Origin: Candidatus Tritonobacter lacicola | Lineage (GTDB): Bacteria; Auribacterota; Tritonobacteria; Tritonobacterales; Tritonobacteraceae | Assembly: GCA_030765135.1 (NCBI GenBank) | Contig: JAVCDC010000009.1 | Coordinates: forward strand, 5,682 to 69,681 | Reading direction: 5' to 3' | DNA length: 64,000 bases | In this document: piece after piece, positions 1-64,000 of the stretch | Layout of the letters: every line of letters starts with the position of its first letter | Numbering within the stretch: the stretch's first letter is position 1 | Notes under the pieces: generated by a model | Seen by the model: the letters and a program-made list of their open reading frames with translations, nothing else | Databases searched by the model: none | Told to the model about the DNA's origin: nothing | Translations under genes and position numbers: made by a program

Positions 1-431
1 CTCCGGCCCTTTTTCTCCCGAGAAGATCTCGACATCGCCCGGACCAGCAGTGCTCACAGCCCGGCTCTCCACACTGATTGCAGTACTGTCCAGCTTTCTC
101 AAATCCTCCCTGGAGAGCTCCTGGCCGCTGGCGAGTTTCTTAACAAGGAAAGAGGCGTCGCTAGAGGAGCTGGGCGAGGGTGTAGGCACCTGGCCGAGGC
201 AAGGGGCCATCGCAAGGAAGAGCACCAAACCAGGGATAACGATAGACCTCATGATCTCCCCTCCTTTCATTCTCCCGATAAATGTCGCATATCCCGGGAG
301 GGGAGTTGTCACTGAAATGTAAAAGGATAGTAAAAAAATCCGGACAGTCTTAAGCGGTATAGAAGAAATACGCTCAGGCACTTACGTGTGGTCCACCGCG
401 CACCTGAGCTGTTACCAACCTGTCCGGAATT

Positions 432-1079
432 TTATTTAACGCCTACGGGCATGAGGTAGAGCGGGACTTCCTCTATGCCGAGGATCTTCTTAACAGCGTC
501 GTCGGAAAAGGCTCCAACGGCAACGGTCCCGAGGCCCAGCGCCGTCGCCTGGAGGTATATGTTCTCTCCCGCGTGCCCCACCTCGATATCGACGTACCGC
601 ACGCCCCTTTTACCGTACACCCTCGTCGTCCTCTCGTAACGCGCTGCAAGAACTATTGTTGCCGGGGCGGCGGCGACCCAACCCTGACCGTACGAGGCTC
701 TTGCCAGTCCGGGGCGTACGTCCCTGCCCGAGACCATCCGGAGGGCGTGCCTTTCAGGGATGTATTGATATACGCCCGGGGCAAGCCCCTCGACCTCTCC
801 GGCAACAAGGTAAGCTGTCAGTGGATAGGTAGCGCCGGCCGATGGTGCGGACCTGAACCCCCTTTTCTTTTCGGTTATACCCTGGGCGGCCCAGAGGAGC
901 TGTGAGACCTGATTGAGGGTCAGCCCGGTTTTTTTATAGGAGCGGATCGACCTCCGGTTTGAGATAGCCTCCTCGACCGACATCACGCCCTTTATCAGGG
1001 GTTCCGGCAACTTTATAAGATCGTTTGCACTGCTCATGCCCGACACCAGGAAAGCGACAACACAAAGTACTGTCTTCAT
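432..1079 (-). CDS. nitroreductase-family protein with N-terminal signal peptide
   Basis: ORF 432..1106. Probable start at the internal Met (MKTVLCVVAFLVSGMSSA, signal-peptide-like). Nitroreductase-fold hallmarks: EEAISNRRSIRSY (FMN-binding R-S-x-R), later ...TYPLTAYLV... and C-terminal LYLMPVG. Confidence 0.7.
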   Translation of the reverse strand: MKTVLCVVAFLVSGMSSANDLIKLPEPLIKGVMSVEEAISNRRSIRSYKKTGLTLNQVSQLLWAAQGITEKKRGFRSAPSAGATYPLTAYLVAGEVEGLAPGVYQYIPERHALRMVSGRDVRPGLARASYGQGWVAAAPATIVLAARYERTTRVYGKRGVRYVDIEVGHAGENIYLQATALGLGTVAVGAFSDDAVKKILGIEEVPLYLMPVGVK

Positions 1080-1153
1080 TATATATTGTCTCTGCCTGAT
1101 AAGCATATCTTACCCGGGATGTACTCGTTCTTGCAGTATTATTGCCGGCTTGA

Positions 1154-2458
1154 TTACTTTGATTCTTCAGCCTTCCGCTTATTCTCAAGTTTCCGAAGCT
1201 GTTCAAATCTCTGTCTCGCAATCTTATCTGCCCTGCGCTTTTTCTCCAGGATCTCCCGCTCTTTCTCCCTCTCCTCCTCCTCTCTCTTGATTCTATCCAG
1301 ATTCGATTTTTCCGTCTTTATCCGCCGCACCTTGAGCTCCAGTTCCCGCTCGACCAAGCGGATGTCTTCGGAGATGACTGCGTTTATGTATATGACGCTG
1401 GTGTCCAGGTCGCCGGCCTTATAGTAAAGGACTGCTATCCTGCACCGCACCCTCTGGGCCGTGATCAGCGGGGCCGTGCTCAGGGCTTCGTTGTAGTATT
1501 CGATGGCCGCCTTGGGCTTCTTCAGAAAGAACTCGTAGAGTACGGCTAGACGGTACGGCGGGATGTAGCTTTGGAGGAAGTCCTTCTCTGCCTGGAGATA
1601 TATCTTCGCCGCTTTCGAGAAGTCACCGTTTCTCGTAAGCTCCTCTCCTTCGGAGAGATAGTCTTTCAGCTTCCGGGAGATGTCCCTCTCCTGGAAGTAA
1701 TCGCTCGATTCGCGGAGGAGCTCCAGCTCGTAGTTCGCCATCTTCCTGTCCGGTTCTCCCAGATCCTTTGTCCTCACGTATGTTTGCCATAGCTTGATTG
1801 CCTCGTCTGTCTGACCCATCTTCGCATAGCATTCGGCCAGCTCGCGGTGAACGGCGAGGTCGGCCACGTACCGGGCCGAAGACACCGCGTACTCGTAGTG
1901 GCGTGTAGCTTCCTCAAGCCGGGGGAGCGACTTTTCAATGGAGGCGAGCTTCCCGCATACGGATGCCATCCGCAGCTGAACACGGGGGTTATCCGGTTCA
2001 AGGATAAGGGCCTTGTGGAACATCTCCCTGGCTCCCTCGATATCCCCCCGCTCCGACCTTCTGAGCCCCTCGTTAACGTAGTCGGTCACGGACTGTGAGC
2101 CGAGCCTCAGCTTGCCGGCCAATGCCTTATCCTTGACAAGCGGCACACCGGAAAAATCCGAGATCGCCCTGCTGAAGCACTTGTTCGCCTCGGCCTCCCT
2201 GCCAAGCTTCTCAAAACATATCCCCTTCCTGACGAGGGACTCTCCGGCAATTTCGCTTCCCCGAAGGGGGCCGTCCGTTATCTTGCTGTAGGTCCCTATG
2301 GCGTTTTCCAGGTCGCCGAGGCCTATTTCCTGGTAGAGGCCGAGATAGAAGAGGTCGCTCCCTTCCCCCATGCCGTCGCGGGGGACTGCTTCAACCGGCC
2401 GGAAAACCGTCGCGCACGCGATCAGGATCGCCGCGCATAAAGTATATGTCCTGTTCAT
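1154..2458 (-). CDS. TPR-repeat protein, secreted, with K/E-rich coiled-coil C-terminus
   Basis: Signal-peptide-like N-terminus (MNRTYTLCAAILIACATVF). Repeated A/Y/L-rich 34-aa TPR-like units (AxxYY..A......A). C-terminal ~60 aa are extremely K/E/R-rich (EKEREILEKKRRADKIARQRFEQLRKLENKRKAEESK). Confidence 0.65.
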   Translation of the reverse strand: MNRTYTLCAAILIACATVFRPVEAVPRDGMGEGSDLFYLGLYQEIGLGDLENAIGTYSKITDGPLRGSEIAGESLVRKGICFEKLGREAEANKCFSRAISDFSGVPLVKDKALAGKLRLGSQSVTDYVNEGLRRSERGDIEGAREMFHKALILEPDNPRVQLRMASVCGKLASIEKSLPRLEEATRHYEYAVSSARYVADLAVHRELAECYAKMGQTDEAIKLWQTYVRTKDLGEPDRKMANYELELLRESSDYFQERDISRKLKDYLSEGEELTRNGDFSKAAKIYLQAEKDFLQSYIPPYRLAVLYEFFLKKPKAAIEYYNEALSTAPLITAQRVRCRIAVLYYKAGDLDTSVIYINAVISEDIRLVERELELKVRRIKTEKSNLDRIKREEEEREKEREILEKKRRADKIARQRFEQLRKLENKRKAEESK

Positions 2459-3138
2459 CAGCCAACGAATTTATATCCCGCGCCGTAAACAGTGATTATA
2501 TGCGCTGGATCGTTAGGGTCCTTCTCGATTTTCTTCCTCAACTTCAGGATAAGGTTGTCCACGGTTCGTGTCGTTGGATAGACATCGAAGCCCCATATCT
2601 CGTTGAGGAGCTCCTCTCGCGTGACCACGTTGTTCCTGTGCGATATGAGGTGTTTGAGTATCTTGTTCTCGAGGGCGGTCAGCTTCGTCTTTTTCCCCCT
2701 TCTGATAACCTGGTAGCTCTCGAGGTCTATCTTGACATCTCCGAGGGAGTAATGGGTTATTTCGTCGGAGCTGATCCCGCCTCTCCTCAGGAGGGCCCTG
2801 ACCCTGGCGAGCAGCTCGCGCACGCCGAATGGCTTTGTCATATAGTCATCGGCCCCGAGCTCCAGCCCGACCACCTTGTCCACCTCCTCGCCCTTGGCGG
2901 AGAGCATGAGGATGCGGATGGAAGGCATCTTTTCCTTGATCCTGCGGCAAACGTCGTAGCCGCTGAGGTCCGGGAGCATGATGTCCAGTATAACGAGGTC
3001 GGGAACTTTTTCCACAGCCATCCGGACACCCTCCTCGCCGCTCATCGTGCAGATTGCCTCGAACCCCTGGGTCTTGAAAAAATCCTCCAGGCTGCTCAAC
3101 AACTTCTTCTCATCCTCTACGATCAGAATCCGCTCCAT
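2458..3138 (-). CDS. OmpR/PhoB-family response regulator
   Basis: Receiver motifs (ILIVEDE...DLVILDIMLPDLSGYDV...LSAKGEEVDKVVGLELGADDYMTKPF). C-terminal winged-helix (LTALENKILKHLISHRNNVVTREELLNEIWG...VDNLILKLRKKIE...YGAGYKF). Confidence 0.9.
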   Translation of the reverse strand: MERILIVEDEKKLLSSLEDFFKTQGFEAICTMSGEEGVRMAVEKVPDLVILDIMLPDLSGYDVCRRIKEKMPSIRILMLSAKGEEVDKVVGLELGADDYMTKPFGVRELLARVRALLRRGGISSDEITHYSLGDVKIDLESYQVIRRGKKTKLTALENKILKHLISHRNNVVTREELLNEIWGFDVYPTTRTVDNLILKLRKKIEKDPNDPAHIITVYGAGYKFVG

Positions 3139-3150
3139 TTCAATCCTCCA

Positions 3151-5376
3151 TTATATTTCAGGACGCCGGCGTATCGGCAGAACAATAGTGAAAACACTTC
3201 CCTCGTCTCTCCTGCTCTGTACACGAACTTCTCCGCCATGGGCCTCGGCAACGTGCTTGACAATGGCGAGGCCGATACCGGCACCCTTTCCCGAAAGCTT
3301 AGCCGTTTCCTTCGGGCGATAAAACTGATCGAAAATCCTGTCTATATCTTCCGGGGCGATCCCGATCCCCCTGTCCTTCACGCTGATTGTTATGTTGCCT
3401 TCCTTCCGGCGCAGCTCCACCCACACCGTTTTCTCCTCCCGGGAGAATTTGACGGCGTTATCCAGGAGGTTGATCAACGCCTGGCTGATCGCGTCCGCGT
3501 CTATCTCGAGGCTGGGGATGTCCTCGTCCGTCCTGTACACGATGTCGAAGCCTTCAGACCTTACATATTGGCGGAACGCCCTGACGGTATTCAATATAGT
3601 CTCCCCGATGGCTGTGGATCCGAAATTATACGTCTTTCTTGCCGCTCCAATCATGGAGAAGTCCAGGACGTTGTCGATAAGCCTTGAAAGCCTCTCGCTC
3701 TCGGACGCGATGAGCCTGAAATACTCCTGCTCCTTCTCGCGGCTGGAGACCGCGCCCATTTCGAGCATCTCGCCGACGGCCCTGATTGTCGCGAGCGGTG
3801 TCCGCAGCTCGTGGGAGACGCGGGAGACGAAATGGCTCTTGAGCCTGGCAAGCTCGGTATCCCTCTTTATCGAGCGATGGATCATATAAATGCCGAGAAA
3901 AACGACCACTGCAAGAAAAAATATAGAAGTGAGCCGCGTCATCCTTTCTTTACTGGCGACCTCGAAGAGAAGACCCTGTTTTTTATAGGAGATCCTGACT
4001 GCCCATGACGGCAAGGCGGGGGCAAGGGTTTCCGTTTTTTCGTAGCCCGAGCTTGAGGCCGCGTCGCCGGCAGCAGCCACTACATCCCCGGTGGGATCAA
4101 GCACGGTTACATTGACATCGCCTTCGGATTCGACCATCTCCTCCAGGACATCTCTGACCTCTCTACTGAGGGCGGCTTTATCAAGCACAACAGCGATCAC
4201 GATCCGCCTGCCCGTATCGCTCGCCGCCAGGGCACTGCAGAGGAGGAGGACCTCCTCTCCGTCAATGACTATCGATACCGGCCTGAATTCCTGCGCCGAT
4301 TTCCCATCCTCTCCCAGCAGCCTCTGGAAATCAAAGCGGGCGGCTGCCCCGAGGGCCCCCATTTCCTGCGCCGATCTCTTCCTGTCCAGCCACAGCCCCA
4401 GGAGGTCCTCGTACTCCGGCCCGTATCGCCGGAGAAGCCTCTCGGAGCCCAGCAGCTTGTCCATCTCCCCATCTACCATCGAGGCGTAAAAGACGGCTTC
4501 GTGGACGTTGCCGGCAAGCTCTCCGCCGGCAAGAGCTCTCATGATATCCAGAAGGCGCTCGGCCGCGCTGCTCTCGTATCCCAGTATCCTGTCTATAACC
4601 GCCAGCTGGTACAGCGGCAGGAGCTTGAGTGAAAGGCCGCCGCAGAAGACGATGGCTTCCCTTTTTCGCATGATTTCCCTGTAATATTTTTGCGCCTCCC
4701 TGTATTTTCCCATTTTAAAGAAGCACCGCGCGACCGCGTTATCCGCCAGGGCCCTGCACTCTGTCGCTTCGCCGATGTCGAGTGCCCGCTTGTAATCCGC
4801 GACGGCTCCCACCGGGTCGTTTGAGCCGAACTCCTTTCTGCTCCCATCCTTCATCGCCTGGAAGAATTTATCGTTCTCCCTGTCCGACGCGCTCGCTATG
4901 CCGGCAGATGGGACCTTCTCCCCCGCCGTGCCGAATGGGAATAGCGGCAGGAGACGGTGGTCCAGGATAAAAAAGCTCTTGAACACGGGGCACGCTTCAA
5001 CCGCCTCGGAGATCTCTTCCACTATCTCATTCAGGGGCTGGTCCGCGCAGATGCGTTCGTCGAGATCGGTTTCGCAGCCGGCCAGGCCTGCGGTCGCCAT
5101 TTTTTTTAAAGCAAGCCCGAACCTCTCCAGATGGCCTTCGATTTTTTTTCCAATGTCCTCCGTCTCCTTCACCACCACGGATCGTACGGTAAGGTAGGCG
5201 AGGGGTATCGTGGGTAAAAGAACGCAGAGGACGAAGAGGAGGATCAGCCGCCCCCTCCTCAGCCTGCCGAAGATCGATAAGAGTTTTTTCGATATCAACA
5301 GATCAGCTCCATATGCCGGAAATGGCCAGACCGCAGGATGGGCATTTTCCCTCTCGCATACGATTCTTTGAGACAA
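3151..5376 (-). CDS. sensor histidine kinase with large TPR-like extracytoplasmic sensor region
   Basis: TM segment near the N-terminus and a second TM (FFLAVVVFLGIYMI) before the HisKA H-box (SHELRTPLATIRAVGEML). HATPase_c N/G boxes (NLLDNAVKF...DRGIGIAPEDIDRIFDQFYR...GAGIGLAIVKHV). The ORF's annotated 5' end overlaps the next gene by 74 nt, so the true start may be further downstream (see the rejected entry at 5303..5376). Confidence 0.85.
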   Translation of the reverse strand: MSQRIVCERENAHPAVWPFPAYGADLLISKKLLSIFGRLRRGRLILLFVLCVLLPTIPLAYLTVRSVVVKETEDIGKKIEGHLERFGLALKKMATAGLAGCETDLDERICADQPLNEIVEEISEAVEACPVFKSFFILDHRLLPLFPFGTAGEKVPSAGIASASDRENDKFFQAMKDGSRKEFGSNDPVGAVADYKRALDIGEATECRALADNAVARCFFKMGKYREAQKYYREIMRKREAIVFCGGLSLKLLPLYQLAVIDRILGYESSAAERLLDIMRALAGGELAGNVHEAVFYASMVDGEMDKLLGSERLLRRYGPEYEDLLGLWLDRKRSAQEMGALGAAARFDFQRLLGEDGKSAQEFRPVSIVIDGEEVLLLCSALAASDTGRRIVIAVVLDKAALSREVRDVLEEMVESEGDVNVTVLDPTGDVVAAAGDAASSSGYEKTETLAPALPSWAVRISYKKQGLLFEVASKERMTRLTSIFFLAVVVFLGIYMIHRSIKRDTELARLKSHFVSRVSHELRTPLATIRAVGEMLEMGAVSSREKEQEYFRLIASESERLSRLIDNVLDFSMIGAARKTYNFGSTAIGETILNTVRAFRQYVRSEGFDIVYRTDEDIPSLEIDADAISQALINLLDNAVKFSREEKTVWVELRRKEGNITISVKDRGIGIAPEDIDRIFDQFYRPKETAKLSGKGAGIGLAIVKHVAEAHGGEVRVQSRRDEGSVFTIVLPIRRRPEI

Positions 5377-6427
5377 CGAAGTGAACCCTGTCGATCAGGA
5401 GAGAGCCGCACATCGGGCAGAAGGTGCTGTTGTATTTATGTCCCGGCACGTTGCCTATATAAACGTAATTGATCCCCTCATCAATGGCGATCTGCCTGGC
5501 ATCCTCCAGGACGCTGACGGGGGTGGGCGGGATATTCTTGAGCCGGTAGGCAGGATAAAACCTGTTGAAATGGAGGGGAACGTCCTCCCCCAGCTCGGCC
5601 TTTATCCATCGGCACATCTTTTTTATTTCCGCCATATCGTCATTGAGTGTGGGAATAACCAGGTTGACTATTTCGAGGTGGCGTCCGCTGCGCTTTATCG
5701 CCTCCAGGGTCTTCATGACAGGACCGAGAGAGGCGGAGGATACGGAATCGTAAAATTTTTCGGTGAACCCCTTGAGGTCCACGGTCACGGCGTCCATGTA
5801 ATCCAGAATCTCGACGAGGGGAACAGCAGAGATGGAGCCGTTCGTGTGAAAAACAGCCTTCAGGCCGCGCTCCTTGCCGAGGCGGGCAGTCTCCCTCATG
5901 TATTCATAGAAAACCGTCGGCTCGCTGTACGTGAAGGAGAGCGTCGGGCAGCCCCGTCTTTTCGCGCGCGAAACGATATCTGCCGGTTCGCAATCGTATG
6001 AATAAGTATCCTCCACCCGGCTCTGCGAAATCTGCCAGTTCTGGCAAAACCTGCAGCGGAAGTTGCAGCCGGCGGCCGCGGTACAGAATATGTCCGTGCC
6101 GGGCAGCATGTGAAATACCGGCTCCTTTTCTATCGGATCGATCTGGACGGAGCATATCCTGTTGGCGGTAAGCGCGTACAGGGTCCCGCCCATATTTCTT
6201 CTGTTCCTGCAAAACCCCTCCCCTCCGTCGGGTATAACACACCGGCGAAAGCATAGCCCGCACTCAACCGGGCCGGAGCCGAGCTTCCTGTAGTGGGATG
6301 CTTCGACGTGCCCGGCCCCGGTGGGCCTGACAAGTCTGACCCCGGCCCCTGCGGCCAGCGCCGCACAGAAGCCCCTCTTCAGGGCCTCGCGCCTGGATAT
6401 CCGATACCCGCCCCATTCATCACACAT
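5303..6427 (-). CDS. radical SAM enzyme, PFL-activase-like (AmmeMemoRadiSam-type signature) with twin-arginine-like N-terminus
   Basis: CNFRCRFCQNWQISQ (CxxxCxxC plus the QNxxIS signature of the PFL-AE-like / AmmeMemoRadiSam subgroup). Additional N-terminal CGLCFRRC and C-terminal CPMCG...CPSCG cysteine pairs. N-terminus SRREALKRGFCAALAAGAGV resembles a Tat signal. Confidence 0.8.
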   Translation of the reverse strand: MCDEWGGYRISRREALKRGFCAALAAGAGVRLVRPTGAGHVEASHYRKLGSGPVECGLCFRRCVIPDGGEGFCRNRRNMGGTLYALTANRICSVQIDPIEKEPVFHMLPGTDIFCTAAAGCNFRCRFCQNWQISQSRVEDTYSYDCEPADIVSRAKRRGCPTLSFTYSEPTVFYEYMRETARLGKERGLKAVFHTNGSISAVPLVEILDYMDAVTVDLKGFTEKFYDSVSSASLGPVMKTLEAIKRSGRHLEIVNLVIPTLNDDMAEIKKMCRWIKAELGEDVPLHFNRFYPAYRLKNIPPTPVSVLEDARQIAIDEGINYVYIGNVPGHKYNSTFCPMCGSLLIDRVHFVVSKNRMREGKCPSCGLAISGIWS

Positions 6428-6492
6428 ATAACCTCTGCCTCAACGTAGCGTTGTGCTTGCAGGCCTTGATCTGCCCTGCAAGCAAGATGAGA

Positions 6493-6705
6493 TCATAGTA
6501 CCCAGAGGATAAAACAAATCAGAAGGGCGCATGCCACAAGGAAAAACCACACACCCTTATGGAAACCGGTCCTGAGGTTCAGGGAATTGCCGCAGTATAT
6601 ACAGAGAAGGCTCTCTGCCGGCGCTTCCATCCCGCAGTGGGGACACTTCACCAGATCGCGGCTCTCGCCCATGCGAAACGTCTCCTGGATTTCCGGGGTT
6701 GGCAA
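6493..6705 (-). CDS. small zinc-ribbon membrane protein
   Basis: CPHCG...CIYCG double CxxC zinc ribbon followed by one hydrophobic helix (WFFLVACALLICFILWVL). Confidence 0.45.
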   Translation of the reverse strand: MPTPEIQETFRMGESRDLVKCPHCGMEAPAESLLCIYCGNSLNLRTGFHKGVWFFLVACALLICFILWVL

Positions 6706-6708
6706 CTG

Positions 6709-7176
6709 TCAGTGGAACTTGCCGGCGAACCGGGCGATCATGTTTGCCTCTTCATCGCTCGAGGCCATAAAATCGAACTTCGTCCTGTAGGATCCTTCGC
6801 TCTCCGGCTTCCGCACCTCGGCAATCCTGCCGTAGCAAATAAACCTCTCCGAGTCCTCGGAAAGAACAATCTCGAGCTCCACGTGGGTTCCGACGGGAAG
6901 CTCGCGGTCATATTCGAAGAGGAGCCCGCAGACCTTGACTCCCCCCTTCTTCCTGTGTTCCTTCATCTTGACATAGACGACGTAATCACTTTCGCGCCGA
7001 GAACAGAGGCGGCAGGTAATCCTTGACCAGGGAGGGGCCCTGAGGTATTTCAGGTATTTTATTTCCTTGAGTTTTCTCTCGTCCATTCGGCGCTTATCTC
7101 CCGGAGTATTTCCGCTTTTAGCAGCATCCCCATATCTTGTCGTGAAAAGTATAACAACCCGCGGAATGGTACGCAA
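6709..7176 (-). CDS. PilZ-like domain protein (degenerate motifs)
   Basis: RRMDER matches the PilZ RRxxxR motif and the size fits, but the canonical DxSxGG motif is absent (only ...VCGLLFEY...). Weak call. The 1-nt spacing to the upstream zinc-ribbon gene suggests a gene pair. Confidence 0.35.
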   Translation of the reverse strand: MRTIPRVVILFTTRYGDAAKSGNTPGDKRRMDERKLKEIKYLKYLRAPPWSRITCRLCSRRESDYVVYVKMKEHRKKGGVKVCGLLFEYDRELPVGTHVELEIVLSEDSERFICYGRIAEVRKPESEGSYRTKFDFMASSDEEANMIARFAGKFH

Positions 7177-7258
7177 GGCGGGCGATCGATTTTCCGGGGA
7201 GAAAGTTTCCGCGTTCAGGATGGGCGGAAAAGGTTGGATGCGGGCCGTGGCGGGCGGT

Positions 7259-7696
7259 TCAGGCTTCTGAGGGGTGCTCCTGGAAAACCGTGGCGAGGAG
7301 GCGAGCGTAGCAATCCCCGATGTTATTGTTTTCCATGTTTTCCTCCTTGGCCGGCAGCTCGAGCTCCCTCAGTTTATCAACATAAAACCTATAATCTATA
7401 ATGTCGATGTAGAACGGAGCTCCCGGATGATGCTCCGCAATAACATCTATCCTGTCATCATAGGTTTCCTTGTTTAGCTCGAGCCCGATGCAGCCAAGGT
7501 TCCGCAGCTTCCGCAGGTCCGATACGAGTTCGTTCGAGCCGCGCGCGAATATGCTGGAAAGCTCCTCGAAGCTGGTATTTACTATCCCCGTCCGCGGGTT
7601 GGCCTTTATAACGAGTTCGAGAAACAGGACCTCGAGATAGGGCTCGAGCGGCTCGCGCCCTTTCATCGTAAAAATTTCTTTCACCTGCTTCTTCAT
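7259..7696 (-). CDS. hypothetical protein
   Basis: 145-aa ORF with no recognisable motifs. Orientation matches its neighbours. Confidence 0.4.
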   Translation of the reverse strand: MKKQVKEIFTMKGREPLEPYLEVLFLELVIKANPRTGIVNTSFEELSSIFARGSNELVSDLRKLRNLGCIGLELNKETYDDRIDVIAEHHPGAPFYIDIIDYRFYVDKLRELELPAKEENMENNNIGDCYARLLATVFQEHPSEA

Positions 7697-7781
7697 AAGA
7701 CCGGATTCCTATTCCACTACCTCATATTAACTCAAAAGGAAAATCAGAACAACTTTTTTTATGCGAACCACGCCTGTATTT

Positions 7782-8609
7782 CTACCCTTTGACTACTTTA
7801 CCGCCTCCCGAGGCTGAACGTAATCTCTCCAGGGTTTCATTAATAATTTCTATTGAGGCTCTATCCAGCTTTCTCCTGTATGCGAGCTGGTCCCCATCGA
7901 ACATCTCATCGATCCAGGCATCGTACCCGATCTCCCGGATGCGCCCTGCGTGGAAGCCCGGTGTCTCGAACTCGAGGCCCTCCGTCTCTATATAGCCGGG
8001 CGGGAATCCGCTCATTTTGGCGAGCAGCGGCCACTCCGTATCGGTGGAGCCGAAATCATCGGAGACAGATTGCTTTAAAATGATCTCTCCAACATTCCTC
8101 CTGAAGCTCGAGCATCCCGATGCCACATCCAGCTTCCAGCCGAGCTCACGGGATATCGCCGCGTTAGTGCTCGATTCCGGCTCCCTCTGCTGTGCGGGAT
8201 GGGTCCCGAACGCCCTTTCGGTTCTCCCGATAATGAGAAAGTCATTCGCGGGTACGTCCGTCCCGAGGACGGTTATCAGCTCATCTTTGTATGAGAGGAT
8301 CCAGTGGATGAGCCTGTCGAAATCGAGGTGCAGGATGAAATCGGCCCCCTCCTGAACCGCCATGCTCACCGCGAGGCGCCTCCCCCTCCCCATCTTTTGC
8401 TCCCAGCTTGCGGGCTTCGCCACCGCAATCGCGTTCGGCAGCCTATCTATCGAGCCGATGGTCTCCCCGGCTGTCCTCTCCGTCGCGACGGCACATACGG
8501 CACTGAAGAGTGACGAGATCGCCGGACCACAACTCCGGACGAAAGGAGCCATTCGCCCTTCAGCGTCATGGAGCGTCGTTGCAAGGACTATCTTTTGCTG
8601 TGCAACCAT
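7782..8609 (-). CDS. hypothetical protein (possibly a nucleotide-sugar/glycosyl transferase-like fold)
   Basis: 275-aa ORF with same-strand neighbours and no confident motif. The D-rich stretch (ILHLDFDRL) is only suggestive. Confidence 0.4.
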   Translation of the reverse strand: MVAQQKIVLATTLHDAEGRMAPFVRSCGPAISSLFSAVCAVATERTAGETIGSIDRLPNAIAVAKPASWEQKMGRGRRLAVSMAVQEGADFILHLDFDRLIHWILSYKDELITVLGTDVPANDFLIIGRTERAFGTHPAQQREPESSTNAAISRELGWKLDVASGCSSFRRNVGEIILKQSVSDDFGSTDTEWPLLAKMSGFPPGYIETEGLEFETPGFHAGRIREIGYDAWIDEMFDGDQLAYRRKLDRASIEIINETLERLRSASGGGKVVKG

Positions 8610-8720
8610 TATTTCACTGTTAATAGAGGTGAATTTACGGCGTATTCCTCTCCCGGGAAGATAAAACCCGTATCTCGTGAACCATTAGAGAGGGGTCCTT
8701 GGACCCCTCTCTTTTATTAT

Positions 8721-8797
8721 GGGGTGAGCGACGGGATTTGAACCCGCGGCCTCCTGGGCCACAACCAGGTGCTCTAACCAGCTGAGCTACGCCCACC
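8721..8797 (-). tRNA. tRNA-His (GTG)
   Basis: Reverse complement reads GGTGGGCGTAGCTCAGCTGGTTAGAGCACCTGGTTGTGGCCCAGGAGGCCGCGGGTTCAAATCCCGTCGCTCACC(CCA). Anticodon stem CCTGG/CCAGG, loop TTGTGGC, anticodon GTG. Cloverleaf is consistent by eye. Confidence 0.85.
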
Positions 8798-8858
8798 ACA
8801 AAGATGTATAATGTAGATAGAACAGCTTCCGAAAGTTAACTTTATTTTAGGCCCTCCG

Positions 8859-9653
8859 TCAAGTTTTGTCCACAATGCGAAGAGGCTGCGGATTATCCTC
8901 CGGAATTTTCAGCGCCGGCACCCGCTGTCTATTCCTGGTCCGCACAGGGCGAAGGAGCCGGGCTAAAAAGAGCCACAGAAGGACCTTCCCCATCCCGAGA
9001 ATGGTAAGAGGCCTGGTAACGCTTTCGACCCTTCCTGCCTTAACAGCCGCCACGACGCTCCCCGGATCGTCCTTTTCCGACTCCACCAGCGAGAATGAGC
9101 GGCCGAACTGGAAGAAGAAGTGGGCGTCCGACGTCCCCACGAGCGGCAATCCATAACGCCGTGCGTACCGCTCCGCTTTCTCATTGAGGTTAATATGCTG
9201 CGAGTAGAAATGCGACGCCTCCAGTGCGTCGAAGAGGTGGAGGTTCTCCTTGAGGCTCTTCCCGAGACACACCCTGGCCCTATGGAACGGATGGGGAGCT
9301 ATGATGAGGGTCTCATCGTCCTTGATTTTCTCCAGCTCTTCGAATGTCCCGATCCTCTTATCGAGCTTATTCCCACGCAGCCTTGAGTTGATGACCAGGA
9401 CGTGCTTCCCCCTCACCGATATCTCCGAGCCCGGTAAAAGAAGAATCCCCCTCCTCCAGGCGTACTTCTTAAGTTCGTCATCGAAGGTGACAATATTATG
9501 GTTGGTAATCGAGAGAACATCGAAGCCGAGCTTCGCCGCCACATTGATTAACTCCCGCGCGGACATCTCTGCAACGTCCTCGGGATCCTCCGCCGTGTGG
9601 ACATGTAAATCGCATTTTATTGGGGACACTCTTTGGAACTCCTTGCCAAACAA
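8859..9653 (-). CDS. PHP-domain metal-dependent phosphoesterase
   Basis: N-terminal CDLHVHT...SARELINVAAKLGFDVLSITNHN, the PHP (polymerase/histidinol phosphatase) His-rich motifs. Later PHPFH and SDAHF metal ligands. Confidence 0.75.
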   Translation of the reverse strand: MFGKEFQRVSPIKCDLHVHTAEDPEDVAEMSARELINVAAKLGFDVLSITNHNIVTFDDELKKYAWRRGILLLPGSEISVRGKHVLVINSRLRGNKLDKRIGTFEELEKIKDDETLIIAPHPFHRARVCLGKSLKENLHLFDALEASHFYSQHINLNEKAERYARRYGLPLVGTSDAHFFFQFGRSFSLVESEKDDPGSVVAAVKAGRVESVTRPLTILGMGKVLLWLFLARLLRPVRTRNRQRVPALKIPEDNPQPLRIVDKT

Positions 9654-9657
9654 TGAG

Positions 9658-10347
9658 TTATCTGGAAACTATTTTAGGAGGGCGCCCGGTCCTCGGTCTT
9701 GGACGCCCCTGCCTAATACCCATTGCCATTAAAAAACTCTCGCTTCCTAATACGTCAGTGTTGCTTTTAAAATATTTTTCTTCCGCAATCGCCTTTTCCT
9801 TATCCAGCAACCACTCCCTGTAAGCTTTCCGTCTTTCCTCGACGGTAGTTCCCATTGCCGTCCATTCGGGATCGGGAGTAACGAGCGGATCGTTTTCACC
9901 CAATACGTAAAACCGAGCGCTCGACCATGGCCATTCCCAGGGGACGGTCACCAGGCCGGCTCTCACTGGGTTTCTCTCCACATAACGAGCGCATGCAAGA
10001 AGATAAGAAGATTGCTCTATGGCTTGGCTTTTAAATCTGCTTTGGAACAATCGCCCTGCCGTATTATATCGCTTATGGTACCTCCTCGCGTAAACTTGCT
10101 GCAGGCCTCCAATAGCCTTAGAGAGACTCCAAAAATCTCTCAACTTTAAAATTAAGTGAAAGTGATTATGCATAACACACCAATGATAAATGGAAAATTC
10201 AAAGAGTTGCGCGTATCTGGCTACTATTTTCAGGAAGGAATTGACATCCCTTTGATCATGGAAGATGTCATGCTTGAGAATGCCGCGGTTTATAATATGG
10301 TAAACCAATGAGTCGCTGAGTTTATATTTTCTTGCCGTTCGAGGCAT
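9658..10347 (-). CDS. IS200/IS605-like HuH Y1 transposase homolog (RAYT-like, 229 aa)
   Basis: YHIINRG...HWCVMHNHFHLILKL (HuH motif) and downstream catalytic-Tyr region (YLLACARYVERNPVRAGLV). Longer than classical IS200 TnpA, as seen in REP-associated or domesticated Y1 transposases. Confidence 0.75.
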   Translation of the reverse strand: MPRTARKYKLSDSLVYHIINRGILKHDIFHDQRDVNSFLKIVARYAQLFEFSIYHWCVMHNHFHLILKLRDFWSLSKAIGGLQQVYARRYHKRYNTAGRLFQSRFKSQAIEQSSYLLACARYVERNPVRAGLVTVPWEWPWSSARFYVLGENDPLVTPDPEWTAMGTTVEERRKAYREWLLDKEKAIAEEKYFKSNTDVLGSESFLMAMGIRQGRPRPRTGRPPKIVSR

Positions 10348-10411
10348 AAGATTATCCTATCACAGAACCGGAGCTGAGCAAATAGTTTCCAGTTAATACT
10401 TTGTGCCGTAA

Positions 10412-10645
10412 TTAGTTGCCAAGAGTGTCCCCAATTTTCCGCCCCCCGAAAGGAAACGGATCACGCCCTATCTCGCCCTCCCTCCCCTTCCGGAGATAGT
10501 TGTTCACGTAGCGAAGGCACTCCCCCCGCGAGTATCCCTCGACCACGAAACCCAGCGCGTCTCCGAGAGCCTGGCCTATGAGACAGCCGCTGTATTGTTC
10601 TTCCCGGGGTACTTCCACATATTTGCTTGCCGTTTTTACCATCAA
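10412..10645 (-). pseudogene. truncated ADP-ribosylglycohydrolase (N-terminal fragment only, 77 aa)
   Basis: GCLIGQALGDALGFVVEG is the conserved N-terminal motif of the ADP-ribosylglycohydrolase (DraG/ARH) family. Full-length proteins are ~300 aa. The ORF stops after 77 aa and abuts the transposase homolog. Confidence 0.55.
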
Positions 10646-10756
10646 GTGGTATTATAACATTGCTGCTTTGGAATTTTTATAAAGCAGATATCTCCGGCGA
10701 AGCCGGAGAATTAATAAATTCGCGAACGAAGTGAGCGAATTTATGATCTTTGATAT

Positions 10757-11141
10757 GGGGGCGAAAAGGTTTCGACTGATCTAGGAAACCGGTAGCGGCA
10801 TGCAGAGGTTGAGAGGAGGCCTCTTCCCGAAAGGGACCCTGAGCTTGTCGAAGGGTAAAACACCTCTCACACCAAGTAACTGCAGACGAGCAGTTCGCAC
10901 TAGCTGCTTAAGCAGCTACGTCCACGGGTCCGGCCTGCGGGGCCCGGATGGACGACCGGAGCAGGCTGGCCTCGAACCCGAGCCACCGGGGCAAGAGGCG
11001 AGATCGTCTTCGTGGAGGCTAGTTCTCCGTAGGTCCTGTCCGCCGGAGTTGCGGAGAGCGAATGAAAAAGACGGACTAAGCATGTAGAGGCTTCCGGTGA
11101 CATATTTCAGGACGCGGGTTCGATTCCCGCCGCCTCCACCA
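10757..11141 (+). ncRNA. ssrA: tmRNA (SsrA)
   Basis: 5' GGGGGCGAAAAGGUUUCGAC and 3' tRNA-like end GGACGCGGGTTCGATTCCCGCCGCCTCCACCA. Internal tag reading frame GCA GAC GAG CAG TTC GCA CTA GCT GCT TAA encodes ADEQFALAA* (canonical ...ALAA tail). smpB lies immediately downstream on the opposite strand. Confidence 0.9.
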
Positions 11142-11191
11142 ATTTTCTCTGTAAGGCGAAAATTTAGTGATATTGGATACACGACGGCCCT

Positions 11192-11662
11192 TTATTTATT
11201 GCGCAGGGCCCTTTCAATGTCCCGCTCCATCTCCCTCTTCTGTATGTTATCGCGACGGTCGTAGAGTTTCTTGCCCCTGGCTACCGCCATCTCGACCTTA
11301 GCCCGTCCCCTCTTGAAGTACATCGACAGCGGCACAAGTGTGTACCCCTTTCGTGAGATCAAGCCGAAGAGCCGTTTTATCTCCCTCTTGTGGAGAAGGA
11401 GCTTCCGCTTTCTATACGGGTCCAGGTTAAAAACGCCGCCCTGTTCATACGGGCTGATGTGCATGTTGTGGAGAAAGACTTCGCCGCTCTCGACCACGCC
11501 GTAGCTGTCCCTCAGGTTGCCCTTTCCCTGGCGCAGTGACTTCACCTCGCTTCCCACGAGCTCTATTCCGGCCTCGTAGGTCTCAAAGATGTGATATTCC
11601 CACCGCGCTCTCCTGTTTGCGACGATGACTTTCCTTCCCGCATCGCCAGTCGCCGGGCACAT
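11192..11662 (-). CDS. smpB: SsrA-binding protein SmpB
   Basis: ORF 11192..11719; probable start at the internal Met (MCPATGD..., giving ~156 aa). Conserved SmpB stretches: IANRRARWEYHI, GIELVGSEVKSLR, GVFNLDPYRKRKLLLHKREI, and C-terminal K/R tail. Confidence 0.9.
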   Translation of the reverse strand: MCPATGDAGRKVIVANRRARWEYHIFETYEAGIELVGSEVKSLRQGKGNLRDSYGVVESGEVFLHNMHISPYEQGGVFNLDPYRKRKLLLHKREIKRLFGLISRKGYTLVPLSMYFKRGRAKVEMAVARGKKLYDRRDNIQKREMERDIERALRNK

Positions 11663-11837
11663 ATTAAACCTCCAGTATACTGCAATCACATTGTATGATA
11701 CTCCAGCCCCCCGGTTCATAGAACGACTTTTTGACCGGTGGCGTCCGCGGCTTCAGGATTACAAAGAGGAACCACTATTTTCACGTATAAATTTGCATTT
11801 GACATCGGATGAAGCCGTCCCTATATTCACGTCAGGC

Positions 11838-12650
11838 ATGGATAATTTTTTCAAGACAGTATGGGGCAGCTGCACGTCGTTCGCTTTCTACCGCAAGGTG
11901 ACCGGGCTCTCGTTTCTCCAGTGCCTGAAATATATTGTCCCGTTTTGCCTGATCATAGGCGCCCTCCTTTATATCAATCCCTCGCTGGAGCTGCTGAAGA
12001 TATCCCGGCAGCTCCGTGAGTGGACTGACAAAAGCCTTCCCGAGATACGCATAGAGGACGGGATAATATCAATTGACGCGCCGCAGCCGTGCTACCTCGA
12101 GCCCGCGGGGATACTGGTCCCCGCCGGTGGAGAGGGGCGGACGAGAAACCTCAAACTGGCATTCGACACGACCGGCGAGATCGAAGCACTGGATGAAACC
12201 GATGATGCCGACGTTCTATTTCTGAGGGATACCTTGATCGTGCGCGGGCCGGCAGGTGATGCCACAGAGGTTCCCCTCAAAGAAATATGGCTCTTTTCGA
12301 AATACAAGGAAATCACCATCAGCAGGGAGAACGTCAATAAATACCTGCCCGGAATAACCTGGCTTCTGGTCATACTTCCCTTTGTCATAACCGTCGTAGC
12401 CAAGCCCATCCAGGCGGTCGCCTACAGCCTCATAGGCATGATCGCCGCCACGCGGGAGGGGAAGAGATTCATCAGCTTCAAGGGCGTTTATAATATCAGC
12501 CTCTTCGCCACCATCCCCGCCACGATCGTATCCGCGGGCGTCCAGCTGCTTCGTATCGATTTCAATCCCCTTTACCTGATGATCTTCTATTCGTTCGTGG
12601 CCATAGTGTTCGTCATCGGCGCGATTACCAATATGAGGCAGCCGGCGTAA
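11838..12650 (+). CDS. polytopic membrane protein of unknown function
   Basis: ORF 11625..12650 overlaps smpB at its 5' end. The internal Met at 11838 (MDNFFKTVWG) is a more plausible start. Several hydrophobic helices (IVPFCLIIGALLYI, ITWLLVILPFVITVVA, LYLMIFYSFVAIVFVIGAI). Confidence 0.5.
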   Translation: MDNFFKTVWGSCTSFAFYRKVTGLSFLQCLKYIVPFCLIIGALLYINPSLELLKISRQLREWTDKSLPEIRIEDGIISIDAPQPCYLEPAGILVPAGGEGRTRNLKLAFDTTGEIEALDETDDADVLFLRDTLIVRGPAGDATEVPLKEIWLFSKYKEITISRENVNKYLPGITWLLVILPFVITVVAKPIQAVAYSLIGMIAATREGKRFISFKGVYNISLFATIPATIVSAGVQLLRIDFNPLYLMIFYSFVAIVFVIGAITNMRQPA

Positions 12651-12709
12651 AGGGCTGGAAAAAGCCCTGGCTTCCGGTTATTATTCGGACGGGTGAATTT
12701 TCCGGGAAT

Positions 12710-12797
12710 GCCGAAGTGGCGGAACAGGCAGACGCGCTACGTTCAGGGCGTAGTCCCGCTTATCGGGGTGGGGGTTCGAATCCCCCCTTCGGCACCA
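12710..12797 (+). tRNA. tRNA-Leu (CAG)
   Basis: GCCGAAGTGGCGGAACAGGCAGACGCGCTACGTTCAGGGCGTAG + long variable arm TCCCGCTTATCGGGGT + GGGGGTTCGAATCCCCCCTTCGGCACCA. Anticodon loop TTCAGGG gives anticodon CAG. The long extra arm is typical of a class II (Leu) tRNA. Confidence 0.85.
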
Positions 12798-12942
12798 ATA
12801 AAGCGGTTACTGGTTACTAGTTTCTGGTTTTTGGTTGCTTGTTTCCGGTCAAGACCCCTTGTTGCGGCTGGATGCGACGGTTTCAATGAGTTCTGTGGCA
12901 GGTTATTATCCTCGTTAGGCATCCAATGGAACAGAATCGGCA

Positions 12943-15060
12943 GTGTCAACTATTGAAGAGAAATCCCGTTCCCTGACGCTCCTTAACCTCCTGGTTTTTG
13001 CAGCGCTACTGGCGCTTTTCCTCTCCCTTTCAATCCACCAGATAGTCAACTTCGATATATGGTGGCATCTCAAGACCGGTCAGTACATCCTGCAGAACCT
13101 CGCCGTGCCCGGCTCGGACATTTACACGTTTACCTACTCCGGAAGCAGGTGGATCGATCACCAATGGCTTTTCCAGGTTGCAATTCACCCGATTTATTCA
13201 TTCATGGGACCGGATGGCTTAATAATCTTCCAGGCCCTTATCCTCGGTGCCGCCTTCATTTTCATCGTAAGGGCGGTTCCCGGCGGTCCACCCCTCGCCG
13301 TTTCCGGAATTATCGTCATGTGCGCAATATTTGTTTGCGAGGAGAGGTTCATCGTCCGTCCGGAAATAATCACCCTTCTCTTCACAGCTGTCTACATCTT
13401 CATCCTCAAGCGGAAAAGCGCGGGCCTGATCCCCTTCATCCCCCTTCTTCAAATCATCTGGGTCAACATACACGGAGGGTTTATCATAGGCCTTGCCATC
13501 CTCTATCTCTACCTCATCGGGGAGATAATTCAGGGTTTGCTGTCTCGAGAGCGCGGGACGGGGGATCGCCGGGCCCTGAAAACGCTTGCCTCCGTAGCCG
13601 TGATATCGACGGCCGTCTGCCTTCTCAATCCCTATGGAATAAAAGGCGCCGTGTTTCCCTTCACTGCTTTATCCAACATGGGCGGGAGGGAAAGTCTTTA
13701 CTCGATGAGTATCGGGGAATTGCTCCCCCCTCTTTCATGGGGCCCGATGCATGGAAAGCAACTCCTCTCCGGGGCAGCCTCCTCGATAAAGCAGCTTCTG
13801 TCTGCCAACGTTACCCACTCGGTCTTTTTCTTCAGGATACTCATCTTCCTTTCGGCTCTCTCCATAGTTCTTAATCTCAGGAAGCTGAGGATCTCCTCGC
13901 TCCTCGTATACGCAGCGTTCCTGTATCTTGCGCTCTCCGCGCGGAGAAACATGGCGCTCTTCTCGCTCGCGGCCATTCCCCTCTCAGTTGAAAATTTCGC
14001 GCCCCTGTGGGGCCGCCTGGGGGGGAAGAGAAAGACGAAAATGGCCGCGGCGGCTATAGCGGCGGCAATCGTCCTTCTCACTGTCTCGCGGCAGCTCCCC
14101 TCCATTATCTCCGGCAGGTATTATATGAAGGACAATATCACGAAGAGATTCGGCCTGGGGTTCTCTCCTATGATGTATCCTCGCGAGGCGGCCGCCTTTC
14201 TCAAGAACGCGCCCCCCGCGGGGCGCATCTTTAACGATCTTGCCAGCGGGGGGCTCCTCATCTGGGAGCTCTCCCCCGGCGGGAAGGTCTTCGTGGACGG
14301 GAGGCTTGAGGTCATCCCCGTGGATTTCTACCGCGGGTACCTCGAGACCATCAGCAGCCCCGAAAAATATTTCGACGAGGTCGCCGAGAGATACGATATC
14401 CAGATGGTCATACTCAACCACCGCGCGGTCGGCCGGAGGCTCCTCGATTTCCTCCACCGGAGCCCTCTCTGGCAGCCCGTCCATTTCGACGAGATCGGCG
14501 TCGTCTTCTGCAGGAACAGCGCGGAGAACGCGACTTTCATCAGTGAGCATCTTATCGACTTTGCAACAACCGCGGGCGACGAAGCTATCCAGGGGGAGTT
14601 CCCGTACGGCCACTTCTACCGCGGGAGCTTTTTTATGACGATCGGGCTCCACGACAAAGCCTTCGAGGAGTACCGAAAGGGACTCCGGCTCTTCCCCTCC
14701 TACGCTCCGGGCTATAACGCCATGGGAAGAATCCACGAAGAGCGGGGGGAGATCGATATAGCGCGCGCTCTTTACCGGAAAGCCCTGGAGATCGACCCCG
14801 TCCTCTTCGATGCGCACCTGAACCTCGGCAACCTCGAGCTCCAGAACGGGTCGATCGAGGAGGCACTCGCGCAATACAAGAAGGCGCTCGCAATCAAACC
14901 CTCGAGCCTCGACGCCACCGTTAACCTGGGAACCGCCCTGTACAAAACGGATAATGTTGCCGGAGCTATCGAGCAATACAGGAAGGCCCTTGCTATCGAC
15001 CCTGCCTCCGGGGCGGCGATCAGAAACCTTCGCATTGTGATGGATAACCAGTATAATTAG
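12943..15060 (+). CDS. polytopic membrane protein with C-terminal TPR repeats (PMT/ArnT-like glycosyltransferase-type architecture)
   Basis: N-terminal ~450 aa have >8 hydrophobic helices. C-terminal ~200 aa carry clear TPR units (AFEEYRKGLRLFPSYAPGYNAMGRIHEERGEIDIARALYRKALEIDPVLFDAHLNLGNLELQNGSIEEALAQYKKALAIKP...). A family-39-like glycosyltransferase fold is inferred from architecture only. Confidence 0.7.
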   Translation: MSTIEEKSRSLTLLNLLVFAALLALFLSLSIHQIVNFDIWWHLKTGQYILQNLAVPGSDIYTFTYSGSRWIDHQWLFQVAIHPIYSFMGPDGLIIFQALILGAAFIFIVRAVPGGPPLAVSGIIVMCAIFVCEERFIVRPEIITLLFTAVYIFILKRKSAGLIPFIPLLQIIWVNIHGGFIIGLAILYLYLIGEIIQGLLSRERGTGDRRALKTLASVAVISTAVCLLNPYGIKGAVFPFTALSNMGGRESLYSMSIGELLPPLSWGPMHGKQLLSGAASSIKQLLSANVTHSVFFFRILIFLSALSIVLNLRKLRISSLLVYAAFLYLALSARRNMALFSLAAIPLSVENFAPLWGRLGGKRKTKMAAAAIAAAIVLLTVSRQLPSIISGRYYMKDNITKRFGLGFSPMMYPREAAAFLKNAPPAGRIFNDLASGGLLIWELSPGGKVFVDGRLEVIPVDFYRGYLETISSPEKYFDEVAERYDIQMVILNHRAVGRRLLDFLHRSPLWQPVHFDEIGVVFCRNSAENATFISEHLIDFATTAGDEAIQGEFPYGHFYRGSFFMTIGLHDKAFEEYRKGLRLFPSYAPGYNAMGRIHEERGEIDIARALYRKALEIDPVLFDAHLNLGNLELQNGSIEEALAQYKKALAIKPSSLDATVNLGTALYKTDNVAGAIEQYRKALAIDPASGAAIRNLRIVMDNQYN

Positions 15061-15094
15061 TTGAATCCGTGGTTAAAAAACGGGAGGTGGGGAG

Positions 15095-15559
15095 ATGAAG
15101 AAAGCACTCGAGGAATTGCTGGCGAAGGAGAAAGTGAAGTACGAAGTCATAAAACACGATCTTGCCTACACGGCCCAGGAGATCGCCGCCGCAGAGCACA
15201 TCCCCGGCAGGAAGGTGACGAAGACCGTGATAGTCAAGGCCGATGGTGAACCCAGGGTCCTGGTCCTGTCAGCCGCAAGCATGGTGGACTTCATGAAGCT
15301 GAAAGAGGTCCTTTCCTGCAAGGAGCTTGTGCTCGCATCGGAGGAGGAGATAGCCGAGTTATTCCCGGACTTCGAGATAGGCGCCATTCCCCCCTTCGCG
15401 CAGCTCATCAATGTGCCCGTATATCTTGATGAGCGGCTTTCGGAAAACGACCGGATCTCCGTCAACGCCTGCTCGCACACCGAAGCCGTCATCCTTAACT
15501 ACGGCGATTTCGAGAAGATATCCGGGGGGCTTAAAGCGTCCTTCAGCAAACATATATGA
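15095..15559 (+). CDS. YbaK/ProX-type aminoacyl-tRNA deacylase domain protein
   Basis: 154 aa. Pattern ...AQEIAAAEHIPGRKVTKTVIVKADGEPRVLVLSAASMVDFMKL... with C-terminal ...ISVNACSHTEAVILNYGDFEKI resembles standalone YbaK/ProX editing domains. RBS-like GGAGGTGGGGAG upstream. Confidence 0.6.
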   Translation: MKKALEELLAKEKVKYEVIKHDLAYTAQEIAAAEHIPGRKVTKTVIVKADGEPRVLVLSAASMVDFMKLKEVLSCKELVLASEEEIAELFPDFEIGAIPPFAQLINVPVYLDERLSENDRISVNACSHTEAVILNYGDFEKISGGLKASFSKHI

Positions 15560-15604
15560 GCGGCCCCGCAGGCCCCGCGTTCTTCCCGCCGGGCTGCGCT
15601 GATG

Positions 15605-16747
15605 CTACTTTCGCGAAGGCGCTCCCGAAAGAATCCGCTCGTATCGGCCGGTAATGGCGCCGGCTTCGAAGCTCTCGGCCCGCCTCAAGCCGCCGCCAGA
15701 AAGCGCGGACGCCAGGCCGGGCCGGGATATGACAGCCGTCAAGGCGCCGGCCAGGGCACCAGGTTCCTCAGGGGGCACCAGTAGCCCGTCCCTGCCGTGG
15801 GTTATGATCTCCCCGGGACCCCACCTGCAGTCCGACGCCACCACCGGAGTCCCAAGGCACATGGCCTCGACGATCACGTTGCCGAAGCCCTCCCACCGTG
15901 AAGGTAACACAAGTGCCGTGGCCCTCTTCATGAAGGGGTATGGATTGAGCCTGAAGCCGGGCAGCTCCACCCGCTCTTCCAGGGCCAGCCTGCCGACCGA
16001 GTCCCTGAGCCGCTCCTCATCCTCCCCTCGACCCAGGATAATTAACCTGGCCGGCGGCTTGGTGCGGACCATGGCCATGGCCTCCAGGAGAAGGTCGAAG
16101 CCTTTCTGTCGTGTGAGCCTCCCGACGGCCACAAGAAGAGGCCCGTCTTCGCGAAACCACCTGTGGTCAACGTGCTCCCCGGCCAGGGCCCTGGTTCTTG
16201 CAATGTCGACGGGGTTGCCTATGGTCACCGGATCGTAGGGCAGCCTGAACGCATCCTTGAACTCCATCGCCATCCGCCGCGAGAGACATATAAGCCCGCT
16301 CACCGCCCGCCGGTAGGACCACCGGCAAAGCGCCTCTTCCAGCCGCGCCCCCCGCCGGCTCCGGTCAAACCGGTAGACTGGAGAGTTGGTCTCGCGGGCC
16401 CAGATGGGAATGCCCGGGCCAAGCGTCAGGCGGGCGGCCCATGCCGCCAGCCCGTTGACACAGCCCACGGTCATGACCACCGCGGGCGACACCCGGCGAA
16501 GCGCACGGATGAGCCGCATTCCCCCGAACCTGATGCGCGAGGCCCCCAGGTCCACAAGCGGGACACCCGCCGGCACCTGGTCCAGCAGCTCGCCTCTCTT
16601 TTTGAATAGCACCATCCAGGGTTCGTACAGGCGGCGGTCAAGGTGGGCCAGGAGGGTGAGGGCCACCCGCTCCGCCCCTCCGCCACACAGCTCGTCCATG
16701 ACCAGTGCCAGCCGGAGCGGTGCCCCGGGCGTGGTCGAGTCACGCAT
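15605..16747 (-). CDS. glycosyltransferase family 4 (GT-B, RfaG-like)
   Basis: N-terminal GGAERV donor-binding motif (LALVMDELCGGGAERVAL). C-terminal EGFGNVIVEAMCLGTPVVASD (the E-x7-E GT4 signature). Confidence 0.85.
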   Translation of the reverse strand: MRDSTTPGAPLRLALVMDELCGGGAERVALTLLAHLDRRLYEPWMVLFKKRGELLDQVPAGVPLVDLGASRIRFGGMRLIRALRRVSPAVVMTVGCVNGLAAWAARLTLGPGIPIWARETNSPVYRFDRSRRGARLEEALCRWSYRRAVSGLICLSRRMAMEFKDAFRLPYDPVTIGNPVDIARTRALAGEHVDHRWFREDGPLLVAVGRLTRQKGFDLLLEAMAMVRTKPPARLIILGRGEDEERLRDSVGRLALEERVELPGFRLNPYPFMKRATALVLPSRWEGFGNVIVEAMCLGTPVVASDCRWGPGEIITHGRDGLLVPPEEPGALAGALTAVISRPGLASALSGGGLRRAESFEAGAITGRYERILSGAPSRK

Positions 16748-17462
16748 GGAGATTCTTCACCAGCTTCAGCCTCCGCACGGCGGCATCCTCGATCTCCGCT
16801 TCGGTGAAAATCCGGAGCGCCTCATCGGGCGTCTCGGCCTTCCTTAGCCTTGCCACGAGACGATAGTTCCTCAAAAGCCTGCTTAGCTTCGCGAGGACCT
16901 TCAAATGCACGGCCTCCCCCGGGGCGCAAAATAAAACTATGACGTGCGCGAGATAGCCATCCTCGGACTGGAAATCCACTCCGGTTTTAGATATCCCCAT
17001 AACGATCCTGGTGTTTCTAAACCGCTCCTCCAGGATACGACGGGGATGCGGCATGGCCACTTCCCTCGCCACGGCCGTGCTGCAGAGCATCTCCCTTCTC
17101 CTGACGGCATCGAGAAGGTTTTTCCCGCTCTTCATCTTGTAGACGGAGGCAAGGTGGTCGACCAGCTCTTTAATGGCCTCGCTCTTTGTCCCGGAGAAGA
17201 GGTTGATGACAATGTTTTTCTTCGACAGGAAGGAAGAGACGCATATCGTCTCCCTTTTCTTCGTCACCTCGAGCTGGGCCAGCTTGCTCGGCTTGAGGCG
17301 GGCCGCCTCCACCCTCGCCCAGTCCTGAAGCACCTCCTTATCGATAAACCAGCAGCCGGACACCTTGCAGGCGGGAATGATGCCGTTCCGGACAAACTTC
17401 CGGACGACAACGAGGCTCATGCCGAGAAAGGCGGCAGCATCTTCAAGTGTAAGCCTTTCCAT
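16740..17462 (-). CDS. fusion of Xis/MerR-type HTH with PTS EIIA(Ntr)-like (fructose/mannitol-type EIIA) domain
   Basis: N-terminal LTLEDAAAFLGMSLVVVRKFVRNGIIPACKV (HTH_17/excisionase-like). C-terminal ~150 aa resemble the PTS EIIA type-2 / PtsN fold (LFSGTKSEAIKELVDHL..., GVAMPHPR..., IVMGISKTGVDF..., VIVLFCAPGEAVHLKVLAKLSRLL), with the active-site His candidate in MPHPR. Confidence 0.6.
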   Translation of the reverse strand: MERLTLEDAAAFLGMSLVVVRKFVRNGIIPACKVSGCWFIDKEVLQDWARVEAARLKPSKLAQLEVTKKRETICVSSFLSKKNIVINLFSGTKSEAIKELVDHLASVYKMKSGKNLLDAVRRREMLCSTAVAREVAMPHPRRILEERFRNTRIVMGISKTGVDFQSEDGYLAHVIVLFCAPGEAVHLKVLAKLSRLLRNYRLVARLRKAETPDEALRIFTEAEIEDAAVRRLKLVKNLHA

Positions 17463-17546
17463 ACGTTTTTTCTCCCGATTATTATTATGCCGGGCACCAG
17501 GTACCTGTCAACGCTTTTCGAATTGCGCGCCGGGCGCCCATGCCCT

Positions 17547-19025
17547 ATGATAAATTCCGTCATGAGAAGGATACTCTCTCTCGCAGTGCTGGCCTCGGCC
17601 GGCTTTGTCCTCGCCATAGCCCCGTGCCACGGGGTCGAGTTGGACATACGGGAGCTCGTGCTCGAAAACGGCATGCGATTCCTCATAGTCGAGCGGCATG
17701 ACTCCCCCGTTGTCTCCTTTAACATCGTTTATCTCGTCGGCTCCGTCGACGAGCGGCCCGGCATCACCGGCGTCTCACATTTCCTCGAGCATATGATGTT
17801 TAAGGGCACAAAGACAATCGGCACCAGGAACTACCGGGCTGAGAAAAAGATCATTCATGAGATCCGGGATCTCATGGAAAGGAAGGACGAGACCGATGAC
17901 GAAAAGGCCAGGGAACGCCTGGCCGTGAAGATAGAGAAAGTGCGAGAGAGGCAAAGGAAGCTCATCGTCAAGGACGAGATATGGAAGATATACCGCAAGA
18001 ACGGCGCGGTCGGTTTCAATGCCTCCACCGGACGTGATTATACCTCGTACACCTGCTCACTCCCGAGCAACAGGATCAAGCTCTGGGCCATGCTGGAATC
18101 CGACCGCATGGCGAATCCCGTCTTCCGGGAATTTTACGCCGAGAGAGACGTTGTCTGCGAGGAGCGGCGGATGAGGATTGATACAGACCCCCGAGGGGCC
18201 CTCATGGAGCGGCTCTACGCGTCCGCCTACATGGCGCACCCCTACAGGTGGCCGGTGCTTGGCTGGGCGTCGGACATATCATCCTACACCCCGTCGGAGG
18301 TGGAGCGCTATTTCCGGAGGTACTACTGCCCCGCCAATGCCATCGCGGTCGTGGTGGGCGACGTGTACATGGACCGGTTCAGTAAGCTCGCCGAAAAGTA
18401 CTTCGGCCGCATCCCCGGTGGGTCCCCTGCCGGGAGGGTCGTGACAAGAGAGCCCCCGCAGAAGGGCGGGAAGCGGGTTCGCGTGGATTTCGATGCGGAG
18501 CCCAGGCTGACCATCGCCTACCACGCCCCGTCGGTTTCGAGCGACGATCACTACGTGATGGACATTATAGCCACCATCCTTTCCGATGGAAGGACGTCCC
18601 GCCTCTACAAGAGGCTCGTCCTGGAAGAGCAGTCCGCCCTCTCGGCCGGCGCCTGGTTTGCCACGAGGAAGTACCCGGGCCTCTTCGTCTTCGAGGCCGC
18701 GCCACGGAAGCCCCATACGATCGAAGAGGTCCGGTCATCGATAGACGAGGTTATAGAAGGGTTGAAGAAAGAGAGGACGGGCGAGGCCGAACTGGCCAAG
18801 GCCAAGAACAAGATAGAGGCGGATTTCATCCGGAGCCGCCGGTCCAACAGCGAGCTGGCGGGACATGTCGCGTATTTCGCGGCAATCACCGACTGGCGCT
18901 ACATTAAAACCTATATTGAAAAAATCCGCAGCGTGACGCCGGCCGACATCCAGGAGGTTGCCGGACGCTATTTCACCGACGAAGCCAGGACAATCGCAGT
19001 CCTTGGGAGGACGCATGAGGAATAG
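17547..19025 (+). CDS. M16-family zinc peptidase (insulinase/pitrilysin-like, active subunit)
   Basis: ORF 16944..19025. Likely start at 17547/17562 (MINSVMRRILSLAVLASAGFVLAIA, signal peptide). HFLEHMMFKGT is the inverted zinc-binding HxxEH motif. The ORF's 5' extension is antisense to the HTH-EIIA gene and is not counted. Confidence 0.85.
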   Translation: MINSVMRRILSLAVLASAGFVLAIAPCHGVELDIRELVLENGMRFLIVERHDSPVVSFNIVYLVGSVDERPGITGVSHFLEHMMFKGTKTIGTRNYRAEKKIIHEIRDLMERKDETDDEKARERLAVKIEKVRERQRKLIVKDEIWKIYRKNGAVGFNASTGRDYTSYTCSLPSNRIKLWAMLESDRMANPVFREFYAERDVVCEERRMRIDTDPRGALMERLYASAYMAHPYRWPVLGWASDISSYTPSEVERYFRRYYCPANAIAVVVGDVYMDRFSKLAEKYFGRIPGGSPAGRVVTREPPQKGGKRVRVDFDAEPRLTIAYHAPSVSSDDHYVMDIIATILSDGRTSRLYKRLVLEEQSALSAGAWFATRKYPGLFVFEAAPRKPHTIEEVRSSIDEVIEGLKKERTGEAELAKAKNKIEADFIRSRRSNSELAGHVAYFAAITDWRYIKTYIEKIRSVTPADIQEVAGRYFTDEARTIAVLGRTHEE

Positions 19026-20424
19026 CGCCGCTTTACTTCTCGCAGTCTTCATTTTGACGGGGGCGGCAGCGGGCGCTCTGGCCGAACACCCCTCGGATCT
19101 CACCTTCCCCCCCCTCGATTTCACGCCGCCGCGTCCGGCGCGCACGGTGCTGGACAACGGTATGGTCGTCTATCTCCTCCCGGACAGGGAGATTCCCCTC
19201 GTCTCCATAACGGCGTTGATACGAGCCGGCGAGCTCTATGTCGAGTCTAAAAAGGCCGGCCAGGCCTCCCTCACGGGACACATCATGAGGACCGGCGGGG
19301 CCGGATCGATGAAGCCGGAGGAGATCGACGAGAAGCTTGAGTACGTCGGGGCGGAGCTTTCCGTCGGGATCGGCTACGACTCGGGAACAGCCTCTCTATC
19401 GGTGCTTAAAAAAGACCTCGACCTCGGCATGGAAATATTCTCCGCCATTCTTATGAGGCCGTCTTTTAACCGGGACAGGATCGATCTGAGGAAGCGGCAG
19501 ATCGAGGAGGAGATCCGCAGGGAGAACGACGTCCCCTACCGTATCCTGGCGAGGGAGTTCAGGAAAATCCTGTACGGGAACCACCCCTACGGGAGGAGGG
19601 CCACGGGCAATATGGAAAGCCTCCCCGGGTTATCCAGGGAAGATCTCGTGCGATTCCACGCCGGGTACTTCCACCCGAACAATATTATCCTGGCCGTCTC
19701 CGGCGATTTCCGGGAGGACGAGATGCTCGGGAAACTAAAAAATGCTTTCGGAGCATGGAAAAGAGCGCCGGTCGAATTCCCGGACCCATCGCCGCTCAAG
19801 AGGAAATATTTCCGGTCGATCGACCTCGTTCCCAGGGAGATCAACCAGTCGAGCATACGAATAGGCCATTTCGGAATTACCTGGAGAAACCCGGATTACT
19901 TCCCCATTACTGTCATGAACTTTATTCTGGGGGGAAGCAATTTTACATCCCGGCTGACGAAGTTGATCAGATCCGATGAAGGCCTCGCGTATTATGTAGG
20001 CAGTGCCTTCATCGAGCGCCACGACCTGGGGATATTCGCCGCTGATTGCCTGACGAAGAGCGGGAGCACGTCCAGGGTCGTCTCCCTGATGCTCCGGACG
20101 ATAGAGGGCATGAGGGAGAAAAGGGTTGGCAGGGAAGAGATATCGATGGCCAAAGACGCTTATGCGAACGCCTTCGTTTTTCGCTTCGAGACGAGTGAGA
20201 TGATAGTCAATCAGCTGGCCGAGTATGAATACCGTGGCCTCCCCCGCGACTTTCTCTATACCTATATCGATAAGATAACCGCGGTGACCGCAGGGGATAT
20301 CCTGCGAGTCGCCGGGGAGTATCTCCACCCTGAAAAGGCGATCGTTCTGGTGGTGGGGAACGAGACCGCGTTTGACGAACCCCTCGCCGCACTGGGGCCC
20401 GTTAACGTCATAGAGATTGAATAG
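19015..20424 (+). CDS. M16-family peptidase paralog (probable non-catalytic partner subunit)
   Basis: ORF 18958..20424. Start at the internal Met (MRNSAALLLAVFILTGAAAGA, signal peptide), overlapping the upstream stop by ~10 nt. M16 domain architecture without a clear HxxEH motif, typical of the beta/partner subunit. Confidence 0.75.
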   Translation: MRNSAALLLAVFILTGAAAGALAEHPSDLTFPPLDFTPPRPARTVLDNGMVVYLLPDREIPLVSITALIRAGELYVESKKAGQASLTGHIMRTGGAGSMKPEEIDEKLEYVGAELSVGIGYDSGTASLSVLKKDLDLGMEIFSAILMRPSFNRDRIDLRKRQIEEEIRRENDVPYRILAREFRKILYGNHPYGRRATGNMESLPGLSREDLVRFHAGYFHPNNIILAVSGDFREDEMLGKLKNAFGAWKRAPVEFPDPSPLKRKYFRSIDLVPREINQSSIRIGHFGITWRNPDYFPITVMNFILGGSNFTSRLTKLIRSDEGLAYYVGSAFIERHDLGIFAADCLTKSGSTSRVVSLMLRTIEGMREKRVGREEISMAKDAYANAFVFRFETSEMIVNQLAEYEYRGLPRDFLYTYIDKITAVTAGDILRVAGEYLHPEKAIVLVVGNETAFDEPLAALGPVNVIEIE

Positions 20425-20483
20425 GCTACCGGGGCGGGCCCTCGCACGGCCGCTCACCCCGTCAAAGCCCCGCTTGGTGCCGC

Positions 20484-21017
20484 TCAACGCGGTATTCGCT
20501 TCACGATGCCCGAGAGGACGGGAAACCGCGTGAAAACCCTGTACTCGAGGAGCTTCAGGACGGTGGCCATGTCCCTCATTTCCTCCGCGAGGGGCTTCCG
20601 CCCCGTCATCAGCTCGACAGCCTCGTGCCCGAGCTCCTTCAGGTACTCGGAAACGGTCTCGTTGTCTATCTTCTCTTCCAGGTAGCCGATTATTGTATCG
20701 AGCTCACCCTGATCGAGCCACACCGCGTTGCACCTGACACAGACATCTATGACAGTTCCGGTATCGCCATGCTCGACGCGGTGCAGCCTTTCACCGCACG
20801 ACGGGCAGGTCTTTTCCGAAACCCCTATCGCATGCTCCTCTAGGTCCTTCCACAGATCGAGATCGAGCCAGCGGAGAAACCTGTCCTCCCTGTCCTTTAT
20901 CTCCTCAAGCTGCCGCTCTCCAACCCAGAGACCGCGGCAGCGGGGGCAGGACACGACCCGCACTCCATCCCTCAGGGAATCCGTGAGGGCCTCCTTGCAT
21001 ACGGGGCAGATCATCAT
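20484..21017 (-). CDS. double zinc-ribbon (zf-TFIIB-like) domain protein
   Basis: Two CxxC...CxxC modules (CPVCKE...CPRCRG and CPSCGE...CVRCNA), each followed by W-x-D/GE-L (LWVGERQLEEI / VWLDQGELDTI), as in the transcription-factor zinc-ribbon family. Confidence 0.5.
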   Translation of the reverse strand: MMICPVCKEALTDSLRDGVRVVSCPRCRGLWVGERQLEEIKDREDRFLRWLDLDLWKDLEEHAIGVSEKTCPSCGERLHRVEHGDTGTVIDVCVRCNAVWLDQGELDTIIGYLEEKIDNETVSEYLKELGHEAVELMTGRKPLAEEMRDMATVLKLLEYRVFTRFPVLSGIVKRIPR

Positions 21018-21211
21018 TCCTTGCTGAGAAACTTGCTCAGGGCAATGCTGTCCAGTGAGACCAGGAAGCAGAGGACAAGTAAGTCCTCGCCGAAGTCTAT
21101 CCTTCCTATAAGGCGAAGGATTAAAAATAGTATCGTTCCCATCTCAACCTCCTTTTATTTAACAATTAGCTATTAACAATTAACAATCAGCAATTCGATA
21201 ATATATACCAC

Positions 21212-22309
21212 TCATTTGCTCTTGGCTAGCTCGTTGAGTATTGCCACGCCTCTTTCTATGTCCTCGTCCGACGCCGCAAACGATATGCGGAAGTGGCTCT
21301 TCCTCTCGGAGAAGACCTCGCCGGGGATAATGAGGAGATTTCTGGCAATCGCCCTTTCCGCGAACGCGTTTCCGTCGCCGCCGGGGGCCCGCGGGAAGAT
21401 GTAGAACGCGCCACGCGGCCTCTCGACAGTGAAGTTTCCCTTCAACCCCCCGTAAATTGCGTCGCGCTTACGCCTGTACCGGTCCAGGTGTTGGGATATG
21501 TCGTGGTCCATCGCGAGCAGGGCGGCGTGTTGCGCGAAGGAAGGCGCGCAGACAAAGGTGTATTGCTGTACCTTGGCCATCTCCTCGATGATGCTCTTCT
21601 CCGCGACGGCGTAGCCGACTCTCCAGCCGGTCATGGCGAACGTCTTGGAGAATCCGCTCAGAGTGACCGTGCGGTCGTAATGCCGCGCAACGGGGACGTG
21701 CTCCCCCTCGTAGATGAAACCCTCGTATATCTCGTCAGAGAGAACGATGATGTCGTGTCGCTCCGCGACCCTGGTTATAGCTTTAATCTCGTCCTCCGTG
21801 TAGGCCGCGCCCGTAGGGTTGGCCGGTGAATTCATCACCAGGAGCTTCGTCCTTTCCGTTATGGCGCTCGCCACTGCTTCCGGCGTGAGCTTGAAATGCG
21901 GATATGTGTCCACAAACACAGGCTCACCGCCGGTAAGCTTGCATAGGTGTTTGTACATGACGAAGTAGGGGTCGGGGATGATGACCTCGTCTCCCTCCTC
22001 CACGAGAACGAGAAAGGACAGAAGCAGCCCGCCCGACACTCCGGACGTAATGAGAACGTTATCAGGGGAGGCTTGCAGGAAGTCGTACCGCGCCGCCACT
22101 TTCTCCCTGAGCGGTACCAGGCCCTCCGTCGGTGTGTACTTGTTGAACCCCTCCTCCAGCGCCTCGATCGCCTTCCTCTTGATGGGCTCCGGGACATCGA
22201 AATCGGGCTGGCCGATGCTGAGGTTTATCGGATTCTTCATCCGGGAGGCCAGGTTGAAAACCTTCCTGATGCCGGACGCATCGATGCTCTTTGTCCTTTT
22301 CGTGATCAT
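21212..22309 (-). CDS. class I/II pyridoxal-phosphate aminotransferase (aspartate aminotransferase-like)
   Basis: ORF 21212..22375. Likely start at the internal Met (MITKRTKSIDASGIRKVF), which removes the overlap with the upstream gene. SGFSKTFAMTGWRVGYAV is the PLP-lysine motif (SxxK...GxRxGY). Confidence 0.85.
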   Translation of the reverse strand: MITKRTKSIDASGIRKVFNLASRMKNPINLSIGQPDFDVPEPIKRKAIEALEEGFNKYTPTEGLVPLREKVAARYDFLQASPDNVLITSGVSGGLLLSFLVLVEEGDEVIIPDPYFVMYKHLCKLTGGEPVFVDTYPHFKLTPEAVASAITERTKLLVMNSPANPTGAAYTEDEIKAITRVAERHDIIVLSDEIYEGFIYEGEHVPVARHYDRTVTLSGFSKTFAMTGWRVGYAVAEKSIIEEMAKVQQYTFVCAPSFAQHAALLAMDHDISQHLDRYRRKRDAIYGGLKGNFTVERPRGAFYIFPRAPGGDGNAFAERAIARNLLIIPGEVFSERKSHFRISFAASDEDIERGVAILNELAKSK

Positions 22310-22698
22310 CCTGTGACGACAACCTGCATTATTCTGTCGGGTTCCTCCGGATCGTGGGGAACGTCGCTGGAGCACACGACGTATTCAATGTCATCTCCCT
22401 CGTTCACTATGGCGTGGGGGATATTCGGGGTGACCCTGACGATAACCCGCCCGGCCCCGGTGGACCGGTAGCGTTTCCGCTCACCGTTCTCGATAGTATG
22501 GATCGCAACATTCGGCCCCATGCAGATGGATTCCGTCTGCCTCAGATGGTAGTGGTTGCCCCGGACCTTGCCCGGCATGATAGTGATAACGTGGACATTC
22601 CTGACGTTCCCCGAGAGGAGGTCTTCCCCCATAACGGGCTCGTAGAGCTCCCCCCGCTCATCCTCGAAAACATCTATGATAACAATCTCCGGACTCAT
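22306..22698 (-). CDS. small cupin, WxcM/FdtA-like (sugar ketoisomerase-type) domain
   Basis: 130 aa. ...VRGNHYHLRQTE...VVCSSDVPHDPEE... resembles the double-stranded beta-helix of WxcM-C/FdtA-like proteins. Confidence 0.45.
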   Translation of the reverse strand: MSPEIVIIDVFEDERGELYEPVMGEDLLSGNVRNVHVITIMPGKVRGNHYHLRQTESICMGPNVAIHTIENGERKRYRSTGAGRVIVRVTPNIPHAIVNEGDDIEYVVCSSDVPHDPEEPDRIMQVVVTG

Positions 22699-22736
22699 CT
22701 CTCCGTCACCTCAGATGCCATTTTATCTCCCTGTCG

Positions 22737-23300
22737 TTAAAATTTGACGCTGACGGGCTCACGGCTCGCAGGCTCCCCGGTCTCGAAATACTCCCTTTCA
22801 CCGAACCCGAAAGCGCCGGCGACCAGGCGCGCTGGAAAGACCTGCTGCATGATGTTGAACTTCATCGCGGCATCGTTATAAAGCTGCCTGGCCGAGGCGA
22901 TCCTGTTCTCCGTGGAGGAAATCTCTTCCTGGAGCGCTATAAAATTTTCGTTGGCTTTCAGCCGGGGATACCTCTCGGCAACGGCGAAGAGGCTTTTCAG
23001 CGCCCCCGCCAACATGTTCTCCGCCTCGCCATGTTCCTTCACCGTCTTCGCCGCCATTGCCCTTGTCCGGGCCTCGGTCACCTTCTGGAAAACCTCTTTC
23101 TCGTGGGCAGCGTAACCCTTGACCGTCTCCACGAGGTTCGGAATCAGATCGTACCGCCGCTTGAGCTGAACGTCTATTTGCGCCCAGGCATTATCCGTCC
23201 CGTTTTTCAACCTTATAAGCCCGTTATAGACGGCAACGACATATCCGGCGATAATCACGCCGGCGAGAACCAGTATTCCCAGGACAATTAACACAATCAT
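22737..23300 (-). CDS. LemA-family membrane protein
   Basis: N-terminal TM then YNGLIRLKNGTDNAWAQIDVQLKRRYDLIPNLVETVKGYAAHEKEVFQKVTEARTRA..., the diagnostic LemA signature. Confidence 0.9.
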   Translation of the reverse strand: MIVLIVLGILVLAGVIIAGYVVAVYNGLIRLKNGTDNAWAQIDVQLKRRYDLIPNLVETVKGYAAHEKEVFQKVTEARTRAMAAKTVKEHGEAENMLAGALKSLFAVAERYPRLKANENFIALQEEISSTENRIASARQLYNDAAMKFNIMQQVFPARLVAGAFGFGEREYFETGEPASREPVSVKF

Positions 23301-23322
23301 CTAGCCTTCCTCTTTTTGTTTT

Positions 23323-23877
23323 TCATTTTCTCCGATCATGATACAGGTTGTTGCCCTGCGTGTCGATCGCGACGATGGCGGGGAACCTCTCCACCTCAAG
23401 CTTCCTGATCGCCTCGGGGCCCAGGTCATCATAACCGATCACATCGGCCTTTCTGACCCTTTGCGCCAGTAGCGCGCCGGCGCCTCCTACCGCGGCAAAA
23501 TAAACGGCCCCGTATCTCACCATCGCGTCCACCACCTCCCTCGACCGCTCCCCTTTTCCGATCATCCCCCTTAAGCCAAGCCGGATAAGCCTCGGCGTGA
23601 AAGCGTCCATCCTCCCGCTCGTCGTCGGCCCCACCGAGCCAATGACCTTGCCCGGAGGTGTCGGCGCGGGACCCGCGTAATAAATAACCGCGCCTTTGAG
23701 ATCTATCGGTATATCCTCTCCCCTGTCCAGCGCCTCGACTATCATTTTGTGGGCGGTGTCGCGTGCGGTGTAGATCGTCCCGGTTATTTCAACCCTGTCG
23801 CCCGCTCGCAGCTCCCTGGCCGCGCTCTCGGCCAGGGGCGCTGTTAACCTGATAACCTTGCACGATTCCGTCTTCAT
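23323..23877 (-). CDS. fumarate hydratase class I, beta (C-terminal, Fe-S hydro-lyase beta) subunit
   Basis: ORF 23323..24171. Start at the internal Met (MKTESCKVIRLTAPL..., ~184 aa). Signature GDRVEITGTIYTARDTAHK...GPTTSGRMD...IGKGERS. Its start overlaps the alpha-subunit stop at 23874. Confidence 0.85.
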   Translation of the reverse strand: MKTESCKVIRLTAPLAESAARELRAGDRVEITGTIYTARDTAHKMIVEALDRGEDIPIDLKGAVIYYAGPAPTPPGKVIGSVGPTTSGRMDAFTPRLIRLGLRGMIGKGERSREVVDAMVRYGAVYFAAVGGAGALLAQRVRKADVIGYDDLGPEAIRKLEVERFPAIVAIDTQGNNLYHDRRK

Positions 23878-24719
23878 ATCTCTATCGAGGCGTGCCTGTA
23901 GACGTGACAGCATATATTCAGCGCCACGGGAAGACCCGCGATATGGGTCGGATAGGTGTTGACGGCCACGCTCAAGGCCGTCACCCTGCCCCCCAACCCC
24001 TGCGGCCCTATACCGAGCTTGTTGATCTCTTTCAGTAAATCGTTCTCCATCCTTCGCGTGTTCTCGTCCCCGCTTGGTTTCCCCAGGGGTCTTGTCAGCG
24101 CCTCCTTGGACATGAGAGCCGCCTTTTCGAAAGTGCCCCCCACCCCTATCCCCACAACGATGGGGGGGCATGGGTTCGCCCCGGCATTCTTGATCGTATC
24201 GATGACGAAGCGCTTGATGCCCTCGTACCCCTCCGTGGGTTTGAGCATCCTGATCGCGCTCATGTTCTCGCTCCCGAAGCCCTTTGGAACCACCGTCACC
24301 CTCACCTTATCGCCGGGCACGACACTGAAATGGATGACCGCCGGGGTGTTGTCCCCGGTGTTCATTCTCCTGAGCGGATCCGCGACCACGGACTTCCTCA
24401 AATAACCCTGCCGGTAACCCCTGCGGACGCCTTCGTTTACGGCCTCGCTCACATCCCCCCCGGCGAGGTGAACGTCCTGTCCCACATCGAGGAAGACCAC
24501 CGTCATGCCCGTATCCTGGCAGATCGGGAGGTTCTCGTTCCTGGCCACCTCGAGATTTTCAAGCAAGACGCGGAATATTTCGCGCGCCGTGCCCGGCTCC
24601 TCCTCCGCCATGCCCTTTTTAAGGGCCTTTATCAGATCGTCCGGGGCGAGGACGTTCGTCTCCATGCACATCCTGGCAACGCCGTCTTCTATGCTCCGCA
24701 CGTCAACATCTCGTACCAT
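23874..24719 (-). CDS. fumarate hydratase class I, alpha (N-terminal, Fe-S hydro-lyase alpha) subunit
   Basis: ...LPICQDTGMTVVFLDVGQDVHL... with Cys ligands (CQDTG) and ...GIGVGGTFEKAA..., typical of the class I fumarase/tartrate dehydratase alpha subunit. Confidence 0.85.
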   Translation of the reverse strand: MVRDVDVRSIEDGVARMCMETNVLAPDDLIKALKKGMAEEEPGTAREIFRVLLENLEVARNENLPICQDTGMTVVFLDVGQDVHLAGGDVSEAVNEGVRRGYRQGYLRKSVVADPLRRMNTGDNTPAVIHFSVVPGDKVRVTVVPKGFGSENMSAIRMLKPTEGYEGIKRFVIDTIKNAGANPCPPIVVGIGVGGTFEKAALMSKEALTRPLGKPSGDENTRRMENDLLKEINKLGIGPQGLGGRVTALSVAVNTYPTHIAGLPVALNICCHVYRHASIEI

Positions 24720-24764
24720 CGGTACGCACCCCTCGTTTACCGGGATTGTCGCAACCTCCCGGAC

Positions 24765-25928
24765 CTATTTCAGTACGGGGGACGGTTTTGTCGGCTCGAC
24801 GAGGAGCTTGACCTCAAGTTCCCCGTCCCCCGGCCGCCCCTGGATAAACTCTTCCTCGATCTTATCCTGCAGCGCCTCAAACAGGCCCACCGCCTCATCG
24901 TAAGCCCTGTCGAGCTTCCTCTTGTCGGCCCTGAGCGCGGCGGTCTCTTTCATCTCGCGCTTGCTTTTCTCTGCCAGCTCTTCGGCTTCCTCAATATCAT
25001 CATGGAGCCTCTCGATAAGATCCGAGACCTCGATCAGTTCATCCTCGACATCCCGGTAAAGGGGATTCAGCGAGCGGGTCTCCTGTCTCTGCGATCTCAC
25101 CTCCATGGCCTCCAGATTAAGCCTCAATTCGCCGATCTGTCTTTCCAGCTTCCTCGTCTTATTGCCCTCGCCGTACTTCGATCTGACTTCCTCCAGCCTT
25201 TCCTCTTTCGACGCGATCGTTCTTTTAAGCTTCATGACCCGGGGGCCGTATTGCACCACTGTTGATGTAACGATGTACTCTGGAATATTGCCAAGCTTTT
25301 TCTTGATAGCCCGTCTCTTCGCCCCGGCCTCCTCCATCTCCATCCTGTGCTTCTCGATCTTGATCTTTGTTCCGGCTACAGCAGCGGCCATTCTTTCTTC
25401 GGAGAGAAACTGTTCATGCCCGATAACCAAATCGTCGAGCTGCCTCTCAGCATCCTCTACCCTGTCCCGGGCCTCATCGAGCCGGGCCCTGAGAAAAGCG
25501 AGCCTCTCCGAGTCCCCCGTTTCCACGCCTTCCGATACAATCCGATCCGTCAGCGCCGACATCACGCGGCGGCACACGACCGGGTCATCTAGATCAAGCC
25601 ATATCCTGAACCTGTCATCCTCTATTATCTCTGCATCGACAGAGCGCCTGATCCTTCCTCGAAGTTCAGCCTTCTCGTCATTCATTCCCTTCACTGCGCT
25701 CCTCAACACGGACCAGTCGCTCAATCGTGCCCTCAGGTTCTTCAGCACTACCTCCCGCTCTTCAGCCGGCCGGCAATTCAGTCTCTCCACCAGGATAATC
25801 GCCTCCGAGCGATAGAGCGGTTTCTTCCGGGATTGTCCGCCCGTGGATGAGGAAAAGACAACAAGGATTATAACTGCACAGATCCCCGGTGCCGATGATA
25901 AGAATCCGCTGGCGGCAGCTTTTTTCAT
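24765..25928 (-). CDS. signal-anchored coiled-coil protein of unknown function
   Basis: N-terminal TM (ICAVIILVVFSS), then long heptad-like charged segments (ERQLDDLVIGHEQFLSEERMAAAVAGTKIKIEKHRMEMEEAGAKRRAIKKKL...). Confidence 0.5.
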   Translation of the reverse strand: MKKAAASGFLSSAPGICAVIILVVFSSSTGGQSRKKPLYRSEAIILVERLNCRPAEEREVVLKNLRARLSDWSVLRSAVKGMNDEKAELRGRIRRSVDAEIIEDDRFRIWLDLDDPVVCRRVMSALTDRIVSEGVETGDSERLAFLRARLDEARDRVEDAERQLDDLVIGHEQFLSEERMAAAVAGTKIKIEKHRMEMEEAGAKRRAIKKKLGNIPEYIVTSTVVQYGPRVMKLKRTIASKEERLEEVRSKYGEGNKTRKLERQIGELRLNLEAMEVRSQRQETRSLNPLYRDVEDELIEVSDLIERLHDDIEEAEELAEKSKREMKETAALRADKRKLDRAYDEAVGLFEALQDKIEEEFIQGRPGDGELEVKLLVEPTKPSPVLK

Positions 25929-26010
25929 GCCGGGCTGGTCGATACGAATACCTTGACTCTCTCCGGTTCGCCCGCTTGTGACAATAAACCAGTCACCGTA
26001 TCTCTCTTTG

Positions 26011-26083
26011 CGCGCCCAGCAGGACTCGAACCTGCAACCACCGGATTAGAAATCCGGTGCTCTATCCGTTGAGCTATGGGCGC
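26011..26083 (-). tRNA. tRNA-Arg (TCT)
   Basis: Reverse complement reads GCGCCCATAGCTCAACGGATAGAGCACCGGATTTCTAATCCGGTGGTTGCAGGTTCGAGTCCTGCTGGGCGCG. Anticodon stem CCGGA/TCCGG, loop TTTCTAA, anticodon TCT. Confidence 0.85.
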
Positions 26084-26138
26084 ATCCGGTTGGCCGGGCG
26101 GCTCGACCCACCCCCCTTTATAGACAGGAAAAGAGGCG

Positions 26139-26582
26139 TTATAGTTTAAGTAGCTTGCTAAGCTCCTGGTGCAGCCTCTTTATAGCCTTCTTGTTGGACC
26201 TCCATTCTTCAAGGTGAGCCATGACATACTCTTTGCCCGTACACAGGCTCTCCTGCTTGCCGAGAAGGTGTGATATCTGTTTGAGCAACAGAAGCGCCCT
26301 TCCGTATTCAGGGGGACATCCATGGAGATTTGCGAGCGCGTTATGCGCCTCCTGCCGTCGGTTGATCATATTGTCCACCAACTCCCCTGTCAGGGTATCC
26401 TGTAGAAGGCTGAGCTGGTATCGGCTGATCGAGCCCTCCCACGAAAAGACAACGTAGCGGGCTTGCTTGAACTGCTTTCTCCAGTTTTGCTTCACTTCCT
26501 GGGATTCGCAACGATGCCCAGCAGCAAGAACAGCCAGAAGCGGAACGAGCAAGAAAACTGGTGTTTTTGCCTTCACCATCAT
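26139..26582 (-). CDS. small secreted protein, paralog A (shared motifs WRKxxKxAR, GCPxxY, C-terminal LLKL)
   Basis: Signal peptide (MMVKAKTPVFLLVPLLAVLAAG). Shares an ordered set of motifs with the adjacent ORF (NWRKQFKQARY / QWRKKIKRARH; HGCPPEYGRALL / GGCPDDYKRDCE; identical ...LLKL end). Confidence 0.55.
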   Translation of the reverse strand: MMVKAKTPVFLLVPLLAVLAAGHRCESQEVKQNWRKQFKQARYVVFSWEGSISRYQLSLLQDTLTGELVDNMINRRQEAHNALANLHGCPPEYGRALLLLKQISHLLGKQESLCTGKEYVMAHLEEWRSNKKAIKRLHQELSKLLKL

Positions 26583-26612
26583 CGCGGATCCCCTCGGTTC
26601 ATCATTTTTCGG

Positions 26613-27050
26613 TTAAAGCTTAAGCAACCGCTCCAGTTCTTCAAACAACCCATCCACCTTTTTCTTGAGCTTCTTCTGTTCCTCGAGCTGATTGAAGGCC
26701 ACCTGCCTGTTCTCCGCCATGAGCTCCATCTTCCTCAGGATCTCGTGGATTTCGTTAATTATTTCGCAATCTCTTTTATAATCGTCGGGACATCCGCCGA
26801 TCTCGTTAATCGACTGGCGGGCGGCTATACTGCCGTTTATCAACCTGTCTCTTTCACTGGCATCCGGCCCCCCCCGAAAAAGCACCGCGTTGTAATAATT
26901 ATTCACGGCCGTGTTGAAAAGCAGCATGTGATGGCGCGCTCTCTTGATCTTCTTCCTCCACTGCATATCCCGAGCGCGTCCATCCGGCGTAAAGGCAAGC
27001 AAGGCCGACGAACAGATTATAAATAGAATTATTTTCCTGACACCGTGCAT
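26613..27050 (-). CDS. small secreted protein, paralog B of the upstream gene
   Basis: Signal peptide (MHGVRKIILFIICSSALLA). Same length class and motif order as paralog A. Confidence 0.55.
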   Translation of the reverse strand: MHGVRKIILFIICSSALLAFTPDGRARDMQWRKKIKRARHHMLLFNTAVNNYYNAVLFRGGPDASERDRLINGSIAARQSINEIGGCPDDYKRDCEIINEIHEILRKMELMAENRQVAFNQLEEQKKLKKKVDGLFEELERLLKL

Positions 27051-27325
27051 GATCCCAGCCCTTTTGAGAGTATTGTATCAACCGGTTGTGGATATTTACA
27101 ACTTATTGTTCTCCGTCTCTTCCAGTTCAGCCGGACGGCTCCGCATCTTCGCCAGTTCCTCGACGAGCCGCTTCTTTGTCTTCTCCTTGTCCCTCATCCT
27201 TCGATTGCCTCAAGAGCGGAAGGGATTTAAAAAGTACCGGAAACCATATTGATGGTCGCAATTACTGAACGCCACTCGAACTATCTTTGGCATAATTCAT
27301 TTTTGAATTTCAAAAATAGTTGATT

Positions 27326-27826
27326 TTATTTTGAGTCAATATAGTGGATTGCTTCGTCTATCACAGAAATATCCTTTATCTTAGAAGAAAAAATCTCACC
27401 TTTGATTTTTTCTATCTCGTCTATGCTTTCAACAATAAAATCTGAAAAGGTAAAGATGAACGGGTGAATCCAGTCCTCAACTAATTTTCCATGAAAGACC
27501 ACATTGGGACGCCTATGATGAGTATCTTTAGGAAGAATGGAAATAACCGGTTTATTAAAATACTTTGCAATAACGATTTCTTGGGCGGTTCCTACCCCAA
27601 GTATTTCTTCGGCGTTAACTATCACTAATGAACTATCTTTTATGTGTCTACAATCTTGGCCAACAACTGCTAAAAAATCACCTTCATCTAATTCTTTATG
27701 GTAGGGTTCGATGAAATCAGCTTCAAAAAATTTCTGCAGAAGTTGCTTGTATTTACTTCTCCAGTCATTAAATATTTTTGCTTCCGCGTCTCCTTTTGGG
27801 ACACTGCCTGCCAAATAAATTTTCAT
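27326..27826 (-). CDS. nucleoside 2-deoxyribosyltransferase-like (NDT/flavodoxin-like fold) protein
   Basis: N-terminal MKIYLAGS, and GVGTAQEIVIAKYFNKPVISI matching the NDT family core (D/S-GTxxExGxA...KPV). The gene and its flanks are conspicuously AT-rich compared with the rest of the window. Confidence 0.6.
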   Translation of the reverse strand: MKIYLAGSVPKGDAEAKIFNDWRSKYKQLLQKFFEADFIEPYHKELDEGDFLAVVGQDCRHIKDSSLVIVNAEEILGVGTAQEIVIAKYFNKPVISILPKDTHHRRPNVVFHGKLVEDWIHPFIFTFSDFIVESIDEIEKIKGEIFSSKIKDISVIDEAIHYIDSK

Positions 27827-27937
27827 AGTTTTTCTATTTTAACAAATCATCCCAAGGCAGTGCCGGATGCGGCTAAATCTGCCTTCGGCAGATTTGACGC
27901 AGAACCGCCCACCTTTCCCAACTTAAGTTCAAGAGTT

Positions 27938-28015
27938 GGTCGGGGCGCCGGGATTTGAACCCGGGGCCTCCTGCTCCCAAAGCAGGCGCGCTAAACCGGA
28001 CTGCGCCACGCCCCG
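27938..28015 (-). tRNA. tRNA-Pro (TGG)
   Basis: Reverse complement reads CGGGGCGTGGCGCAGTCCGGTTTAGCGCGCCTGCTTTGGGAGCAGGAGGCCCCGGGTTCAAATCCCGGCGCCCCGACCA. Anticodon loop TTTGGGA gives anticodon TGG; CCA is encoded. Confidence 0.8.
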
Positions 28016-28157
28016 ATTTTCTCCATACCATTAGGTTCTGCAATACTTTTTACTAATGAAACCGCCTTATTGCCCCCTCTTCACTTCGTTCATCGGGATC
28101 TAAGAATTTCATGGTATTTAGCTTCGCTACGCTCGCTAAATACCTGAACTTCTAAGA

Positions 28158-28191
28158 CGGACTGCGCCACGCCCCGATTTTCTCCATACCA
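28158..28191. repeat. 34-bp direct repeat of the tRNA-Pro 5' end plus upstream flank (second copy; first copy 27997..28030)
   Basis: CGGACTGCGCCACGCCCCGATTTTCTCCATACCA occurs identically at 27997..28030 and 28158..28191. Copy 1 spans the first ~19 nt of the tRNA (minus strand) plus 15 nt upstream. The ~127-bp spacer is AT-rich. Confidence 0.85.
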
Positions 28192-28229
28192 AGCCATATT
28201 ACCAATCGAGAGGAGCCCTTGAAAGCGCT

Positions 28230-28979
28230 TTATGGGCCGCCGGCCGCCGTGCTTTCTTTTATGAAGCTTTCCGCCACCTCGGCGATTGCAAGCTCCGACA
28301 TGACGGTTAACATCCTCACCGGGTCGGGATAGCCGGGAATCTTCTCTGTAAGGAGCTGCTGGGCGGCGAAGGGGTCGGCCATATTGAACGTGAATTCTTC
28401 CTCCAGAAACTGAAACGAGTTCAGATGGTGGTTCGCAAACCACAATATCTCTCCCGACCCGGAGTCCAGAAGCTCGACCTCAAACGTGACAAACGCGAAA
28501 GGGATAACCACCTCGCCCGAGCCGGCGCGCGCACTTTCCACGATCATCCCCATCCTCCCCCGGAAAACGGCGTCCACCCCGATGTCCCTGCACAGGTCAA
28601 CCACCTGCCTTCTGGTTGTCACCTCCAGCATGTCCGGGGGCAGCAGTGAGGCGATCCTTTCCGGGGGAATCACCTCGAAACCGCCTGACCTGGAGATCGA
28701 CGCTGAGAAGCGCCCGGCGGCATCGATCTCCACGATTCCCTGTGCCCCGCCGGTGGAATCCTCTTCCCACGGGGGCCCCTCCCCCACCATAAACGGCATG
28801 ACGCCGATACGCTTGAGGCGAAGGGGACTGAAGTCGACGGCGGCAACAACATCCGGCGCGAGCCTCTCCTGCGGCAGGAGGCCGAGATCGGTGGTCCTGC
28901 ATGACACGAACAGGCCAACGGCGGCCGCAAGGAAAGAAATCCCGGCTGCAGACAATATTATTCTCCCGGTAGCCGGCAT
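28230..28979 (-). CDS. secreted/periplasmic protein of unknown function
   Basis: Signal-like N-terminus (MPATGRIILSAAGISFLAAAVGLFVSC). No recognisable catalytic motif. Confidence 0.5.
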   Translation of the reverse strand: MPATGRIILSAAGISFLAAAVGLFVSCRTTDLGLLPQERLAPDVVAAVDFSPLRLKRIGVMPFMVGEGPPWEEDSTGGAQGIVEIDAAGRFSASISRSGGFEVIPPERIASLLPPDMLEVTTRRQVVDLCRDIGVDAVFRGRMGMIVESARAGSGEVVIPFAFVTFEVELLDSGSGEILWFANHHLNSFQFLEEEFTFNMADPFAAQQLLTEKIPGYPDPVRMLTVMSELAIAEVAESFIKESTAAGGP

Positions 28980-28991
28980 TTAATCCATGCT

Positions 28992-31091
28992 CTATTTGCC
29001 CATGGCCTCTTTGCGGGTTATCAACATTTCCTTCGCGATAGATGCGCGCGCTCCGTCCGGCCGGAGCCGGAGATAACTGCAGCAGTGTTCGATTGCTTTC
29101 TTCGGTTTTCCCAGCCGATCACCGTAAATTTTCGCCAGGTCAATATGGACCTCCGCAAAATCGGAGTCCAGTTCCAGCGCCTTCTCATACTCCCGTATCG
29201 CCTCGCTGAACATATTTCTCCTTGCGTAGCACACGGCGATATTATTGTGGAGAAGCGGGGAGCCGGGCTCTTCCTCTATCGCCCTGATGTACGCTTCTAT
29301 GGCGGGAACATACTCCGCACACCGATGATGGAGGATGGCGATCTTCCTCGACAGTCCCTTTGCCGATGGATCAAGCAGGATGGCCTCCCTGTAGGCCGAG
29401 AGGGCATCCCCCTCCTTTCCTGTTTCACAGCACAAGTTGCCCAGCTCCACAAAGGCGGGCGCATCCCGCCCCCCCTGCTCGACATATCGTTTCAGTTCCT
29501 CTATGGCGGCGTCTTTTTTGCCCGCCGCCATGTGAAGAGCGATCAGTCTTTTCCTTATATCATTCGCCGCGGGCGCGCGCTGGATGGCCCGTTTCAAGGT
29601 GGACGCCGCCTTATCGGCCTCCCCGGCTGTCTCGTACATGTCGGCCAGCTTAATGTAAACGTCCATTCTATCCGTTCCGTGTTGGACGGCCTCTTCGAGG
29701 CTTTTAACCGCCCCTTCGATATCGCCCCTCGACTCCTGACAGGAAGCGATGTGGGAGAGAGCCTGCGCCGATGACGGCTGGATACCCAGCGCTTTTCTGA
29801 AAAGCTCCTCCGCCCTCTCCATACTGCCCTCCTCGGTTGATATAATCCCGAGACCGATCAGGGAATCAACATTGTCCGGGACCCTCTCCAGGACGCTCTC
29901 GTAAGCCCTCCGCGCACCGGTGTAATCGCCCATCTTGACGTAGCAGCGCCCCATTTCATTAGCGAGCCGGGTGGATCCGGGAAACCTGGCCGCGCCAAGG
30001 GCCAGAATATCAACCGCGCTCTTCGTGTCCTGCCTTTCCTCCTCGTAAAGCCCGGCCAGCTCGAGGTACGGGCCTGTATCGGAGGGCTCTCCACCGATTA
30101 CTTTCTCGTAGCAGGCTATGGCTCCCTTCTTGTCGCCCGCCATGGATTTGATCCTTGCGTAAAGCTCGTCCAGGCCGGGGTAATCCATGCTCCGCTTCAT
30201 TATAAAATCAAGCTCTGAAAGGGCTCTTGCCGCCGACCCGCGTTCGGCGTGAATTCGTGCCATCTGGAACCTTGAGTAGAGGTCTCCCGGGTCCGCCGAG
30301 AGAACGGCGCCGTACTCCCTCAAGGCCTCGGCGTAGCGCTTCTGTTCGAAGTAGGCGTCGGCCAGCCTCTGGCGGATTGCCGTGTTGCCCGGAGCCTCCC
30401 TCAATGCCTCGTCGTACTGTTCAATCGCCGTGAGATATCTTCCGTCCTTGCTGTAGATATCCCCCATATCGGAATGGCTGGCGGCCCGGTACCTGGCCCA
30501 GTATTTCTCCATCTTCCCCCTGTCCACGATGTTCTCCGAGTAGATGAGGCCGAGCTGAAAATTGGCCCGGGGGTGGCCTGGATCGAGCTTCAGGACCATC
30601 TCGTATTCCCGGCACGCGTCTGTATAAAGGCCCTTTTCGTAGAAGCCGTCGGCCCGGCGGCACAGTTCCTCGACAAGGCCTGAGTAAGCCCCCTCGGCTG
30701 CAGATCCCCTCCTGCCCACGGCCTCTGCGGACACATCGGATGGTATTGCCTCGTCGCCGCCGGTTCCTTTCTCGATTTCCCCGGAAATCCGCTTTATATT
30801 GCTCATGCACTCGGCAGCGCGTGACCCGACAATCTCCGGGAACCATCCGGGGCTCACGGCGCCGGTCCTTTCCAGCCATTCGAGAGCGGACTTGTAATTT
30901 TCAAGGACCGCGAGCCTGTCCCCACTGCATTCCGATTCGACGGCCTTCTGGGCGGCCTCCAGATATTTCTTGTAGAGTTCGATAGGATCTCCGGCGGCGC
31001 GAATGGGCATGATCAGGGAAAGCAGCACCAGGAGAAGGAAAAAACCGGGCGGGAGGCCTCTCCCGATGGAATCGATGCCTCTCACATCCAT
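28992..31091 (-). CDS. large TPR-repeat protein (699 aa), secreted
   Basis: Signal peptide, then >12 TPR-like units with the classical W-LG-Y / A-F-A-P pattern ([42 protein letters not shown]... etc.). Confidence 0.8.
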
Positions 31092-32638
31092 AGATTTCTG
31101 TCCAGGCTCCGGTACTGGATCGATTCTGAAATATGGCTCTCCGAAATCCTGCCGGCCCCTTCCAGGTCGGCTATCGTTCTGGCCACCTTCAAGATCCGCG
31201 TATAGGCGCGAGCGCTTATGCCCAGCTCCTCTATAGCCTGCCTTAAAATTTGCCGGACACCACTATCTATGCGGCAGTATCTCCTGAGGTGCCGCGAGCC
31301 CATTTGTGAGTTGCACCAAACGCCCTGTGAACGGAATCTTTCGTTCTGAATATTCCTCGCGCGGGAGATCCGCTCCCGCACCTCGGCGGAAGGCCCCGAC
31401 GTACTGTCCGAGAGGATCTCCTCCTGCCCGAGGGGCGGAACGTCGACGTGGATGTCGATCCTGTCGAGGAGAGGCCCGGAGATCTTCGAGATGTACCGCT
31501 GTATCTGGACGGGTGTGCACCTGCATGCTTTGGTCGGATGCGTGAAGTAGCCGCACGGGCACGGGTTCATCGCGGCGACAAGCATGAACCTGGCGGGAAA
31601 GGTGATGCTTCCCACCGCCCTCGATATGGTGACGACTCCGTCCTCGAGGGGCTGCCGCAGGACCTCCAGGACGTTCCTCTTGAACTCGGGAAGCTCATCG
31701 AGGAAGAGGACGCCGTTATGCGCGAGGCTGACCTCGCCCGGCTTGGGATACGCCCCTCCCCCGACCATACCAGCGTCGCTAACCGTATGATGGGGGCTCC
31801 TGAACGGCCTCGTGCCCAGAATAGACCTTCCCGGGCCCATGAATCCCATTATGCTGTGAACCCTTGTCGTCTCCAGCGCCTCCTCCAGCCCCGGCAAAGG
31901 CATGATCGATGGGATTCTCTTCGCGAGCATCGTCTTTCCCGCCCCCGGAGGCCCGATCATGATAAGGTTGTGCCCGCCGGCCACGGCGACCTCGAGGGCC
32001 CTCTTGACGTGGGCCTGGCCCTTCACGTCGGCCAGATCCACGCCGTACTTGCGGGACTCCTGGAACTCACTCTCTAGTTCCAGCGAGGCGGGCTCTATCG
32101 ACAGGTTACCCTCGAGAAACCTGACCACTTCCACCAGGTGGCCGAGGGGGAAGACGTCGATCCCCTTGACCACGGCTGCCTCCGCGCAGTTGTCCCCGGG
32201 GACGATAAGGCCTCTCCTGCCGGCGCCGCGCGCCGCCATGGCAATGGGAAGCACCCCTTTTACCGGCCTTATCGAGCCGTCCAGGGCAAGCTCGCCGAGC
32301 ACGATATAGTCGCCGTAACTGCTCCCCCTGAGCTGCCCGGTGGAGGCGAGAAGGCCGATGGCAATGGGGAGGTCGAAGCTCGGCCCCTCCTTCTTGATGT
32401 CGGCGGGGGCGAGGTTGATCGTGATCTTTCTGCCCGGATGCTTGAAGCCTGAGTTCCTGAGGGCGGCCCTGACCCGGTCTTTGCTCTCCCGGACGGCAGC
32501 ATCGGGCAAGCCCACCATGACCGTCCCGGGCAGGCCCTCGGATACGTCGACCTCGATTTCGACGACATAGGCGTCGACCCCGAAGGTAGCACTCGAATAG
32601 ACCTTGGAAAGCAAGACAAGGCTCCTTATCCCTGACAC
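31082..32638 (-). CDS. YifB/ComM-family Mg-chelatase-like AAA+ ATPase
   Basis: N-terminal Lon-like/ChlI N-domain ([19 protein letters not shown]). Walker A ([17 protein letters not shown]). Walker B/sensor ([10 protein letters not shown]). C-terminal ChlI C-terminal helical domain. Confidence 0.9.
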
Positions 32639-32731
32639 GGACAGATTAAGTATTGCCTATAAACAGACGATGCGTCAAGGCGATAAGGACCAGGCACAGG
32701 CATCGAAACCCGGGCCCGGCTGAAGGAGCAC

Positions 32732-33643
32732 TTATTTTTTCCACTTCTTCAGCATTCGCCCCTTCAGCTTGGGAATCAAGCCCAGCACCCCGTATTTTTC
32801 AAACCGCCTGTATGTCAGGTAGAACAATTCGCGGGTGAACCCGAACTTGTTGCATATCTGTCCGATATGGGGCTTCCCGTTGGTGGCAGCCGCCCTCATC
32901 ATCTCGAGCTTGACCTGTATCCTGTCGTTCGGATTGATGAGATTTTTCAACGTGTATCTCTTGGCCTTCGTGATCTTTCCTTCCCCAGGCTGCTGCCCCG
33001 GCTGGAGGACCTTCTTGTGTTCGAGGCGGACCTTCCCCCCCAGCTCCTTCTGCAGCCCGATGTGGGATTTTCCAAAAAGCCCGTACACGCCGAACTTTTT
33101 CATCCTTCTGTCGAAGACATAGAAATCATGGCGGCTGAAGCCGAAGAGCCGGCTCATCTTGTTTATATCCGCCCCGGGCGTCGCGTATATGCCCCTGACG
33201 AACTCGTATCTCCTGAGGATCTCGTCGGTTTCAATCGGATAGCTGTACTTTCCGTTCCTCCAGATCAACCGGGAAAAATGGGAGCGTATGTTGGCGTCGA
33301 CCCTCTCCAGCAGTTTTTTCGCGCTGAAAGGCTTGCAGATGTAATCGGATGCGCCGCGCTTCATCACCTCGACGGCCACCTCCTCGGAGCCCCTCCCGGT
33401 CAGCATGATTACCACCACCTCGGGCATGAACTTTTTCACCTCGGTGAGCACTTCGATTCCATCGATGATGGGCATCGCATAATCCAGGATGATGACCATC
33501 GGTGACCTCTCGCGGACAATCGCCAGACCCTCTACGGAATCGGTCGCAAAAAAGGCGTCGTACCTGGCTTCCTTAAAGAGATCCTGCAGCAGCTGGCAGA
33601 GTTCTATCTCGTCGTCGATTATCAAAATTTTCTTTTTCGCCAT
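32732..33643 (-). CDS. atypical response regulator: receiver domain fused to tandem MerR-type HTH-like repeats
   Basis: Receiver motifs (KILIIDDE...VIILDYAMPIIDGIEVL...MLTGRGSEEVAVEVMKRGASDYICKPF). C-terminal half contains two ~33-aa repeats (INKMSRLFGFSRHDFYVFDRRMKKFGVYGLFGK / IGQICNKFGFTRELFYLTYRRFEKYGVLGLIPK) resembling MerR/excisionase HTH cores (GVSxxTLRYYExxGLL). Confidence 0.7.
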   Translation of the reverse strand: MAKKKILIIDDEIELCQLLQDLFKEARYDAFFATDSVEGLAIVRERSPMVIILDYAMPIIDGIEVLTEVKKFMPEVVVIMLTGRGSEEVAVEVMKRGASDYICKPFSAKKLLERVDANIRSHFSRLIWRNGKYSYPIETDEILRRYEFVRGIYATPGADINKMSRLFGFSRHDFYVFDRRMKKFGVYGLFGKSHIGLQKELGGKVRLEHKKVLQPGQQPGEGKITKAKRYTLKNLINPNDRIQVKLEMMRAAATNGKPHIGQICNKFGFTRELFYLTYRRFEKYGVLGLIPKLKGRMLKKWKK

Positions 33644-33783
33644 AACTTCATCTCCTTGCTATATCGCTTGAGACCCGACCGCGCCGGCCAGGAGCGTTGC
33701 TGCCCTTCGCCGGTGCTCGAGTCCCGTCCCAATGTTACCATATTTTCTGCGCCGGGCCTGTTCCAAACAAGCCTTATTCCAGT

Positions 33784-34404
33784 TCACCGCTTTTTATCGC
33801 CGACCCTTTCCTTGACCTGCGCGACGATCTGCTCGCAACCCTTCCTGGCCAGATCATAAGGCTTGGCAGTATCGTCCATCCGGAACTCGCCCCGCCACAT
33901 GGTCTCGCCCGTGTGCGCGTCGACCATCTTCATCCGGACCGAGACCCTCGACTGCCTGAGTGTCCCGTAAAGGTACGTGTAGTATTCGACGACGTCGCCG
34001 ACGACCAGCGCGTCGGCCCTCAGGGCGCTGCTGATGTCCTTCACCTCCCGTTCGGAGAGGAAGCCCGACACTGGCTCGGGATAGATTTTATCGAGCTCCT
34101 CCTTCACCGCGGAGGGCCCTTTGACCTGAAGCTTGCTGACCCGGGACAGGCGGTTCGCGAACAGGCCGGAGACTATCATTCCGGAGTCCTTCGGCCACTT
34201 CTGTTTCACGCCGAATATACAGCGCCGCCCCTCGTGGGTCTCGTCGAATGGAACAACGGCGACACGGTCCACCCATGTATATTTCCCGAGCCGGGGATCG
34301 ACATCGACCCTTATGACGTTTTCGTTCATGTTCCTCATGCAGCCGGCCGAGAACGCGGCCACGAGAAACACCTTAACCGTTATACTCAAATGCTCCTTCA
34401 ACAT
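33784..34404 (-). CDS. putative lipoprotein of unknown function
   Basis: ORF 33784..34428. Likely start MLKEHLSITVKVFLVAAFSAGC (lipobox-like SAGC). No catalytic motifs. Confidence 0.5.
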   Translation of the reverse strand: MLKEHLSITVKVFLVAAFSAGCMRNMNENVIRVDVDPRLGKYTWVDRVAVVPFDETHEGRRCIFGVKQKWPKDSGMIVSGLFANRLSRVSKLQVKGPSAVKEELDKIYPEPVSGFLSEREVKDISSALRADALVVGDVVEYYTYLYGTLRQSRVSVRMKMVDAHTGETMWRGEFRMDDTAKPYDLARKGCEQIVAQVKERVGDKKR

Positions 34405-34732
34405 GCTCCGCCGCCTTTCCTCCGACAAACGTCAGGACGTCAAACCGGCACTCCCTGTCCTCCAGGCCGAACCTCGCGATATAATGGCTTGCCGCTTTCG
34501 CTATCCTGCGCCTCTTCTTCCTGTCAACAACCTCGAGGGGGTCACCGTGGCCGAGGCGGGACCTCGCCTTTACCTCGACGAACACGATGCTTTCCCCGTC
34601 CCGGGCGATGATATCGATCTCCCCCTGGGGAGTACGGTAATTTCTCGCCAGTATGCGAAATCCTTTCCTCCTGAGAAGACGAACGGCCGACCGCTCGGCC
34701 TCTCTGCCGCGTTCAACCGACGTTCTCCTCAC
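34373..34732 (-). CDS. yraN: YraN-family (UPF0102) endonuclease-like protein
   Basis: GEIDIIARDGESIVFVEVKAR (PD-(D/E)xK-like E-V-K motif). 119 aa, in the conserved position next to rnhB. Confidence 0.8.
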   Translation of the reverse strand: MRRTSVERGREAERSAVRLLRRKGFRILARNYRTPQGEIDIIARDGESIVFVEVKARSRLGHGDPLEVVDRKKRRRIAKAASHYIARFGLEDRECRFDVLTFVGGKAAEHVEGAFEYNG

Positions 34733-35303
34733 TCAACATACCCTTCAGCGGTTCAAAGCTCCGCCTGTGCACCCGGCAAGGCCCGAACGCCCTGAGCCGG
34801 GCGATGTGGTCCGGCGTGCCGTATCCCTTGTTTCTCCGGAACCCGTACGCCGGAAAAATCCTGTCATACAGCAGCATAATCTCGTCCCGGGTGACCTTAG
34901 CCACTATGGACGCCGCCCCGATCACCTCGCAGAGGGAATCCCCGCCTATCACCGGTGTATGTGGCACCTGAAAGGACCCAATGTCGGGGCCGTCCACAAG
35001 AACGTTAGCGGGCCGCGTGCCGATATCATCGAGGGCTTTTCTCATGGAAAGAAGGGTTGCATTCCGGATATTGAGGCGGTCGATGACATCGGCATCGCCA
35101 ACCCCCACGCCTATCTTCACGCGATCGTCCTCCACAAGCCTTGTGTATATCTCCTTCCTTTTCCCCGGAGAGAGCGTCTTCGAGTCGGCTATCCCCTCGA
35201 TCCCGTGGGATGGCGGCAGGATCACAGCCGCAGCCACGACGGGACCCGCCAGCGGGCCGCGGCCCGCCTCATCAATACCGGCCGTCATCCCGGCCCGGTT
35301 CAA
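34713..35303 (-). CDS. rnhB: ribonuclease HII
   Basis: [21 protein letters not shown] (catalytic DEAGRGP motif). Conserved C-terminal ...[14 protein letters not shown]. Confidence 0.9.
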
Positions 35304-35641
35304 CCCACTCTTTCCTTCACCTTCGCCTTCTTCCCGGATCTGCTCCTCAGGTAATAGAGCTTTGCCCTCCTGACCTTGCCCTTCCTCGTAACCTCGATCC
35401 GGGCTATTCGGGGGGAGTGAAGGTAGAAGGTACGCTCGACGCCCTCGCCGAACGATATCCTCCTCAGGACGATCGTCTCTTTAACATCCCGTCCCTTCCT
35501 CCCTATCAGGGTGCCCTGAAAAACCTGAATTCTCTCGCGGTCACCCTCAATAATCTTCAGGTGAACCGCAAGCGTGTCTCCTATCCTGAAGGCGGGCAAA
35601 TCCGTCCTCAGTTGTTCTTTCTCCAGAAACTCTAGCTTCAT
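35300..35641 (-). CDS. rplS: 50S ribosomal protein L19
   Basis: [55 protein letters not shown], the L19 signature. Confidence 0.92.
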
Positions 35642-35715
35642 TTTTAACCCCTGAGTGTTAACTGGTACATTTAGAAATAAAAACCGCCCTGGTCGCAGCT
35701 CAATATCTTCCAGCG

Positions 35716-36498
35716 CTAATCATCACCCTCTTTTTCGAGTACTAGTTCTTCTTTCGCCTGCTCCAGAAGCTCACTGTCATCATCTGCGAGGTTATACCGC
35801 CGGAGCAAATCCGGCCTCCTGGAGACCGTTCTCTTAAAGGCCTCTTTCCTTCTCCATCTCCGGATGGATTCGTGGTCTCCTGAAAGGAGTACTTCCGGCA
35901 CCGTCCTCCCCTCGTAATCGGGGGGTCTCGTGTAGCTCGGGTAGTCCAGCAGCCCGCTCGTGAACGAATCGTTCGCAACGGAAAGCGGCTCGCCGACAGC
36001 GCCGGGCAGCAGTCGCGTAACGGCATCGACAATGACCATGGCTGCGAGAGATCCCCCCGTCAAAACGAAGTCGCCTATAGATATCTCATCCGATACAAGG
36101 TTTTGCCTCACCCGCTCGTCCACCCCCTCGTAATACCCGCATAACAGCAGTAGGTGCTCCTCGCGCGACAGGGCCAGCGCAGTCTCCTGGTCGAACCTCC
36201 TGCCCTGCGGCGACAGGAGTATGACGCGGGACGAGGGCCTTCTCAGGCTTCTCACGGCCCTGAAGATCGGGTCCGGCATCATCACCATGCCGCCGCCGCC
36301 GCCGTAGGGCCTGTCGTCAACCGTGCGCCTCCTGTCATCCACGTGGTTGCGCAGGTCGTTGACGGCTACCCTGACGAGGCCCCTGTCTATCGCCCGGCGT
36401 ACGATGCTCTCTTCGAACGGCCCCCTGAACATACCGGGGAAAATGGTGATTATATCTATCTCAAGCACGGCAGGAACAACCGGCGCGTCAAATCGCAT
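35716..36498 (-). CDS. trmD: tRNA (guanine37-N1)-methyltransferase
   Basis: [11 protein letters not shown]...[21 protein letters not shown]...[13 protein letters not shown], the TrmD SPOUT knot motifs. Confidence 0.92.
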
Positions 36499-36519
36499 CT
36501 TCGCCCCGACTCGATAACG

Positions 36520-36756
36520 TTATTCAACAATCTCCAGCATCGACCTGATGCCGGCTCTGGCGGCTACGGCACCAACCAGCGTCCTCAATGACCTTATCGT
36601 CCTGCCGTTTTTGCCGATAACCTTCCCGACATCCGAAGGGTTGACCCTGATCTCGAACACGGTAACCTTCTCGCCTTCCACGCAGGTCACCGACAACTCC
36701 TCCGGATTATCAACAAGGTGCCTGACGATATCTTCCACGAACACGTTGATTTCCAT
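36520..36756 (-). CDS. KH-domain RNA-binding protein (UPF0109/YlqC-like)
   Basis: VGKVIGKNGRTIRSLRTLV, the KH GxxG loop. 78 aa, between rpsP and trmD as in Firmicute ylqC. Confidence 0.85.
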   Translation of the reverse strand: MEINVFVEDIVRHLVDNPEELSVTCVEGEKVTVFEIRVNPSDVGKVIGKNGRTIRSLRTLVGAVAARAGIRSMLEIVE

Positions 36757-36764
36757 ATCTCGAT

Positions 36765-37028
36765 CTACCTCCTTCCGGGCACCTTTGACAGGACCCCTAG
36801 CTTCTTGAAAAAAGACGAGACTGTCTCCGTCGGCCGGGCACCCTGCCCCAGCCAGTAGAGAGCGCGATCCTCTTTTAGCCGTACGTTTTCTTCACTCGCC
36901 AGCGGATCGTAATATCCTATCTCCTCTATAAACTTGCCGTCGCGGGGAGCCCTGGCGTCGGCAACTACGATCCTGAAAAAGGGCCTGTTCCTGGAACCCA
37001 TCCTTTTCAACCTTATTCTTACAGCCAT
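36765..37028 (-). CDS. rpsP: 30S ribosomal protein S16
   Basis: [42 protein letters not shown]. Confidence 0.92.
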
Positions 37029-37097
37029 AGATTCTCCTTCATTTCTGCAAAATTCGCCGGCGGCACCGGCAGACCCGAATCACACCAGCTGGGTATT

Positions 37098-37140
37098 ATC
37101 ACAAATTATAATCTTTACGTCAATATATACAACAAAAAAT
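37098..37140 (-). promoter_or_regulatory. candidate sigma70-type promoter for the rpsP operon
   Basis: AT-rich patch in a GC-rich intergene. Minus-strand reading gives TTGTTG (-35), ~18-nt spacer, TATAAT (-10), about 70 nt upstream of the rpsP start. By eye only. Confidence 0.3.
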
Positions 37141-37218
37141 GTTTGACGACCACCCGCAAGCACCCTCCTCATGAAAACCGCTCAAATCGCAACTCTCCGC
37201 AGCCCCGGTCCCCATCAA

Positions 37219-38493
37219 TCAAAGAGAGCCTTTCTCCCTCCATATCCGCGCGCCAAGCGCGGATAATTTCTTTTCTATGCCATCGTACCCCCTGTCTATG
37301 TGGTAGACGCGGTTCACCTCGGTACGCCCCCCGGCGACGAGCCCGGCAATAATCAATGCGGCGCTGGCCCTGAGGTCAGACGCCATGACGGGAGCGCCGC
37401 TCAATTCTCTCACGCCCCTGACGATAGCGCTCGGTCCCTCGATCGATATGTTGGCGGCCATCCTGTTCAACTCGGGAACGTGCATGAACCTCTCGGGGAA
37501 AACTTTTTCGGTTATGATGCTGATGCCCTCGGATACCGTCATGAGGGCCGTCAGCTGCGCCTGGAGGTCCGTTGGAAAGCCCGGGTAGTGATGCGTCGCC
37601 ACGTCCACGTTCCTAACGGATCCGGTCCCCTTTACAACAACAGACTCTCCGTCCCTGCGTATCTCCACGCCGGCCTCGGCCAGCTTGTCCACGACGGCTC
37701 CCAGGTGATCATGACGGGCGCCGGCGAGAACCACCTCTCCGCCCGTGATGGCCGCTGCAGCCATGAACGTTCCCGCCTCGATCCTGTCGGGGATTATTGT
37801 ATACTCGGAAGCCGAGAGCCCTTCGACGCCATCGATCTCAAGGATATGCGACCCGTGTCCCCGTATCCTTGCCCCCATTGATATCAGGAACTCCGCAAGA
37901 TCCACAATTTCAGGCTCGCACGCGGCGCCGATGATCCTCGTTGTGCCTCCCGCAAGAACGGCGGCGGACATCACGTTGGCGGTCGCGAGGACGCTTGGCC
38001 CGAACCTGCCGGCCAGAAACACCTCGGCGCCCCTCAACCCGTCAGCCTCAGCCTCGATATAGCCGTGGTTGAGCTCGATCCTGGCACCCAGGGCGGCCAG
38101 GCCCTTGAGGTGCAGTCCGATCGGCCGGGGGCCTATCACGCACCCGCCCGGCAGGGATATGCTGGCGCGGCCGAAACGAGCGAGGAGCGGGCCCAGAAAG
38201 CATATCGAAGCCCGCATCTTCTTCACCATTTCGTAGGGCGCGTCGCCCCCGGTTACTCCGGAGGGATCGATCCGAACGGAGCATCCGTTATCAGAGAAAT
38301 CCACCGTCGCGCCGATGAACCTCAACATCTCCGTCAGGGTGTTCACGTCGGAGACCCGGGGTGCGTTTCGTATAACACAGGGGCCCTCCGCCATAATCGA
38401 GGCGGCCATGATGGGGAGGCATGCGTTCTTCGCGCCGCTTATCTCGACAGTCCCGCGGAGGCACGCTCCCCCCTCTATGATCATCTTTTCCAT
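37219..38493 (-). CDS. murA: UDP-N-acetylglucosamine 1-carboxyvinyltransferase
   Basis: N-terminal IEGG..L.GTV.ISGAKNA.LPI pattern, catalytic Cys region (KMRASICFLGPLLARFG), 424 aa. Confidence 0.92.
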   Translation of the reverse strand: MEKMIIEGGACLRGTVEISGAKNACLPIMAASIMAEGPCVIRNAPRVSDVNTLTEMLRFIGATVDFSDNGCSVRIDPSGVTGGDAPYEMVKKMRASICFLGPLLARFGRASISLPGGCVIGPRPIGLHLKGLAALGARIELNHGYIEAEADGLRGAEVFLAGRFGPSVLATANVMSAAVLAGGTTRIIGAACEPEIVDLAEFLISMGARIRGHGSHILEIDGVEGLSASEYTIIPDRIEAGTFMAAAAITGGEVVLAGARHDHLGAVVDKLAEAGVEIRRDGESVVVKGTGSVRNVDVATHHYPGFPTDLQAQLTALMTVSEGISIITEKVFPERFMHVPELNRMAANISIEGPSAIVRGVRELSGAPVMASDLRASAALIIAGLVAGGRTEVNRVYHIDRGYDGIEKKLSALGARIWREKGSL

Positions 38494-38561
38494 ATCGGCC
38501 TCTAATTACTTGGTAGTGCGATCTATTTATTCGCCTCTCGGATTTATTTTTCGCATTACGC

Positions 38562-39443
38562 TTAACGATTTTTATTCGGTTGTGCAGGGTCCTTAAAGGC
38601 GACGGCCACCCGCGGCTTGCCGTTGATGTCCCGGCGCAACTCAATATCTCCGTAACCGGCTGCCGCAAGGAGCGCTTGGACGCTGCCGGACTGCGCATGG
38701 CCGAACTCCAGAACGACGACGCCGTTTTCGGAGAGGGCCCCGTAAGCCGTCCTCACAACGCGCCGGACCATGTCCAGCCCGTCGGGACCGCCCCTGAGGG
38801 CAACGGGAGGCTCATGATCCCTGATCTCCCGCGGAAGAGCCTGCCATTCGGCATCCGATACATACGGGAGATTGGCAACCACAAGGTCGAAGCTGCCTCC
38901 GGCGAAAGGCTCCAGGAGATCGGCGATGAGGAAACGTATTCGCCCATCCACGCCGTTGAGGGCGGCGTTCTCCCTCGCGAGGGATATTGCCTTGGCAGAC
39001 AGGTCCGTCGCCCAGATCTCGCCGCTCGAAATGTGCCGGGCGAGGACCACCGCTATGTTGCCGCTCCCGGTACCCACGTCGACGATACGCCTGAAATTCA
39101 TCCCCCCGGCCGCCAGGTCCAGAACGGCATCCACAACCGACTCGGTATCCGGGCGTGGAATGAGCGCCCTGGAATCGGTCAGGAACTCGCACGTATAGAA
39201 TCCAACCCTGCCCGTTACGTACTGTAAAGGAAAGCCTTCCACCCGGTGCTGAAGCATTCGCTGCAGGGTTTTACTCTTTTTGTCACAAAGAGGACTGCCG
39301 GCCTCCAGGTAGAGAGATGCCCTGTCGCGATCGAGCAGGTGGCAGATGAGCCGTTCCGCCTCATCGAGCGGCTTCTCCAATCCGGCACGATCCAGGGCCG
39401 CGGCCGACGATCTGAGGGCCGCCTTCACGCTCACGGGTTTCAC
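38562..39443 (-). CDS. prmC: release factor glutamine N5-methyltransferase
   Basis: SAM-binding IVDVGTGSGNIAV, then substrate motif VVANLPYV (variant of NPPY). Located immediately downstream of prfA with a 4-nt overlap, the canonical prfA-prmC arrangement. Confidence 0.85.
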   Translation of the reverse strand: MKPVSVKAALRSSAAALDRAGLEKPLDEAERLICHLLDRDRASLYLEAGSPLCDKKSKTLQRMLQHRVEGFPLQYVTGRVGFYTCEFLTDSRALIPRPDTESVVDAVLDLAAGGMNFRRIVDVGTGSGNIAVVLARHISSGEIWATDLSAKAISLARENAALNGVDGRIRFLIADLLEPFAGGSFDLVVANLPYVSDAEWQALPREIRDHEPPVALRGGPDGLDMVRRVVRTAYGALSENGVVVLEFGHAQSGSVQALLAAAGYGDIELRRDINGKPRVAVAFKDPAQPNKNR

Positions 39444-40516
39444 CCGTCGCCCCTCCCGCCAAGGACGGACTCGTAATCGGCCCTCATGAGGCCGGATGTT
39501 ATTCTGTCCAGCTCCCCATCCATCACCTTCTCCAGTGAGTGGACCGTGAGCCCTATCCTGTGATCGGTCACGCGGGATTGGGGAAAGTTATAGGTCCGTA
39601 TCTTCGCGCTTCTGTCACCACTGCTTATCTGCGACCTCCTCTCCTCCGAGATCTTCTCATCCCTCTCGTCCTTGAGCTGTTTCAGGAGGCGGGCCTTGAG
39701 AACCCTCATCGCCTTGACCTTGTTCTTGTGCTGGGACTTCTCGTCCTGACACTGGACGACGGTTCCCGTGGCAATATGCGTTATGCGGACGGCGGAGTCC
39801 ATCGTATTCACGCTTTGCCCCCCGGGGCCGGACGAGCGGAAGGTATCGATCCTCAGGTCCTTCGGATCGATTTTGATATCGATCTCCTCCGGCTCGGGGA
39901 GGACGACCACGGAGACGGCCGACGTGTGTATCCTGCCCGACGACTCTGTTGCCGGCACCCTCTGGATGCGGTGAACGCCGCTCTCGTATTTTAACTTGCC
40001 GTATACTCCCTCCCCCTCCACGGAGAATATTACCTCCTTGAACCCGCCAAGCTCCGTCGGCCGGCTGGCCATGGGCTCGACCTTCCAGCTATTCATCTCG
40101 CAGTACCTTGTGTACATGCGGAACAAGTCGGCGGCGAAGAGCGCGGCCTCGTCCCCCCCCGCTCCGGCTCGGATCTCGACTATGATATTTTTCTTATCCG
40201 CCCCGGAGTCCGGCAGCAGTGCTGAAATGAGGTCGAGCTCCAGCTTCGCCTTCTTCTTGCTGAGATCCTCGACCTCATGCCTCGCGAGTTCGAGGAAATC
40301 TTCTTCCTCCTCGTCCTGCTCGAGGATGGACTTCCCCTGCTCGAGCTCCCTCATCACCTTTTCGTACTCCACGTAGAGGTTGCAAATGCGCTTCACCCCG
40401 GCATGCTCCCTCGCGAACTCCTTGTACTTACCGTATGACGAAAGCACATCGGGATCGCTGAGCAGGGACTCGAGCTCCTTGAGCCTGTCCTTCAATCCGG
40501 CTAATTTTTCGAACAT
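39440..40516 (-). CDS. prfA: peptide chain release factor 1
   Basis: GGQ motif (RSSGPGGQSVNTMDSAVRITHIATG). RF-1 PxT-region context (RVPATES). 358 aa. Confidence 0.92.
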   Translation of the reverse strand: MFEKLAGLKDRLKELESLLSDPDVLSSYGKYKEFAREHAGVKRICNLYVEYEKVMRELEQGKSILEQDEEEEDFLELARHEVEDLSKKKAKLELDLISALLPDSGADKKNIIVEIRAGAGGDEAALFAADLFRMYTRYCEMNSWKVEPMASRPTELGGFKEVIFSVEGEGVYGKLKYESGVHRIQRVPATESSGRIHTSAVSVVVLPEPEEIDIKIDPKDLRIDTFRSSGPGGQSVNTMDSAVRITHIATGTVVQCQDEKSQHKNKVKAMRVLKARLLKQLKDERDEKISEERRSQISSGDRSAKIRTYNFPQSRVTDHRIGLTVHSLEKVMDGELDRITSGLMRADYESVLGGRGDG

Positions 40517-40687
40517 GCCTCAACCCCATTAAAAATCGTGCGTTCCTCGTTTGACCAGCACGGCTGACCTGCAGTAAGCCCTGCACGGACAAGCGTAAGA
40601 CCGCGAACAAGGTACAAAAAACAGGCAAAAAATGCCGGGGCGGACATTCACGCATGAGAGCGGCCGCCCCGGCAACGCTGTATTTAC

Positions 40688-40888
40688 CTACTTTCTGCCG
40701 TACTTCCTGCGGAACTTTTCAACCCTTCCGGCCGTATCGATATACTTCTGTTTCCCGGTAAAGAAAGGATGGCACTTCGAGCAGATACCGACCTTTATGT
40801 TCTCCTTCGTGGAACGGGTTTGTATAACCTCGCCGCAGGCGCAGGAGATCGTCGTATCAACGTACTCTGGATGGATACCCTTTTTCAT
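40688..40888 (-). CDS. rpmE: 50S ribosomal protein L31 (zinc-binding type)
   Basis: MKKGIHPEY...CACGEV...[16 protein letters not shown] listed from 40900; the start is more likely at MKKGIHP. Confidence 0.9.
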
Positions 40889-41007
40889 AAATTCGCTCAC
40901 TACGTTCGCTAATTTAGCTCAATTCCCAATCAATAACGTAAAGGTAACACGGGCTTTTTAAAAATAGCAACCCCTTAATTAAAAACCAGAAACCAGTAAC
41001 TGTCTTT

Positions 41008-42417
41008 TTACATCCTGCTCATATTCAAGGACATGAGGAATTCAGCGTTCGTCTTGGACTTCTTGAGCTTCTCCAACAGGAACTCCATGTCCTCCACGGC
41101 GTTGAGGGAGTTGAGCGCCTTCCGCAGAAGCCATATCCTCTTGAGCTCGTCCGGGTGGAGGAGCAGCTCCTCCTTTCTCGTCCCGGAGCGGGCTATATCG
41201 ATGGCCGGGAAGACGCGCCTGTCCACCAGCCGCCTGTCCAGGTTCAGCTCCATGTTGCCCGTTCCCTTGAATTCCTCGAATATGACCTCGTCCATCTTGC
41301 TTCCCGTATCCACAAGGGCCGTGGCCATTATCGTCAGGCTTCCCCCCTCTTCTATATTCCTGGCGGCGCCGAAAAAACGTTTCGGCTTGTGCAGTGCGTT
41401 GGAATCTATGCCTCCCGTCATGATCTTGCCGCTGTGGGGCAGAACTGCGTTGTAGGCACGTGCGAGCCTCGTTATGCTGTCGAGGAGGATAACGACATCA
41501 TGTCCGTACTCCACGAGCCGTTTCGCTTTTTCTATGACGATCTCGGCGACCTGGATGTGCCGCTCGGCCGTCTCGTCGAAACATGAGCTAACCACCTCGC
41601 CTCGAACCGACCGCGCCATGTCCGTCACCTCCTCGGGCCGCTCATCTATGAGAAGGACGATGAGCTTCACCTCGGGGTTGTTCGTCGCGATGGAGTTAGC
41701 GAGCTTCTGAAGCAGCATTGTCTTTCCCGTGCGGGGGGCGGCGACTATGAGCCCCCTCTGCCCTTTTCCTATCGGCGTCAGTATATCCATCACCCTCATC
41801 GAGATCTCGTCAGGCCCGGTCTCGAGTATGAGCCTCTCTTCGGGATAGAGGGGGGTCAGGTTATCGAAGAGTATCTTGTCCCTGTGGGACTCGGGCTTCT
41901 CGAAATTCACGGCCTCCACCTTGAGAAGGGCGAAATATTTCTCCCTGTCCTTGGGCGCCCTGATCTGGCCGGAGACGACGTCACCCGTCCTGAGGCCGAA
42001 TTTTTTTATCTGCGAAGGGGAGACGTATATGTCCTCCGGGCAGGGCAGGTAGTTGTAATTCGGAGAGCGCAGGAAGCCGTACCTGTCCGGAAGGACCTCG
42101 AGAGCGCCCTCCCCGAACATAAGGCCCTTGCTCTCCGCCTGCGCCTTGAGTATCTGGAAGATAAGCTGGTGTTTCCTAAGGTACCCCGTGTCCTTAAGGC
42201 CGAGGCCCTTCGCTATCTTGTTGAGCGCGGTGACGGTCTTGCCCTGGAGGGTACTGACATCAACATGTTCGGCGTCGGCGCTCCGGGCACGGGGCTTCTC
42301 CTTCTCCTTTTTCTCCATATCGCGCTCCCCGTCTTGTTCTTTCACTTTTTCCAACTCCACATCCTCGCTTTTTGTTTTCTCCATCTCTTCCCCTACCTTC
42401 CGGTTAACTTTGTCCAT
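41008..42417 (-). CDS. rho: transcription termination factor Rho (with ~60-aa K/E-rich N-terminal extension)
   Basis: RNA-binding CSD region (GVLEVLPDGYGFLR), Walker A ([16 protein letters not shown]), Q/R loops, 469 aa. The N-terminus ([32 protein letters not shown]) is an insertion upstream of the NTD. Confidence 0.92.
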
Positions 42418-42992
42418 AGTTCATTCACCTGTTTTTTTACCGCTTCCCTGCCGGAGTAATTCCGCACGATGTAATCCGCGCGCCTCTCCTTCTCGGACAG
42501 CGGAAGCTGGGCTCTGATTCTGGCGAGGGCTTCTCTCCTGGAAAGCCCGTCCCGCTTGACGCATCGAAGGACCTGATCTTCCTCCGACGCGCTCACGACT
42601 ACTGCGGCATCGAAATCGCCTAGCATGCCGGTTTCCATGAGAAGCGGCACGTTCACCACCGCCACTTCTTTTTCGCCTGCGGCCGCTTTCTCTCTCAACC
42701 AGTCTCTTATGGCCGCCTTCACCTTCGGATGAACAATATCGTTAAGCTTGTTCAGCTTATCCCGGTCGGTGAAGGCGCGTTCCGCCAGCTTCCTTCTGTC
42801 CATCCCGCCGTCCTCGCCCACGACGCCGGGCCCGAACTCATCCATTATGCGCCGTCGCACATCTTCATCACCGTCCAGAATGGCTCGCGCGACAACATCG
42901 GCGTCGAGGGTCGCTGCGCCCAGGGCCGAGAAGAAACCAGTCACCAGACCTTTCCCCGCGCAAAGCCCCCCCGTAACCCCCACCCTCAGCAT
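42393..42992 (-). CDS. coaE: dephospho-CoA kinase
   Basis: ORF 42393..43076. Start at the internal Met ([15 protein letters not shown], the P-loop). ...LDADVVAR... and downstream DVPLLMETG are typical CoaE. Confidence 0.88.
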
Positions 42993-43019
42993 GCTATCAG
43001 CTCCATAAAACATTGAACC

Positions 43020-43165
43020 GGAATGAATAATAAGCAAACACCAATAACCAAGATACAAACAATATCCAATGAGCAATAACCAATTATCAAACTGTTTGGA
43101 TATCGGAGTTTGAATATTGAGATTTGTTTGGTCATTGTATCTTGTATCTTGGTTATTGTTGTTTG
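43020..43165. repeat. AT-rich long imperfect palindrome (inverted-repeat element) between coaE and polA
   Basis: Left arm ...CAAACACCAATAACCAAGATACAAACAAT... and right arm ...TTGTATCTTGTATCTTGGTTATTGTTGTTTGG... are reverse complements with a few mismatches. The centre contains CAAACTGTTTG. Strikingly AT-rich relative to the flanking genes. Confidence 0.6.
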
Positions 43166-43166
43166 G

Positions 43167-45800
43167 TTATAGCTCGCCCCAGTTCCTTCCCACGGCTGTT
43201 CTGACCCTCAGCGGGACCGAGAGCTTATATATCTTCTCCATGATACCTTTTACCTCCGTTTCAGCGGCGGCGACGCGATCCTCGTACACCTCGAATATGA
43301 GCTCATCGTGGAGGTTTATGAGCAGGCGGGCGCCGGGCACGTCACGGCAAACGGAAATCATCGCCAGATTGATCAGGTCGGCGGCCGAGCCCTGAACGGG
43401 CGTGTTGATCGCGAGCCGCTCGCTCTGCTCCCGGGCCTGCCTTGAGATGCTGTTTATCTCGGGAAGATACCGCCTCCGTCCGAGTATCGTGCGGACATAA
43501 CCAAGCTCTCTCGCCTCGGAGAGAAGACGGTCGATGTACTCCCGCACGCCGCTGTACCTCCGGAAGTAATTGTCGATAAAGAGCTGCGCCTCGGCAAACC
43601 CTATGGACAGCTCCTGCGCGAGGCCGTACGCGCTCATGCCGTAGATGATACCGAAATTTATCGTCTTGGCGCGGCGGCGCATTTCGGCTGTTACGTCCTC
43701 CTCGTCCACGCCGAAGACCGCGCCGGCCGTGAAGCGGTGAATATCCTCACCCCTTTCGAAGGCGGAGATGAGATCGGCGTCCCCCGACAGATGGGCCAGA
43801 AGACGAAGGTCTATCTGGGAATAGTCGGCCGAGAGAAACAGATAATCATCGGATGCGGGGATGAACGCCTCCCGGATCTTCCGGCCGAGCTCCGTCCGCA
43901 CGGGGATGTTCTGAAGGTTTGGATCGCTCGAGGAAAGCCTGCCGGTCGCGGTCCCGGTTTGATTGAACGAGGCGTGGATCCTCCCCGTCTCCGGGTTGAC
44001 GAGATCCGGGAGAGTGTCCAGGTAGGTGGATTTCAGTTTCGCGAGCCGGCGGTATTCCAGTACCTTCCCGGGGAGTGGATGCATCGCGGCCAGCTTCGTG
44101 AGAACCCCTACATCGGTCGAATAGCCGGTTTTAGTCTTCTTCTGGACGGGAAGCTCAAGCACGTCGAACAGGACCACGCCAAGCTGCTTCGGTGAATTCA
44201 CATTAAACGGGCGGCCCGCCTGCTTGATTATCTCCGCCTCGAGCCTCTCGAGATCCACGGCGATCGCGGCGGACATTCGCCTGAGCAGCGCGCTGTCCAG
44301 CCTCACACCGTTTCTCTCCATTCCCGCGATAACCTCGATAAGGGGAAGCTCCGTCGAGTCGAACAGCTCCCTCAGCCCCTTCTCCATCAACTCCTTCTCC
44401 AGGATACTCTTCAGCCTGAGCGTGATATCGGCGTCCTCGCAGGAGTAGCGGCACACTTCTTCAACAGGCACTTCGACCAGCTTACTCTCGCCCCTGCCGA
44501 TAAGGCTGCGAATGGGGATCATCCTGTGGCCGAGGTAGTCGAGGGAGAGGGCGTCGAGTCCGTGCGCCCGTTTGCCCGGACTGAGAAGGTGCGATGCCAC
44601 CATCGTGTCGAAGACGATCCCCTTGAGGCTCACACCGTGCCGGCCGAGGACAAGCAGATCGTACTTGATATTCTGGCCGATCTTTCCGATCGCCGGATCC
44701 TCGAGGATCGGCTTAAGTCCCCGAAGTATTACCTCCTTTCCCATCGCGCGGTTAAACGGGATGTAGCAGGCTTCCTTTTCCCTCCAGGAAAAGGATATGC
44801 CGACGATCTCCGCATCCATCGCGTTGACGGAGGTTGTCTCCACATCGATCACGAACGGGGACTGCGCGCCCAGTTGAGAGAGAAGCTCTCCCAGCTTTTC
44901 CCCGTCGTCAATCAGCTCGTATTTAAGCTGCTCATCGCCTGCGCCGCCTTCGGGCACGATATCCTTGAGGACGCTCCAGAGTTCGAGTTTCCTGAGAAGT
45001 TCGACGAGAGAATCGATGTCGGCGTTGCTCCTTCGACAATTCGCCGGCCCGACCCCAATATCCACATCGGTCATGAGCCGGACAAGTCCCATGCTCAAAC
45101 GCGCCTTATCGGCATTGGCCAGAAGGCTTTCTCGAACCCTCTTGTTCCGGACCTCCGGAGCATGGGCAAGGACGGATTCCATATCACCGTACTCATTGAT
45201 GAGCCTGACCGCCCATTTCTCGCCCACACCCGGGACCCCGGGCACGTTGTCGCTCGCATCCCCCATGAGTGACAGCATATCCGCTATCCTCTCGGGGCCG
45301 ACCCCGTACCTCTTTCTCACCGCCTCGGCATCGTAGAGATGGCTCTTCTCGTGGGAGCCCCTTACCTTTATTCTGTCGGTGACGAGGCTCAACATATCCT
45401 TGTCTCCGCTCGATATCATAACCTCCATGCCCTCCATCTCGCTCGTACGCGCAAGCGTGGCTATAATATCGTCCGCCTCGTATCCCTCCTTCTCGATCAA
45501 CATAACCCCGTACGCTTCTATGAATCTCTTTATCGCCGGGATCTGAACGGCAAGCTCATCGGGCATTGCCTTCCTGTGCGCTTTATATTCCCTGTACTCC
45601 CTGTGCCGGAAAGTCTCGCCGGGAAGATCCATGACCACGGCGATGAAATCGTAATCTCCCGCGGCAGCGACCAGCATGCGAGCGAAACCGACCACGGCGT
45701 TCGTCGGGCGGCCCTCAGAGTTCGTCAGAAGGGGAAGGCCATGAAAGAGCCGGTATATATGCGACATTCCGTCTATCAGGAGGATCTTTTTATTTTTCAT
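43167..45800 (-). CDS. polA: DNA polymerase I
   Basis: ORF 43167..45869. Likely start MKNKKILLIDGMSHIYR (5'-3' exonuclease N-terminus). 3'-5' exo motifs, polymerase motif A (LLSADYSQIDLRLLAH) and motif C region (NLHDELIFEV variant). Confidence 0.92.
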   Translation of the reverse strand: MKNKKILLIDGMSHIYRLFHGLPLLTNSEGRPTNAVVGFARMLVAAAGDYDFIAVVMDLPGETFRHREYREYKAHRKAMPDELAVQIPAIKRFIEAYGVMLIEKEGYEADDIIATLARTSEMEGMEVMISSGDKDMLSLVTDRIKVRGSHEKSHLYDAEAVRKRYGVGPERIADMLSLMGDASDNVPGVPGVGEKWAVRLINEYGDMESVLAHAPEVRNKRVRESLLANADKARLSMGLVRLMTDVDIGVGPANCRRSNADIDSLVELLRKLELWSVLKDIVPEGGAGDEQLKYELIDDGEKLGELLSQLGAQSPFVIDVETTSVNAMDAEIVGISFSWREKEACYIPFNRAMGKEVILRGLKPILEDPAIGKIGQNIKYDLLVLGRHGVSLKGIVFDTMVASHLLSPGKRAHGLDALSLDYLGHRMIPIRSLIGRGESKLVEVPVEEVCRYSCEDADITLRLKSILEKELMEKGLRELFDSTELPLIEVIAGMERNGVRLDSALLRRMSAAIAVDLERLEAEIIKQAGRPFNVNSPKQLGVVLFDVLELPVQKKTKTGYSTDVGVLTKLAAMHPLPGKVLEYRRLAKLKSTYLDTLPDLVNPETGRIHASFNQTGTATGRLSSSDPNLQNIPVRTELGRKIREAFIPASDDYLFLSADYSQIDLRLLAHLSGDADLISAFERGEDIHRFTAGAVFGVDEEDVTAEMRRRAKTINFGIIYGMSAYGLAQELSIGFAEAQLFIDNYFRRYSGVREYIDRLLSEARELGYVRTILGRRRYLPEINSISRQAREQSERLAINTPVQGSAADLINLAMISVCRDVPGARLLINLHDELIFEVYEDRVAAAETEVKGIMEKIYKLSVPLRVRTAVGRNWGEL

Positions 45801-46085
45801 CCATATATCCCCCGGGACAGTGCCGGGGACTCGATAAGTCCTGGAGATATCGCCGGATACGCCGTTCAAGCCGCGGGAATTCCCTGCAGGATATCTCTCC
45901 CGCCGATAGCTGATTGGGCACGCTGAAATTACGAGAAGATCCGGCTGTTGTTTTCCTTAGACAAGCGGGGTTCTAGACGCAGTTATAAGAAAAAATCTAA
46001 AGATTTAACATTCGAGGGATGGGTTAAAAGGAATCCTTGATTAACGCAGATCGAATCTAGATCAGGCTCCGGGGAAAGTCAACAA

Positions 46086-47144
46086 CTATTTTCGCAACTG
46101 GAGCAAGACCTGTTCGGGGTCCTGCGCCTTCGAGACGGCATCCTCGTAGGTGATAATCCCCCTGTTGAACAGCTCTACCAATCCCGCATCCAGCGTCCGC
46201 ATGCCGTACTTGGACCCCGTCTGGATGTCGGATGTGATTCTGTATGACTTCCCCTCCCTGATGAGGTTCTGTATCGCGGGGGTCGCGATCATTATCTCGA
46301 AGGCCGCAATACGGCCCTTGCCGCTTGCCTTCACAAGCAGCAGCTGGGAGATAACCGCAAGGATAGAAAGCGAAAGCTGCGTTCTTATCTGGCCCTGCTG
46401 GTCCTTCGGGAATGCGTCGATGATCCTGTCAACAGTCCTGGCCGCCCCGGTGGTATGGAGCGTCGCGAATACGAGGTGTCCCGTCTCCGCCGCCGTTATC
46501 GCGGCGGACATCGTCTCAAGGTCCCTCATCTCACCCACCAGTATTACATCCGGGTCGGCGCGCAGGCCCATCCTCAGGGCCTCTTTGAAGGTGGTGACGT
46601 CCACCCCCACTTCCCTCTGCGTTACAATGCTGCGCGAGTGCCCGTGGTAGTACTCTATGGGATCCTCTATCGTTATGATATGGCAGTCCCTTTCATGGTT
46701 AATGATGTTGATCATGGAGGCAAGTGTAGTCGTTTTCCCTGAGCCCGTCGGGCCGGTAACGAGAATCAAACCGCGGGGCCTGAAAAGTATCTCTTTAAGC
46801 CCGGGCGGGAGACCTATCTCCTCGAGCGTCATAATCCGCGAGGGGATCAGCCTGAGCGCCATACCGAAGACCCCCTTCTGCCTGAAGACGCTGACCCTGA
46901 ACCTCGCCTGTTCGCCGTACGAGAATCCGAAATCAACCCCTCCCTTCTCCCGCACCCTCTGCTGGTTCTCGTCGGATGTTATGCTCTTTACAAGCTTCTC
47001 GGTATCCTCGGCCTCCAGGGGCGATTCCCCGATATGGACCAGGCTCCCGTCGAGCCTCAATGTCGGAGGCCGGCCCACCGCGATATGAAGGTCCGACGCC
47101 TCCTCCGCTATCACCCTGTCAAGCAACTCCGCCATCTCAGCCAT
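46086..47144 (-). CDS. pilT: type IV pilus retraction ATPase PilT
   Basis: ASDLHI, Walker A ([20 protein letters not shown]), Asp box ([10 protein letters not shown]), Walker B ([12 protein letters not shown]), His box ([14 protein letters not shown]), 352 aa. Confidence 0.9.
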
Positions 47145-47340
47145 TTTTTTATTCCTTTTCTGTTAGCTTATTTCCCGTACTGTAAATAATAAAGCAAAAT
47201 AAAACCACGGATTAAACGCCCGTCCGGCAGATCCACCGGCCATCCCCGGTAAAAACCGGGCCGGTTCGACTGAGATCTGACGGAGATTGAACGGATTATT
47301 TGGAAGAATAAACTTTCTGCTGATTTTTAATCCGTCTAAT

Positions 47341-48558
47341 CTATCCAATCCGTGGTTCCCCTTTTTTGTTGGTGGAGGACGCGCTTTTCATGACGAGATC
47401 GTGGACTTTCCTGAATGTAAGCCCCTCCCTCTTCGCGATACGCCGTACGTCGTCGTATTCGGGGTGAACGATCGTGCGGCCATCAGGTCCGCACGCGACC
47501 TTTACACGGACAACTCCGAAACCGGTATCCACCTTGACCACCTCTCTCGGGAGCTTCCTCCGGTCCGCTCTCACGATCCTCACTCCCAGTGTGCCTGTCT
47601 CCTTGAAAAATGTCTCCGCCACGTCTTCCGTCACCCGGGAAGGGGCTATGGCGGTCACGAGAACGCCGGGCCTGTTCTTTTTCATCTGGACCGGCTGGAG
47701 GTAAACCTCCAGCGCCCCGCTTTCGTAGAGGCGCTCCATTAAAAGATCGTAGACCTGGGGGGAAATATCATCGAGGTTGGTCATTATGATATCGACCCCA
47801 TCGCGCAGGATAGAGCCCTCCTTCACCCCTATCAGGACCCGCAGGCAGTTGGGTAGATCCCCTATCTTCCGGTCCCCGACCCCGTAACCGCTCCTTTCAA
47901 TCCTCATCGCGGGTATCCCGCCGTAGCCGCGGGAGAGCGTCGAGAGTATGGACGCTCCCGTCGGGGTCACAAGCTCCGCGTCATAACCCGCGGATGTTAC
48001 AGGGATGCCTTTCAGAAGTTCCACCGTCGCCGGCGCCGGAACCGGCAAGACCCCGTGAGAGCACCTCGTGAGACCCGCGCCGAGGCTGAAGCCGGACGTG
48101 TACACCCCCTCGACCCCGAGCTCGTGGAGCAGGTAAACCGCTCCCACTATGTCTATAATCGAATCTGTCGCGCCAACCTCGTGGAAATGGACCTCGTCTA
48201 TTTTTACCCCGTGGACCCTCGCCTCGGCCACGGCCAGCCGCTCGAAAATCCGCGAGCAGTCTTTCACGACCTCTACCGGAAGACCGCTCCCGGCAAGAAC
48301 TTCGAGGATGTCCCTGAGGTTCCTTTCATGCTGGCCTCCCGGAGCGGCTACGCTGAACTTCGTCCCGCTTATGAAGTTCGCCTTTGCCTTCCGCACGGAT
48401 ATGCGGTACTTCCCCAGCGGGAGCTTTTTCAAACACGCCTTCAACTTCCGCGCATCGGCGCCCGCGTCGATGAGGGCCCCGACGATCATATTGCCGCTTG
48501 CGCCGGCAAAACAGTCGAAGTAGGCGATCCTAGAAACCGGTTTTCTCGACTCCTTCAT
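47341..48558 (-). CDS. larC: LarC-family nickel insertion protein (Ni-pincer nucleotide cofactor biosynthesis; DUF111)
   Basis: N-terminal IAYFDCFAGASGNMIVGALIDAGAD, the LarC/DUF111 signature. 405 aa, with the C-terminal domain present. Confidence 0.8.
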   Translation of the reverse strand: MKESRKPVSRIAYFDCFAGASGNMIVGALIDAGADARKLKACLKKLPLGKYRISVRKAKANFISGTKFSVAAPGGQHERNLRDILEVLAGSGLPVEVVKDCSRIFERLAVAEARVHGVKIDEVHFHEVGATDSIIDIVGAVYLLHELGVEGVYTSGFSLGAGLTRCSHGVLPVPAPATVELLKGIPVTSAGYDAELVTPTGASILSTLSRGYGGIPAMRIERSGYGVGDRKIGDLPNCLRVLIGVKEGSILRDGVDIIMTNLDDISPQVYDLLMERLYESGALEVYLQPVQMKKNRPGVLVTAIAPSRVTEDVAETFFKETGTLGVRIVRADRRKLPREVVKVDTGFGVVRVKVACGPDGRTIVHPEYDDVRRIAKREGLTFRKVHDLVMKSASSTNKKGEPRIG

Positions 48559-48561
48559 AAT

Positions 48562-49320
48562 TCATCGATGGCATGCAAGACGGTTCATGAGCGTAGCCGC
48601 GTAGCCGGCGCCGAAGCCGTTGTCGATATTTACCACGACTACCCCGGAGGCGCATGAGTTCATCATGGCAAGGAGAGCCGCCAGGCCTCCGAAGCTCGCT
48701 CCGTACCCGACGCTCGTCGGGACGGCAATGACCGGAGCGGCAACCATGCCGGCCACGACGCTGGGAAGGGCCCCCTCCATGCCGGCGACCGCCACGACGA
48801 CGGATGCTCTCATGATCTCCCCGCGGTGATCCAACAGCCGGTGCAGGCCCGCGACGCCGACATCGTATATCCTCTCGACCGGGCTCCCCGTAATCTCCGC
48901 TGTAACCGCCGCCTCTTCTGCAACAGGTATGTCCGATGTGCCGGCGGAGATGACGGCGACCGGGCGCTCAAGCCTCGGCAGGGGCCTCCTTTCGACGGTT
49001 ATGGCCCGTGCCTCCTCATGGTAGACCGCGTCGGGGCACCAGCTCCTTATCATTTCGTACGTCTCCCGGCCGGCCCTGGTCGCCAGCAGCGTATCGGCGC
49101 CCTCGAGTATCTCCTTCGCTATCGAGTCGATCTGCTCCGGGCTCTTGCCCGGACAGTAGATGACCTCCGGGAAACCCTTCCTCAGGGCCCTGTGATGATC
49201 CACCTTTGCGAAGCGGAGGTCGTGAAAGGGCAGACGCCTCAACCTCTCGACGGCGTCATCGATGGTAGCGTCTCCCCGCTGGAAATCGAGGAACAACCGC
49301 CTGATCGCCTCCTCGTCCAT
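48562..49320 (-). CDS. larB: LarB-family (PurE-like) nickel pincer cofactor biosynthesis protein
   Basis: PurE-like C-terminal half (VAVISAGTSDIPVAEEAAVTAEITG...VAVAGMEGALPSVVAGMVAAPVIAVPTSVGYG) with an N-terminal extension, the LarB architecture. Immediately downstream of larC. Confidence 0.8.
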   Translation of the reverse strand: MDEEAIRRLFLDFQRGDATIDDAVERLRRLPFHDLRFAKVDHHRALRKGFPEVIYCPGKSPEQIDSIAKEILEGADTLLATRAGRETYEMIRSWCPDAVYHEEARAITVERRPLPRLERPVAVISAGTSDIPVAEEAAVTAEITGSPVERIYDVGVAGLHRLLDHRGEIMRASVVVAVAGMEGALPSVVAGMVAAPVIAVPTSVGYGASFGGLAALLAMMNSCASGVVVVNIDNGFGAGYAATLMNRLACHR

Positions 49321-49321
49321 G

Positions 49322-49993
49322 CTATTTCGTTATAAGCCTTCTGATGCAGTCGGCGGTGTTCTCGGCATGGTCGGCGATCCGACCCAGCTCGCGCATGAGG
49401 TTCATGAGGAATATCACGGTTACAGGATCCAGCTTGTCCTCTATGCTGAAAAGGGTTTTTGCAAAGCGAAACTGGACCTGATCGGTCAGCCACTCTTCCT
49501 TCTGGACATGCTCGATAAGCTCGATAACCTCTTCGAGCTTCTCTGTGGACGATGGATTCTCGAGGAGGTCAATCATCTTCAGGTCGGCCCTGGATACGGC
49601 TTCAACGGCGTCCTTGACCTTATCAACAAGCTCGAGAATATCCTCTTTCAGTTCTCCGGGCAGCTTCGTTTTCCTCACCGTGAGAAGCCGGGCGACATCC
49701 TGACACGAGTCGGCAATACCGTCCTGTTGGCTGAGAAGGGTAAGAATGTCCCCCCTGTTGCTGGAGCCGAATATGCTCTTCGTGAAGCTCTCCCGTATCC
49801 CTCTCTTGATGATATCCGCGTCGTGCTCGAGCCTGCAAGTTTCCTCCATCAACTCTTCGATCTTCTCATGGTCCCCTGCTATGAAGCTTTCGATGATTGA
49901 ATCCAGCAGGCCCAGGCAATCCATGACCTTCAACATGTGTTCGTAGATCGGACCATAGGCGGGGCGACCGAACAATCCACCGATTTTTTTCAT
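49322..49993 (-). CDS. DUF47-family (PhoU-like, TIGR00153) phosphate-transport regulator
   Basis: ~220-aa all-helical protein, MKKIGGLFG...EHMLKVMDCL...RLEHDADIIKRGIRE..., in the usual position next to a phosphate transporter gene. Confidence 0.65.
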   Translation of the reverse strand: MKKIGGLFGRPAYGPIYEHMLKVMDCLGLLDSIIESFIAGDHEKIEELMEETCRLEHDADIIKRGIRESFTKSIFGSSNRGDILTLLSQQDGIADSCQDVARLLTVRKTKLPGELKEDILELVDKVKDAVEAVSRADLKMIDLLENPSSTEKLEEVIELIEHVQKEEWLTDQVQFRFAKTLFSIEDKLDPVTVIFLMNLMRELGRIADHAENTADCIRRLITK

Positions 49994-51666
49994 TTGCTTT
50001 TCCTCCCGATTACAAGCCTGGCAATGGCCAGTACATGTTCGTTGATTCTATCATAATCGGTGAGGATATCTAAATAAATCGGGCTCGTCTCTATGGCCTC
50101 TTTCAACCCCTTCCTGAGCCTCCCGAGGTGGGCGAGCCTGAGATCTCCCTTCCAGATATGGATGTTCTTTCCCTTCGAGAGGGCCCTTCGCGCCAGCTCC
50201 GCGTCCCCCGACTTGAACGCCTCGAGGACCGACGAGAAGTTACGGAGCACGGCTTTGTGATAGCGCGATAGGTCGTTCTCCCCTTCGATCGAGAAGCAAA
50301 GGTCCGCCTCCATTCTCTTTCGCGCCAGAGGAGCCAGGCCCTTGCTCACAACGTCCCCGATGTTCTCGAGCTCGTCCGTTATGTGGACAAGGGCGGAGAC
50401 TTCGGATGACTCGCCCCCGTCAAGCCTCCTCTGCGAAATCATGACGAGGTACTTCGAGATCTCCCGGTAGAGGAAATCCGCCCTCATGTCCTCCCTCACT
50501 ATATCCTCTATCACTGTCGTGCTCTCGCAGGTGACGACCTTGAAGCTTTCCCTCAGCATCTCCCGGACGATTCCGCCCAGCCTCTCGATTTCCTTTCCCG
50601 CCTGCGTCAGGGCCATGACGGGGGAGTTGAGAAGCCTCTGGTCCAGGTAAACAACCTTCTCCACCTCTACCTGCTTCCTCCCCGGCGCGATCCGGATAAT
50701 GACCTTCGTCATGATTCCAGTAAAGCCGATGAATATGAGCGTATTGAGGACGTTGAACAGCGTGTGGGCGTTGGCAACGAGCCGTTCCGGGCTGGCCTTG
50801 CCGTAGCCCCCGAGAAAGAGCGCCGTCACCCATTCGGTCAGACGGGCGAATGGTCCTATCCAGAACATGAAAATCACCACACCGGCCACCTTGAAGAACA
50901 GGTGGGCAAAGGCAACCCTTTTCGCATTGATGTTCGCGCCGATGCTGCCCAGGAGGGCCGTGGCGCACGTCCCGATATTGGCGCCGAAGATGATGGGAAT
51001 GGCCGCCTGGAGTGGAAGCAGGGAGGTCCCGTCGGGCAGGGTCTGGGACGCGAGGGTCAGCGCGAGAGCTATCGTAGCGGCGCTCGACTGTATGATTGCC
51101 GTGAAGGCCGTGGAGACGGCAAGGCCCAGGAGCGGCCCCAGGGCAGGCCTCCGGCTCAGTACAAGGAGCATATTAACAAACTTCTCGTTCTCTTTCAGGG
51201 GGACGACACCTTCCTTCATGACCGCCATCCCGTAGAATATAAAACCGAATCCCATCAGCACGCGACCCATGTACTTCCACTTCTCGTACCTGCTCAGCAT
51301 GGATATCAGAAGGCCGGCTGCGAGCATGAGAAGGGCGTAATCGGTCACCTTGAAGGCGATAAGCTGGATGGTGAGCGTCGTTCCGATATCAGCGCCGAGA
51401 ATTACGCCCATCGTCTGAGCGAGGCTCATCAGCGAGGCGTTGACGAAGCTGACGAGCATCACAGTCGTCGCGCTGCTCGACTGTGTGCACATGGTTAGGA
51501 ATATGCCCACGCCGACGCCCAGGAACCTGTTCGAGGTGAATATTCCCAGGATCGTCTTCAGCCTGCTGCCGGCGACCTTCTGGAGCCCCTCGCTGGTCAG
51601 CTGCATCCCGTATATAAAGAGTGCAAGCCCGCCGGCAAGGAAACAGGTTATCTTCATCCAGCCCAT
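49990..51666 (-). CDS. Na+/Pi-cotransporter family protein (NptA-like) with C-terminal PhoU-like domains
   Basis: Repeated Na/Pi cotransporter motifs (GADIGTT, QSSSATT/QSSAATIA, GANIGTCATALL). The C-terminal ~200 aa are a helical PhoU-like repeat region. Confidence 0.85.
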   Translation of the reverse strand: MGWMKITCFLAGGLALFIYGMQLTSEGLQKVAGSRLKTILGIFTSNRFLGVGVGIFLTMCTQSSSATTVMLVSFVNASLMSLAQTMGVILGADIGTTLTIQLIAFKVTDYALLMLAAGLLISMLSRYEKWKYMGRVLMGFGFIFYGMAVMKEGVVPLKENEKFVNMLLVLSRRPALGPLLGLAVSTAFTAIIQSSAATIALALTLASQTLPDGTSLLPLQAAIPIIFGANIGTCATALLGSIGANINAKRVAFAHLFFKVAGVVIFMFWIGPFARLTEWVTALFLGGYGKASPERLVANAHTLFNVLNTLIFIGFTGIMTKVIIRIAPGRKQVEVEKVVYLDQRLLNSPVMALTQAGKEIERLGGIVREMLRESFKVVTCESTTVIEDIVREDMRADFLYREISKYLVMISQRRLDGGESSEVSALVHITDELENIGDVVSKGLAPLARKRMEADLCFSIEGENDLSRYHKAVLRNFSSVLEAFKSGDAELARRALSKGKNIHIWKGDLRLAHLGRLRKGLKEAIETSPIYLDILTDYDRINEHVLAIARLVIGRKSK

Positions 51667-51693
51667 AGTATAATTTTTTTCTCTTAATCCGCT

Positions 51694-51880
51694 TTATTCG
51701 CAAATCTTATTGATTTGCGAATAAGCGCCTCCAAGAGAGCATATTGCTCTCTTGGAGGTTTCGGCGCGGCGTTTCACGCCGCGCTCAAGGTTAACCCTGA
51801 GCAAAGGCCTGATAAGGCCGTAGTCGAAGCCCGCAGGGCGATTATTCATGAATGCAATAGCAATTCATGAATAAATCGGG
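51694..51880. promoter_or_regulatory. intergenic regulatory region: three consecutive stem-loops plus a duplicated palindromic 10-mer (ATTCATGAAT-N9-ATTCATGAAT)
   Basis: Perfect inverted repeats TTATTCGCAAATC..GATTTGCGAATAA (51694..51724), CCTCCAAGAGAGCA..TGCTCTCTTGGAGG (51729..51759) and GCGCGGCG...CGCCGCGC (51765..51785). At ~51845..51873, ATTCATGAATgcaatagcaATTCATGAAT, each half self-complementary. Lies between the standalone phoU-like gene and the nptA-like gene. Confidence 0.5.
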
Positions 51881-51893
51881 TTAAAGAGAAAAA

Positions 51894-52601
51894 TTATCCC
51901 ATAACTATGTATGCTATGTCCGTGGCGAACGAGTTGACCCTTCTCAACTGGCTGATGAGGTCGAGGTGTATCGCGCTCGTCTCGAGGCTTTCCTTGAGCC
52001 CCCGGTGAAGGCGGTCTATATGCAGCTCGATGAGCTGTTTACCGAGAAGGACGATCTCCATCTTTTCCTCCGTCACCTCTCTCGCCTTTTCCCCGCTGTT
52101 CTCGAAGAACCCTTCAATGGCTTTCTTCAAGCCCGAGTAGATCCGGAAGTGATAGTCGTTTATCTGCTTCCATCCGTCCGGCGAGAAGAAGAGGTCTTTC
52201 TCCGTGAGCTCGACGGCAAGGGGAAAGATATCGCGGTACACGACGGAGGCGATGAGCTTGAGCTCGTTGAGGAGCGTGAGATAACGCGTCTCGGTCTCAA
52301 CGCCCCCGGAATCCTTCCTCGCCTGGAAAAGCTTCATGAGATACTCGTAAACGGCGTCGTGCAGAAACTCTATCTTATCGTATGCCTCCTCTAAGCCGTG
52401 GAGGAAATCGGGGTCCTTTCTCCTGAACATGTCCATGATGCCCCCCGCCATCTCCGAGCACATGCCGGCGAGCCGCCCCAGCTCCTTGCCGGCCTGCTCG
52501 ATCGCTGCGGACGGGTCGCCGATCAGATCCTCCTTTATGAACTCCGGGGAGAACTTTTCCCTCTCTCTTCCTTTACCGCCGAATATCGATGTCAGCTTCA
52601 C
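51894..52601 (-). CDS. standalone PhoU-like domain protein
   Basis: 235-aa helical protein alignable to the C-terminal PhoU-like region of both neighbouring transporters (SAIHLDLISQLRRVNSFATDIAYIVMG versus STLHMSLMSGLRRLLSFATNIAYAVMG). Confidence 0.7.
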   Translation of the reverse strand: MKLTSIFGGKGREREKFSPEFIKEDLIGDPSAAIEQAGKELGRLAGMCSEMAGGIMDMFRRKDPDFLHGLEEAYDKIEFLHDAVYEYLMKLFQARKDSGGVETETRYLTLLNELKLIASVVYRDIFPLAVELTEKDLFFSPDGWKQINDYHFRIYSGLKKAIEGFFENSGEKAREVTEEKMEIVLLGKQLIELHIDRLHRGLKESLETSAIHLDLISQLRRVNSFATDIAYIVMG

Positions 52602-52602
52602 T

Positions 52603-54699
52603 CTACACCTCCCCCATAACCGCGTACGCTATGTTTGTCGCGAACGACAGGAGCCTTCTCAATCCGGACATGAGGCTCATGTGGAGGGTGCTCGTTTCGA
52701 CGGACTCGGGATGTCCCTTCGCGAGCCTCTCGAAGTGCGCCTTGGTGTATTGCTTCTCGAGCTTTACCAGGTTCTGCTTCCTCAGCGTCACTTCCTCGGC
52801 CAGCTTCGTGTTGTTCTCCTTGAAGGCGGTCGTCGCGTCCCTGACGTCCCTGGCGACCTTGTCCCCGAAGTCCCGGAGTTGTTCCCACCCCTCGGGAGAG
52901 AAAAAGAGGTTGCGCTCCATGAACTCCTCCGTCATGGGGAGGATATCCTGGCTGACCACCTTTCCGATCTCATGGTACTCGTTAAGTATGTTCATGAGGA
53001 TGAGAACGCGCTTGGACTGGGCCACGTTAAGCTCCCTGGAGCCGATCTTCGCCAGGTAGGGCCTTATCACGTTCTCGAGTATCACGACGTGATTTTCCTC
53101 CTGTATGAGCCCCTCCACGAACTCTTCGTCCTTCTTCTTGAACGCCTCGATGGCGCTGTCGCTCATGCGGACGGCTATGTCGGCCAGGCGTCCCAGCTCC
53201 TTCTCCGTCTGCTCGATCGCCGCCTGGGGCGTCGCGGTGAGGTCGCTCACGATGTATTTCGGCTTGAACATCTCCTCCTTCTCCTTGACCTCCGGCAGCA
53301 CCTTCATGACCACGTTGGCAAAGAGGTGGCTGAAGGGGAGGAAGATGAGGGCCATCGCGACGTTGAAGATCGTGTGGGCGTTGGCTATCTGGCGTGTGAT
53401 CGACCCCCCCATTTTCAGCACGATCATCGCCAGGTAGTCCTGGCCGGCTATCCAGCGCCCCATGTAGGTGAATAAGACCATGAAGAGCACGACCCCCGCC
53501 ACTTTAAACATGGTGTGGGCCATTGCCACCCGCTTGGCTGACCGCGAGGTGCCGATACACGCCAGGGCGGCGGTGACCGTGGTCCCGATGTTCGCGCCGA
53601 AGATAATCGGTATTGCGGCATCGATGCCGATGATCCCCTGGGACGCGAGGCCCAGGGCGATGGCTATGGTGGCCGCGCTCGACTGTATGACGGCGGTGAG
53701 CGCCGTCGAGACAAGCAGTCCCAGCAGGGGGTTGGCCGTGGACGCCCTCAGCGCGTTGACAAACGGCTCGTACTTGGCGAGCGGTTTCATCGACCCTCCC
53801 ATGACCTTGAGGCCGTAGAAGAGAAGGCCGAAGCCCATGAGGACCTTACCCAGGTAGTTGAAGGTCTTGTTCTTGGTGAAGAAGGTGAAGACGAAGCCAA
53901 AGAAGACGAAGCCGAGGGCGTACTGGCCGACGTCGAAAGCTATGAGCTGAACGGTCAGCGTCGTCCCGATGTCCGCCCCGAGTATCACGCCGATCGTCTG
54001 CGCCATGGTCATCAGGCCCGAGTTGACAAAGCCCACGAGAAGGACCGTCGTCGCGCTGGATGACTGGAGAATGAAGGTTATGACGATGCCCGAGATGAGT
54101 GCGATCACCCTGTTCCTGGTAAAGAATCCCAGGACGGCCTGCATCTTCTCCCCCACCCATTTCTGGAGAGAGTCCCCCATCAGGTTCATGCCGAAGATGA
54201 ACATCCCCAGCCCGCCGAGGAGCGTGAGAATAATAATGAGCATAACGCCCGCCTTATTCTCGAAATACGGGGGCTTTCCCGCGAGCTCATTGCCCTCGAG
54301 GCTCGCCGAAACGCCGTAGGACCCCGCCTTGCTCCCGAGCTGATAGGGAACTGCGGCTACGCCCTCGGCGTTCGTCTTGACGATGATATCGTGGGGGACC
54401 TTCTCCCCCGTGCTTCCGAGGAACGCGCTGGGCGTGGTCCTCTCTTTCTTCATCTTGCTCGGCTTGGCTGGATCGTGCTCGATGTAGAAGTGGACGGGTA
54501 TGCCGGCGGCGGGGCCGCCCGCCTCGTCCTCCACCAGGAGCTTGATCTCGATGATCTCCCCGACGAGCCTGAAAGCGCCGCTGCTTCCCTTCATCACCTC
54601 GGCCGTGTATCGGCCGGGGTCTGCGTACACAGCACCCGAAAACAGTGCACAGCATAGAAGACTTAATAAGATGGCCCTTTTCAACGAAGAGAAGCGCAT
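52603..54699 (-). CDS. Na+/Pi-cotransporter family protein paralog with N-terminal extracytoplasmic beta-rich domain and C-terminal PhoU-like domain
   Basis: Signal peptide (MRFSSLKRAILLSLLCCALFSGAVYA) and ~120-aa beta-rich segment (GSSGAFRLVGEIIEIKLLVEDEAGGPAAGIPVHFY...) precede the transporter core (QSSSATT..GADIGTT..GANIGTT). The PhoU-like tail resembles the standalone gene. Confidence 0.8.
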   Translation of the reverse strand: MRFSSLKRAILLSLLCCALFSGAVYADPGRYTAEVMKGSSGAFRLVGEIIEIKLLVEDEAGGPAAGIPVHFYIEHDPAKPSKMKKERTTPSAFLGSTGEKVPHDIIVKTNAEGVAAVPYQLGSKAGSYGVSASLEGNELAGKPPYFENKAGVMLIIILTLLGGLGMFIFGMNLMGDSLQKWVGEKMQAVLGFFTRNRVIALISGIVITFILQSSSATTVLLVGFVNSGLMTMAQTIGVILGADIGTTLTVQLIAFDVGQYALGFVFFGFVFTFFTKNKTFNYLGKVLMGFGLLFYGLKVMGGSMKPLAKYEPFVNALRASTANPLLGLLVSTALTAVIQSSAATIAIALGLASQGIIGIDAAIPIIFGANIGTTVTAALACIGTSRSAKRVAMAHTMFKVAGVVLFMVLFTYMGRWIAGQDYLAMIVLKMGGSITRQIANAHTIFNVAMALIFLPFSHLFANVVMKVLPEVKEKEEMFKPKYIVSDLTATPQAAIEQTEKELGRLADIAVRMSDSAIEAFKKKDEEFVEGLIQEENHVVILENVIRPYLAKIGSRELNVAQSKRVLILMNILNEYHEIGKVVSQDILPMTEEFMERNLFFSPEGWEQLRDFGDKVARDVRDATTAFKENNTKLAEEVTLRKQNLVKLEKQYTKAHFERLAKGHPESVETSTLHMSLMSGLRRLLSFATNIAYAVMGEV

Positions 54700-54795
54700 A
54701 GCGACCTCCATAACGTTAATATTTTCAAAGAAAAGTTCCGTGTATAAGCATATCTGCCTCCCCGCACCCGCCTTTCAATAGCGCGGTTCCCCGCG

Positions 54796-55791
54796 TCACA
54801 CGGTCGGGACGGCATCGAAATCAAGGCCACTGGGGCCTTCCGTATTATACACATGGCAGGCGAGGCCGGCAACCATGGCCGCGTTGTCCATGCAGAGCTC
54901 CGGCCCGGGAAGGTGTACGGATACGCCGCGAAGGCGGCCCTCCGAAATCATCCTCTCGCGGAGCCTCCTGTTGCACGCCACGCCACCTCCGATAATGACT
55001 GTGCTCACACCCCTCTCGGACGCCGCCGAGAACGTCTTCGCCGCCAGGACGTCGACGACGGCCTCCTGAAAGCTCGCGCAGATATCCGCAACATGCCCGG
55101 GGAGTAGTGGCTTGTTATGCCCTTTCACATGGTACAGGACGGCGGTCTTCAAGCCGCTGAAGCTGAAATTGCAGTCGCCCCCCCCCATCATCGGACGTGG
55201 AAAGGGAATTCTCCCTGGATCACCCTCACCCGATGCCGCATCCACCGCCGGCCCGCCGGGGTAGCCCAGCCCCAGGATCTTCGCGACTTTGTCAAAGGCC
55301 TCCCCCGGCGCATCGTCGCGTGTGCCCCCCAGAAATTCGTATTCGCCTGCGCCCCCGCAGTAAAACAGCGAGCTGTGGCCGCCGGATACGACCAGTCCTA
55401 TAGCGGGAAATTCGATGCCGTTCCCGCCGAGCAGCGGGGCGTAAAGGTGCGCTTCGATGTGATTGACCTTGACCAGCGGCGTTCTGGTCGCAAAGGCAAG
55501 CGCCTTCGCATACGACACACCGACGAGGAGCGAGCCCATCAGGCCGGGGCAGTACGTTACGCCGAGGAGATCGATATCCTCGATAAGGCAGCCGCCGTCG
55601 GAGAGGGCTTTGCCCACGACGAAATCGATGCTTTCAAGATGCGCGCGGGAGGCCAGCTCGGGAACTATACCCCCGTATTCCCGGTGGACGGGATCCTGGG
55701 AGAAAACAACATTGGAGAGAACGATCCGCCCGTCCCGCACTACCGCGGCAGCGGTCTCGTCGCAGGAGGTTTCGATGCCGAGAACCAGCAC
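54796..55791 (-). CDS. tsaD: tRNA N6-adenosine threonylcarbamoyltransferase
   Basis: MLVLGIETSCDETAAAVV, metal-binding His pair (NHIEAHLYAP), C-terminal GGGVACN. 331 aa. Confidence 0.92.
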   Translation of the reverse strand: MLVLGIETSCDETAAAVVRDGRIVLSNVVFSQDPVHREYGGIVPELASRAHLESIDFVVGKALSDGGCLIEDIDLLGVTYCPGLMGSLLVGVSYAKALAFATRTPLVKVNHIEAHLYAPLLGGNGIEFPAIGLVVSGGHSSLFYCGGAGEYEFLGGTRDDAPGEAFDKVAKILGLGYPGGPAVDAASGEGDPGRIPFPRPMMGGGDCNFSFSGLKTAVLYHVKGHNKPLLPGHVADICASFQEAVVDVLAAKTFSAASERGVSTVIIGGGVACNRRLRERMISEGRLRGVSVHLPGPELCMDNAAMVAGLACHVYNTEGPSGLDFDAVPTV

Positions 55792-55904
55792 TTTACTTAT
55801 TCCCTAAATCAACAGATTGTTTTGCCAACAGAGAATTTTTGCATATTTGATTTTTGATCTTTACGGGGGGTCTTCTACCGGTTAGTTCCAAGCAGGCAAA
55901 AGAA

Positions 55905-57176
55905 CTACTCTTCAGTGGAAGGTAAAGCCTTTCCCTTATATACGTCCCATGCCTTCAAGAGGTCGACAGCCCGCTTGAGCTGTATATCCTCCACTTCCTC
56001 CTCTTCCTCCACCTCTTCTCCATTGGCTTCCTTCATCTTCTTCTCAAGCTCGTCGTATTTCCTCATGACGAGTTTAACCTCGTCCTCCGGGGAAAGCTCC
56101 ACAACAATGTCGGGAGTTATGCCCTCCTCGTGGATCGACCGCCCGCTCGGCGTGAAATACTCGGCAGTAGTAAGCCTCAGCGCCGATCCATCTTTCAGCT
56201 TCATCACGCTCTGGACCGTCCCCTTTCCGAATGTCTTGCTGCCCAGGATAATACCGCGGCCCCAGTCCTGGACGGCGCCGGCGACGATCTCGGTTCCCGA
56301 AGCACTCCCCTTATTGACGAGAATCACGAGGGGCAGGTCGGCCCTCGTCTGACGGTTGCTCGATGTCCATTCGCTATCCTGCTTCGCGCTTTTCCCCTTC
56401 GTGGAGACGATAAGTTTTCCCCGTGGTAGAAACTTATCCGCGACCTCTATCGCCACGTGGAGCAGGCCGCCGTGGTTGTTCCGCAAATCGAGGATGAGCG
56501 ACTTCATATCCTTCTTTTCCAGTTTCCTCAGGGCTTTCTCCAGGTCCTTTCCTGTCCGCTCCTGAAACTGGACCATTTTGATATAGCCGATTCCGTCGTC
56601 TATGATCATGCTCTCCTTGATGCTCTTCACCTTTATCTCTGCCCTGCTCAGCGTGTGCTCCCGGTATTCCTCCTCGCCCGGACGGGATATGGTTATGGTA
56701 ACCTGGGTGCCGGGCTTCCCCCTCAATTTTTTAACCGCGTCCATCAACGTGAGGTTCTTGGTAAGCTCACCCTCTATCTTCACTATACGGTCTCCGGGGG
56801 AAAGCCCTGCGCGCGAGGCGGGCGTGTCGTCCAGGGGCGTTACGATTGTGAGGGCCCTGTCCCTCATCGTTATCTCTATTCCCAAACCGCCGAACTTTCC
56901 TTCCGTGTCGACCTGCATCTCCTCGAACATCTCCGGATCCATGAACTGGCTGTGGTCGTCCAGGGACCCGATCATTCCCTTCAACGCCCCGTAGATAAGG
57001 GCCTTCGATTCCACTTCCTCGACAAAATTTTGTCTCCCGAGGGTAACAGCCCTGGTGAAAAGCTTTACGCTCGCGGAGAGTTCGTCGTCACCGCCGCCTG
57101 AAACACCGGGAAAATTCCCGATACACACCAGGGCGACGCACGCCAGCAACAGGGGGAAAATAAACCTCGTCGTCAT
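55905..57176 (-). CDS. S41-family C-terminal processing peptidase (PDZ-containing)
   Basis: Signal peptide; PDZ (GDRIVKIEGE); catalytic Ser region (ILVNKGSASGTEIVAGAVQD) and Lys region (GSKTFGKGTVQ). DLRNNHGG (tail-specific protease motif). Confidence 0.88.
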   Translation of the reverse strand: MTTRFIFPLLLACVALVCIGNFPGVSGGGDDELSASVKLFTRAVTLGRQNFVEEVESKALIYGALKGMIGSLDDHSQFMDPEMFEEMQVDTEGKFGGLGIEITMRDRALTIVTPLDDTPASRAGLSPGDRIVKIEGELTKNLTLMDAVKKLRGKPGTQVTITISRPGEEEYREHTLSRAEIKVKSIKESMIIDDGIGYIKMVQFQERTGKDLEKALRKLEKKDMKSLILDLRNNHGGLLHVAIEVADKFLPRGKLIVSTKGKSAKQDSEWTSSNRQTRADLPLVILVNKGSASGTEIVAGAVQDWGRGIILGSKTFGKGTVQSVMKLKDGSALRLTTAEYFTPSGRSIHEEGITPDIVVELSPEDEVKLVMRKYDELEKKMKEANGEEVEEEEEVEDIQLKRAVDLLKAWDVYKGKALPSTEE

Positions 57177-58363
57177 TACTTCGACTCCCCTCCCAGAACT
57201 TCTATCCCCTTGATAAGATCGACCGCCATCTCAAGCTGTGAATCGGCAGGGGTGTCCTTCTCGTCCACGTCAACGCCCTCCCGGATCTGCTGAAGCAGGG
57301 CTTCCTCCCCGGGACCGATGATGACCTCCACGTCCGGCTCTATCCCATCGCCGTCAAACGAATCTTCACCGGAAACGGCGTACCGCCCGACCGTAAGATG
57401 AAGGCAGAGTGTTTCTTCCAGCGGGATGTCCTTCTGGATCGAGCCGTCACCGAATGTGGTGGAACCGATCAGGACGGCTTTCCCGGACTCCTTGAGTGCG
57501 CCAGCCACAACCTCCGCCTCGCTCGCCGTCCCGCCGTTTACAAGAACCACAATGGAGACGTCGGGAGGAGGAGCCGAAGGGGCCCTGATCTCCTTTCGCT
57601 CACCTTCCAGGCGGCTCTCTATCGAAGCGATCTTCTTCCCGTCTCCTATAAGGTAGCCGGCAACCGCCACCGCCTCATCAATATCCCCGCCGGGGTTGTC
57701 CCTCAGGTCGATAACCAGCCCCGAGACACCATCTTTCGTAAGTCCTTTCACCCCCTTGATAAACTCGCGGCCGCTCCCTGCCGGGAAAGAGGCAAGGCGC
57801 ACATAGCCGGTCGCGTCTTCCAGGGGAATACACTCCACCATGCCGGGGGATGTCACCTCCTGCATCTGGAGCACAACATCATTTGTTCCCTTCATGCCTT
57901 CCCTGTATAAAGTGAGCTTGACCTCGTCCCCGGGCGCACCCCGCACCATACGGCGTATATCATCGAGGGTTACATTCCTCATAAGGTCCCCGTTCACCTT
58001 TATGATCCTGTCCCCGTGGATAATCCCGGCCTTCGCGGCGGGGCCGCCCTCAACGGCGCTGATAACGGTGAGGAGGTTGTCCATGATAGCGAGCTCAATG
58101 CCGATACCGGCACTCCCGACCTCGCCTTCCTTCTTTATATAGCTGTAACGGTCCAGGGATGCCATCATCCCTCCCACCGCCCCCATCATGAGATCTCCCG
58201 GCCCCACGTCACGGTAATAATCCTCGTCCACCATCGTTACCACATCGGTAAAGAGGTCTAAATTATCGAGAAGGTCCTTCTCTTCGTCCTTCTTGCCGGA
58301 AGCCAGCAGGGAAAGAGCCAGTAATAAAATTAGAGGTGGGAGAAAGTAGTTTTTTATCCGCAT
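57176..58363 (-). CDS. S41-family C-terminal processing peptidase, second paralog
   Basis: Signal peptide (MRIKNYFLPPLILLLALSLLASG); PDZ (GDRIIKVNGD); DLRDNPGG; VLVNGGTASEAEVVAGALKE; GSTTFGDGSIQ. Confidence 0.85.
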   Translation of the reverse strand: MRIKNYFLPPLILLLALSLLASGKKDEEKDLLDNLDLFTDVVTMVDEDYYRDVGPGDLMMGAVGGMMASLDRYSYIKKEGEVGSAGIGIELAIMDNLLTVISAVEGGPAAKAGIIHGDRIIKVNGDLMRNVTLDDIRRMVRGAPGDEVKLTLYREGMKGTNDVVLQMQEVTSPGMVECIPLEDATGYVRLASFPAGSGREFIKGVKGLTKDGVSGLVIDLRDNPGGDIDEAVAVAGYLIGDGKKIASIESRLEGERKEIRAPSAPPPDVSIVVLVNGGTASEAEVVAGALKESGKAVLIGSTTFGDGSIQKDIPLEETLCLHLTVGRYAVSGEDSFDGDGIEPDVEVIIGPGEEALLQQIREGVDVDEKDTPADSQLEMAVDLIKGIEVLGGESK

Positions 58364-58370
58364 TATCCCG

Positions 58371-59327
58371 TCACCCATACCGGGGTTTTGATTTCCTCTT
58401 CAGTACATCCCTGGCCGCGGCCACTATATCTTTTGCCTCGAGCCCGTACTCGCGCATCAGGTCATCGGGGTGTCCCGACTGGCCAAACCTGTCCTGGATC
58501 CCCACCATCTTAACGGGCACGGGACACTCCCCGACCACTATCTCCGAGACAGCGCTTCCAAGGCCGCCTATAACGCTGTGCTCCTCGGCGGTGACGATGG
58601 CTCCCGTCTCACGGGCTGCATTGATAACAGCGCTCCCGTCAATGGGCTTTATCGTGTGCATGTCTATAACACGGGCGCTGACACCCGTCTCGCCGAGTTC
58701 CTCCGCGGCCCGCAGTGCCGCTTCAACCATTATCCCGCACGCGATTATGGAGACGTCCGTTCCCTCCCTCATCACCACGGCAACGCCGATCTCGAATGGG
58801 TCGTCCTCAGAGGTGACGACGGGGGACTTTGACCGCCCCATCCTGATATAAAATGGTCCGGATTCCGCGGCCGCGGCTTTAACAGCTTTCTTCGCCTCCC
58901 AGTAGTCGCAGGGAACCATTACCCGCATGTTGGGGATCGTCCTCATGATGGAAATGTCCTCGACGCTCTGGTGACTCAATCCGTCCGGCCCGACGCTCAC
59001 ACCGCCGTGGCTTGATACGATCTTGACGTTCAGTTTAGCCGCCGCGACGGTATTGCGCACCTGTTCCCAGGCGCGGCCGCTCGCGAAGATGGCGAACGAG
59101 CTTGCGAACGCCACCTTGCCGCAGGCCGCGAGGCCGGCGGCCGTGTTTATGAGGTTCTGCTCGGCGACCCCCATATTGAAGAACCTGTCCGGAAAAGCAT
59201 CGCGGAATTTCGACGTCCGGGTGGACCCGGCGAGATCCGCGTCCAGAACGACGATGTTTTCGTTGACGCCCCCGAGCTCGACGAGTGCCTCGCCATAGCC
59301 GTCTCTTGTCGCCTTCATCTCAGCCAC
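58371..59327 (-). CDS. transketolase, C-terminal (pyrimidine-binding + C-terminal domain) subunit
   Basis: ...RDGYGEALVELGG...FNMGVAEQNLINTAAGLAACGK...SHGGVSVGPDGLSHQ..., characteristic of split transketolase subunit B. Confidence 0.88.
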   Translation of the reverse strand: MAEMKATRDGYGEALVELGGVNENIVVLDADLAGSTRTSKFRDAFPDRFFNMGVAEQNLINTAAGLAACGKVAFASSFAIFASGRAWEQVRNTVAAAKLNVKIVSSHGGVSVGPDGLSHQSVEDISIMRTIPNMRVMVPCDYWEAKKAVKAAAAESGPFYIRMGRSKSPVVTSEDDPFEIGVAVVMREGTDVSIIACGIMVEAALRAAEELGETGVSARVIDMHTIKPIDGSAVINAARETGAIVTAEEHSVIGGLGSAVSEIVVGECPVPVKMVGIQDRFGQSGHPDDLMREYGLEAKDIVAAARDVLKRKSKPRYG

Positions 59328-60153
59328 AACCCAGCTCCTCCAATGCCTGCTTACACTCCTCCTCGGTGGGCGCTACCCCGTGAAATCCTATCGCGTGTTC
59401 CATGAACGAGACGCCCTTTCCCTTCACCGTCTTCCCTATAACGATCGTCGGCATCCCCTTGACCTCTCCGGCGTCATCGTACGCGGCGAGTATCTGTGAC
59501 ATATCGTGCCCGTCGATCTCGATGACGTTCCAGCCGAAAGCCCGCCACTTCTCGGGAATTGGCTCGGGGTTCATCACATCCTGGAGGCGGCCGTCTATCT
59601 GCAGACCGTTGAAGTCCAGCACCGCGCAGAGGTTGTCGAGCGAGTAGTGGCCGGCTGCCATCGCGGCCTCCCATATCTGCCCCTCCTGGATCTCGCCGTC
59701 TCCAAGTAGAACGTAAACGCGGTAATCTTTCCCGTCGATTCTCCCAGCGAGGGCCATGCCGTTTGCTATCGAAAGGCCCTGGCCCAGGGACCCCGATGAC
59801 ATGTTCACTCCCGGCGTTTTGAGCATGTCCGGATGCCCCTGGAGTATGCTTCCGCATTCGCGGAGCCGTGCAAACTCGGATTTCGGGAAATACCCGCATT
59901 CGCCCAGGGCGGCATACCAGAGTGGGGCCGCGTGCCCCTTTGAGAAGAGCATCCTGTCCCTGTCCGCCCAGTCGGGCTTGAGGGGGTCGTGCCTGAGCTT
60001 GTGAAAGAAGAGAGCCGCGATCATGTCGGCGGCGGAGAGGGACCCGCCCGGGTGGCCGCTTTCGGCCCTTGCGATCATCTCCACAACATGGCACCGCAGC
60101 AGTCTTGCCTTATCCGTAAGCTTATTAATTAACTCTGGAGAATATTTCTTCAT
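59320..60153 (-). CDS. transketolase, N-terminal (thiamine-diphosphate-binding) subunit
   Basis: ...GHPGGSLSAADMIAALFF... and GDGEIQEGQIWEAAM (TPP-binding GDG-x-E-G motif). 277 aa; overlaps the C-terminal subunit gene by 8 nt. Confidence 0.88.
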   Translation of the reverse strand: MKKYSPELINKLTDKARLLRCHVVEMIARAESGHPGGSLSAADMIAALFFHKLRHDPLKPDWADRDRMLFSKGHAAPLWYAALGECGYFPKSEFARLRECGSILQGHPDMLKTPGVNMSSGSLGQGLSIANGMALAGRIDGKDYRVYVLLGDGEIQEGQIWEAAMAAGHYSLDNLCAVLDFNGLQIDGRLQDVMNPEPIPEKWRAFGWNVIEIDGHDMSQILAAYDDAGEVKGMPTIVIGKTVKGKGVSFMEHAIGFHGVAPTEEECKQALEELGCG

Positions 60154-60250
60154 GTATCACGCCCGATGCGTTTCTCCGAACCGCTCGACTTAATCAACAA
60201 AACCAAATGATTGTTGCTCACAGCAAGAGTAATCCGTCTAATCAGCAGGC

Positions 60251-60871
60251 TTATTCCAGCTCCTTCACCTCGAAGAAATTCGGGCTCTGGCCTCCGACCT
60301 TGAACTTCATCGTCTCGAGCTTCGTGTCGTTCGGAGATAGGAACTCGCTTATAAATAGGACGCTCTCCTCGGCAATGAGCTTTCCATCGGTGTCAAATAG
60401 CAGGATCTGGAACTTGGGCAGCGCGCGCTTGCTCGTATCGTTCCTCATGAATATGTCCGCCGTTACCGTCCTCTTTCGGGGCTGGTACTCGAACGTTATC
60501 TGGTCGATGTACTCGAGCCCCTCTATGTTTCTCTGGTATATAGCATCCCCGCTCCTGAAAAACTGAAAGAGGCCGGGCTGCTTGGACCTGCGGACGTAGC
60601 GTTCGAAGTCGGTTTCTATCACGGTCTTATCCGATGTTATTATCGGCATCATCTCATCCTCCTCCGGCGCCGCGACGAGGCTGATTTCCTTTATATAATC
60701 CGACACTCCGACTTCCTTGAGCCTGGACTTGAACGTGGCGACCTCCTGCCTCAGGGCCGCGTTCTGGGAGCTGACGATTGCCCGGAAGCCGAACACCACG
60801 GAGATAAGAAGGGCGGAGACAACAATGGCGATAGCCATCGTGTAATTTGTATTCACCTTGAAATCAGCCAT
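60251..60871 (-). CDS. signal-anchored protein of unknown function
   Basis: ORF 60251..60931. Likely start MADFKVNTNYTMAIAIVVSALLISVVFGF (single N-terminal TM), which avoids overlap with the upstream gene. No motifs recognised. Confidence 0.45.
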   Translation of the reverse strand: MADFKVNTNYTMAIAIVVSALLISVVFGFRAIVSSQNAALRQEVATFKSRLKEVGVSDYIKEISLVAAPEEDEMMPIITSDKTVIETDFERYVRRSKQPGLFQFFRSGDAIYQRNIEGLEYIDQITFEYQPRKRTVTADIFMRNDTSKRALPKFQILLFDTDGKLIAEESVLFISEFLSPNDTKLETMKFKVGGQSPNFFEVKELE

Positions 60872-60881
60872 AGTAAATACC

Positions 60882-62102
60882 TCATTTTTTCCTTGTTGAC
60901 GGAGGAGGCGGACACGACCTCGAGAAGACACGCTGTTTCAAAAGAGAGAAGATGGACTGCCGTTTCAGCATCGCGTCGTAGGAGAAGAGGATAACACCGC
61001 CCGCCCCAAGGCTCCTTACATCGCGTATCTGAGCCAGAAGCGCGGACGGCTTATTCGTAAGCAGATACGCGCCCAGCCCTATGCACGCTCTTCTCCCTCC
61101 GGCCGATGATACGGCTACTTTAGTCCTGTACTTCATCATTCTGGAGTCAATAGTATAATTCATAGGCGCCACGAAATCCAGAAGCCCATCCTCCATCCAC
61201 CTTCGCCAGTCCTGAAAATACTCGCTGTACGCCCTGCCCGCGGACGCGAAGACGGCTGCCGACAACTGCATCTTCGGGTTGATCTTCCTCAACCGCCTGC
61301 CAGCCGCCCTTACGAAGTCCGTCACCCTGTCTCTCCGCCATCCGTCCCATAGCTCGCAGTTCTCCCTGTTTTTCTTCATCTTGAGGGGATTCAGTCCGGA
61401 CTTGGCTTTGAAAGCCGCTACGGCCCGGGTCCCGTATCCAAAATCATTCCCCCCGGAAAACAGCGACCCCGCGCCGGAACTTCCGGGGGATGGATACCTT
61501 ACAAAATCAAGGTGGATGCCGTCAAGCTTAGGGTATCTTCCGGCGAGCTCCCCGACCAGTTTCAGCAGATACTCGTTCACCCTCCCGTCTCCCGGATCGA
61601 GCCAGTATCCCCCGTCCGGAAGCTTTTTCGGAGGGTAAGAGAGGAGCGACTTGCCTTTTCCGTCGCAGGTTATTGCGCCGCGGCCGATCCTCTTCAAAAT
61701 CGGGGCCCTCATGTTTTTTAGAATCCTGTAAACATTTACCCATGCGTGTATCTCGATTCCACGCGCGTGCGCCTCTTCGATTGAGAAAGTCAGGGGGTCG
61801 ATACCGTATTTCTTGCGGAAGCTTTCGCACGGCCCCGAATCCGCGAAAGACGATCTGAACCAGGCCTTGTTTCCACGGTGCACCTGGAGAAATACCGCGT
61901 TTATGTTGGACGAGGCCGCGCGGTTAAACATCCCGGATATCTTCTCTTTCGACACCAGCGTGTCATTCGAGCCCTGGCACTCCACCCACAGTCCCCGCAT
62001 CTCAGCTGTCTCTGCCGCCGCGGCAGAGACAGCGGGAGCTGACACGGCGACCGCTGCAGCCATAAAAAAAGACCTGAGCTTTGCTTTATCGAGAAAATTC
62101 AT
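60882..62102 (-). CDS. glycoside hydrolase-like family 10 (GHL10/YngK-like, TIM-barrel) protein, secreted
   Basis: Signal peptide (AAAVAVSAPAVSAAAAE). ...RGLWVE...NINAVFLQVHRGNKAWF...GIEIHAWVNVYRI...GIHLDFVRYP..., typical GHL10 (PF02638) blocks. Confidence 0.65.
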   Translation of the reverse strand: MNFLDKAKLRSFFMAAAVAVSAPAVSAAAAETAEMRGLWVECQGSNDTLVSKEKISGMFNRAASSNINAVFLQVHRGNKAWFRSSFADSGPCESFRKKYGIDPLTFSIEEAHARGIEIHAWVNVYRILKNMRAPILKRIGRGAITCDGKGKSLLSYPPKKLPDGGYWLDPGDGRVNEYLLKLVGELAGRYPKLDGIHLDFVRYPSPGSSGAGSLFSGGNDFGYGTRAVAAFKAKSGLNPLKMKKNRENCELWDGWRRDRVTDFVRAAGRRLRKINPKMQLSAAVFASAGRAYSEYFQDWRRWMEDGLLDFVAPMNYTIDSRMMKYRTKVAVSSAGGRRACIGLGAYLLTNKPSALLAQIRDVRSLGAGGVILFSYDAMLKRQSIFSLLKQRVFSRSCPPPPSTRKK

Positions 62103-62117
62103 TGCAGGAGCAATAAG

Positions 62118-62255
62118 CTAAAAGGCGATGCCCGGTTGCAGGGGGCGATTTTCCCAGGGCTCGGGGCGCGCCCAGGGGAGGGACGAGCCCCCCTTAGGTG
62201 TAGAGCAGCCGCAGATAACGGCAACGGCAAAAACTATTATTAATAAACGCCACAT
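62118..62255 (-). CDS. small secreted peptide (45 aa), speculative
   Basis: Start at the internal Met, preceded by GAGGA 7 nt upstream. Hydrophobic signal (MWRLLIIVFAVAVICGC) followed by a P/W-rich tail. Coding status uncertain. Confidence 0.25.
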   Translation of the reverse strand: MWRLLIIVFAVAVICGCSTPKGGSSLPWARPEPWENRPLQPGIAF

Positions 62256-62372
62256 CTGTAATCCTCGACGCCGCACAAAGCTATAGTATCGTCCCCGGGG
62301 TGTCAATGGAGAATATTTCTTGAAACCTCGCGGGATGGGATATAGATTACATGACGATTGGACGACGAAAAG

Positions 62373-64000
62373 ATGTTACGACTCTTCAGAAAGCGCGCCA
62401 AGGTAATTCTGTGGTGCATCATATTCGGTGTTGGGATTCCCTTTATCCTGTGGGGAACCGGCGCCAGCCGGCGCGGCCTCGCCAGCCGTGAATACATCGG
62501 CGAGATATACGGCAGGAAGGTATCCGGGGCGGAGTTCTTCAGGGATAAACAGGCCCTGAGGATACTGGCCCTCCTGCGGGGAGAGCGGACGCAGGAGCAG
62601 AACATAGACGGCGCCGTGTGGAACAGGATAATGCTCCTGGAGGAGGCGAAGAGGATGGGCCTCACCGTCTCCTCCAGCGAGATCGCGAAGGCGATCGGCA
62701 ACATCCCGGCCTTCATGACCGGTGGCCGTTTTTCCGCCGAGACTTTCACCTGGATTCTTAACAACTGGCGGATTTCAACGGCGGATTTCGAATCGATGGT
62801 GGCCGATTCGCTGCTCATCAACAAACTCCAGATGCTCATAATGAGCACCGTTCTCATATCGGACGGGGAGGTCCGCGACATCTATTGCGTGGATCACGAG
62901 AAGGTCTCCATCAGGTACGCCCTCTTCCCTCCCGCGGAGATACCGGGGGACATCGAAGCGGATGAAGAGGAGCTGCTGTCGTACTACGAAGATAGAGAGG
63001 GTGAGTTCCGGGCCCCTGAAAGTATATCGATAGCGTACATCGTCATAGAGGCGGGGCCTCCGCCGGAAAAAATCACCGCACCGGTGGAGGAGGAGATAGA
63101 GCGGTTTTACAGGGCCAACCCGGAGCGGTTCAGGCACGGGAAGAGAGTTAGGGCACGGCATATTTTCATCGAGTCCCCGCCGGAAGGTGACAAGGGGAGC
63201 ATAAACAAGTTCGAGTCCAGTCTCCGGAACATCAAGGCGAAGATAGAAAATGGAACGGATTTCGCCAAGCTGGCAAAAAAATACTCCGATGATAAGGAAA
63301 CAGCCCCCCGGGGCGGAGACCTGGGCTACGTTGAGGCCGGCCAGCTCGATGGGAAGCTTTCAGAGGCGGCTTTCTCTCTCGACGCAGGTGGTGTCGAGGG
63401 GCCGATAGCAACGGAGGCCGGACAATATTTCATAATGGTCGAGGATACGCAGGAGCCGGGAATAAAAGAAATCGGCGAGGTGCGGGATGAGATAGCCGGG
63501 ATATTGCAGAAAGAGCGCGAGATTCGCGCCGCAGAAGAGGCGGACGACAGGGCAAGCCGGAAGGCCCTCTCCCTCTCCCTTGCCTTGATAGACGACCCGG
63601 ACCTTGCCGGGCAGGCCGCCGAAAACGGGCTTTCCCTGGAGAGAGCGGGACCCTTCTCGAAAGACGAGCTTCCCGGCGGCCTTCCCCAACAGGTTGCCGA
63701 AGAGGCGTTCGGCCTGGCGGTGAACGAGATAAGCGATCCCGTATCCCTGCCCGGCTCGGAATACGCGATATTCACCGTTCTTAAAAGAGACGAGGAGAGG
63801 ATCCCTCCGCTCTCCGAAATACGGGAGAAGGTCATGCAGAGCTACACGGAGTCCCTCTCGAAAAAGAAGGCCGGGGAGGAGGCGGGGGAGATCCGCGGAA
63901 AAGTTGTACAGCTCATGAAAAATGATGACATCGACTTCGGGTCGGCCTGCGGTAAGCTCGGGATCGAGACGAAGGTCAGCCCTCCTTTCTCGATTGCAGG
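62373..64000 (+). CDS. PpiD/SurA-like periplasmic peptidyl-prolyl isomerase (parvulin domain), 3'-partial; runs off the window end
   Basis: Not in the ORF track because it has no in-window stop. ATG at 62373 gives MLRLFRKRAKVILWCIIFGVGIPFILWG (N-terminal anchor), a SurA_N-like region, then a parvulin core (RVRARHIFIE...KYSDDKETAPRGGDLGYVEAGQL...GPIATEAGQYFIMV). Open to position 64000. Antisense ORFs 62303..62881, 62775..63161 and 63326..63835 are shadows of this gene. Confidence 0.8.
   Translation, partial: MLRLFRKRAKVILWCIIFGVGIPFILWGTGASRRGLASREYIGEIYGRKVSGAEFFRDKQALRILALLRGERTQEQNIDGAVWNRIMLLEEAKRMGLTVSSSEIAKAIGNIPAFMTGGRFSAETFTWILNNWRISTADFESMVADSLLINKLQMLIMSTVLISDGEVRDIYCVDHEKVSIRYALFPPAEIPGDIEADEEELLSYYEDREGEFRAPESISIAYIVIEAGPPPEKITAPVEEEIERFYRANPERFRHGKRVRARHIFIESPPEGDKGSINKFESSLRNIKAKIENGTDFAKLAKKYSDDKETAPRGGDLGYVEAGQLDGKLSEAAFSLDAGGVEGPIATEAGQYFIMVEDTQEPGIKEIGEVRDEIAGILQKEREIRAAEEADDRASRKALSLSLALIDDPDLAGQAAENGLSLERAGPFSKDELPGGLPQQVAEEAFGLAVNEISDPVSLPGSEYAIFTVLKRDEERIPPLSEIREKVMQSYTESLSKKKAGEEAGEIRGKVVQLMKNDDIDFGSACGKLGIETKVSPPFSIA

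Follow-up and report, generated by a model that had tools for sequence, protein, structure and literature searches.

A Recently Transferred NDT-Fold Gene in Candidatus Tritonobacter lacicola, a Candidate Nucleotide N-Glycosidase

Introduction

Nucleoside 2'-deoxyribosyltransferases (NDTs) hold the 5'-OH by an Asp and an Asn residue (Asp92 and Asn123' in LlNDT), while related hydrolases do not (PMC12884076). For DNPH1, a triad of Tyr, Asp and Glu has been defined (PMC10603095). DmtZ of Z-genome phages is a dAMP N-glycosidase and deoxyribose-5-phosphate transferase, and occurs as a neighbour of, or in fusion with, the dNTPase DutZ (PMC12884076). In retron Ec86, an NDT-like effector depletes NAD+ (PMC13276650).

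Here, we compare these systems with an ORF of Candidatus Tritonobacter lacicola (Auribacterota) that lies in a 64-kb stretch of contig JAVCDC010000009.1, hereafter the window. A first-pass annotation had described the ORF as NDT-like and probably acquired horizontally.

Gene Model and Composition

The choice of start codon for the 166-aa ORF (Table 1) is supported by its MKIYLAG N-terminus, which is conserved across 56 homologues. The ORF has a GC content of 0.351 versus 0.567 for the window, and its region forms the lowest-GC 500-nt stretch of all 64 kb (minimum of 0.342 at position 27301, z = -5). GC3 is likewise an outlier, at 0.31 versus 0.62-0.78 in six neighbouring genes. This bears out the AT-rich patch in a GC-rich window that was seen at first pass, as well as its placement of the gene directly 3' of tRNA-Pro, which follows from the strand and distance of the tRNA gene. 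An Rfam scan returned the two tRNAs in Table 1 and nothing else.

As neither a sigma-70-like promoter nor a terminator was detected between tRNA-Pro and the ATG, the tRNA gene is a likely source of read-through transcription for the ORF. No Shine-Dalgarno motif was recognisable upstream of the ORF; in a survey of host genes, the motif was present in 16 of 35 crude ORFs and is uninformative as a yardstick.

Table 1. Coordinates of the features at the locus, in window positions.
Feature	Position	Strand	Remarks
tRNA-Arg(tct)	26010..26083	-	
Imported low-GC fragment (~570 bp)	27281..27851	.	84.8% nucleotide identity to L001/L006
Stub of the donor's downstream gene	27282..27300	-	ATGAATTATGCCAAAGATA encodes MNYAKD
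NDT-superfamily ORF (by predicted fold)	27326..27826	-	166 aa, ATG start; sequence as quoted in the first-pass annotation
Stub of the donor's upstream gene	27834..27851	-	GATGATTTGTTAAAATAG encodes 'DDLLK*'
tRNA-Pro(tgg)	27937..28015	-	Intact; same strand as the ORF, 110 nt upstream of its ATG

Fold and Family Membership

We searched the PDB with Foldseek using an AF2 model of the protein (pLDDT 94.8, pTM 0.89). All 42 chains found at E <= 1e-3 were NDT, DNPH1, BcmB or MilB, with a probability of 1.0 and TM-scores of 0.5-0.76. The top matches were the NDTs of C. thermalis and D. psychrophila (E of 1e-5, TM up to 0.62 by query and 0.76 by target), followed by human DNPH1 (E of 4e-5) and MilB/BcmB (E of 1e-4). 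This ranking of true NDTs slightly above DNPH1 is a point against a DNPH1-like reading. Structural matches in BFVD were phage NDT/DmtZ-type proteins, including one from Gordonia phage Ghobes. Judged by its predicted fold, the protein belongs to the NDT superfamily, which is characterised by a flavodoxin-like alpha/beta fold.

At the sequence level, the only Pfam signal was PF05014 (Nuc_deoxyrib_tr). Residues 3-103 aligned to profile positions 1-102 of 117 with an E-value of 0.0095 and 16.5 bits, below the gathering threshold of 28.8 bits, and a precomputed PF05014 match exists in a minority of the homologues. Some homologues are automatically annotated as nucleoside deoxyribosyltransferases. 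PDB sequence searches with the single protein and with a 57-sequence profile recovered no NDT or DNPH1 chain, and their top matches, SelB and ABCB1, were spurious. NCBIfam, PADLOC (0 families) and PHROGs gave nothing meaningful. The NDT hallmarks claimed earlier are thus real in the modelled structure and weak in the sequence, where the HMM match stayed below threshold.

The protein is an intact member of the superfamily. As its PF05014 match is sub-threshold, it falls into a distinct family, which is small and unnamed. Several motifs are specific to this family (window numbering): W22-R23, K88, P99-K100, H103-H-R-R106, D118-W-I-H-P-F123 and D129. The predicted structure has a beta-hairpin insertion at residues 105-120 that carries HHRR, and the loop after beta1 reads G7-S-V-P-K-G12. 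Basic residues are conserved across the family at K11, K88, K100, H103 and R/K106, and the C-terminus is variable in length and sequence among homologues.

The family has its main native range in Patescibacteria (CPR), DPANN archaea and Chlamydiota, with an enrichment in host-dependent lineages. Distant homologues belong to the syntenic core of Saccharibacteria, where polA, HAD, fpg and holA surround them. Searches of INPHARED and PLSDB found no member of the family, and IMG/VR yielded three weak matches only. Its spread across phyla and domains in the tree indicates high mobility.

Horizontal Transfer

The nucleotide match of the imported fragment spans 572 alignment columns at positions 4977..5546 of L001/L006, which are one contig of the MAG GCA_043820855.1 (flank GC of 0.36). 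This match exceeds the ORF and reaches into stubs of both flanking genes of the donor (Table 1). The upstream stub equals, residue for residue, the last amino acids of the 68-aa HTH_3 protein encoded ahead of the L001 homologue, and the downstream stub matches MDYAKN, the start of the Pur_DNA_glyco gene that follows it. In the tree of homologues, the window sequence nests within the part dominated by CPR and DPANN. With the composition outlier, 85% nucleotide identity that includes donor gene stubs and this position in the tree, a recent horizontal transfer into Candidatus Tritonobacter lacicola is well supported; horizontal acquisition had first been proposed from composition and tRNA adjacency. 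The cargo of about 570 bp comprised this single gene and short ends of the two genes that flank it in the donor. The donor was an ultra-small-symbiont-type (CPR-like) low-GC genome, and the recipient is a GC-rich Antarctic lake bacterium. The capture is young, since GC3 has barely ameliorated (0.31 in the window copy versus 0.26 in the donor-like one).

We found no integrase near 27281-27851 in the window and no att-like direct repeats, such as a duplicated 3' segment of the tRNA gene, bracketing this interval. The only tRNA-Pro repeat is a copy of its 5' end located upstream at 28152-28191, which does not bracket the gene. The adjacency to tRNA-Pro is therefore real but no sign of integrase-mediated insertion, and a tRNA-targeted genomic island was rejected. 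An integron cassette was likewise rejected, as the fragment lacks an attC-like site and terminates in donor gene stubs. The phage and plasmid collections searched above revealed no vehicle for the transfer. A scan of metagenome contigs for an empty site in related Auribacterota, with the fumarase neighbour as anchor, returned only unrelated organisms at 59% identity or less.

A fragment that looks random and carries stubs of donor neighbours would also fit a neutral, poorly expressed passenger that is functional in CPR/DPANN-type donors and has not yet decayed in Tritonobacter. The young capture, the upstream region without promoter, terminator or Shine-Dalgarno motif and the substitution K75I described below are consistent with this. 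The dN/dS of 0.08 against L001 indicates purifying selection, most of which may stem from donor lineages. However, the ORF is intact and retains all invariant residues, and the upstream tRNA gene could drive its transcription. At least 24 contigs, drawn from several samples, carry an identical protein with unchanged surroundings, and the gene is now in every examined contig of the Candidatus Tritonobacter lacicola population; matches from GTDB representatives are from genomes other than that of Candidatus Tritonobacter lacicola itself. Moreover, GC-rich L007 (flank GC of 0.655) carries the same gene alone as an AT-rich single-gene patch, as does L009 at lower identity, and this solo retention suggests that the gene is selectable by itself. 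We consider a mere passenger decidedly unlikely.

Putative Active Site

In the NDT superfamily, the catalytic Glu nucleophile stands at the N-terminus of helix 3, the Tyr of the triad after beta1 and the Asp in helix 2. The putative triad Tyr4/Asp58/Glu83 is kept in the window protein. Among 57 homologues, Glu83 and Asp58 are invariant and Tyr4 is at least 90% conserved, and the triad is also found in 16 fusion proteins. These residues align to Y24/D80/E104 of DNPH1 and to D72/E98 of LlNDT, in alignments that are statistically weak, with an hhalign probability of only 4.5-6%.

In the same low-confidence alignment, position 75 coincides with Asp92 of LlNDT and Ser98 of DNPH1. At this putative phosphate-side position, 54 of 56 homologues have Lys (35), Arg (13) or Gln (6). 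The window protein has Ile, and K75I is unique to it among 57 sequences. As far as an alignment of low confidence can tell, an equivalent of the Asp92 that holds the 5'-OH in NDTs proper is therefore absent from the window protein and from most of the family; one subset of NUDIX fusions does have Asp at position 75, as in NDTs. The phosphate ligands of DNPH1, Ser98 and Ser128', have no conserved equivalents in the family either. In the phosphate pocket of DNPH1/DmtZ-type enzymes, the 5' side has no acidic residue, and the ligands come from the loop after beta1, the loop before helix 3 and the adjacent subunit. The loop GSVPKG resembles GSIRGG of DNPH1, and K11, K100, H103 and R/K106 are conserved in the family.

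These observations bear on whether the protein could be a genuine nucleoside 2'-deoxyribosyltransferase (EC 2.4.2.6-like) that swaps bases for salvage, an activity useful to nucleotide-auxotrophic symbionts. The Foldseek ranking, the sole Pfam signal, the automatic annotations and the Asp-bearing fusions all speak for such a transferase. In classical NDTs, the C-terminal carboxylate is catalytic, whereas the C-terminus varies among these homologues. The K, R or Q of the family and the Ile of the window protein at the Asp92 equivalent, as well as the many conserved basic residues, also count against it. The enrichment in host-dependent lineages, which need to salvage nucleic-acid precursors, is in turn consistent with a transferase, and Borrelia BB0426 is a precedent for salvage by such an enzyme (PMC2764106), which also occurs in lactobacilli.

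Fusions and Gene Neighbourhoods

Remote members of the family are fused to NUDIX (seven times), Maf (once), an HD_3/YfbR-like 5'-deoxynucleotidase, PRTase and NrdR. Of 70 loci, 15 had NUDIX-box ORFs, verified with Pfam; among these ORFs, 18 of 19 were on the same strand, ten were within 1 kb and none were at 4-6 kb. Coupling to an enzyme that converts (d)NTP to (d)NMP is thus present at the family level (NUDIX, Maf), and the window copy is solitary, without a NUDIX partner.

Some of these associations would suit a nucleoside-using enzyme. The HD_3 fusion is compatible with one, and both it and a HAD neighbour might be sources of deoxynucleosides. In phages, NDTs are found together with HD_3 and PolA. 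The commonest partners, NUDIX and Maf, however, release 5'-monophosphates rather than nucleosides, and a nucleoside transferase seems to us fairly unlikely. Overall, fusions and neighbourhoods speak for a 5'-phosphorylated substrate rather than for a role in nucleoside salvage or in the processing of NAD. The caution that the sequence alone could not fix the activity was justified.

The closest homologues are found in variable regions. L001 is surrounded by a type IIG restriction-modification gene, four pairs of HTH_3 plus cargo and Pur_DNA_glyco, L002 by an integrase and ParB, and L004 by an HNH nuclease and a LexA-methyltransferase. Such settings, the high mobility of the gene across phyla and domains, and weak sub-threshold matches of some relatives to SLOG cluster 4 would fit a toxin or defence effector that depletes NAD+ or nucleotides, as in retron Ec86 or among TIR/SLOG-type NADases. 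It would be borne on defence islands and kept in check by a partner, for which the HTH protein encoded upstream would be a candidate. Yet HTH_3 lies directly upstream in only two distinct loci of about 70 (the L001/L006 contig and L027), and toxin-antitoxin pairing with HTH_3 was rejected as not general. PADLOC found no match, and in the window neither a reverse transcriptase nor a sensor or immunity gene lies near the ORF. An unregulated toxin would hardly be expected to be transferred and kept alone, intact and under purifying selection. The core syntenic homologues in Saccharibacteria and the lack of the family in phage and plasmid collections also count against an effector. We consider this the least probable of the alternatives. 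An association with SAM-methyltransferases was also rejected, being partly a clustering artefact in which an MTase-NUDIX fusion linked two clusters; the remainder was weak and heterogeneous.

The substrate might also be another phosphorylated riboside or a nucleic acid, such as DNA or RNA ends, damaged bases, or metabolites related to ADP-ribose or PRPP. The unusually many conserved basic residues and the family-specific hairpin with HHRR could be explained this way. DNA repair and replication genes are among the neighbours (Pur_DNA_glyco in L001; Fpg, PolA and HolA in Saccharibacteria), and the NUDIX partners might be ADP-ribose pyrophosphatases. Conversely, the Maf, HD_3, PRTase and NrdR fusions point to the free nucleotide pool, and the protein is small, with no recognisable nucleic-acid-binding domain. 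No NDT-fold enzyme is known to us to use polymeric nucleic acid as a substrate, and we hold this whole class of substrates to be very improbable.

Proposed Function

Our preferred reading, at a probability of about 0.5, is an N-glycosidase of (deoxy)nucleoside 5'-monophosphates similar to DNPH1 and DmtZ, ahead of a nucleoside transferase and an NADase toxin. A nucleotide rather than a nucleoside substrate is suggested by the coupling to NUDIX, Maf and HD_3, the lack of Asp at position 75, the GSVPKG loop, the basic residues and the DutZ/DmtZ precedent. This assignment of a substrate class draws on associations and on a single aligned position. In such an enzyme, Glu83 would act as the nucleophile, assisted by Tyr4 and Asp58, and a covalent (deoxy)ribosyl-enzyme intermediate would form. 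As with DNPH1/Rcl and phage DmtZ, the reaction would split a 2'-deoxynucleoside 5'-monophosphate at its N-glycosidic bond and release deoxyribose 5-phosphate and the free base; the sugar phosphate might also be passed on to a second base. In native hosts, the enzyme may perform the second step after a NUDIX, Maf or HD-type nucleotide hydrolase, in a pathway from (d)NTP via (d)NMP to base and sugar phosphate that could serve nucleotide-pool sanitation or salvage.

For Tritonobacter, DNA catabolism via deoxyribose-phosphate aldolase has been predicted (PMC9324843), and we speculate that the deoxyribose 5-phosphate could feed this route. The activity or expression of the window copy may differ from that in the donors, since it has no NUDIX partner, promoter or Shine-Dalgarno motif and carries the unique K75I.

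A broader and more doubtful proposal is that the family is the DNPH1/DmtZ counterpart of ultra-small, host-dependent microbes (CPR, DPANN and Chlamydiota). With NUDIX, it would form a two-step filter for modified or unwanted nucleotides scavenged from hosts, which would be purged or converted to base and sugar phosphate. Selectable enough by itself, the gene would travel alone, both between domains and to free-living bacteria of high GC content.

Significance

If the favoured reading is true, the family would be a new cellular prokaryotic branch of the NDT-fold nucleotide N-glycosidases (DNPH1, MilB/BcmB, phage DmtZ), concentrated in organisms that lack nucleotide synthesis and have to scavenge instead. 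It would then offer a testable handle on the cleaning of dNTP pools and on carbon from nucleotides in CPR and DPANN cells. To enzyme engineers, the protein offers a new scaffold akin to NDT biocatalysts. The locus is also an unusually clean case of recent transfer from a CPR-like donor to another phylum, in which the stubs at either end of the insert reveal how the genes were ordered in the donor.

Comparison with Known Systems

Structurally, the protein is matched best by NDTs of types I and II (L. leichmannii, C. thermalis, D. psychrophila, T. brucei), with a TM of 0.57-0.62 by query, and these share the Glu nucleophile and the Asp. They differ in that the match falls below the Pfam gathering score, the Asp92 equivalent is K, R, Q or I, the C-terminus is unconserved, and the family has extra motifs and the predicted hairpin.

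MilB and BcmB, N-glycosidases of CMP and hydroxymethyl-CMP, have the same fold and act on nucleotides. They are reportedly ribo-specific, with Phe at the Tyr position, whereas the family has Tyr4. A basic residue in the loop after beta1, Arg23, serves phosphate binding in MilB (PMC10603095) and is comparable to the invariant Lys11 of the family. The genes for MilB and BcmB lie in antibiotic biosynthesis clusters, unlike those of the family.

The retron Ec86 effector and other NADase effectors resemble the protein in their NDT-like fold and their location in mobile variable regions. The window gene differs in having no reverse transcriptase, ncRNA, partner or PADLOC match; it stands alone and was kept after solo transfer.

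DNPH1/Rcl of human and rat, a 2'-deoxynucleoside 5'-phosphate N-hydrolase, shares the fold, the Tyr/Asp/Glu triad at equivalent positions, the similar loop, the lack of an Asp on the 5' side and the proposed role as a sanitiser of the nucleotide pool. Identity is 12-17%, with no significant sequence match, and Ser98 and Ser128' are not conserved. The family further has a two-residue insertion before the nucleophile (GxGTxxE), the hairpin at 105-120 and the additional invariant W22, K88, HPF and D129, and its members exceed DNPH1 by about 20 residues in length and have one more helix at the C-terminus.

Phage DmtZ has Asn for the Asp of the triad, is phage-borne and serves Z-DNA synthesis, whereas the family is cellular and partnered by NUDIX rather than by a dUTPase-like protein. 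It is nevertheless an NDT-superfamily enzyme that acts on dNMP and is coupled, as neighbour or fusion, to the NTP pyrophosphatase DutZ, an arrangement much like the NUDIX and Maf coupling described here.

Gene, composition and host population

The NDT-like (nucleoside 2'-deoxyribosyltransferase-like) gene begins 110 nt from the 3' side of tRNA-Pro, with both on the minus strand. The first-pass annotation had described a 166-aa product encoded directly 3' of tRNA-Pro in an AT-rich patch of a GC-rich window, and both points were confirmed. The GC content of the gene is 0.351 against 0.567 for the window, making it the lowest-GC 500-nt stretch of the full 64 kb (z about -5), and its GC3 is 0.31 against 0.62-0.78 in the six adjoining genes. 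The second-lowest GC patch (about 0.43) encodes a 229-aa IS200-like Y1 transposase (PF01797, E 1.8e-15), with the tmRNA gene about 400 nt away. Between the NDT-like gene and tRNA-Arg lie tandem paralogues of 147 and 145 aa (29% identity, E 8e-16) with hydrophobic N-termini, a common 'GCP' motif, a C-terminal 'LLKL' and a GC3 of 0.62-0.65, slightly below that of neighbouring genes; neither matched a Pfam family.

Features and their coordinates in the window and in two homologue-bearing loci
Feature	Sequence	Position	Strand	Remark
NDT-like ORF	window	27326..27826	-	ATG start, 166 aa
Codon of Ile75	window	about 27602-27604
Imported fragment	window	27281..27851		about 570 bp, low GC
Hairpin	window	27277-27323	-	just 3' of the NDT-like stop codon
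tRNA-Pro(tgg)	window	27937..28015	-	ARAGORN and Rfam
Direct repeat, 40 nt	window	27991-28030 and 28152-28191		95% identical, 161 nt apart
tRNA-Arg(tct)	window	26010..26083		ARAGORN and Rfam
Paralogue, 147 aa	window	26139-26582	-
Paralogue, 145 aa	window	26613-27050	-
Y1 transposase patch	window	9658-10347	-
tmRNA gene	window	10757-11141
Four HTH_3-cargo pairs	L001 (= L006)	1-7658
NDT-like gene	L007	5995-6500		MAG labelled Chlamydiota

The anoxic zone of Ace Lake, Antarctica, is the habitat from which Candidatus Tritonobacter lacicola was described (PMC9324843); the species is placed in Ca. Auribacterota, a phylum of the PVC group. A search returned P0001, identical to the window protein, along with a 162-aa NCBI version named for this organism. 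The identical protein is encoded in a constant gene order (TPR protein, 241-aa protein, NDT-like gene, two small proteins, fumarase) on at least 24 contigs, which come from several JGI, ENA and Logan samples, so the insertion is present across the sampled population.

Horizontal transfer into Tritonobacter

The proposed horizontal acquisition was borne out by a nucleotide match that reaches beyond the ORF, by remnants of donor genes, by the GC outlier and by the nesting of the gene in the family tree. The imported fragment aligns at 84.8% identity over 572 columns with L001 and L006, homologue loci on the same contig of a low-GC (0.36) metagenome-assembled genome (GCA_043820855.1), and this alignment extends past the ORF at both ends. 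On the 5' side, GATGATTTGTTAAAATAG encodes 'DDLLK*', which is precisely how the 68-aa HTH_3 protein upstream of the homologue in L001 ends; on the 3' side, ATGAATTATGCCAAAGATA (MNYAKD) matches the opening residues (MDYAKN) of the methylpurine-DNA glycosylase encoded immediately downstream of that homologue. These stubs of both flanking genes give the donor gene order as HTH_3, NDT-like gene, Pur_DNA_glyco, and the transfer event is unusually well documented. The captured piece is only about 570 bp. GC3 has barely moved (0.31 in the Tritonobacter copy, 0.26 in L001), so the transfer is recent. A dN/dS of 0.08 at a dS of 0.77 between these copies points to a relative of L001 as the true donor and to purifying selection along most of the path.

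The adjacency to tRNA-Pro is real, and may mark a recombination-prone spot. As evidence for a classical tRNA island it did not stand, as neither an integrase nor att-type repeats bracketing the fragment were found. The sole repeat involving the tRNA comprises its first 25 nt plus 15 nt upstream, forming a partial 5' copy upstream of the intact tRNA. It does not flank the NDT-like gene on both sides, and looks like what an earlier insertion or duplication left behind at tRNA-Pro. The family was absent from the phage and plasmid collections searched, and IMG/VR contained three weak relatives only.

A distinct family with an NDT fold

The only Pfam match was to PF05014 (Nuc_deoxyrib_tr), with residues 3-103 aligned to profile positions 1-102 of 117 at an E-value of 0.0095 and a score of 16.5 bits, below the 28.8-bit cut-off. 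Searches of NCBIfam, PADLOC and PHROGs with the protein gave no meaningful match, and PDB sequence searches with the protein or a 57-member profile returned no NDT or DNPH1 chain. The NDT-like identity was instead upheld by the fold. An AlphaFold2 model built from 57 homologues (pLDDT 94.8, pTM 0.89) matched 42 PDB chains in Foldseek at E<=1e-3 and probability 1.0, with TM-scores of 0.5 to 0.76. All 42 are NDTs (from C. thermalis, D. psychrophila, B. psychrosaccharolyticus, L. leichmannii and T. brucei), DNPH1/Rcl (2'-deoxynucleoside 5'-phosphate N-hydrolase), or the CMP and hydroxymethyl-CMP N-glycosidases MilB and BcmB. In the viral structure library, the model matched phage and giant-virus NDTs, including a Gordonia phage Ghobes protein.

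Fifteen residues are invariant in the 57 sequences (P10, K11, W22, R23, E48, G56, D58, G79, E83, K88, P99, K100, W119, F123 and D129), and Y4, HHRR (103-106) and DWIHPF (118-123) are nearly so. Unlike classical NDTs, the modelled protein has a beta-hairpin at 105-120 and an additional C-terminal helix. We conclude that the protein belongs to the NDT superfamily and is probably able to catalyse, and that it falls outside PF05014 as curated. At 90% identity the family forms 322 clusters; at 50% identity (E<=1e-3), a set of 1.84 billion proteins contained just 234 representatives. It is small and distinct within a well-known enzyme superfamily, with motifs and an insertion of its own. Almost all sources annotate the protein as 'hypothetical', and no paper in the literature searched tied NDT-like proteins to CPR, DPANN or Auribacterota.

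Distribution among host-dependent lineages

Scanning one genome per GTDB species yielded 71 loci with a striking bias to host-dependent lineages: 36 in Patescibacteria/CPR, 11 in named DPANN archaea, three in unclassified archaea and five in Chlamydiota, with the other 16 in Proteobacteria, Methanosarcinales, Desulfobacula, Actinomycetota and unclassified bacteria. Gene GC equals flank GC in most loci, where the family is therefore native. A few GC-rich genomes carry the gene as an AT-rich outlier, as the window does. In L007, the clearest case, the gene (GC 0.406; flanks 0.655) encodes a protein 83% identical to that of the window, with the AT-rich patch and the nucleotide similarity both limited to the ORF; further AT-rich single-gene patches occur in the GC-rich genomes of L009, L041, L054 and L038. 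This suggests repeated solo acquisitions. The alternative to a useful role in Tritonobacter is a young neutral passenger gene, an explanation opposed by its intact ORF, by the identical protein on every contig read and by the independent keeping of a lone gene in L007.

In a neighbour-joining tree, L006, L007 and L002 form a tight clade together with the window sequence, within a radiation of mixed CPR and DPANN sequences. CPR and DPANN copies that are 55-66% identical interleave in this tree (L006-L076), a pattern that implies frequent inter-domain transfer among ultra-small symbionts.

Neighbourhoods and domain fusions

No neighbours are conserved among close homologues, which are often found in variable regions. 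L002 is surrounded by an integrase and ParB; L004/L005 by HNH nuclease, LexA-methyltransferase, CYTH, NUDIX and ASCH genes; and L001 by a type IIG restriction-modification gene together with several pairs of an HTH_3 gene and a cargo gene. These L001 pairs adjoin the restriction-modification gene and comprise four HTH_3 genes of 68-71 aa, each with an unrelated cargo (the NDT-like gene, a SAM methyltransferase, a 384-aa protein and a 335-aa META-domain protein). Distant Saccharibacteria homologues (28-35% identity) are core genes in a syntenic order: polA, MTase/NUDIX, NDT-like gene, HAD hydrolase, unknown gene, fpg, holA.

The family is recurrently coupled to NUDIX. Seven of 20 long representatives are NUDIX fusions; two carry a TehB/TPMT-like methyltransferase, another is a tandem duplicate, and Maf, HD_3/YfbR-like 5'-deoxynucleotidase, phosphoribosyltransferase, NrdR (zinc ribbon plus ATP-cone), DUF1653 and cupin fusions occur once each. 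As the fused domains retain Y4, G7, W22, D58, G79, E83, K88, HPF and D129, they belong to the same family. When flanking ORFs were clustered, NUDIX also proved to be the most frequent neighbour, at 13 loci and with Pfam verification. Scanning for the NUDIX box gave 19 ORFs spread over 15 of 70 loci, with 18 on the same strand; over distance bins of comparable sequence content, ten lay within 1 kb, three at 1-2 kb, two at 2-3 kb, four at 3-4 kb and none at 4-6 kb. The fused and adjacent partners all work on free nucleotides, and the products of NUDIX and Maf are nucleoside 5'-monophosphates.

Nucleic acid or ADP-ribose-type compounds are improbable substrates, and we give even less credence to a NADase toxin or defence effector like the NDT-like protein of retron Ec86 (PMC13276650). 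PADLOC matches and a partner gene are absent, HTH_3 pairing occurs in two distinct loci only, a toxin transferred solo should not stay intact, and the Saccharibacteria homologues are core genes.

Catalytic and substrate-side residues

Profile-sequence alignments were made to human DNPH1 (sequence verified against PDB entries) and L. leichmannii NDT (LlNDT). Their hhalign probability is low (4.5-6%), and they are consistent with the Pfam alignment and the order of secondary structure. At this level, Y4 corresponds to DNPH1 Y24, D58 to DNPH1 D80 and LlNDT D72, E83 to DNPH1 E104 and LlNDT E98, and the loop G7-S-V-P-K-G12 to the DNPH1 loop G27-S-I-R-G-G32. A Y/D/E triad forms the catalytic core of DNPH1 (PMC10603095).

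NDTs hold the 5'-hydroxyl with Asp/Asn, where dNMP hydrolases have uncharged residues (PMC12884076). In these weak alignments, position 75 pairs with LlNDT Asp92 and DNPH1 Ser98, and the NDT Asp is not present there in the subfamily of the window protein: Lys (35), Arg (13) or Gln (6) occupies the position in 54 of 56 homologues, and Ile75 occurs in the Tritonobacter copy alone. Asp is found there in five remote fusion proteins (four NUDIX fusions and one tandem duplicate). Basic residues are conserved at K11, which lies in the post-beta1 loop, and at K88, K100, H103 and R/K106, just after strand 4. Phosphate is bound by Ser98 and the other subunit's Ser128' in DNPH1, and by Ser97 and Arg23 in MilB (PMC10603095); the neighbouring-subunit counterpart of the R/K106 region donates Ser128' in DNPH1. 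Tyr4 is conserved in place of Phe, which by analogy suggests 2'-deoxy specificity. Sikowitz et al. in 2013 reportedly found Phe at the equivalent position in the ribo-specific MilB and BcmB.

Taken together, these observations lead us to favour a putative 2'-deoxynucleoside 5'-monophosphate N-glycosidase, possibly with additional phosphodeoxyribosyl transferase activity. A true nucleoside deoxyribosyltransferase is a less probable but plausible alternative: the best structural matches are NDTs, Borrelia employs one in salvage (PMC2764106), and the HD_3 fusion and HAD neighbour could provide nucleosides.

Possible role and comparison with known systems

The window copy has no NUDIX partner. The interval from tRNA-Pro to the ATG contains no sigma-70-like promoter, terminator or obvious Shine-Dalgarno motif, so any expression probably depends on read-through of tRNA-Pro transcription. 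The hairpin after the stop codon, which straddles the 3' junction of the imported DNA (RNA fold -15.2 kcal/mol, z = -2.4), lacks a T-run and was therefore not called as a terminator. Tritonobacter is predicted to import nucleosides and nucleobases and to break down DNA by way of deoxyribose-phosphate aldolase and a microcompartment (PMC9324843). Speculatively, a dNMP N-glycosidase would feed deoxyribose 5-phosphate directly into the aldolase route, which would explain the keeping of a solitary gene.

We regard the family as an uncharacterised variant whose function we infer, not as a new kind of system. Phage NDTs co-occur with the HD_3/YfbR-like DatZ and PolA (bioRxiv 2025.10.22.683976). In Z-genome phages, the NDT-superfamily dAMP N-glycosidase DmtZ hydrolyses dAMP and is able to transfer deoxyribose 5-phosphate, and dmtZ adjoins or is fused with the gene for the dNTP hydrolase DutZ (PMC12884076). 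This coupling is a direct precedent for the linkage of the present family to NUDIX and Maf.

What the first reader, a model, noticed from the sequence alone, without database searches (positions are those of the whole stretch)
32732..33643. Response regulator whose output is two tandem MerR/excisionase-type HTH-like repeats
After a canonical receiver domain, the C-terminal half contains two clearly related ~33-aa repeats (…FGFSRHDFYVFDRRMKKFGVYGLF… / …FGFTRELFYLTYRRFEKYGVLGLI…) whose pattern matches the DNA-recognition helix region of MerR/Xis-type HTHs (GVSxxTLRYYExxGLL). Receiver domains fused to a tandem MerR-like duplication are not one of the common RR output classes (OmpR, NarL, NtrC, LytTR and others), so this may represent a rare or undescribed output architecture. 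No cognate kinase is adjacent; the neighbours are a YifB ATPase and a lipoprotein.
Basis: seen in the sequence. Interest (0 to 1): 0.6.

Follow-up and report, generated by a model that had tools for sequence, protein, structure and literature searches.

The report
Response regulator with twin transposase-type HTHs
This gene encodes a two-component response regulator whose DNA-binding half is two copies of a helix-turn-helix module otherwise seen in insertion-sequence transposases; this undescribed architecture was found only in the uncultured candidate phylum Auribacterota.

Summary
ORF 32732-33643 (-) encodes a 303-aa protein with a canonical receiver domain and two homologous C-terminal repeats (BLASTP E 2e-9; profile-profile E 2e-16; 0/5000 shuffles). 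Each repeat is about 55-60 aa, a complete three-helix HTH, not about 33 aa.

The MerR/excisionase reading is wrong. Repeat 2 matches Pfam HTH_28, the transposase-type HTH, above threshold. Repeat 1 is a diverged copy. No MerR or HTH_17 signal appears, and the model shows no wing or coiled coil.

"Rare, undescribed output architecture" is supported. About 40 protein clusters among 5.8 billion carry it. All named sources are Auribacterota, one locus per MAG in 23 MAGs. No histidine kinase was seen next to it in any of the 23 genome loci or in the window. Databases call it "response regulator" or, wrongly, "OmpR family".

The same module, with its D-x5-(Y/L)E-x2-R lead-in, occurs in tandem at the N-terminus of about 800-aa DDE transposases of bona fide IS elements.

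Most likely mechanism, inferred: an orphan, phosphorylation-controlled transcription factor. One chain reads a bipartite site with two recognition helices and a basic KKKGRP-like tail. Targets and kinase are unknown.

Verdict: new variant of a known kind, moderate interest.

The parts
32732..33643 (-). Whole gene: 303-aa response regulator, REC + 2 x HTH_28-like module + basic tail (stop codon 32732-32734)
   Evidence: ORF list. Pfam REC and HTH_28. 40-member family alignment. AlphaFold2 model pLDDT 87.8, pTM 0.84.
33652..33657 (-). Shine-Dalgarno-like AAGGAG, 8 nt upstream of the ATG
   Evidence: Read directly from the sequence. The start agrees with orthologue N-termini, M-x-x-K-K-I-L-I-(I/V)-D-D-E.
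33299..33628 (-). Receiver (REC) domain, residues 6-115
   Evidence: PF00072 E 2e-26. Foldseek matches to solved receiver domains at rmsd 1.1-1.6 A. Across 40 sequences: D10 39/39 aligned (one member N-truncated), D11 37, D54 38, T82 40, Y101 40, K104 40.
33482..33484 (-). Codon of Asp54, the predicted phospho-acceptor
   Evidence: It aligns to the acceptor Asp of the REC profile. D in 38 of 40 family members and E in 2.
33236..33298 (-). Long helix alpha5 and connector, residues 116-136, with invariant N130, Y133, Y135, P136
   Evidence: Helix 108-126 in the model. Invariant columns.
33068..33235 (-). HTH module 1, residues 137-192: helices 141-154, 160-167, 171-189 (predicted recognition helix)
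   Evidence: Homologous to module 2. Sub-threshold HTH_28 hits in relatives. pLDDT ~87-94. Net charge +5.
32936..33067 (-). Inter-module linker, residues 193-236: short conserved helix 194-200, then a variable low-confidence segment (~205-230)
   Evidence: Model pLDDT 55-67, below 50 at 219-224. Least conserved region of the alignment.
32768..32935 (-). HTH module 2, residues 237-292: helices 241-254, 260-267, 271-289 (predicted recognition helix)
   Evidence: PF13518 HTH_28 E 2.9e-7, 30.9 bits, above the 25-bit gathering score. pLDDT ~94-97. Net charge +6.
32735..32767 (-). Basic C-terminal tail, residues 293-303 (LKGRMLKKWKK; family consensus KKKGRP...)
   Evidence: Net charge +7 over residues 290-303 here, family mean +5.5. 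Disordered in the model. The G-R(-P) motif is conserved in the alignment.

Best explanation
The gene encodes an orphan, phosphorylation-controlled DNA-binding response regulator of a lineage-specific family, REC-(HTH_28-like)x2, found only in Candidatus Auribacterota.

Proposed mechanism:
1. An unlinked histidine kinase, or a small phosphodonor, phosphorylates Asp54 in a fully canonical receiver pocket (D10, D11, D54, T82, Y101, K104).
2. The usual T82/Y101 switch changes the alpha4-beta5-alpha5 surface and the long alpha5/connector. This changes how the C-terminal unit is presented, or promotes dimerisation.
3. The C-terminal unit consists of two homologous three-helix HTH modules in one chain. 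It binds DNA by placing recognition helices 171-189 and 271-289 into two major-groove positions of a bipartite site. Both helices carry the invariant R-x2-F-Y ... G-x2-G signature. The basic tail adds minor-groove or backbone contacts, as GRP-type linkers do in transposase DNA-binding domains.
4. The outcome is transcriptional regulation of an unknown regulon.

Shown here: domain identities, the duplication, conservation of phosphorylation residues and of both HTHs, the restricted distribution, the orphan status, and homology of the module to the tandem N-terminal HTHs of IS transposases. Inferred: DNA binding, the bipartite binding mode, phosphorylation control, and transcriptional output.
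For: REC is canonical, with conserved catalytic and switch residues.

Repeat 2 matches HTH_28 above threshold. Repeat 1 is homologous to it and gives sub-threshold HTH_28 hits in relatives.

Both modules are equally constrained, with identical invariant positions D140/240, E147/247, R150/250, R171/271, F174/274, Y175/275, G185/285 and G188/288. Both carry net charge about +4 family-wide. The tail is +5.5 while REC is -4.

The AlphaFold2 model is confident. Full length gives pLDDT 87.8 and pTM 0.84. The C-terminal half alone gives pLDDT 83.5 and pTM 0.82. It shows two three-helix bundles.

About 40 full-length family members share one architecture and a length of 285-324 aa. 23 loci were found in 23 Auribacterota/PVC MAGs spanning at least two classes.

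No kinase was seen next to the gene in the window or in any of the 23 genome loci.

The same module occurs in tandem at the N-terminus of DDE_Tnp_1 transposases. One of these sits in an IS bounded by a perfect 16-nt terminal inverted repeat. That is the position where transposases carry their end-binding domains.
Against: No DNA target was found. 210-bp upstream regions of 18 orthologues share no motif beyond AT-rich words.

No solved or viral predicted structure matches the tandem unit significantly. The best hits are weak single-HTH matches such as the TnsB N-terminus, probability ~0.5.

Repeat 1 of the window protein has no Pfam hit on its own.

No member of the family, and no transposase carrying this module, has been studied experimentally as far as the searchable literature shows.
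Confidence: 0.7

Rival explanations
1. One reading: the output is a tandem MerR/excisionase-type HTH. This would imply MerR-like DNA distortion or Xis-like architectural binding.
For: Only the visual similarity of 'FGFSRxxFYxxxRRxxxxGVxGL' to the MerR helix-turn-helix consensus. There is no tool support.
Against: No MerR, MerR_1 or HTH_17 hit at E<=10 for the protein, either half, or 6 further repeat-1 sequences. HTH_28 is above its gathering score. The model has a helix preceding the HTH, making it tri-helical. It has no beta-wing and no C-terminal coiled coil.
Confidence: 0.03
2. The tandem HTH is a transposase-derived module that still acts on a mobile element. The protein would be a phosphorylation-controlled regulator or inhibitor of transposition that binds IS ends, not a host transcription factor.
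For: The nearest non-REC relatives of the module are N-termini of DDE transposases of real IS elements. Truncated transposase N-termini commonly act as transposition inhibitors (general knowledge).
Against: The gene occurs at one locus per MAG. It lies among housekeeping genes that differ between subclades but are stable within them. It is conserved at ~40-47% identity across two classes. No copy of the related transposase or of the module exists elsewhere in the 64-kb window. The one host contig examined for such an IS has a different composition from the Auribacterota MAG of the same sample, GC 34% vs 49%.
Confidence: 0.07
3. One or both HTH-like modules are protein-interaction surfaces rather than DNA readers. 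For example, the regulator could dock on a sigma factor or RNA polymerase subunit, or module 1 could serve only as an intramolecular regulatory partner of REC.
For: Repeat 1 is more diverged from HTH_28 than repeat 2. The high pTM of the full-length model suggests fixed inter-domain packing. In one subclade the gene follows fliA (sigma-28), PilZ and CheX genes.
Against: Both modules keep the same invariant recognition-helix residues and a positive net charge. The flagellar neighbourhood is confined to one subclade, and the family also occurs in species reported to lack flagella (PMC9324843).
Confidence: 0.12
4. The receiver is a phosphorylation-independent (atypical) domain, and the protein is a constitutive or ligand-controlled regulator. 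This would fit the absence of a partner kinase.
For: No kinase lies nearby in any genome. Two family members, P0143 and P0144, have D54E and D11N.
Against: In the window protein and 38 of 40 members the full D-D-D-T-Y-K set is intact. Orphan regulators with unlinked kinases are common (general knowledge of two-component systems).
Confidence: 0.08

Closest known systems
Pfam HTH_28 (PF13518), with the related HTH_29/HTH_23/HTH_32: N-terminal DNA-binding HTHs of IS481/IS630/IS3-type and other transposases
   Same: Repeat 2 scores above the HTH_28 gathering threshold. It is a tri-helical HTH whose third helix ends in G-x-x-G-L and is followed by a basic GR(P) stretch. The nearest non-REC relatives are transposase N-termini that also carry two copies of the module with the same D-x5-(Y/L)E-x2-R lead-in.
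   Different: There is no DDE catalytic domain and no HTH_32-type second subdomain after each module. The modules are fused to a receiver domain. The gene occurs at one locus per MAG in housekeeping context, not in an IS.
YesN/AraC-type response regulators (REC + AraC-family domain with two HTH motifs)
   Same: The concept is the same: a receiver domain controls one polypeptide that carries two HTH units, so it can read two adjacent major-groove sites as a monomer (knowledge of MarA/Rob-type AraC domains).
   Different: There is no homology. No HTH_18/HTH_AraC match appears beyond one chance-level 0.093 hit in a relative. Here the two HTHs are clear sequence repeats separated by a ~45-residue, partly disordered linker. 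They are not two halves of one compact 100-aa domain.
OmpR/PhoB-family response regulators (the label JGI gives some members)
   Same: The receiver domain is most similar to those of PhoB, YycF and NtrX-type regulators.
   Different: There is no Trans_reg_C winged-helix domain. The 'OmpR family' database label is therefore wrong.
Lineage-specific response-regulator output domains catalogued by Galperin and co-workers (e.g. archaeal HalX, MetOD, NitrOD; PMC5847659)
   Same: The phenomenon is the same: a standard REC domain joined to an output domain confined to one lineage and unannotated in general databases.
   Different: This case is bacterial (Auribacterota). The output is a recognisable HTH duplication with transposase relatives, and it is not in that catalogue.
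Paired domain of Pax proteins / bipartite DNA-binding domain of Tc1-mariner transposases
   Same: By analogy only: two tri-helical HTH subdomains in one chain, joined by a linker, read a bipartite site. This is a transcription-factor DNA-binding domain evolutionarily tied to transposases (textbook knowledge).
   Different: It is eukaryotic and no sequence relationship was tested. In the paired domain the two subdomains are not detectable sequence repeats of each other.

Membership tests
Two-component response regulator (REC, PF00072) | Receiver-domain profile match above the curated threshold | tested here: met
   92.7 bits vs a 30.2 cutoff, residues 6-115. Foldseek rmsd 1.1-1.6 A to solved receivers.
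Two-component response regulator (REC, PF00072) | Acidic pocket, phospho-acceptor Asp, and switch Thr, aromatic and Lys residues | tested here: met
   D10, D11, D54, T82, Y101 and K104 are present. They are invariant or nearly so in 40 family members.
Two-component response regulator (REC, PF00072) | Phosphotransfer from a cognate histidine kinase | not testable with these tools
   No kinase was seen next to the gene here or in the 23 genome loci. A partner cannot be identified from sequence alone.
HTH_28 (PF13518) transposase-type HTH | Profile match above the gathering score, repeat 2 | tested here: met
   30.9 bits vs 25, residues 245-296. Also annotated in 39 of 40 family members.
HTH_28 (PF13518) transposase-type HTH | Profile match above the gathering score, repeat 1 | tested here: inconclusive
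   The window's repeat 1 has no hit. Relatives score 17.5-20 bits, below 25. It is nonetheless homologous to repeat 2 at hhalign E 2e-16.
HTH_28 (PF13518) transposase-type HTH | Three-helix bundle with helix-turn-helix | tested here: met
   Helices 141-154/160-167/171-189 and 241-254/260-267/271-289 at high pLDDT.
MerR family / excisionase HTH_17 | Profile match to MerR, MerR_1 or HTH_17 | tested here: not met
   No such match at E<=10 for the whole protein, either half, or six repeat-1 orthologues.
MerR family / excisionase HTH_17 | Winged HTH followed by a long antiparallel coiled-coil dimerisation helix (MerR) or a wing (Xis) | tested here: not met
   The model shows no beta-hairpin wing and no long C-terminal helix after either HTH.
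OmpR/PhoB family response regulator | C-terminal Trans_reg_C winged-helix domain | tested here: not met
   No PF00486 match. The window's true OmpR-type regulator at 2458..3138 does have one.
AraC/YesN-type response regulator | HTH_18/HTH_AraC output domain | tested here: not met
   No match in the window protein. A single 0.093 hit in one relative's repeat 1 is at chance level.
IS transposase (DDE) | DDE catalytic domain and terminal inverted repeats | tested here: not met
   The protein ends at residue 303 with no DDE domain. No inverted repeats flank the gene. By contrast, relatives P0163, P0241 and P0316 have DDE_Tnp_1, and P0316 has a 16-nt TIR.

The most novel reading that the evidence does not exclude
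The output domain is an exapted IS-transposase end-binding domain, captured or inherited as a tandem pair. Module 1 of the regulator resembles transposase module 1 more than module 2, and module 2 likewise resembles transposase module 2. Fused to a receiver, it became a phylum-wide orphan master regulator of Auribacterota. It would read a long bipartite site, possibly IS-end-derived, as a single chain. This would be a bacterial counterpart of the transposase-to-Pax paired-domain story, placed inside two-component signalling.
Probability: 0.25. Interest if true: 0.65.

Novelty: new variant of a known kind. Interest (0 to 1): 0.45.

Why it matters
Response-regulator output domains are one of the best-catalogued parts of bacterial signalling, and additions are now mostly lineage-specific.

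This one is a clean case for four reasons:
- The receiver is fully canonical.
- The output is a statistically solid tandem HTH duplication.
- The gene occurs at one locus per genome, across at least two classes of an uncultured PVC-group phylum.
- The only detectable relatives of the output domain are transposase DNA-binding regions.

If the exaptation reading is right, it documents how a mobile-element DNA-binding domain was wired into two-component signalling. In practice it gives a named, testable candidate for a global regulator in a phylum with no genetics. It also corrects database labels ("OmpR family"). It does not change how response regulators are understood to work.

Tried and rejected
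1. MerR/Xis assignment. Rejected by Pfam scans and by the model's topology.
2. A solved structural relative.
   - PDB sequence-profile searches with the whole C-terminal half and with a single-module profile found nothing relevant.
   - Foldseek of the C-terminal model against PDB and BFVD gave no hit at E<0.001. The best were weak single-HTH overlaps with TnsB, FocB, Lrp and Mor.
   - The full-length model only retrieved receiver domains.
3. Conserved gene neighbourhood as a functional clue. None of 14 window neighbours recurs near the orthologue in the 23 genome loci. Context is conserved only within subclades.
4. A nearby cognate kinase. None was found.
5. A shared autoregulatory motif upstream of 18 orthologues. 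Only AT-rich words appeared, barely above shuffles, with no recurrent direct or inverted repeat.
6. Dispersed repeats in the window that might be binding sites. None is related to this gene.
7. Other REC fusions among the 148 nearest HTH relatives. Only family members were found.
8. The ~230-aa hits as possible 'REC + single HTH_28' regulators. They are not; they are an unknown N-terminus plus HTH_28 and HTH_32.
9. Whether the related IS lives in the same organism as a family member from the same sample. The compositions differ, so there is no support.
10. Literature on REC+HTH_28. None found.

Full report
**1. Observation**

The ORF at 32732..33643 on the minus strand is real. It encodes 303 aa from an ATG, with AAGGAG 8 nt upstream of it.

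Pfam finds a receiver domain at residues 6-115 (E 2e-26). It also finds one HTH_28 domain (PF13518) at residues 245-296, scoring 30.9 bits against a gathering score of 25. NCBIfam only recognises the receiver part, through partial matches to PhoB, NtrX, YycF and others. None comes near its cutoff.

- BLASTP of the two halves gives 35% identity over 54 residues, E 2e-9.
- The Smith-Waterman score is 81 against 22.7 +/- 4.3 for shuffles, and 0 of 5000 shuffles reach it.
- A profile-profile comparison of the two repeats across the family gives probability 98.7%, E 2e-16.

So the repeat is well beyond chance. Its unit is a whole three-helix module, not ~33 aa.

**2. What the modules are**

Nothing matches MerR, MerR_1 or the excisionase-type HTH_17 at E<=10. 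This holds for the protein, for either half alone, and for repeat 1 of six relatives.
- Repeat 2 is HTH_28, a family described by Pfam as typical of transposases.
- Relatives of this protein also hit HTH_29, HTH_23 and HTH_Tnp_1 over the same stretch.
- Repeat 1 has no Pfam hit in the window protein. In relatives it gives sub-threshold HTH_28 hits of 17.5-20 bits.

An AlphaFold2 model built on a 40-sequence family alignment is confident (pLDDT 87.8, pTM 0.84). It shows, in order:
- a standard receiver;
- a long alpha5 helix (108-126);
- a three-helix bundle (141-154, 160-167, 171-189);
- a short helix (194-200);
- a poorly ordered segment (~205-230);
- a second three-helix bundle (241-254, 260-267, 271-289);
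- a disordered basic tail.

The C-terminal half modelled alone gives the same picture (pLDDT 83.5, pTM 0.82). There is no beta-wing and no long dimerisation helix, so the MerR comparison fails on topology too.

**3. The family**

A whole-protein search of 5.8 billion clustered proteins found only four full-length relatives, at 95, 84, 83 and 46% identity. Everything else matched the receiver only.

A profile of the C-terminal half found about 40 clusters. Except for one 125-aa fragment, all are 285-324 aa with REC plus HTH_28.

An exhaustive HMMER pass over 1.84 billion representatives at 50% identity found only 5-6 representatives covering both repeats. There were 273 hits in total at E<=1e-3. 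The rest that I examined were single transposase-type HTH proteins. Among the 148 listed non-family representatives, only three further family members carry a receiver domain.

In the family alignment the phosphorylation machinery is conserved:
- D10 in 39 of 39 aligned sequences (one member is N-terminally truncated);
- D11 in 37;
- D54 in 38;
- T82, Y101 and K104 in 40 of 40.

Two members, P0143 and P0144, have D54E and D11N.

Both HTH modules carry the same invariant positions: D140/240, E147/247, R150/250, R171/271, F174/274, Y175/275, G185/285 and G188/288. Both have similar conservation and a net charge of about +4. The tail averages +5.5 and the receiver -4.

**4. Distribution and context**

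A scan of one genome per species of GTDB found 23 loci in 23 MAGs. The sources are:
- Ca. Auribacter fodinae, Ca. Erginobacter occultus and Ca. Euphemobacter frigidus;
- 'Auribacterota bacterium', UBP3 and 'PVC group bacterium';
- a few MAGs labelled Planctomycetota, Chlamydiota or simply 'uncultured bacterium'.

The named species belong to two classes of the phylum Ca. Auribacterota. I infer that the window comes from this phylum. I did not verify it with marker genes. The window's own protein occurs identically on at least 24 metagenome contigs with the same neighbours.

None of the window's 14 neighbouring genes recurs within 8 kb of the orthologue in other genomes. Neighbourhoods are conserved only within subclades:
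- flhB-flhA-flhF-flhG-fliA-PilZ-CheX upstream, with an outer-membrane efflux protein downstream;
- RadC, MBL hydrolase and XerD upstream, with a CCA/poly(A)-polymerase-like gene and TrpRS downstream;
- RecQ upstream, with a glycosyltransferase and polyprenyl synthase downstream.

No histidine kinase was seen adjacent anywhere. In the window the only kinase (3151..5376) is paired with an OmpR-type regulator (2458..3138), 27 kb away.

The flagellar neighbourhood cannot define the function. The family is also present in Ace Lake species reported to lack flagella (PMC9324843).

Public annotations are 'response regulator', 'CheY-like chemotaxis protein' or 'DNA-binding response OmpR family regulator'. 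The last is wrong, because no Trans_reg_C domain is present. I found no paper linking a receiver domain to HTH_28.

**5. Relatives of the output domain**

The non-REC hits include ~800-aa proteins (P0163, P0241; fragments P0211, P0174, P0277). They carry DDE_Tnp_1 and weak IS4/ISH3/IS1634-type matches.

Their N-termini carry two copies of the very same module, including the lead-in 'aromatic-x-x-D-x-D-x4-(Y/L)-E-x-x-R' that precedes helix 1 in both repeats of the regulator.

One such gene (P0316) lies in an element bounded by a perfect 16-nt terminal inverted repeat, which makes it a real IS.

Profile-profile scores between regulator repeats (r1, r2) and transposase modules (m1, m2) are:

| Pair | hhalign score |
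|---|---|
| r1-m1 | 86.4 |
| r2-m2 | 90.7 |
| r1-m2 | 66.6 |
| r2-m1 | 78.0 |
| r1-r2 | 78.9 |
| m1-m2 | 88.3 |

Mean pairwise scores point the same way. r1-m1 (75.9) exceeds r1-m2 (59.2), and r2-m2 (74.7) exceeds r2-m1 (65.9). This also holds without the two closest transposases. However, r1-r2 is 79.9.

The positional correspondence suggests that the tandem pair predates the split between regulator and transposase. The margins are small. In addition, the transposases have an extra HTH_32-like subdomain after each module that the regulator lacks. I therefore regard en-bloc acquisition as suggestive, not shown.

**6. Mechanism**

The best-supported reading is an orphan, phosphorylation-dependent transcription factor.

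Shown:
- a canonical receiver with an intact switch;
- two equally constrained, positively charged HTH modules plus a basic tail;
- homology to the region of transposases that normally binds IS ends.

Inferred:
- phosphorylation at D54 by an unlinked kinase;
- propagation through the alpha4-beta5-alpha5 face and the conserved connector (N130, Y133, Y135, P136);
- binding of a bipartite site by the two recognition helices of one chain, with the KKKGRP-like tail in or near the minor groove;
- possibly dimerisation, which would extend the site.

The regulon is unknown. I found no shared upstream motif in 18 orthologues. I found no related repeats in the window.

**7. Comparison and novelty**

In working principle, the protein resembles:
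- any DNA-binding response regulator;
- the AraC/YesN class in particular, which has two HTHs in one chain;
- paired-type bipartite DNA-binding domains derived from transposases.

In membership:
- It is a response regulator (met).
- Its modules belong to the HTH_28 group (met for repeat 2, by homology for repeat 1).
- It is not a MerR, OmpR, AraC or transposase family member (each tested, not met).

No solved or predicted viral structure matches the tandem unit significantly.

I rate it a new variant of a known kind: a lineage-specific response-regulator output architecture, of the sort catalogued for archaea in PMC5847659, but not described. Interest is moderate at 0.45. It would be higher if the transposase-exaptation and master-regulator readings were confirmed.

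Noticed in passing
window 9619-10435: ORF 9658..10347 (-), 229 aa, matches Pfam Y1_Tnp (IS200-like/RAYT-type tyrosine transposase, E 1.8e-15). It is bracketed by a 56-nt inverted repeat, 9619-9674 / 10380-10435, 79% complementary. It lies just upstream of the tmRNA gene (10757-11141, tag ADEQFALAA) and smpB (11192..11719).
   Followed up: partly
window 10715-10746 and 40885-40916: A 32-nt hairpin-containing sequence occurs twice in inverted orientation at 94% complementarity, both copies intergenic. It could be a REP-like element connected to the nearby Y1 transposase, or just a shared terminator.
   Followed up: no
window 27937-28191: The 5' part of tRNA-Pro(TGG) plus upstream bases (27991-28030) is repeated 161 nt away (28152-28191, 95% identical). 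The adjacent 26-28 kb region has a GC dip (0.47 vs ~0.57) and ORFs without Pfam matches.
   Followed up: no
window 2458-5376: This is the window's only histidine kinase (3151..5376, HisKA+HATPase_c). It is paired with an OmpR-type regulator (2458..3138). Further along are two paralogous Na/Pi-cotransporter+PhoU genes (49990..51666, 52603..54711), so it may be a phosphate-related system.
   Followed up: partly
P0143, P0144 (locus L006 1844-2755): Two family members have Glu instead of the phospho-acceptor Asp54, and Asn instead of Asp11. They may be phosphorylation-independent (phosphomimetic) variants of the regulator.
   Followed up: no
L001, L005, L008, L010, L012 (about 450-8000 upstream of the regulator): In the Ca. 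Auribacter fodinae/UBP3 subclade the regulator sits directly after flhB-flhA-flhF-flhG-(small ORF)-fliA-PilZ-CheX(-CheX). It sits before an outer-membrane efflux protein and a >10,000-aa giant ORF. Other subclades have entirely different, housekeeping neighbours.
   Followed up: partly
L031 1219-4141: This is an IS element encoding an 856-aa DDE_Tnp_1 transposase, whose N-terminus carries the same HTH module in tandem. It is bounded by a perfect 16-nt terminal inverted repeat (ATCAGACGATCCCACC). The transposase family only weakly matches NCBIfam IS4/ISH3/IS1634 models and appears unnamed.
   Followed up: partly
one search hits P0168, P0171, P0204, P0213, P0287 etc.: These form a group of ~220-240-aa proteins with an unannotated ~110-residue N-terminus followed by HTH_28+HTH_32. 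They are not receiver fusions, and their nature is unknown.
   Followed up: partly
JGI annotations of P0122, P0128, P0132, P0139, P0304: Members of this family are labelled 'DNA-binding response OmpR family regulator', although they lack the OmpR-type Trans_reg_C domain. This is an annotation error that propagates.
   Followed up: yes
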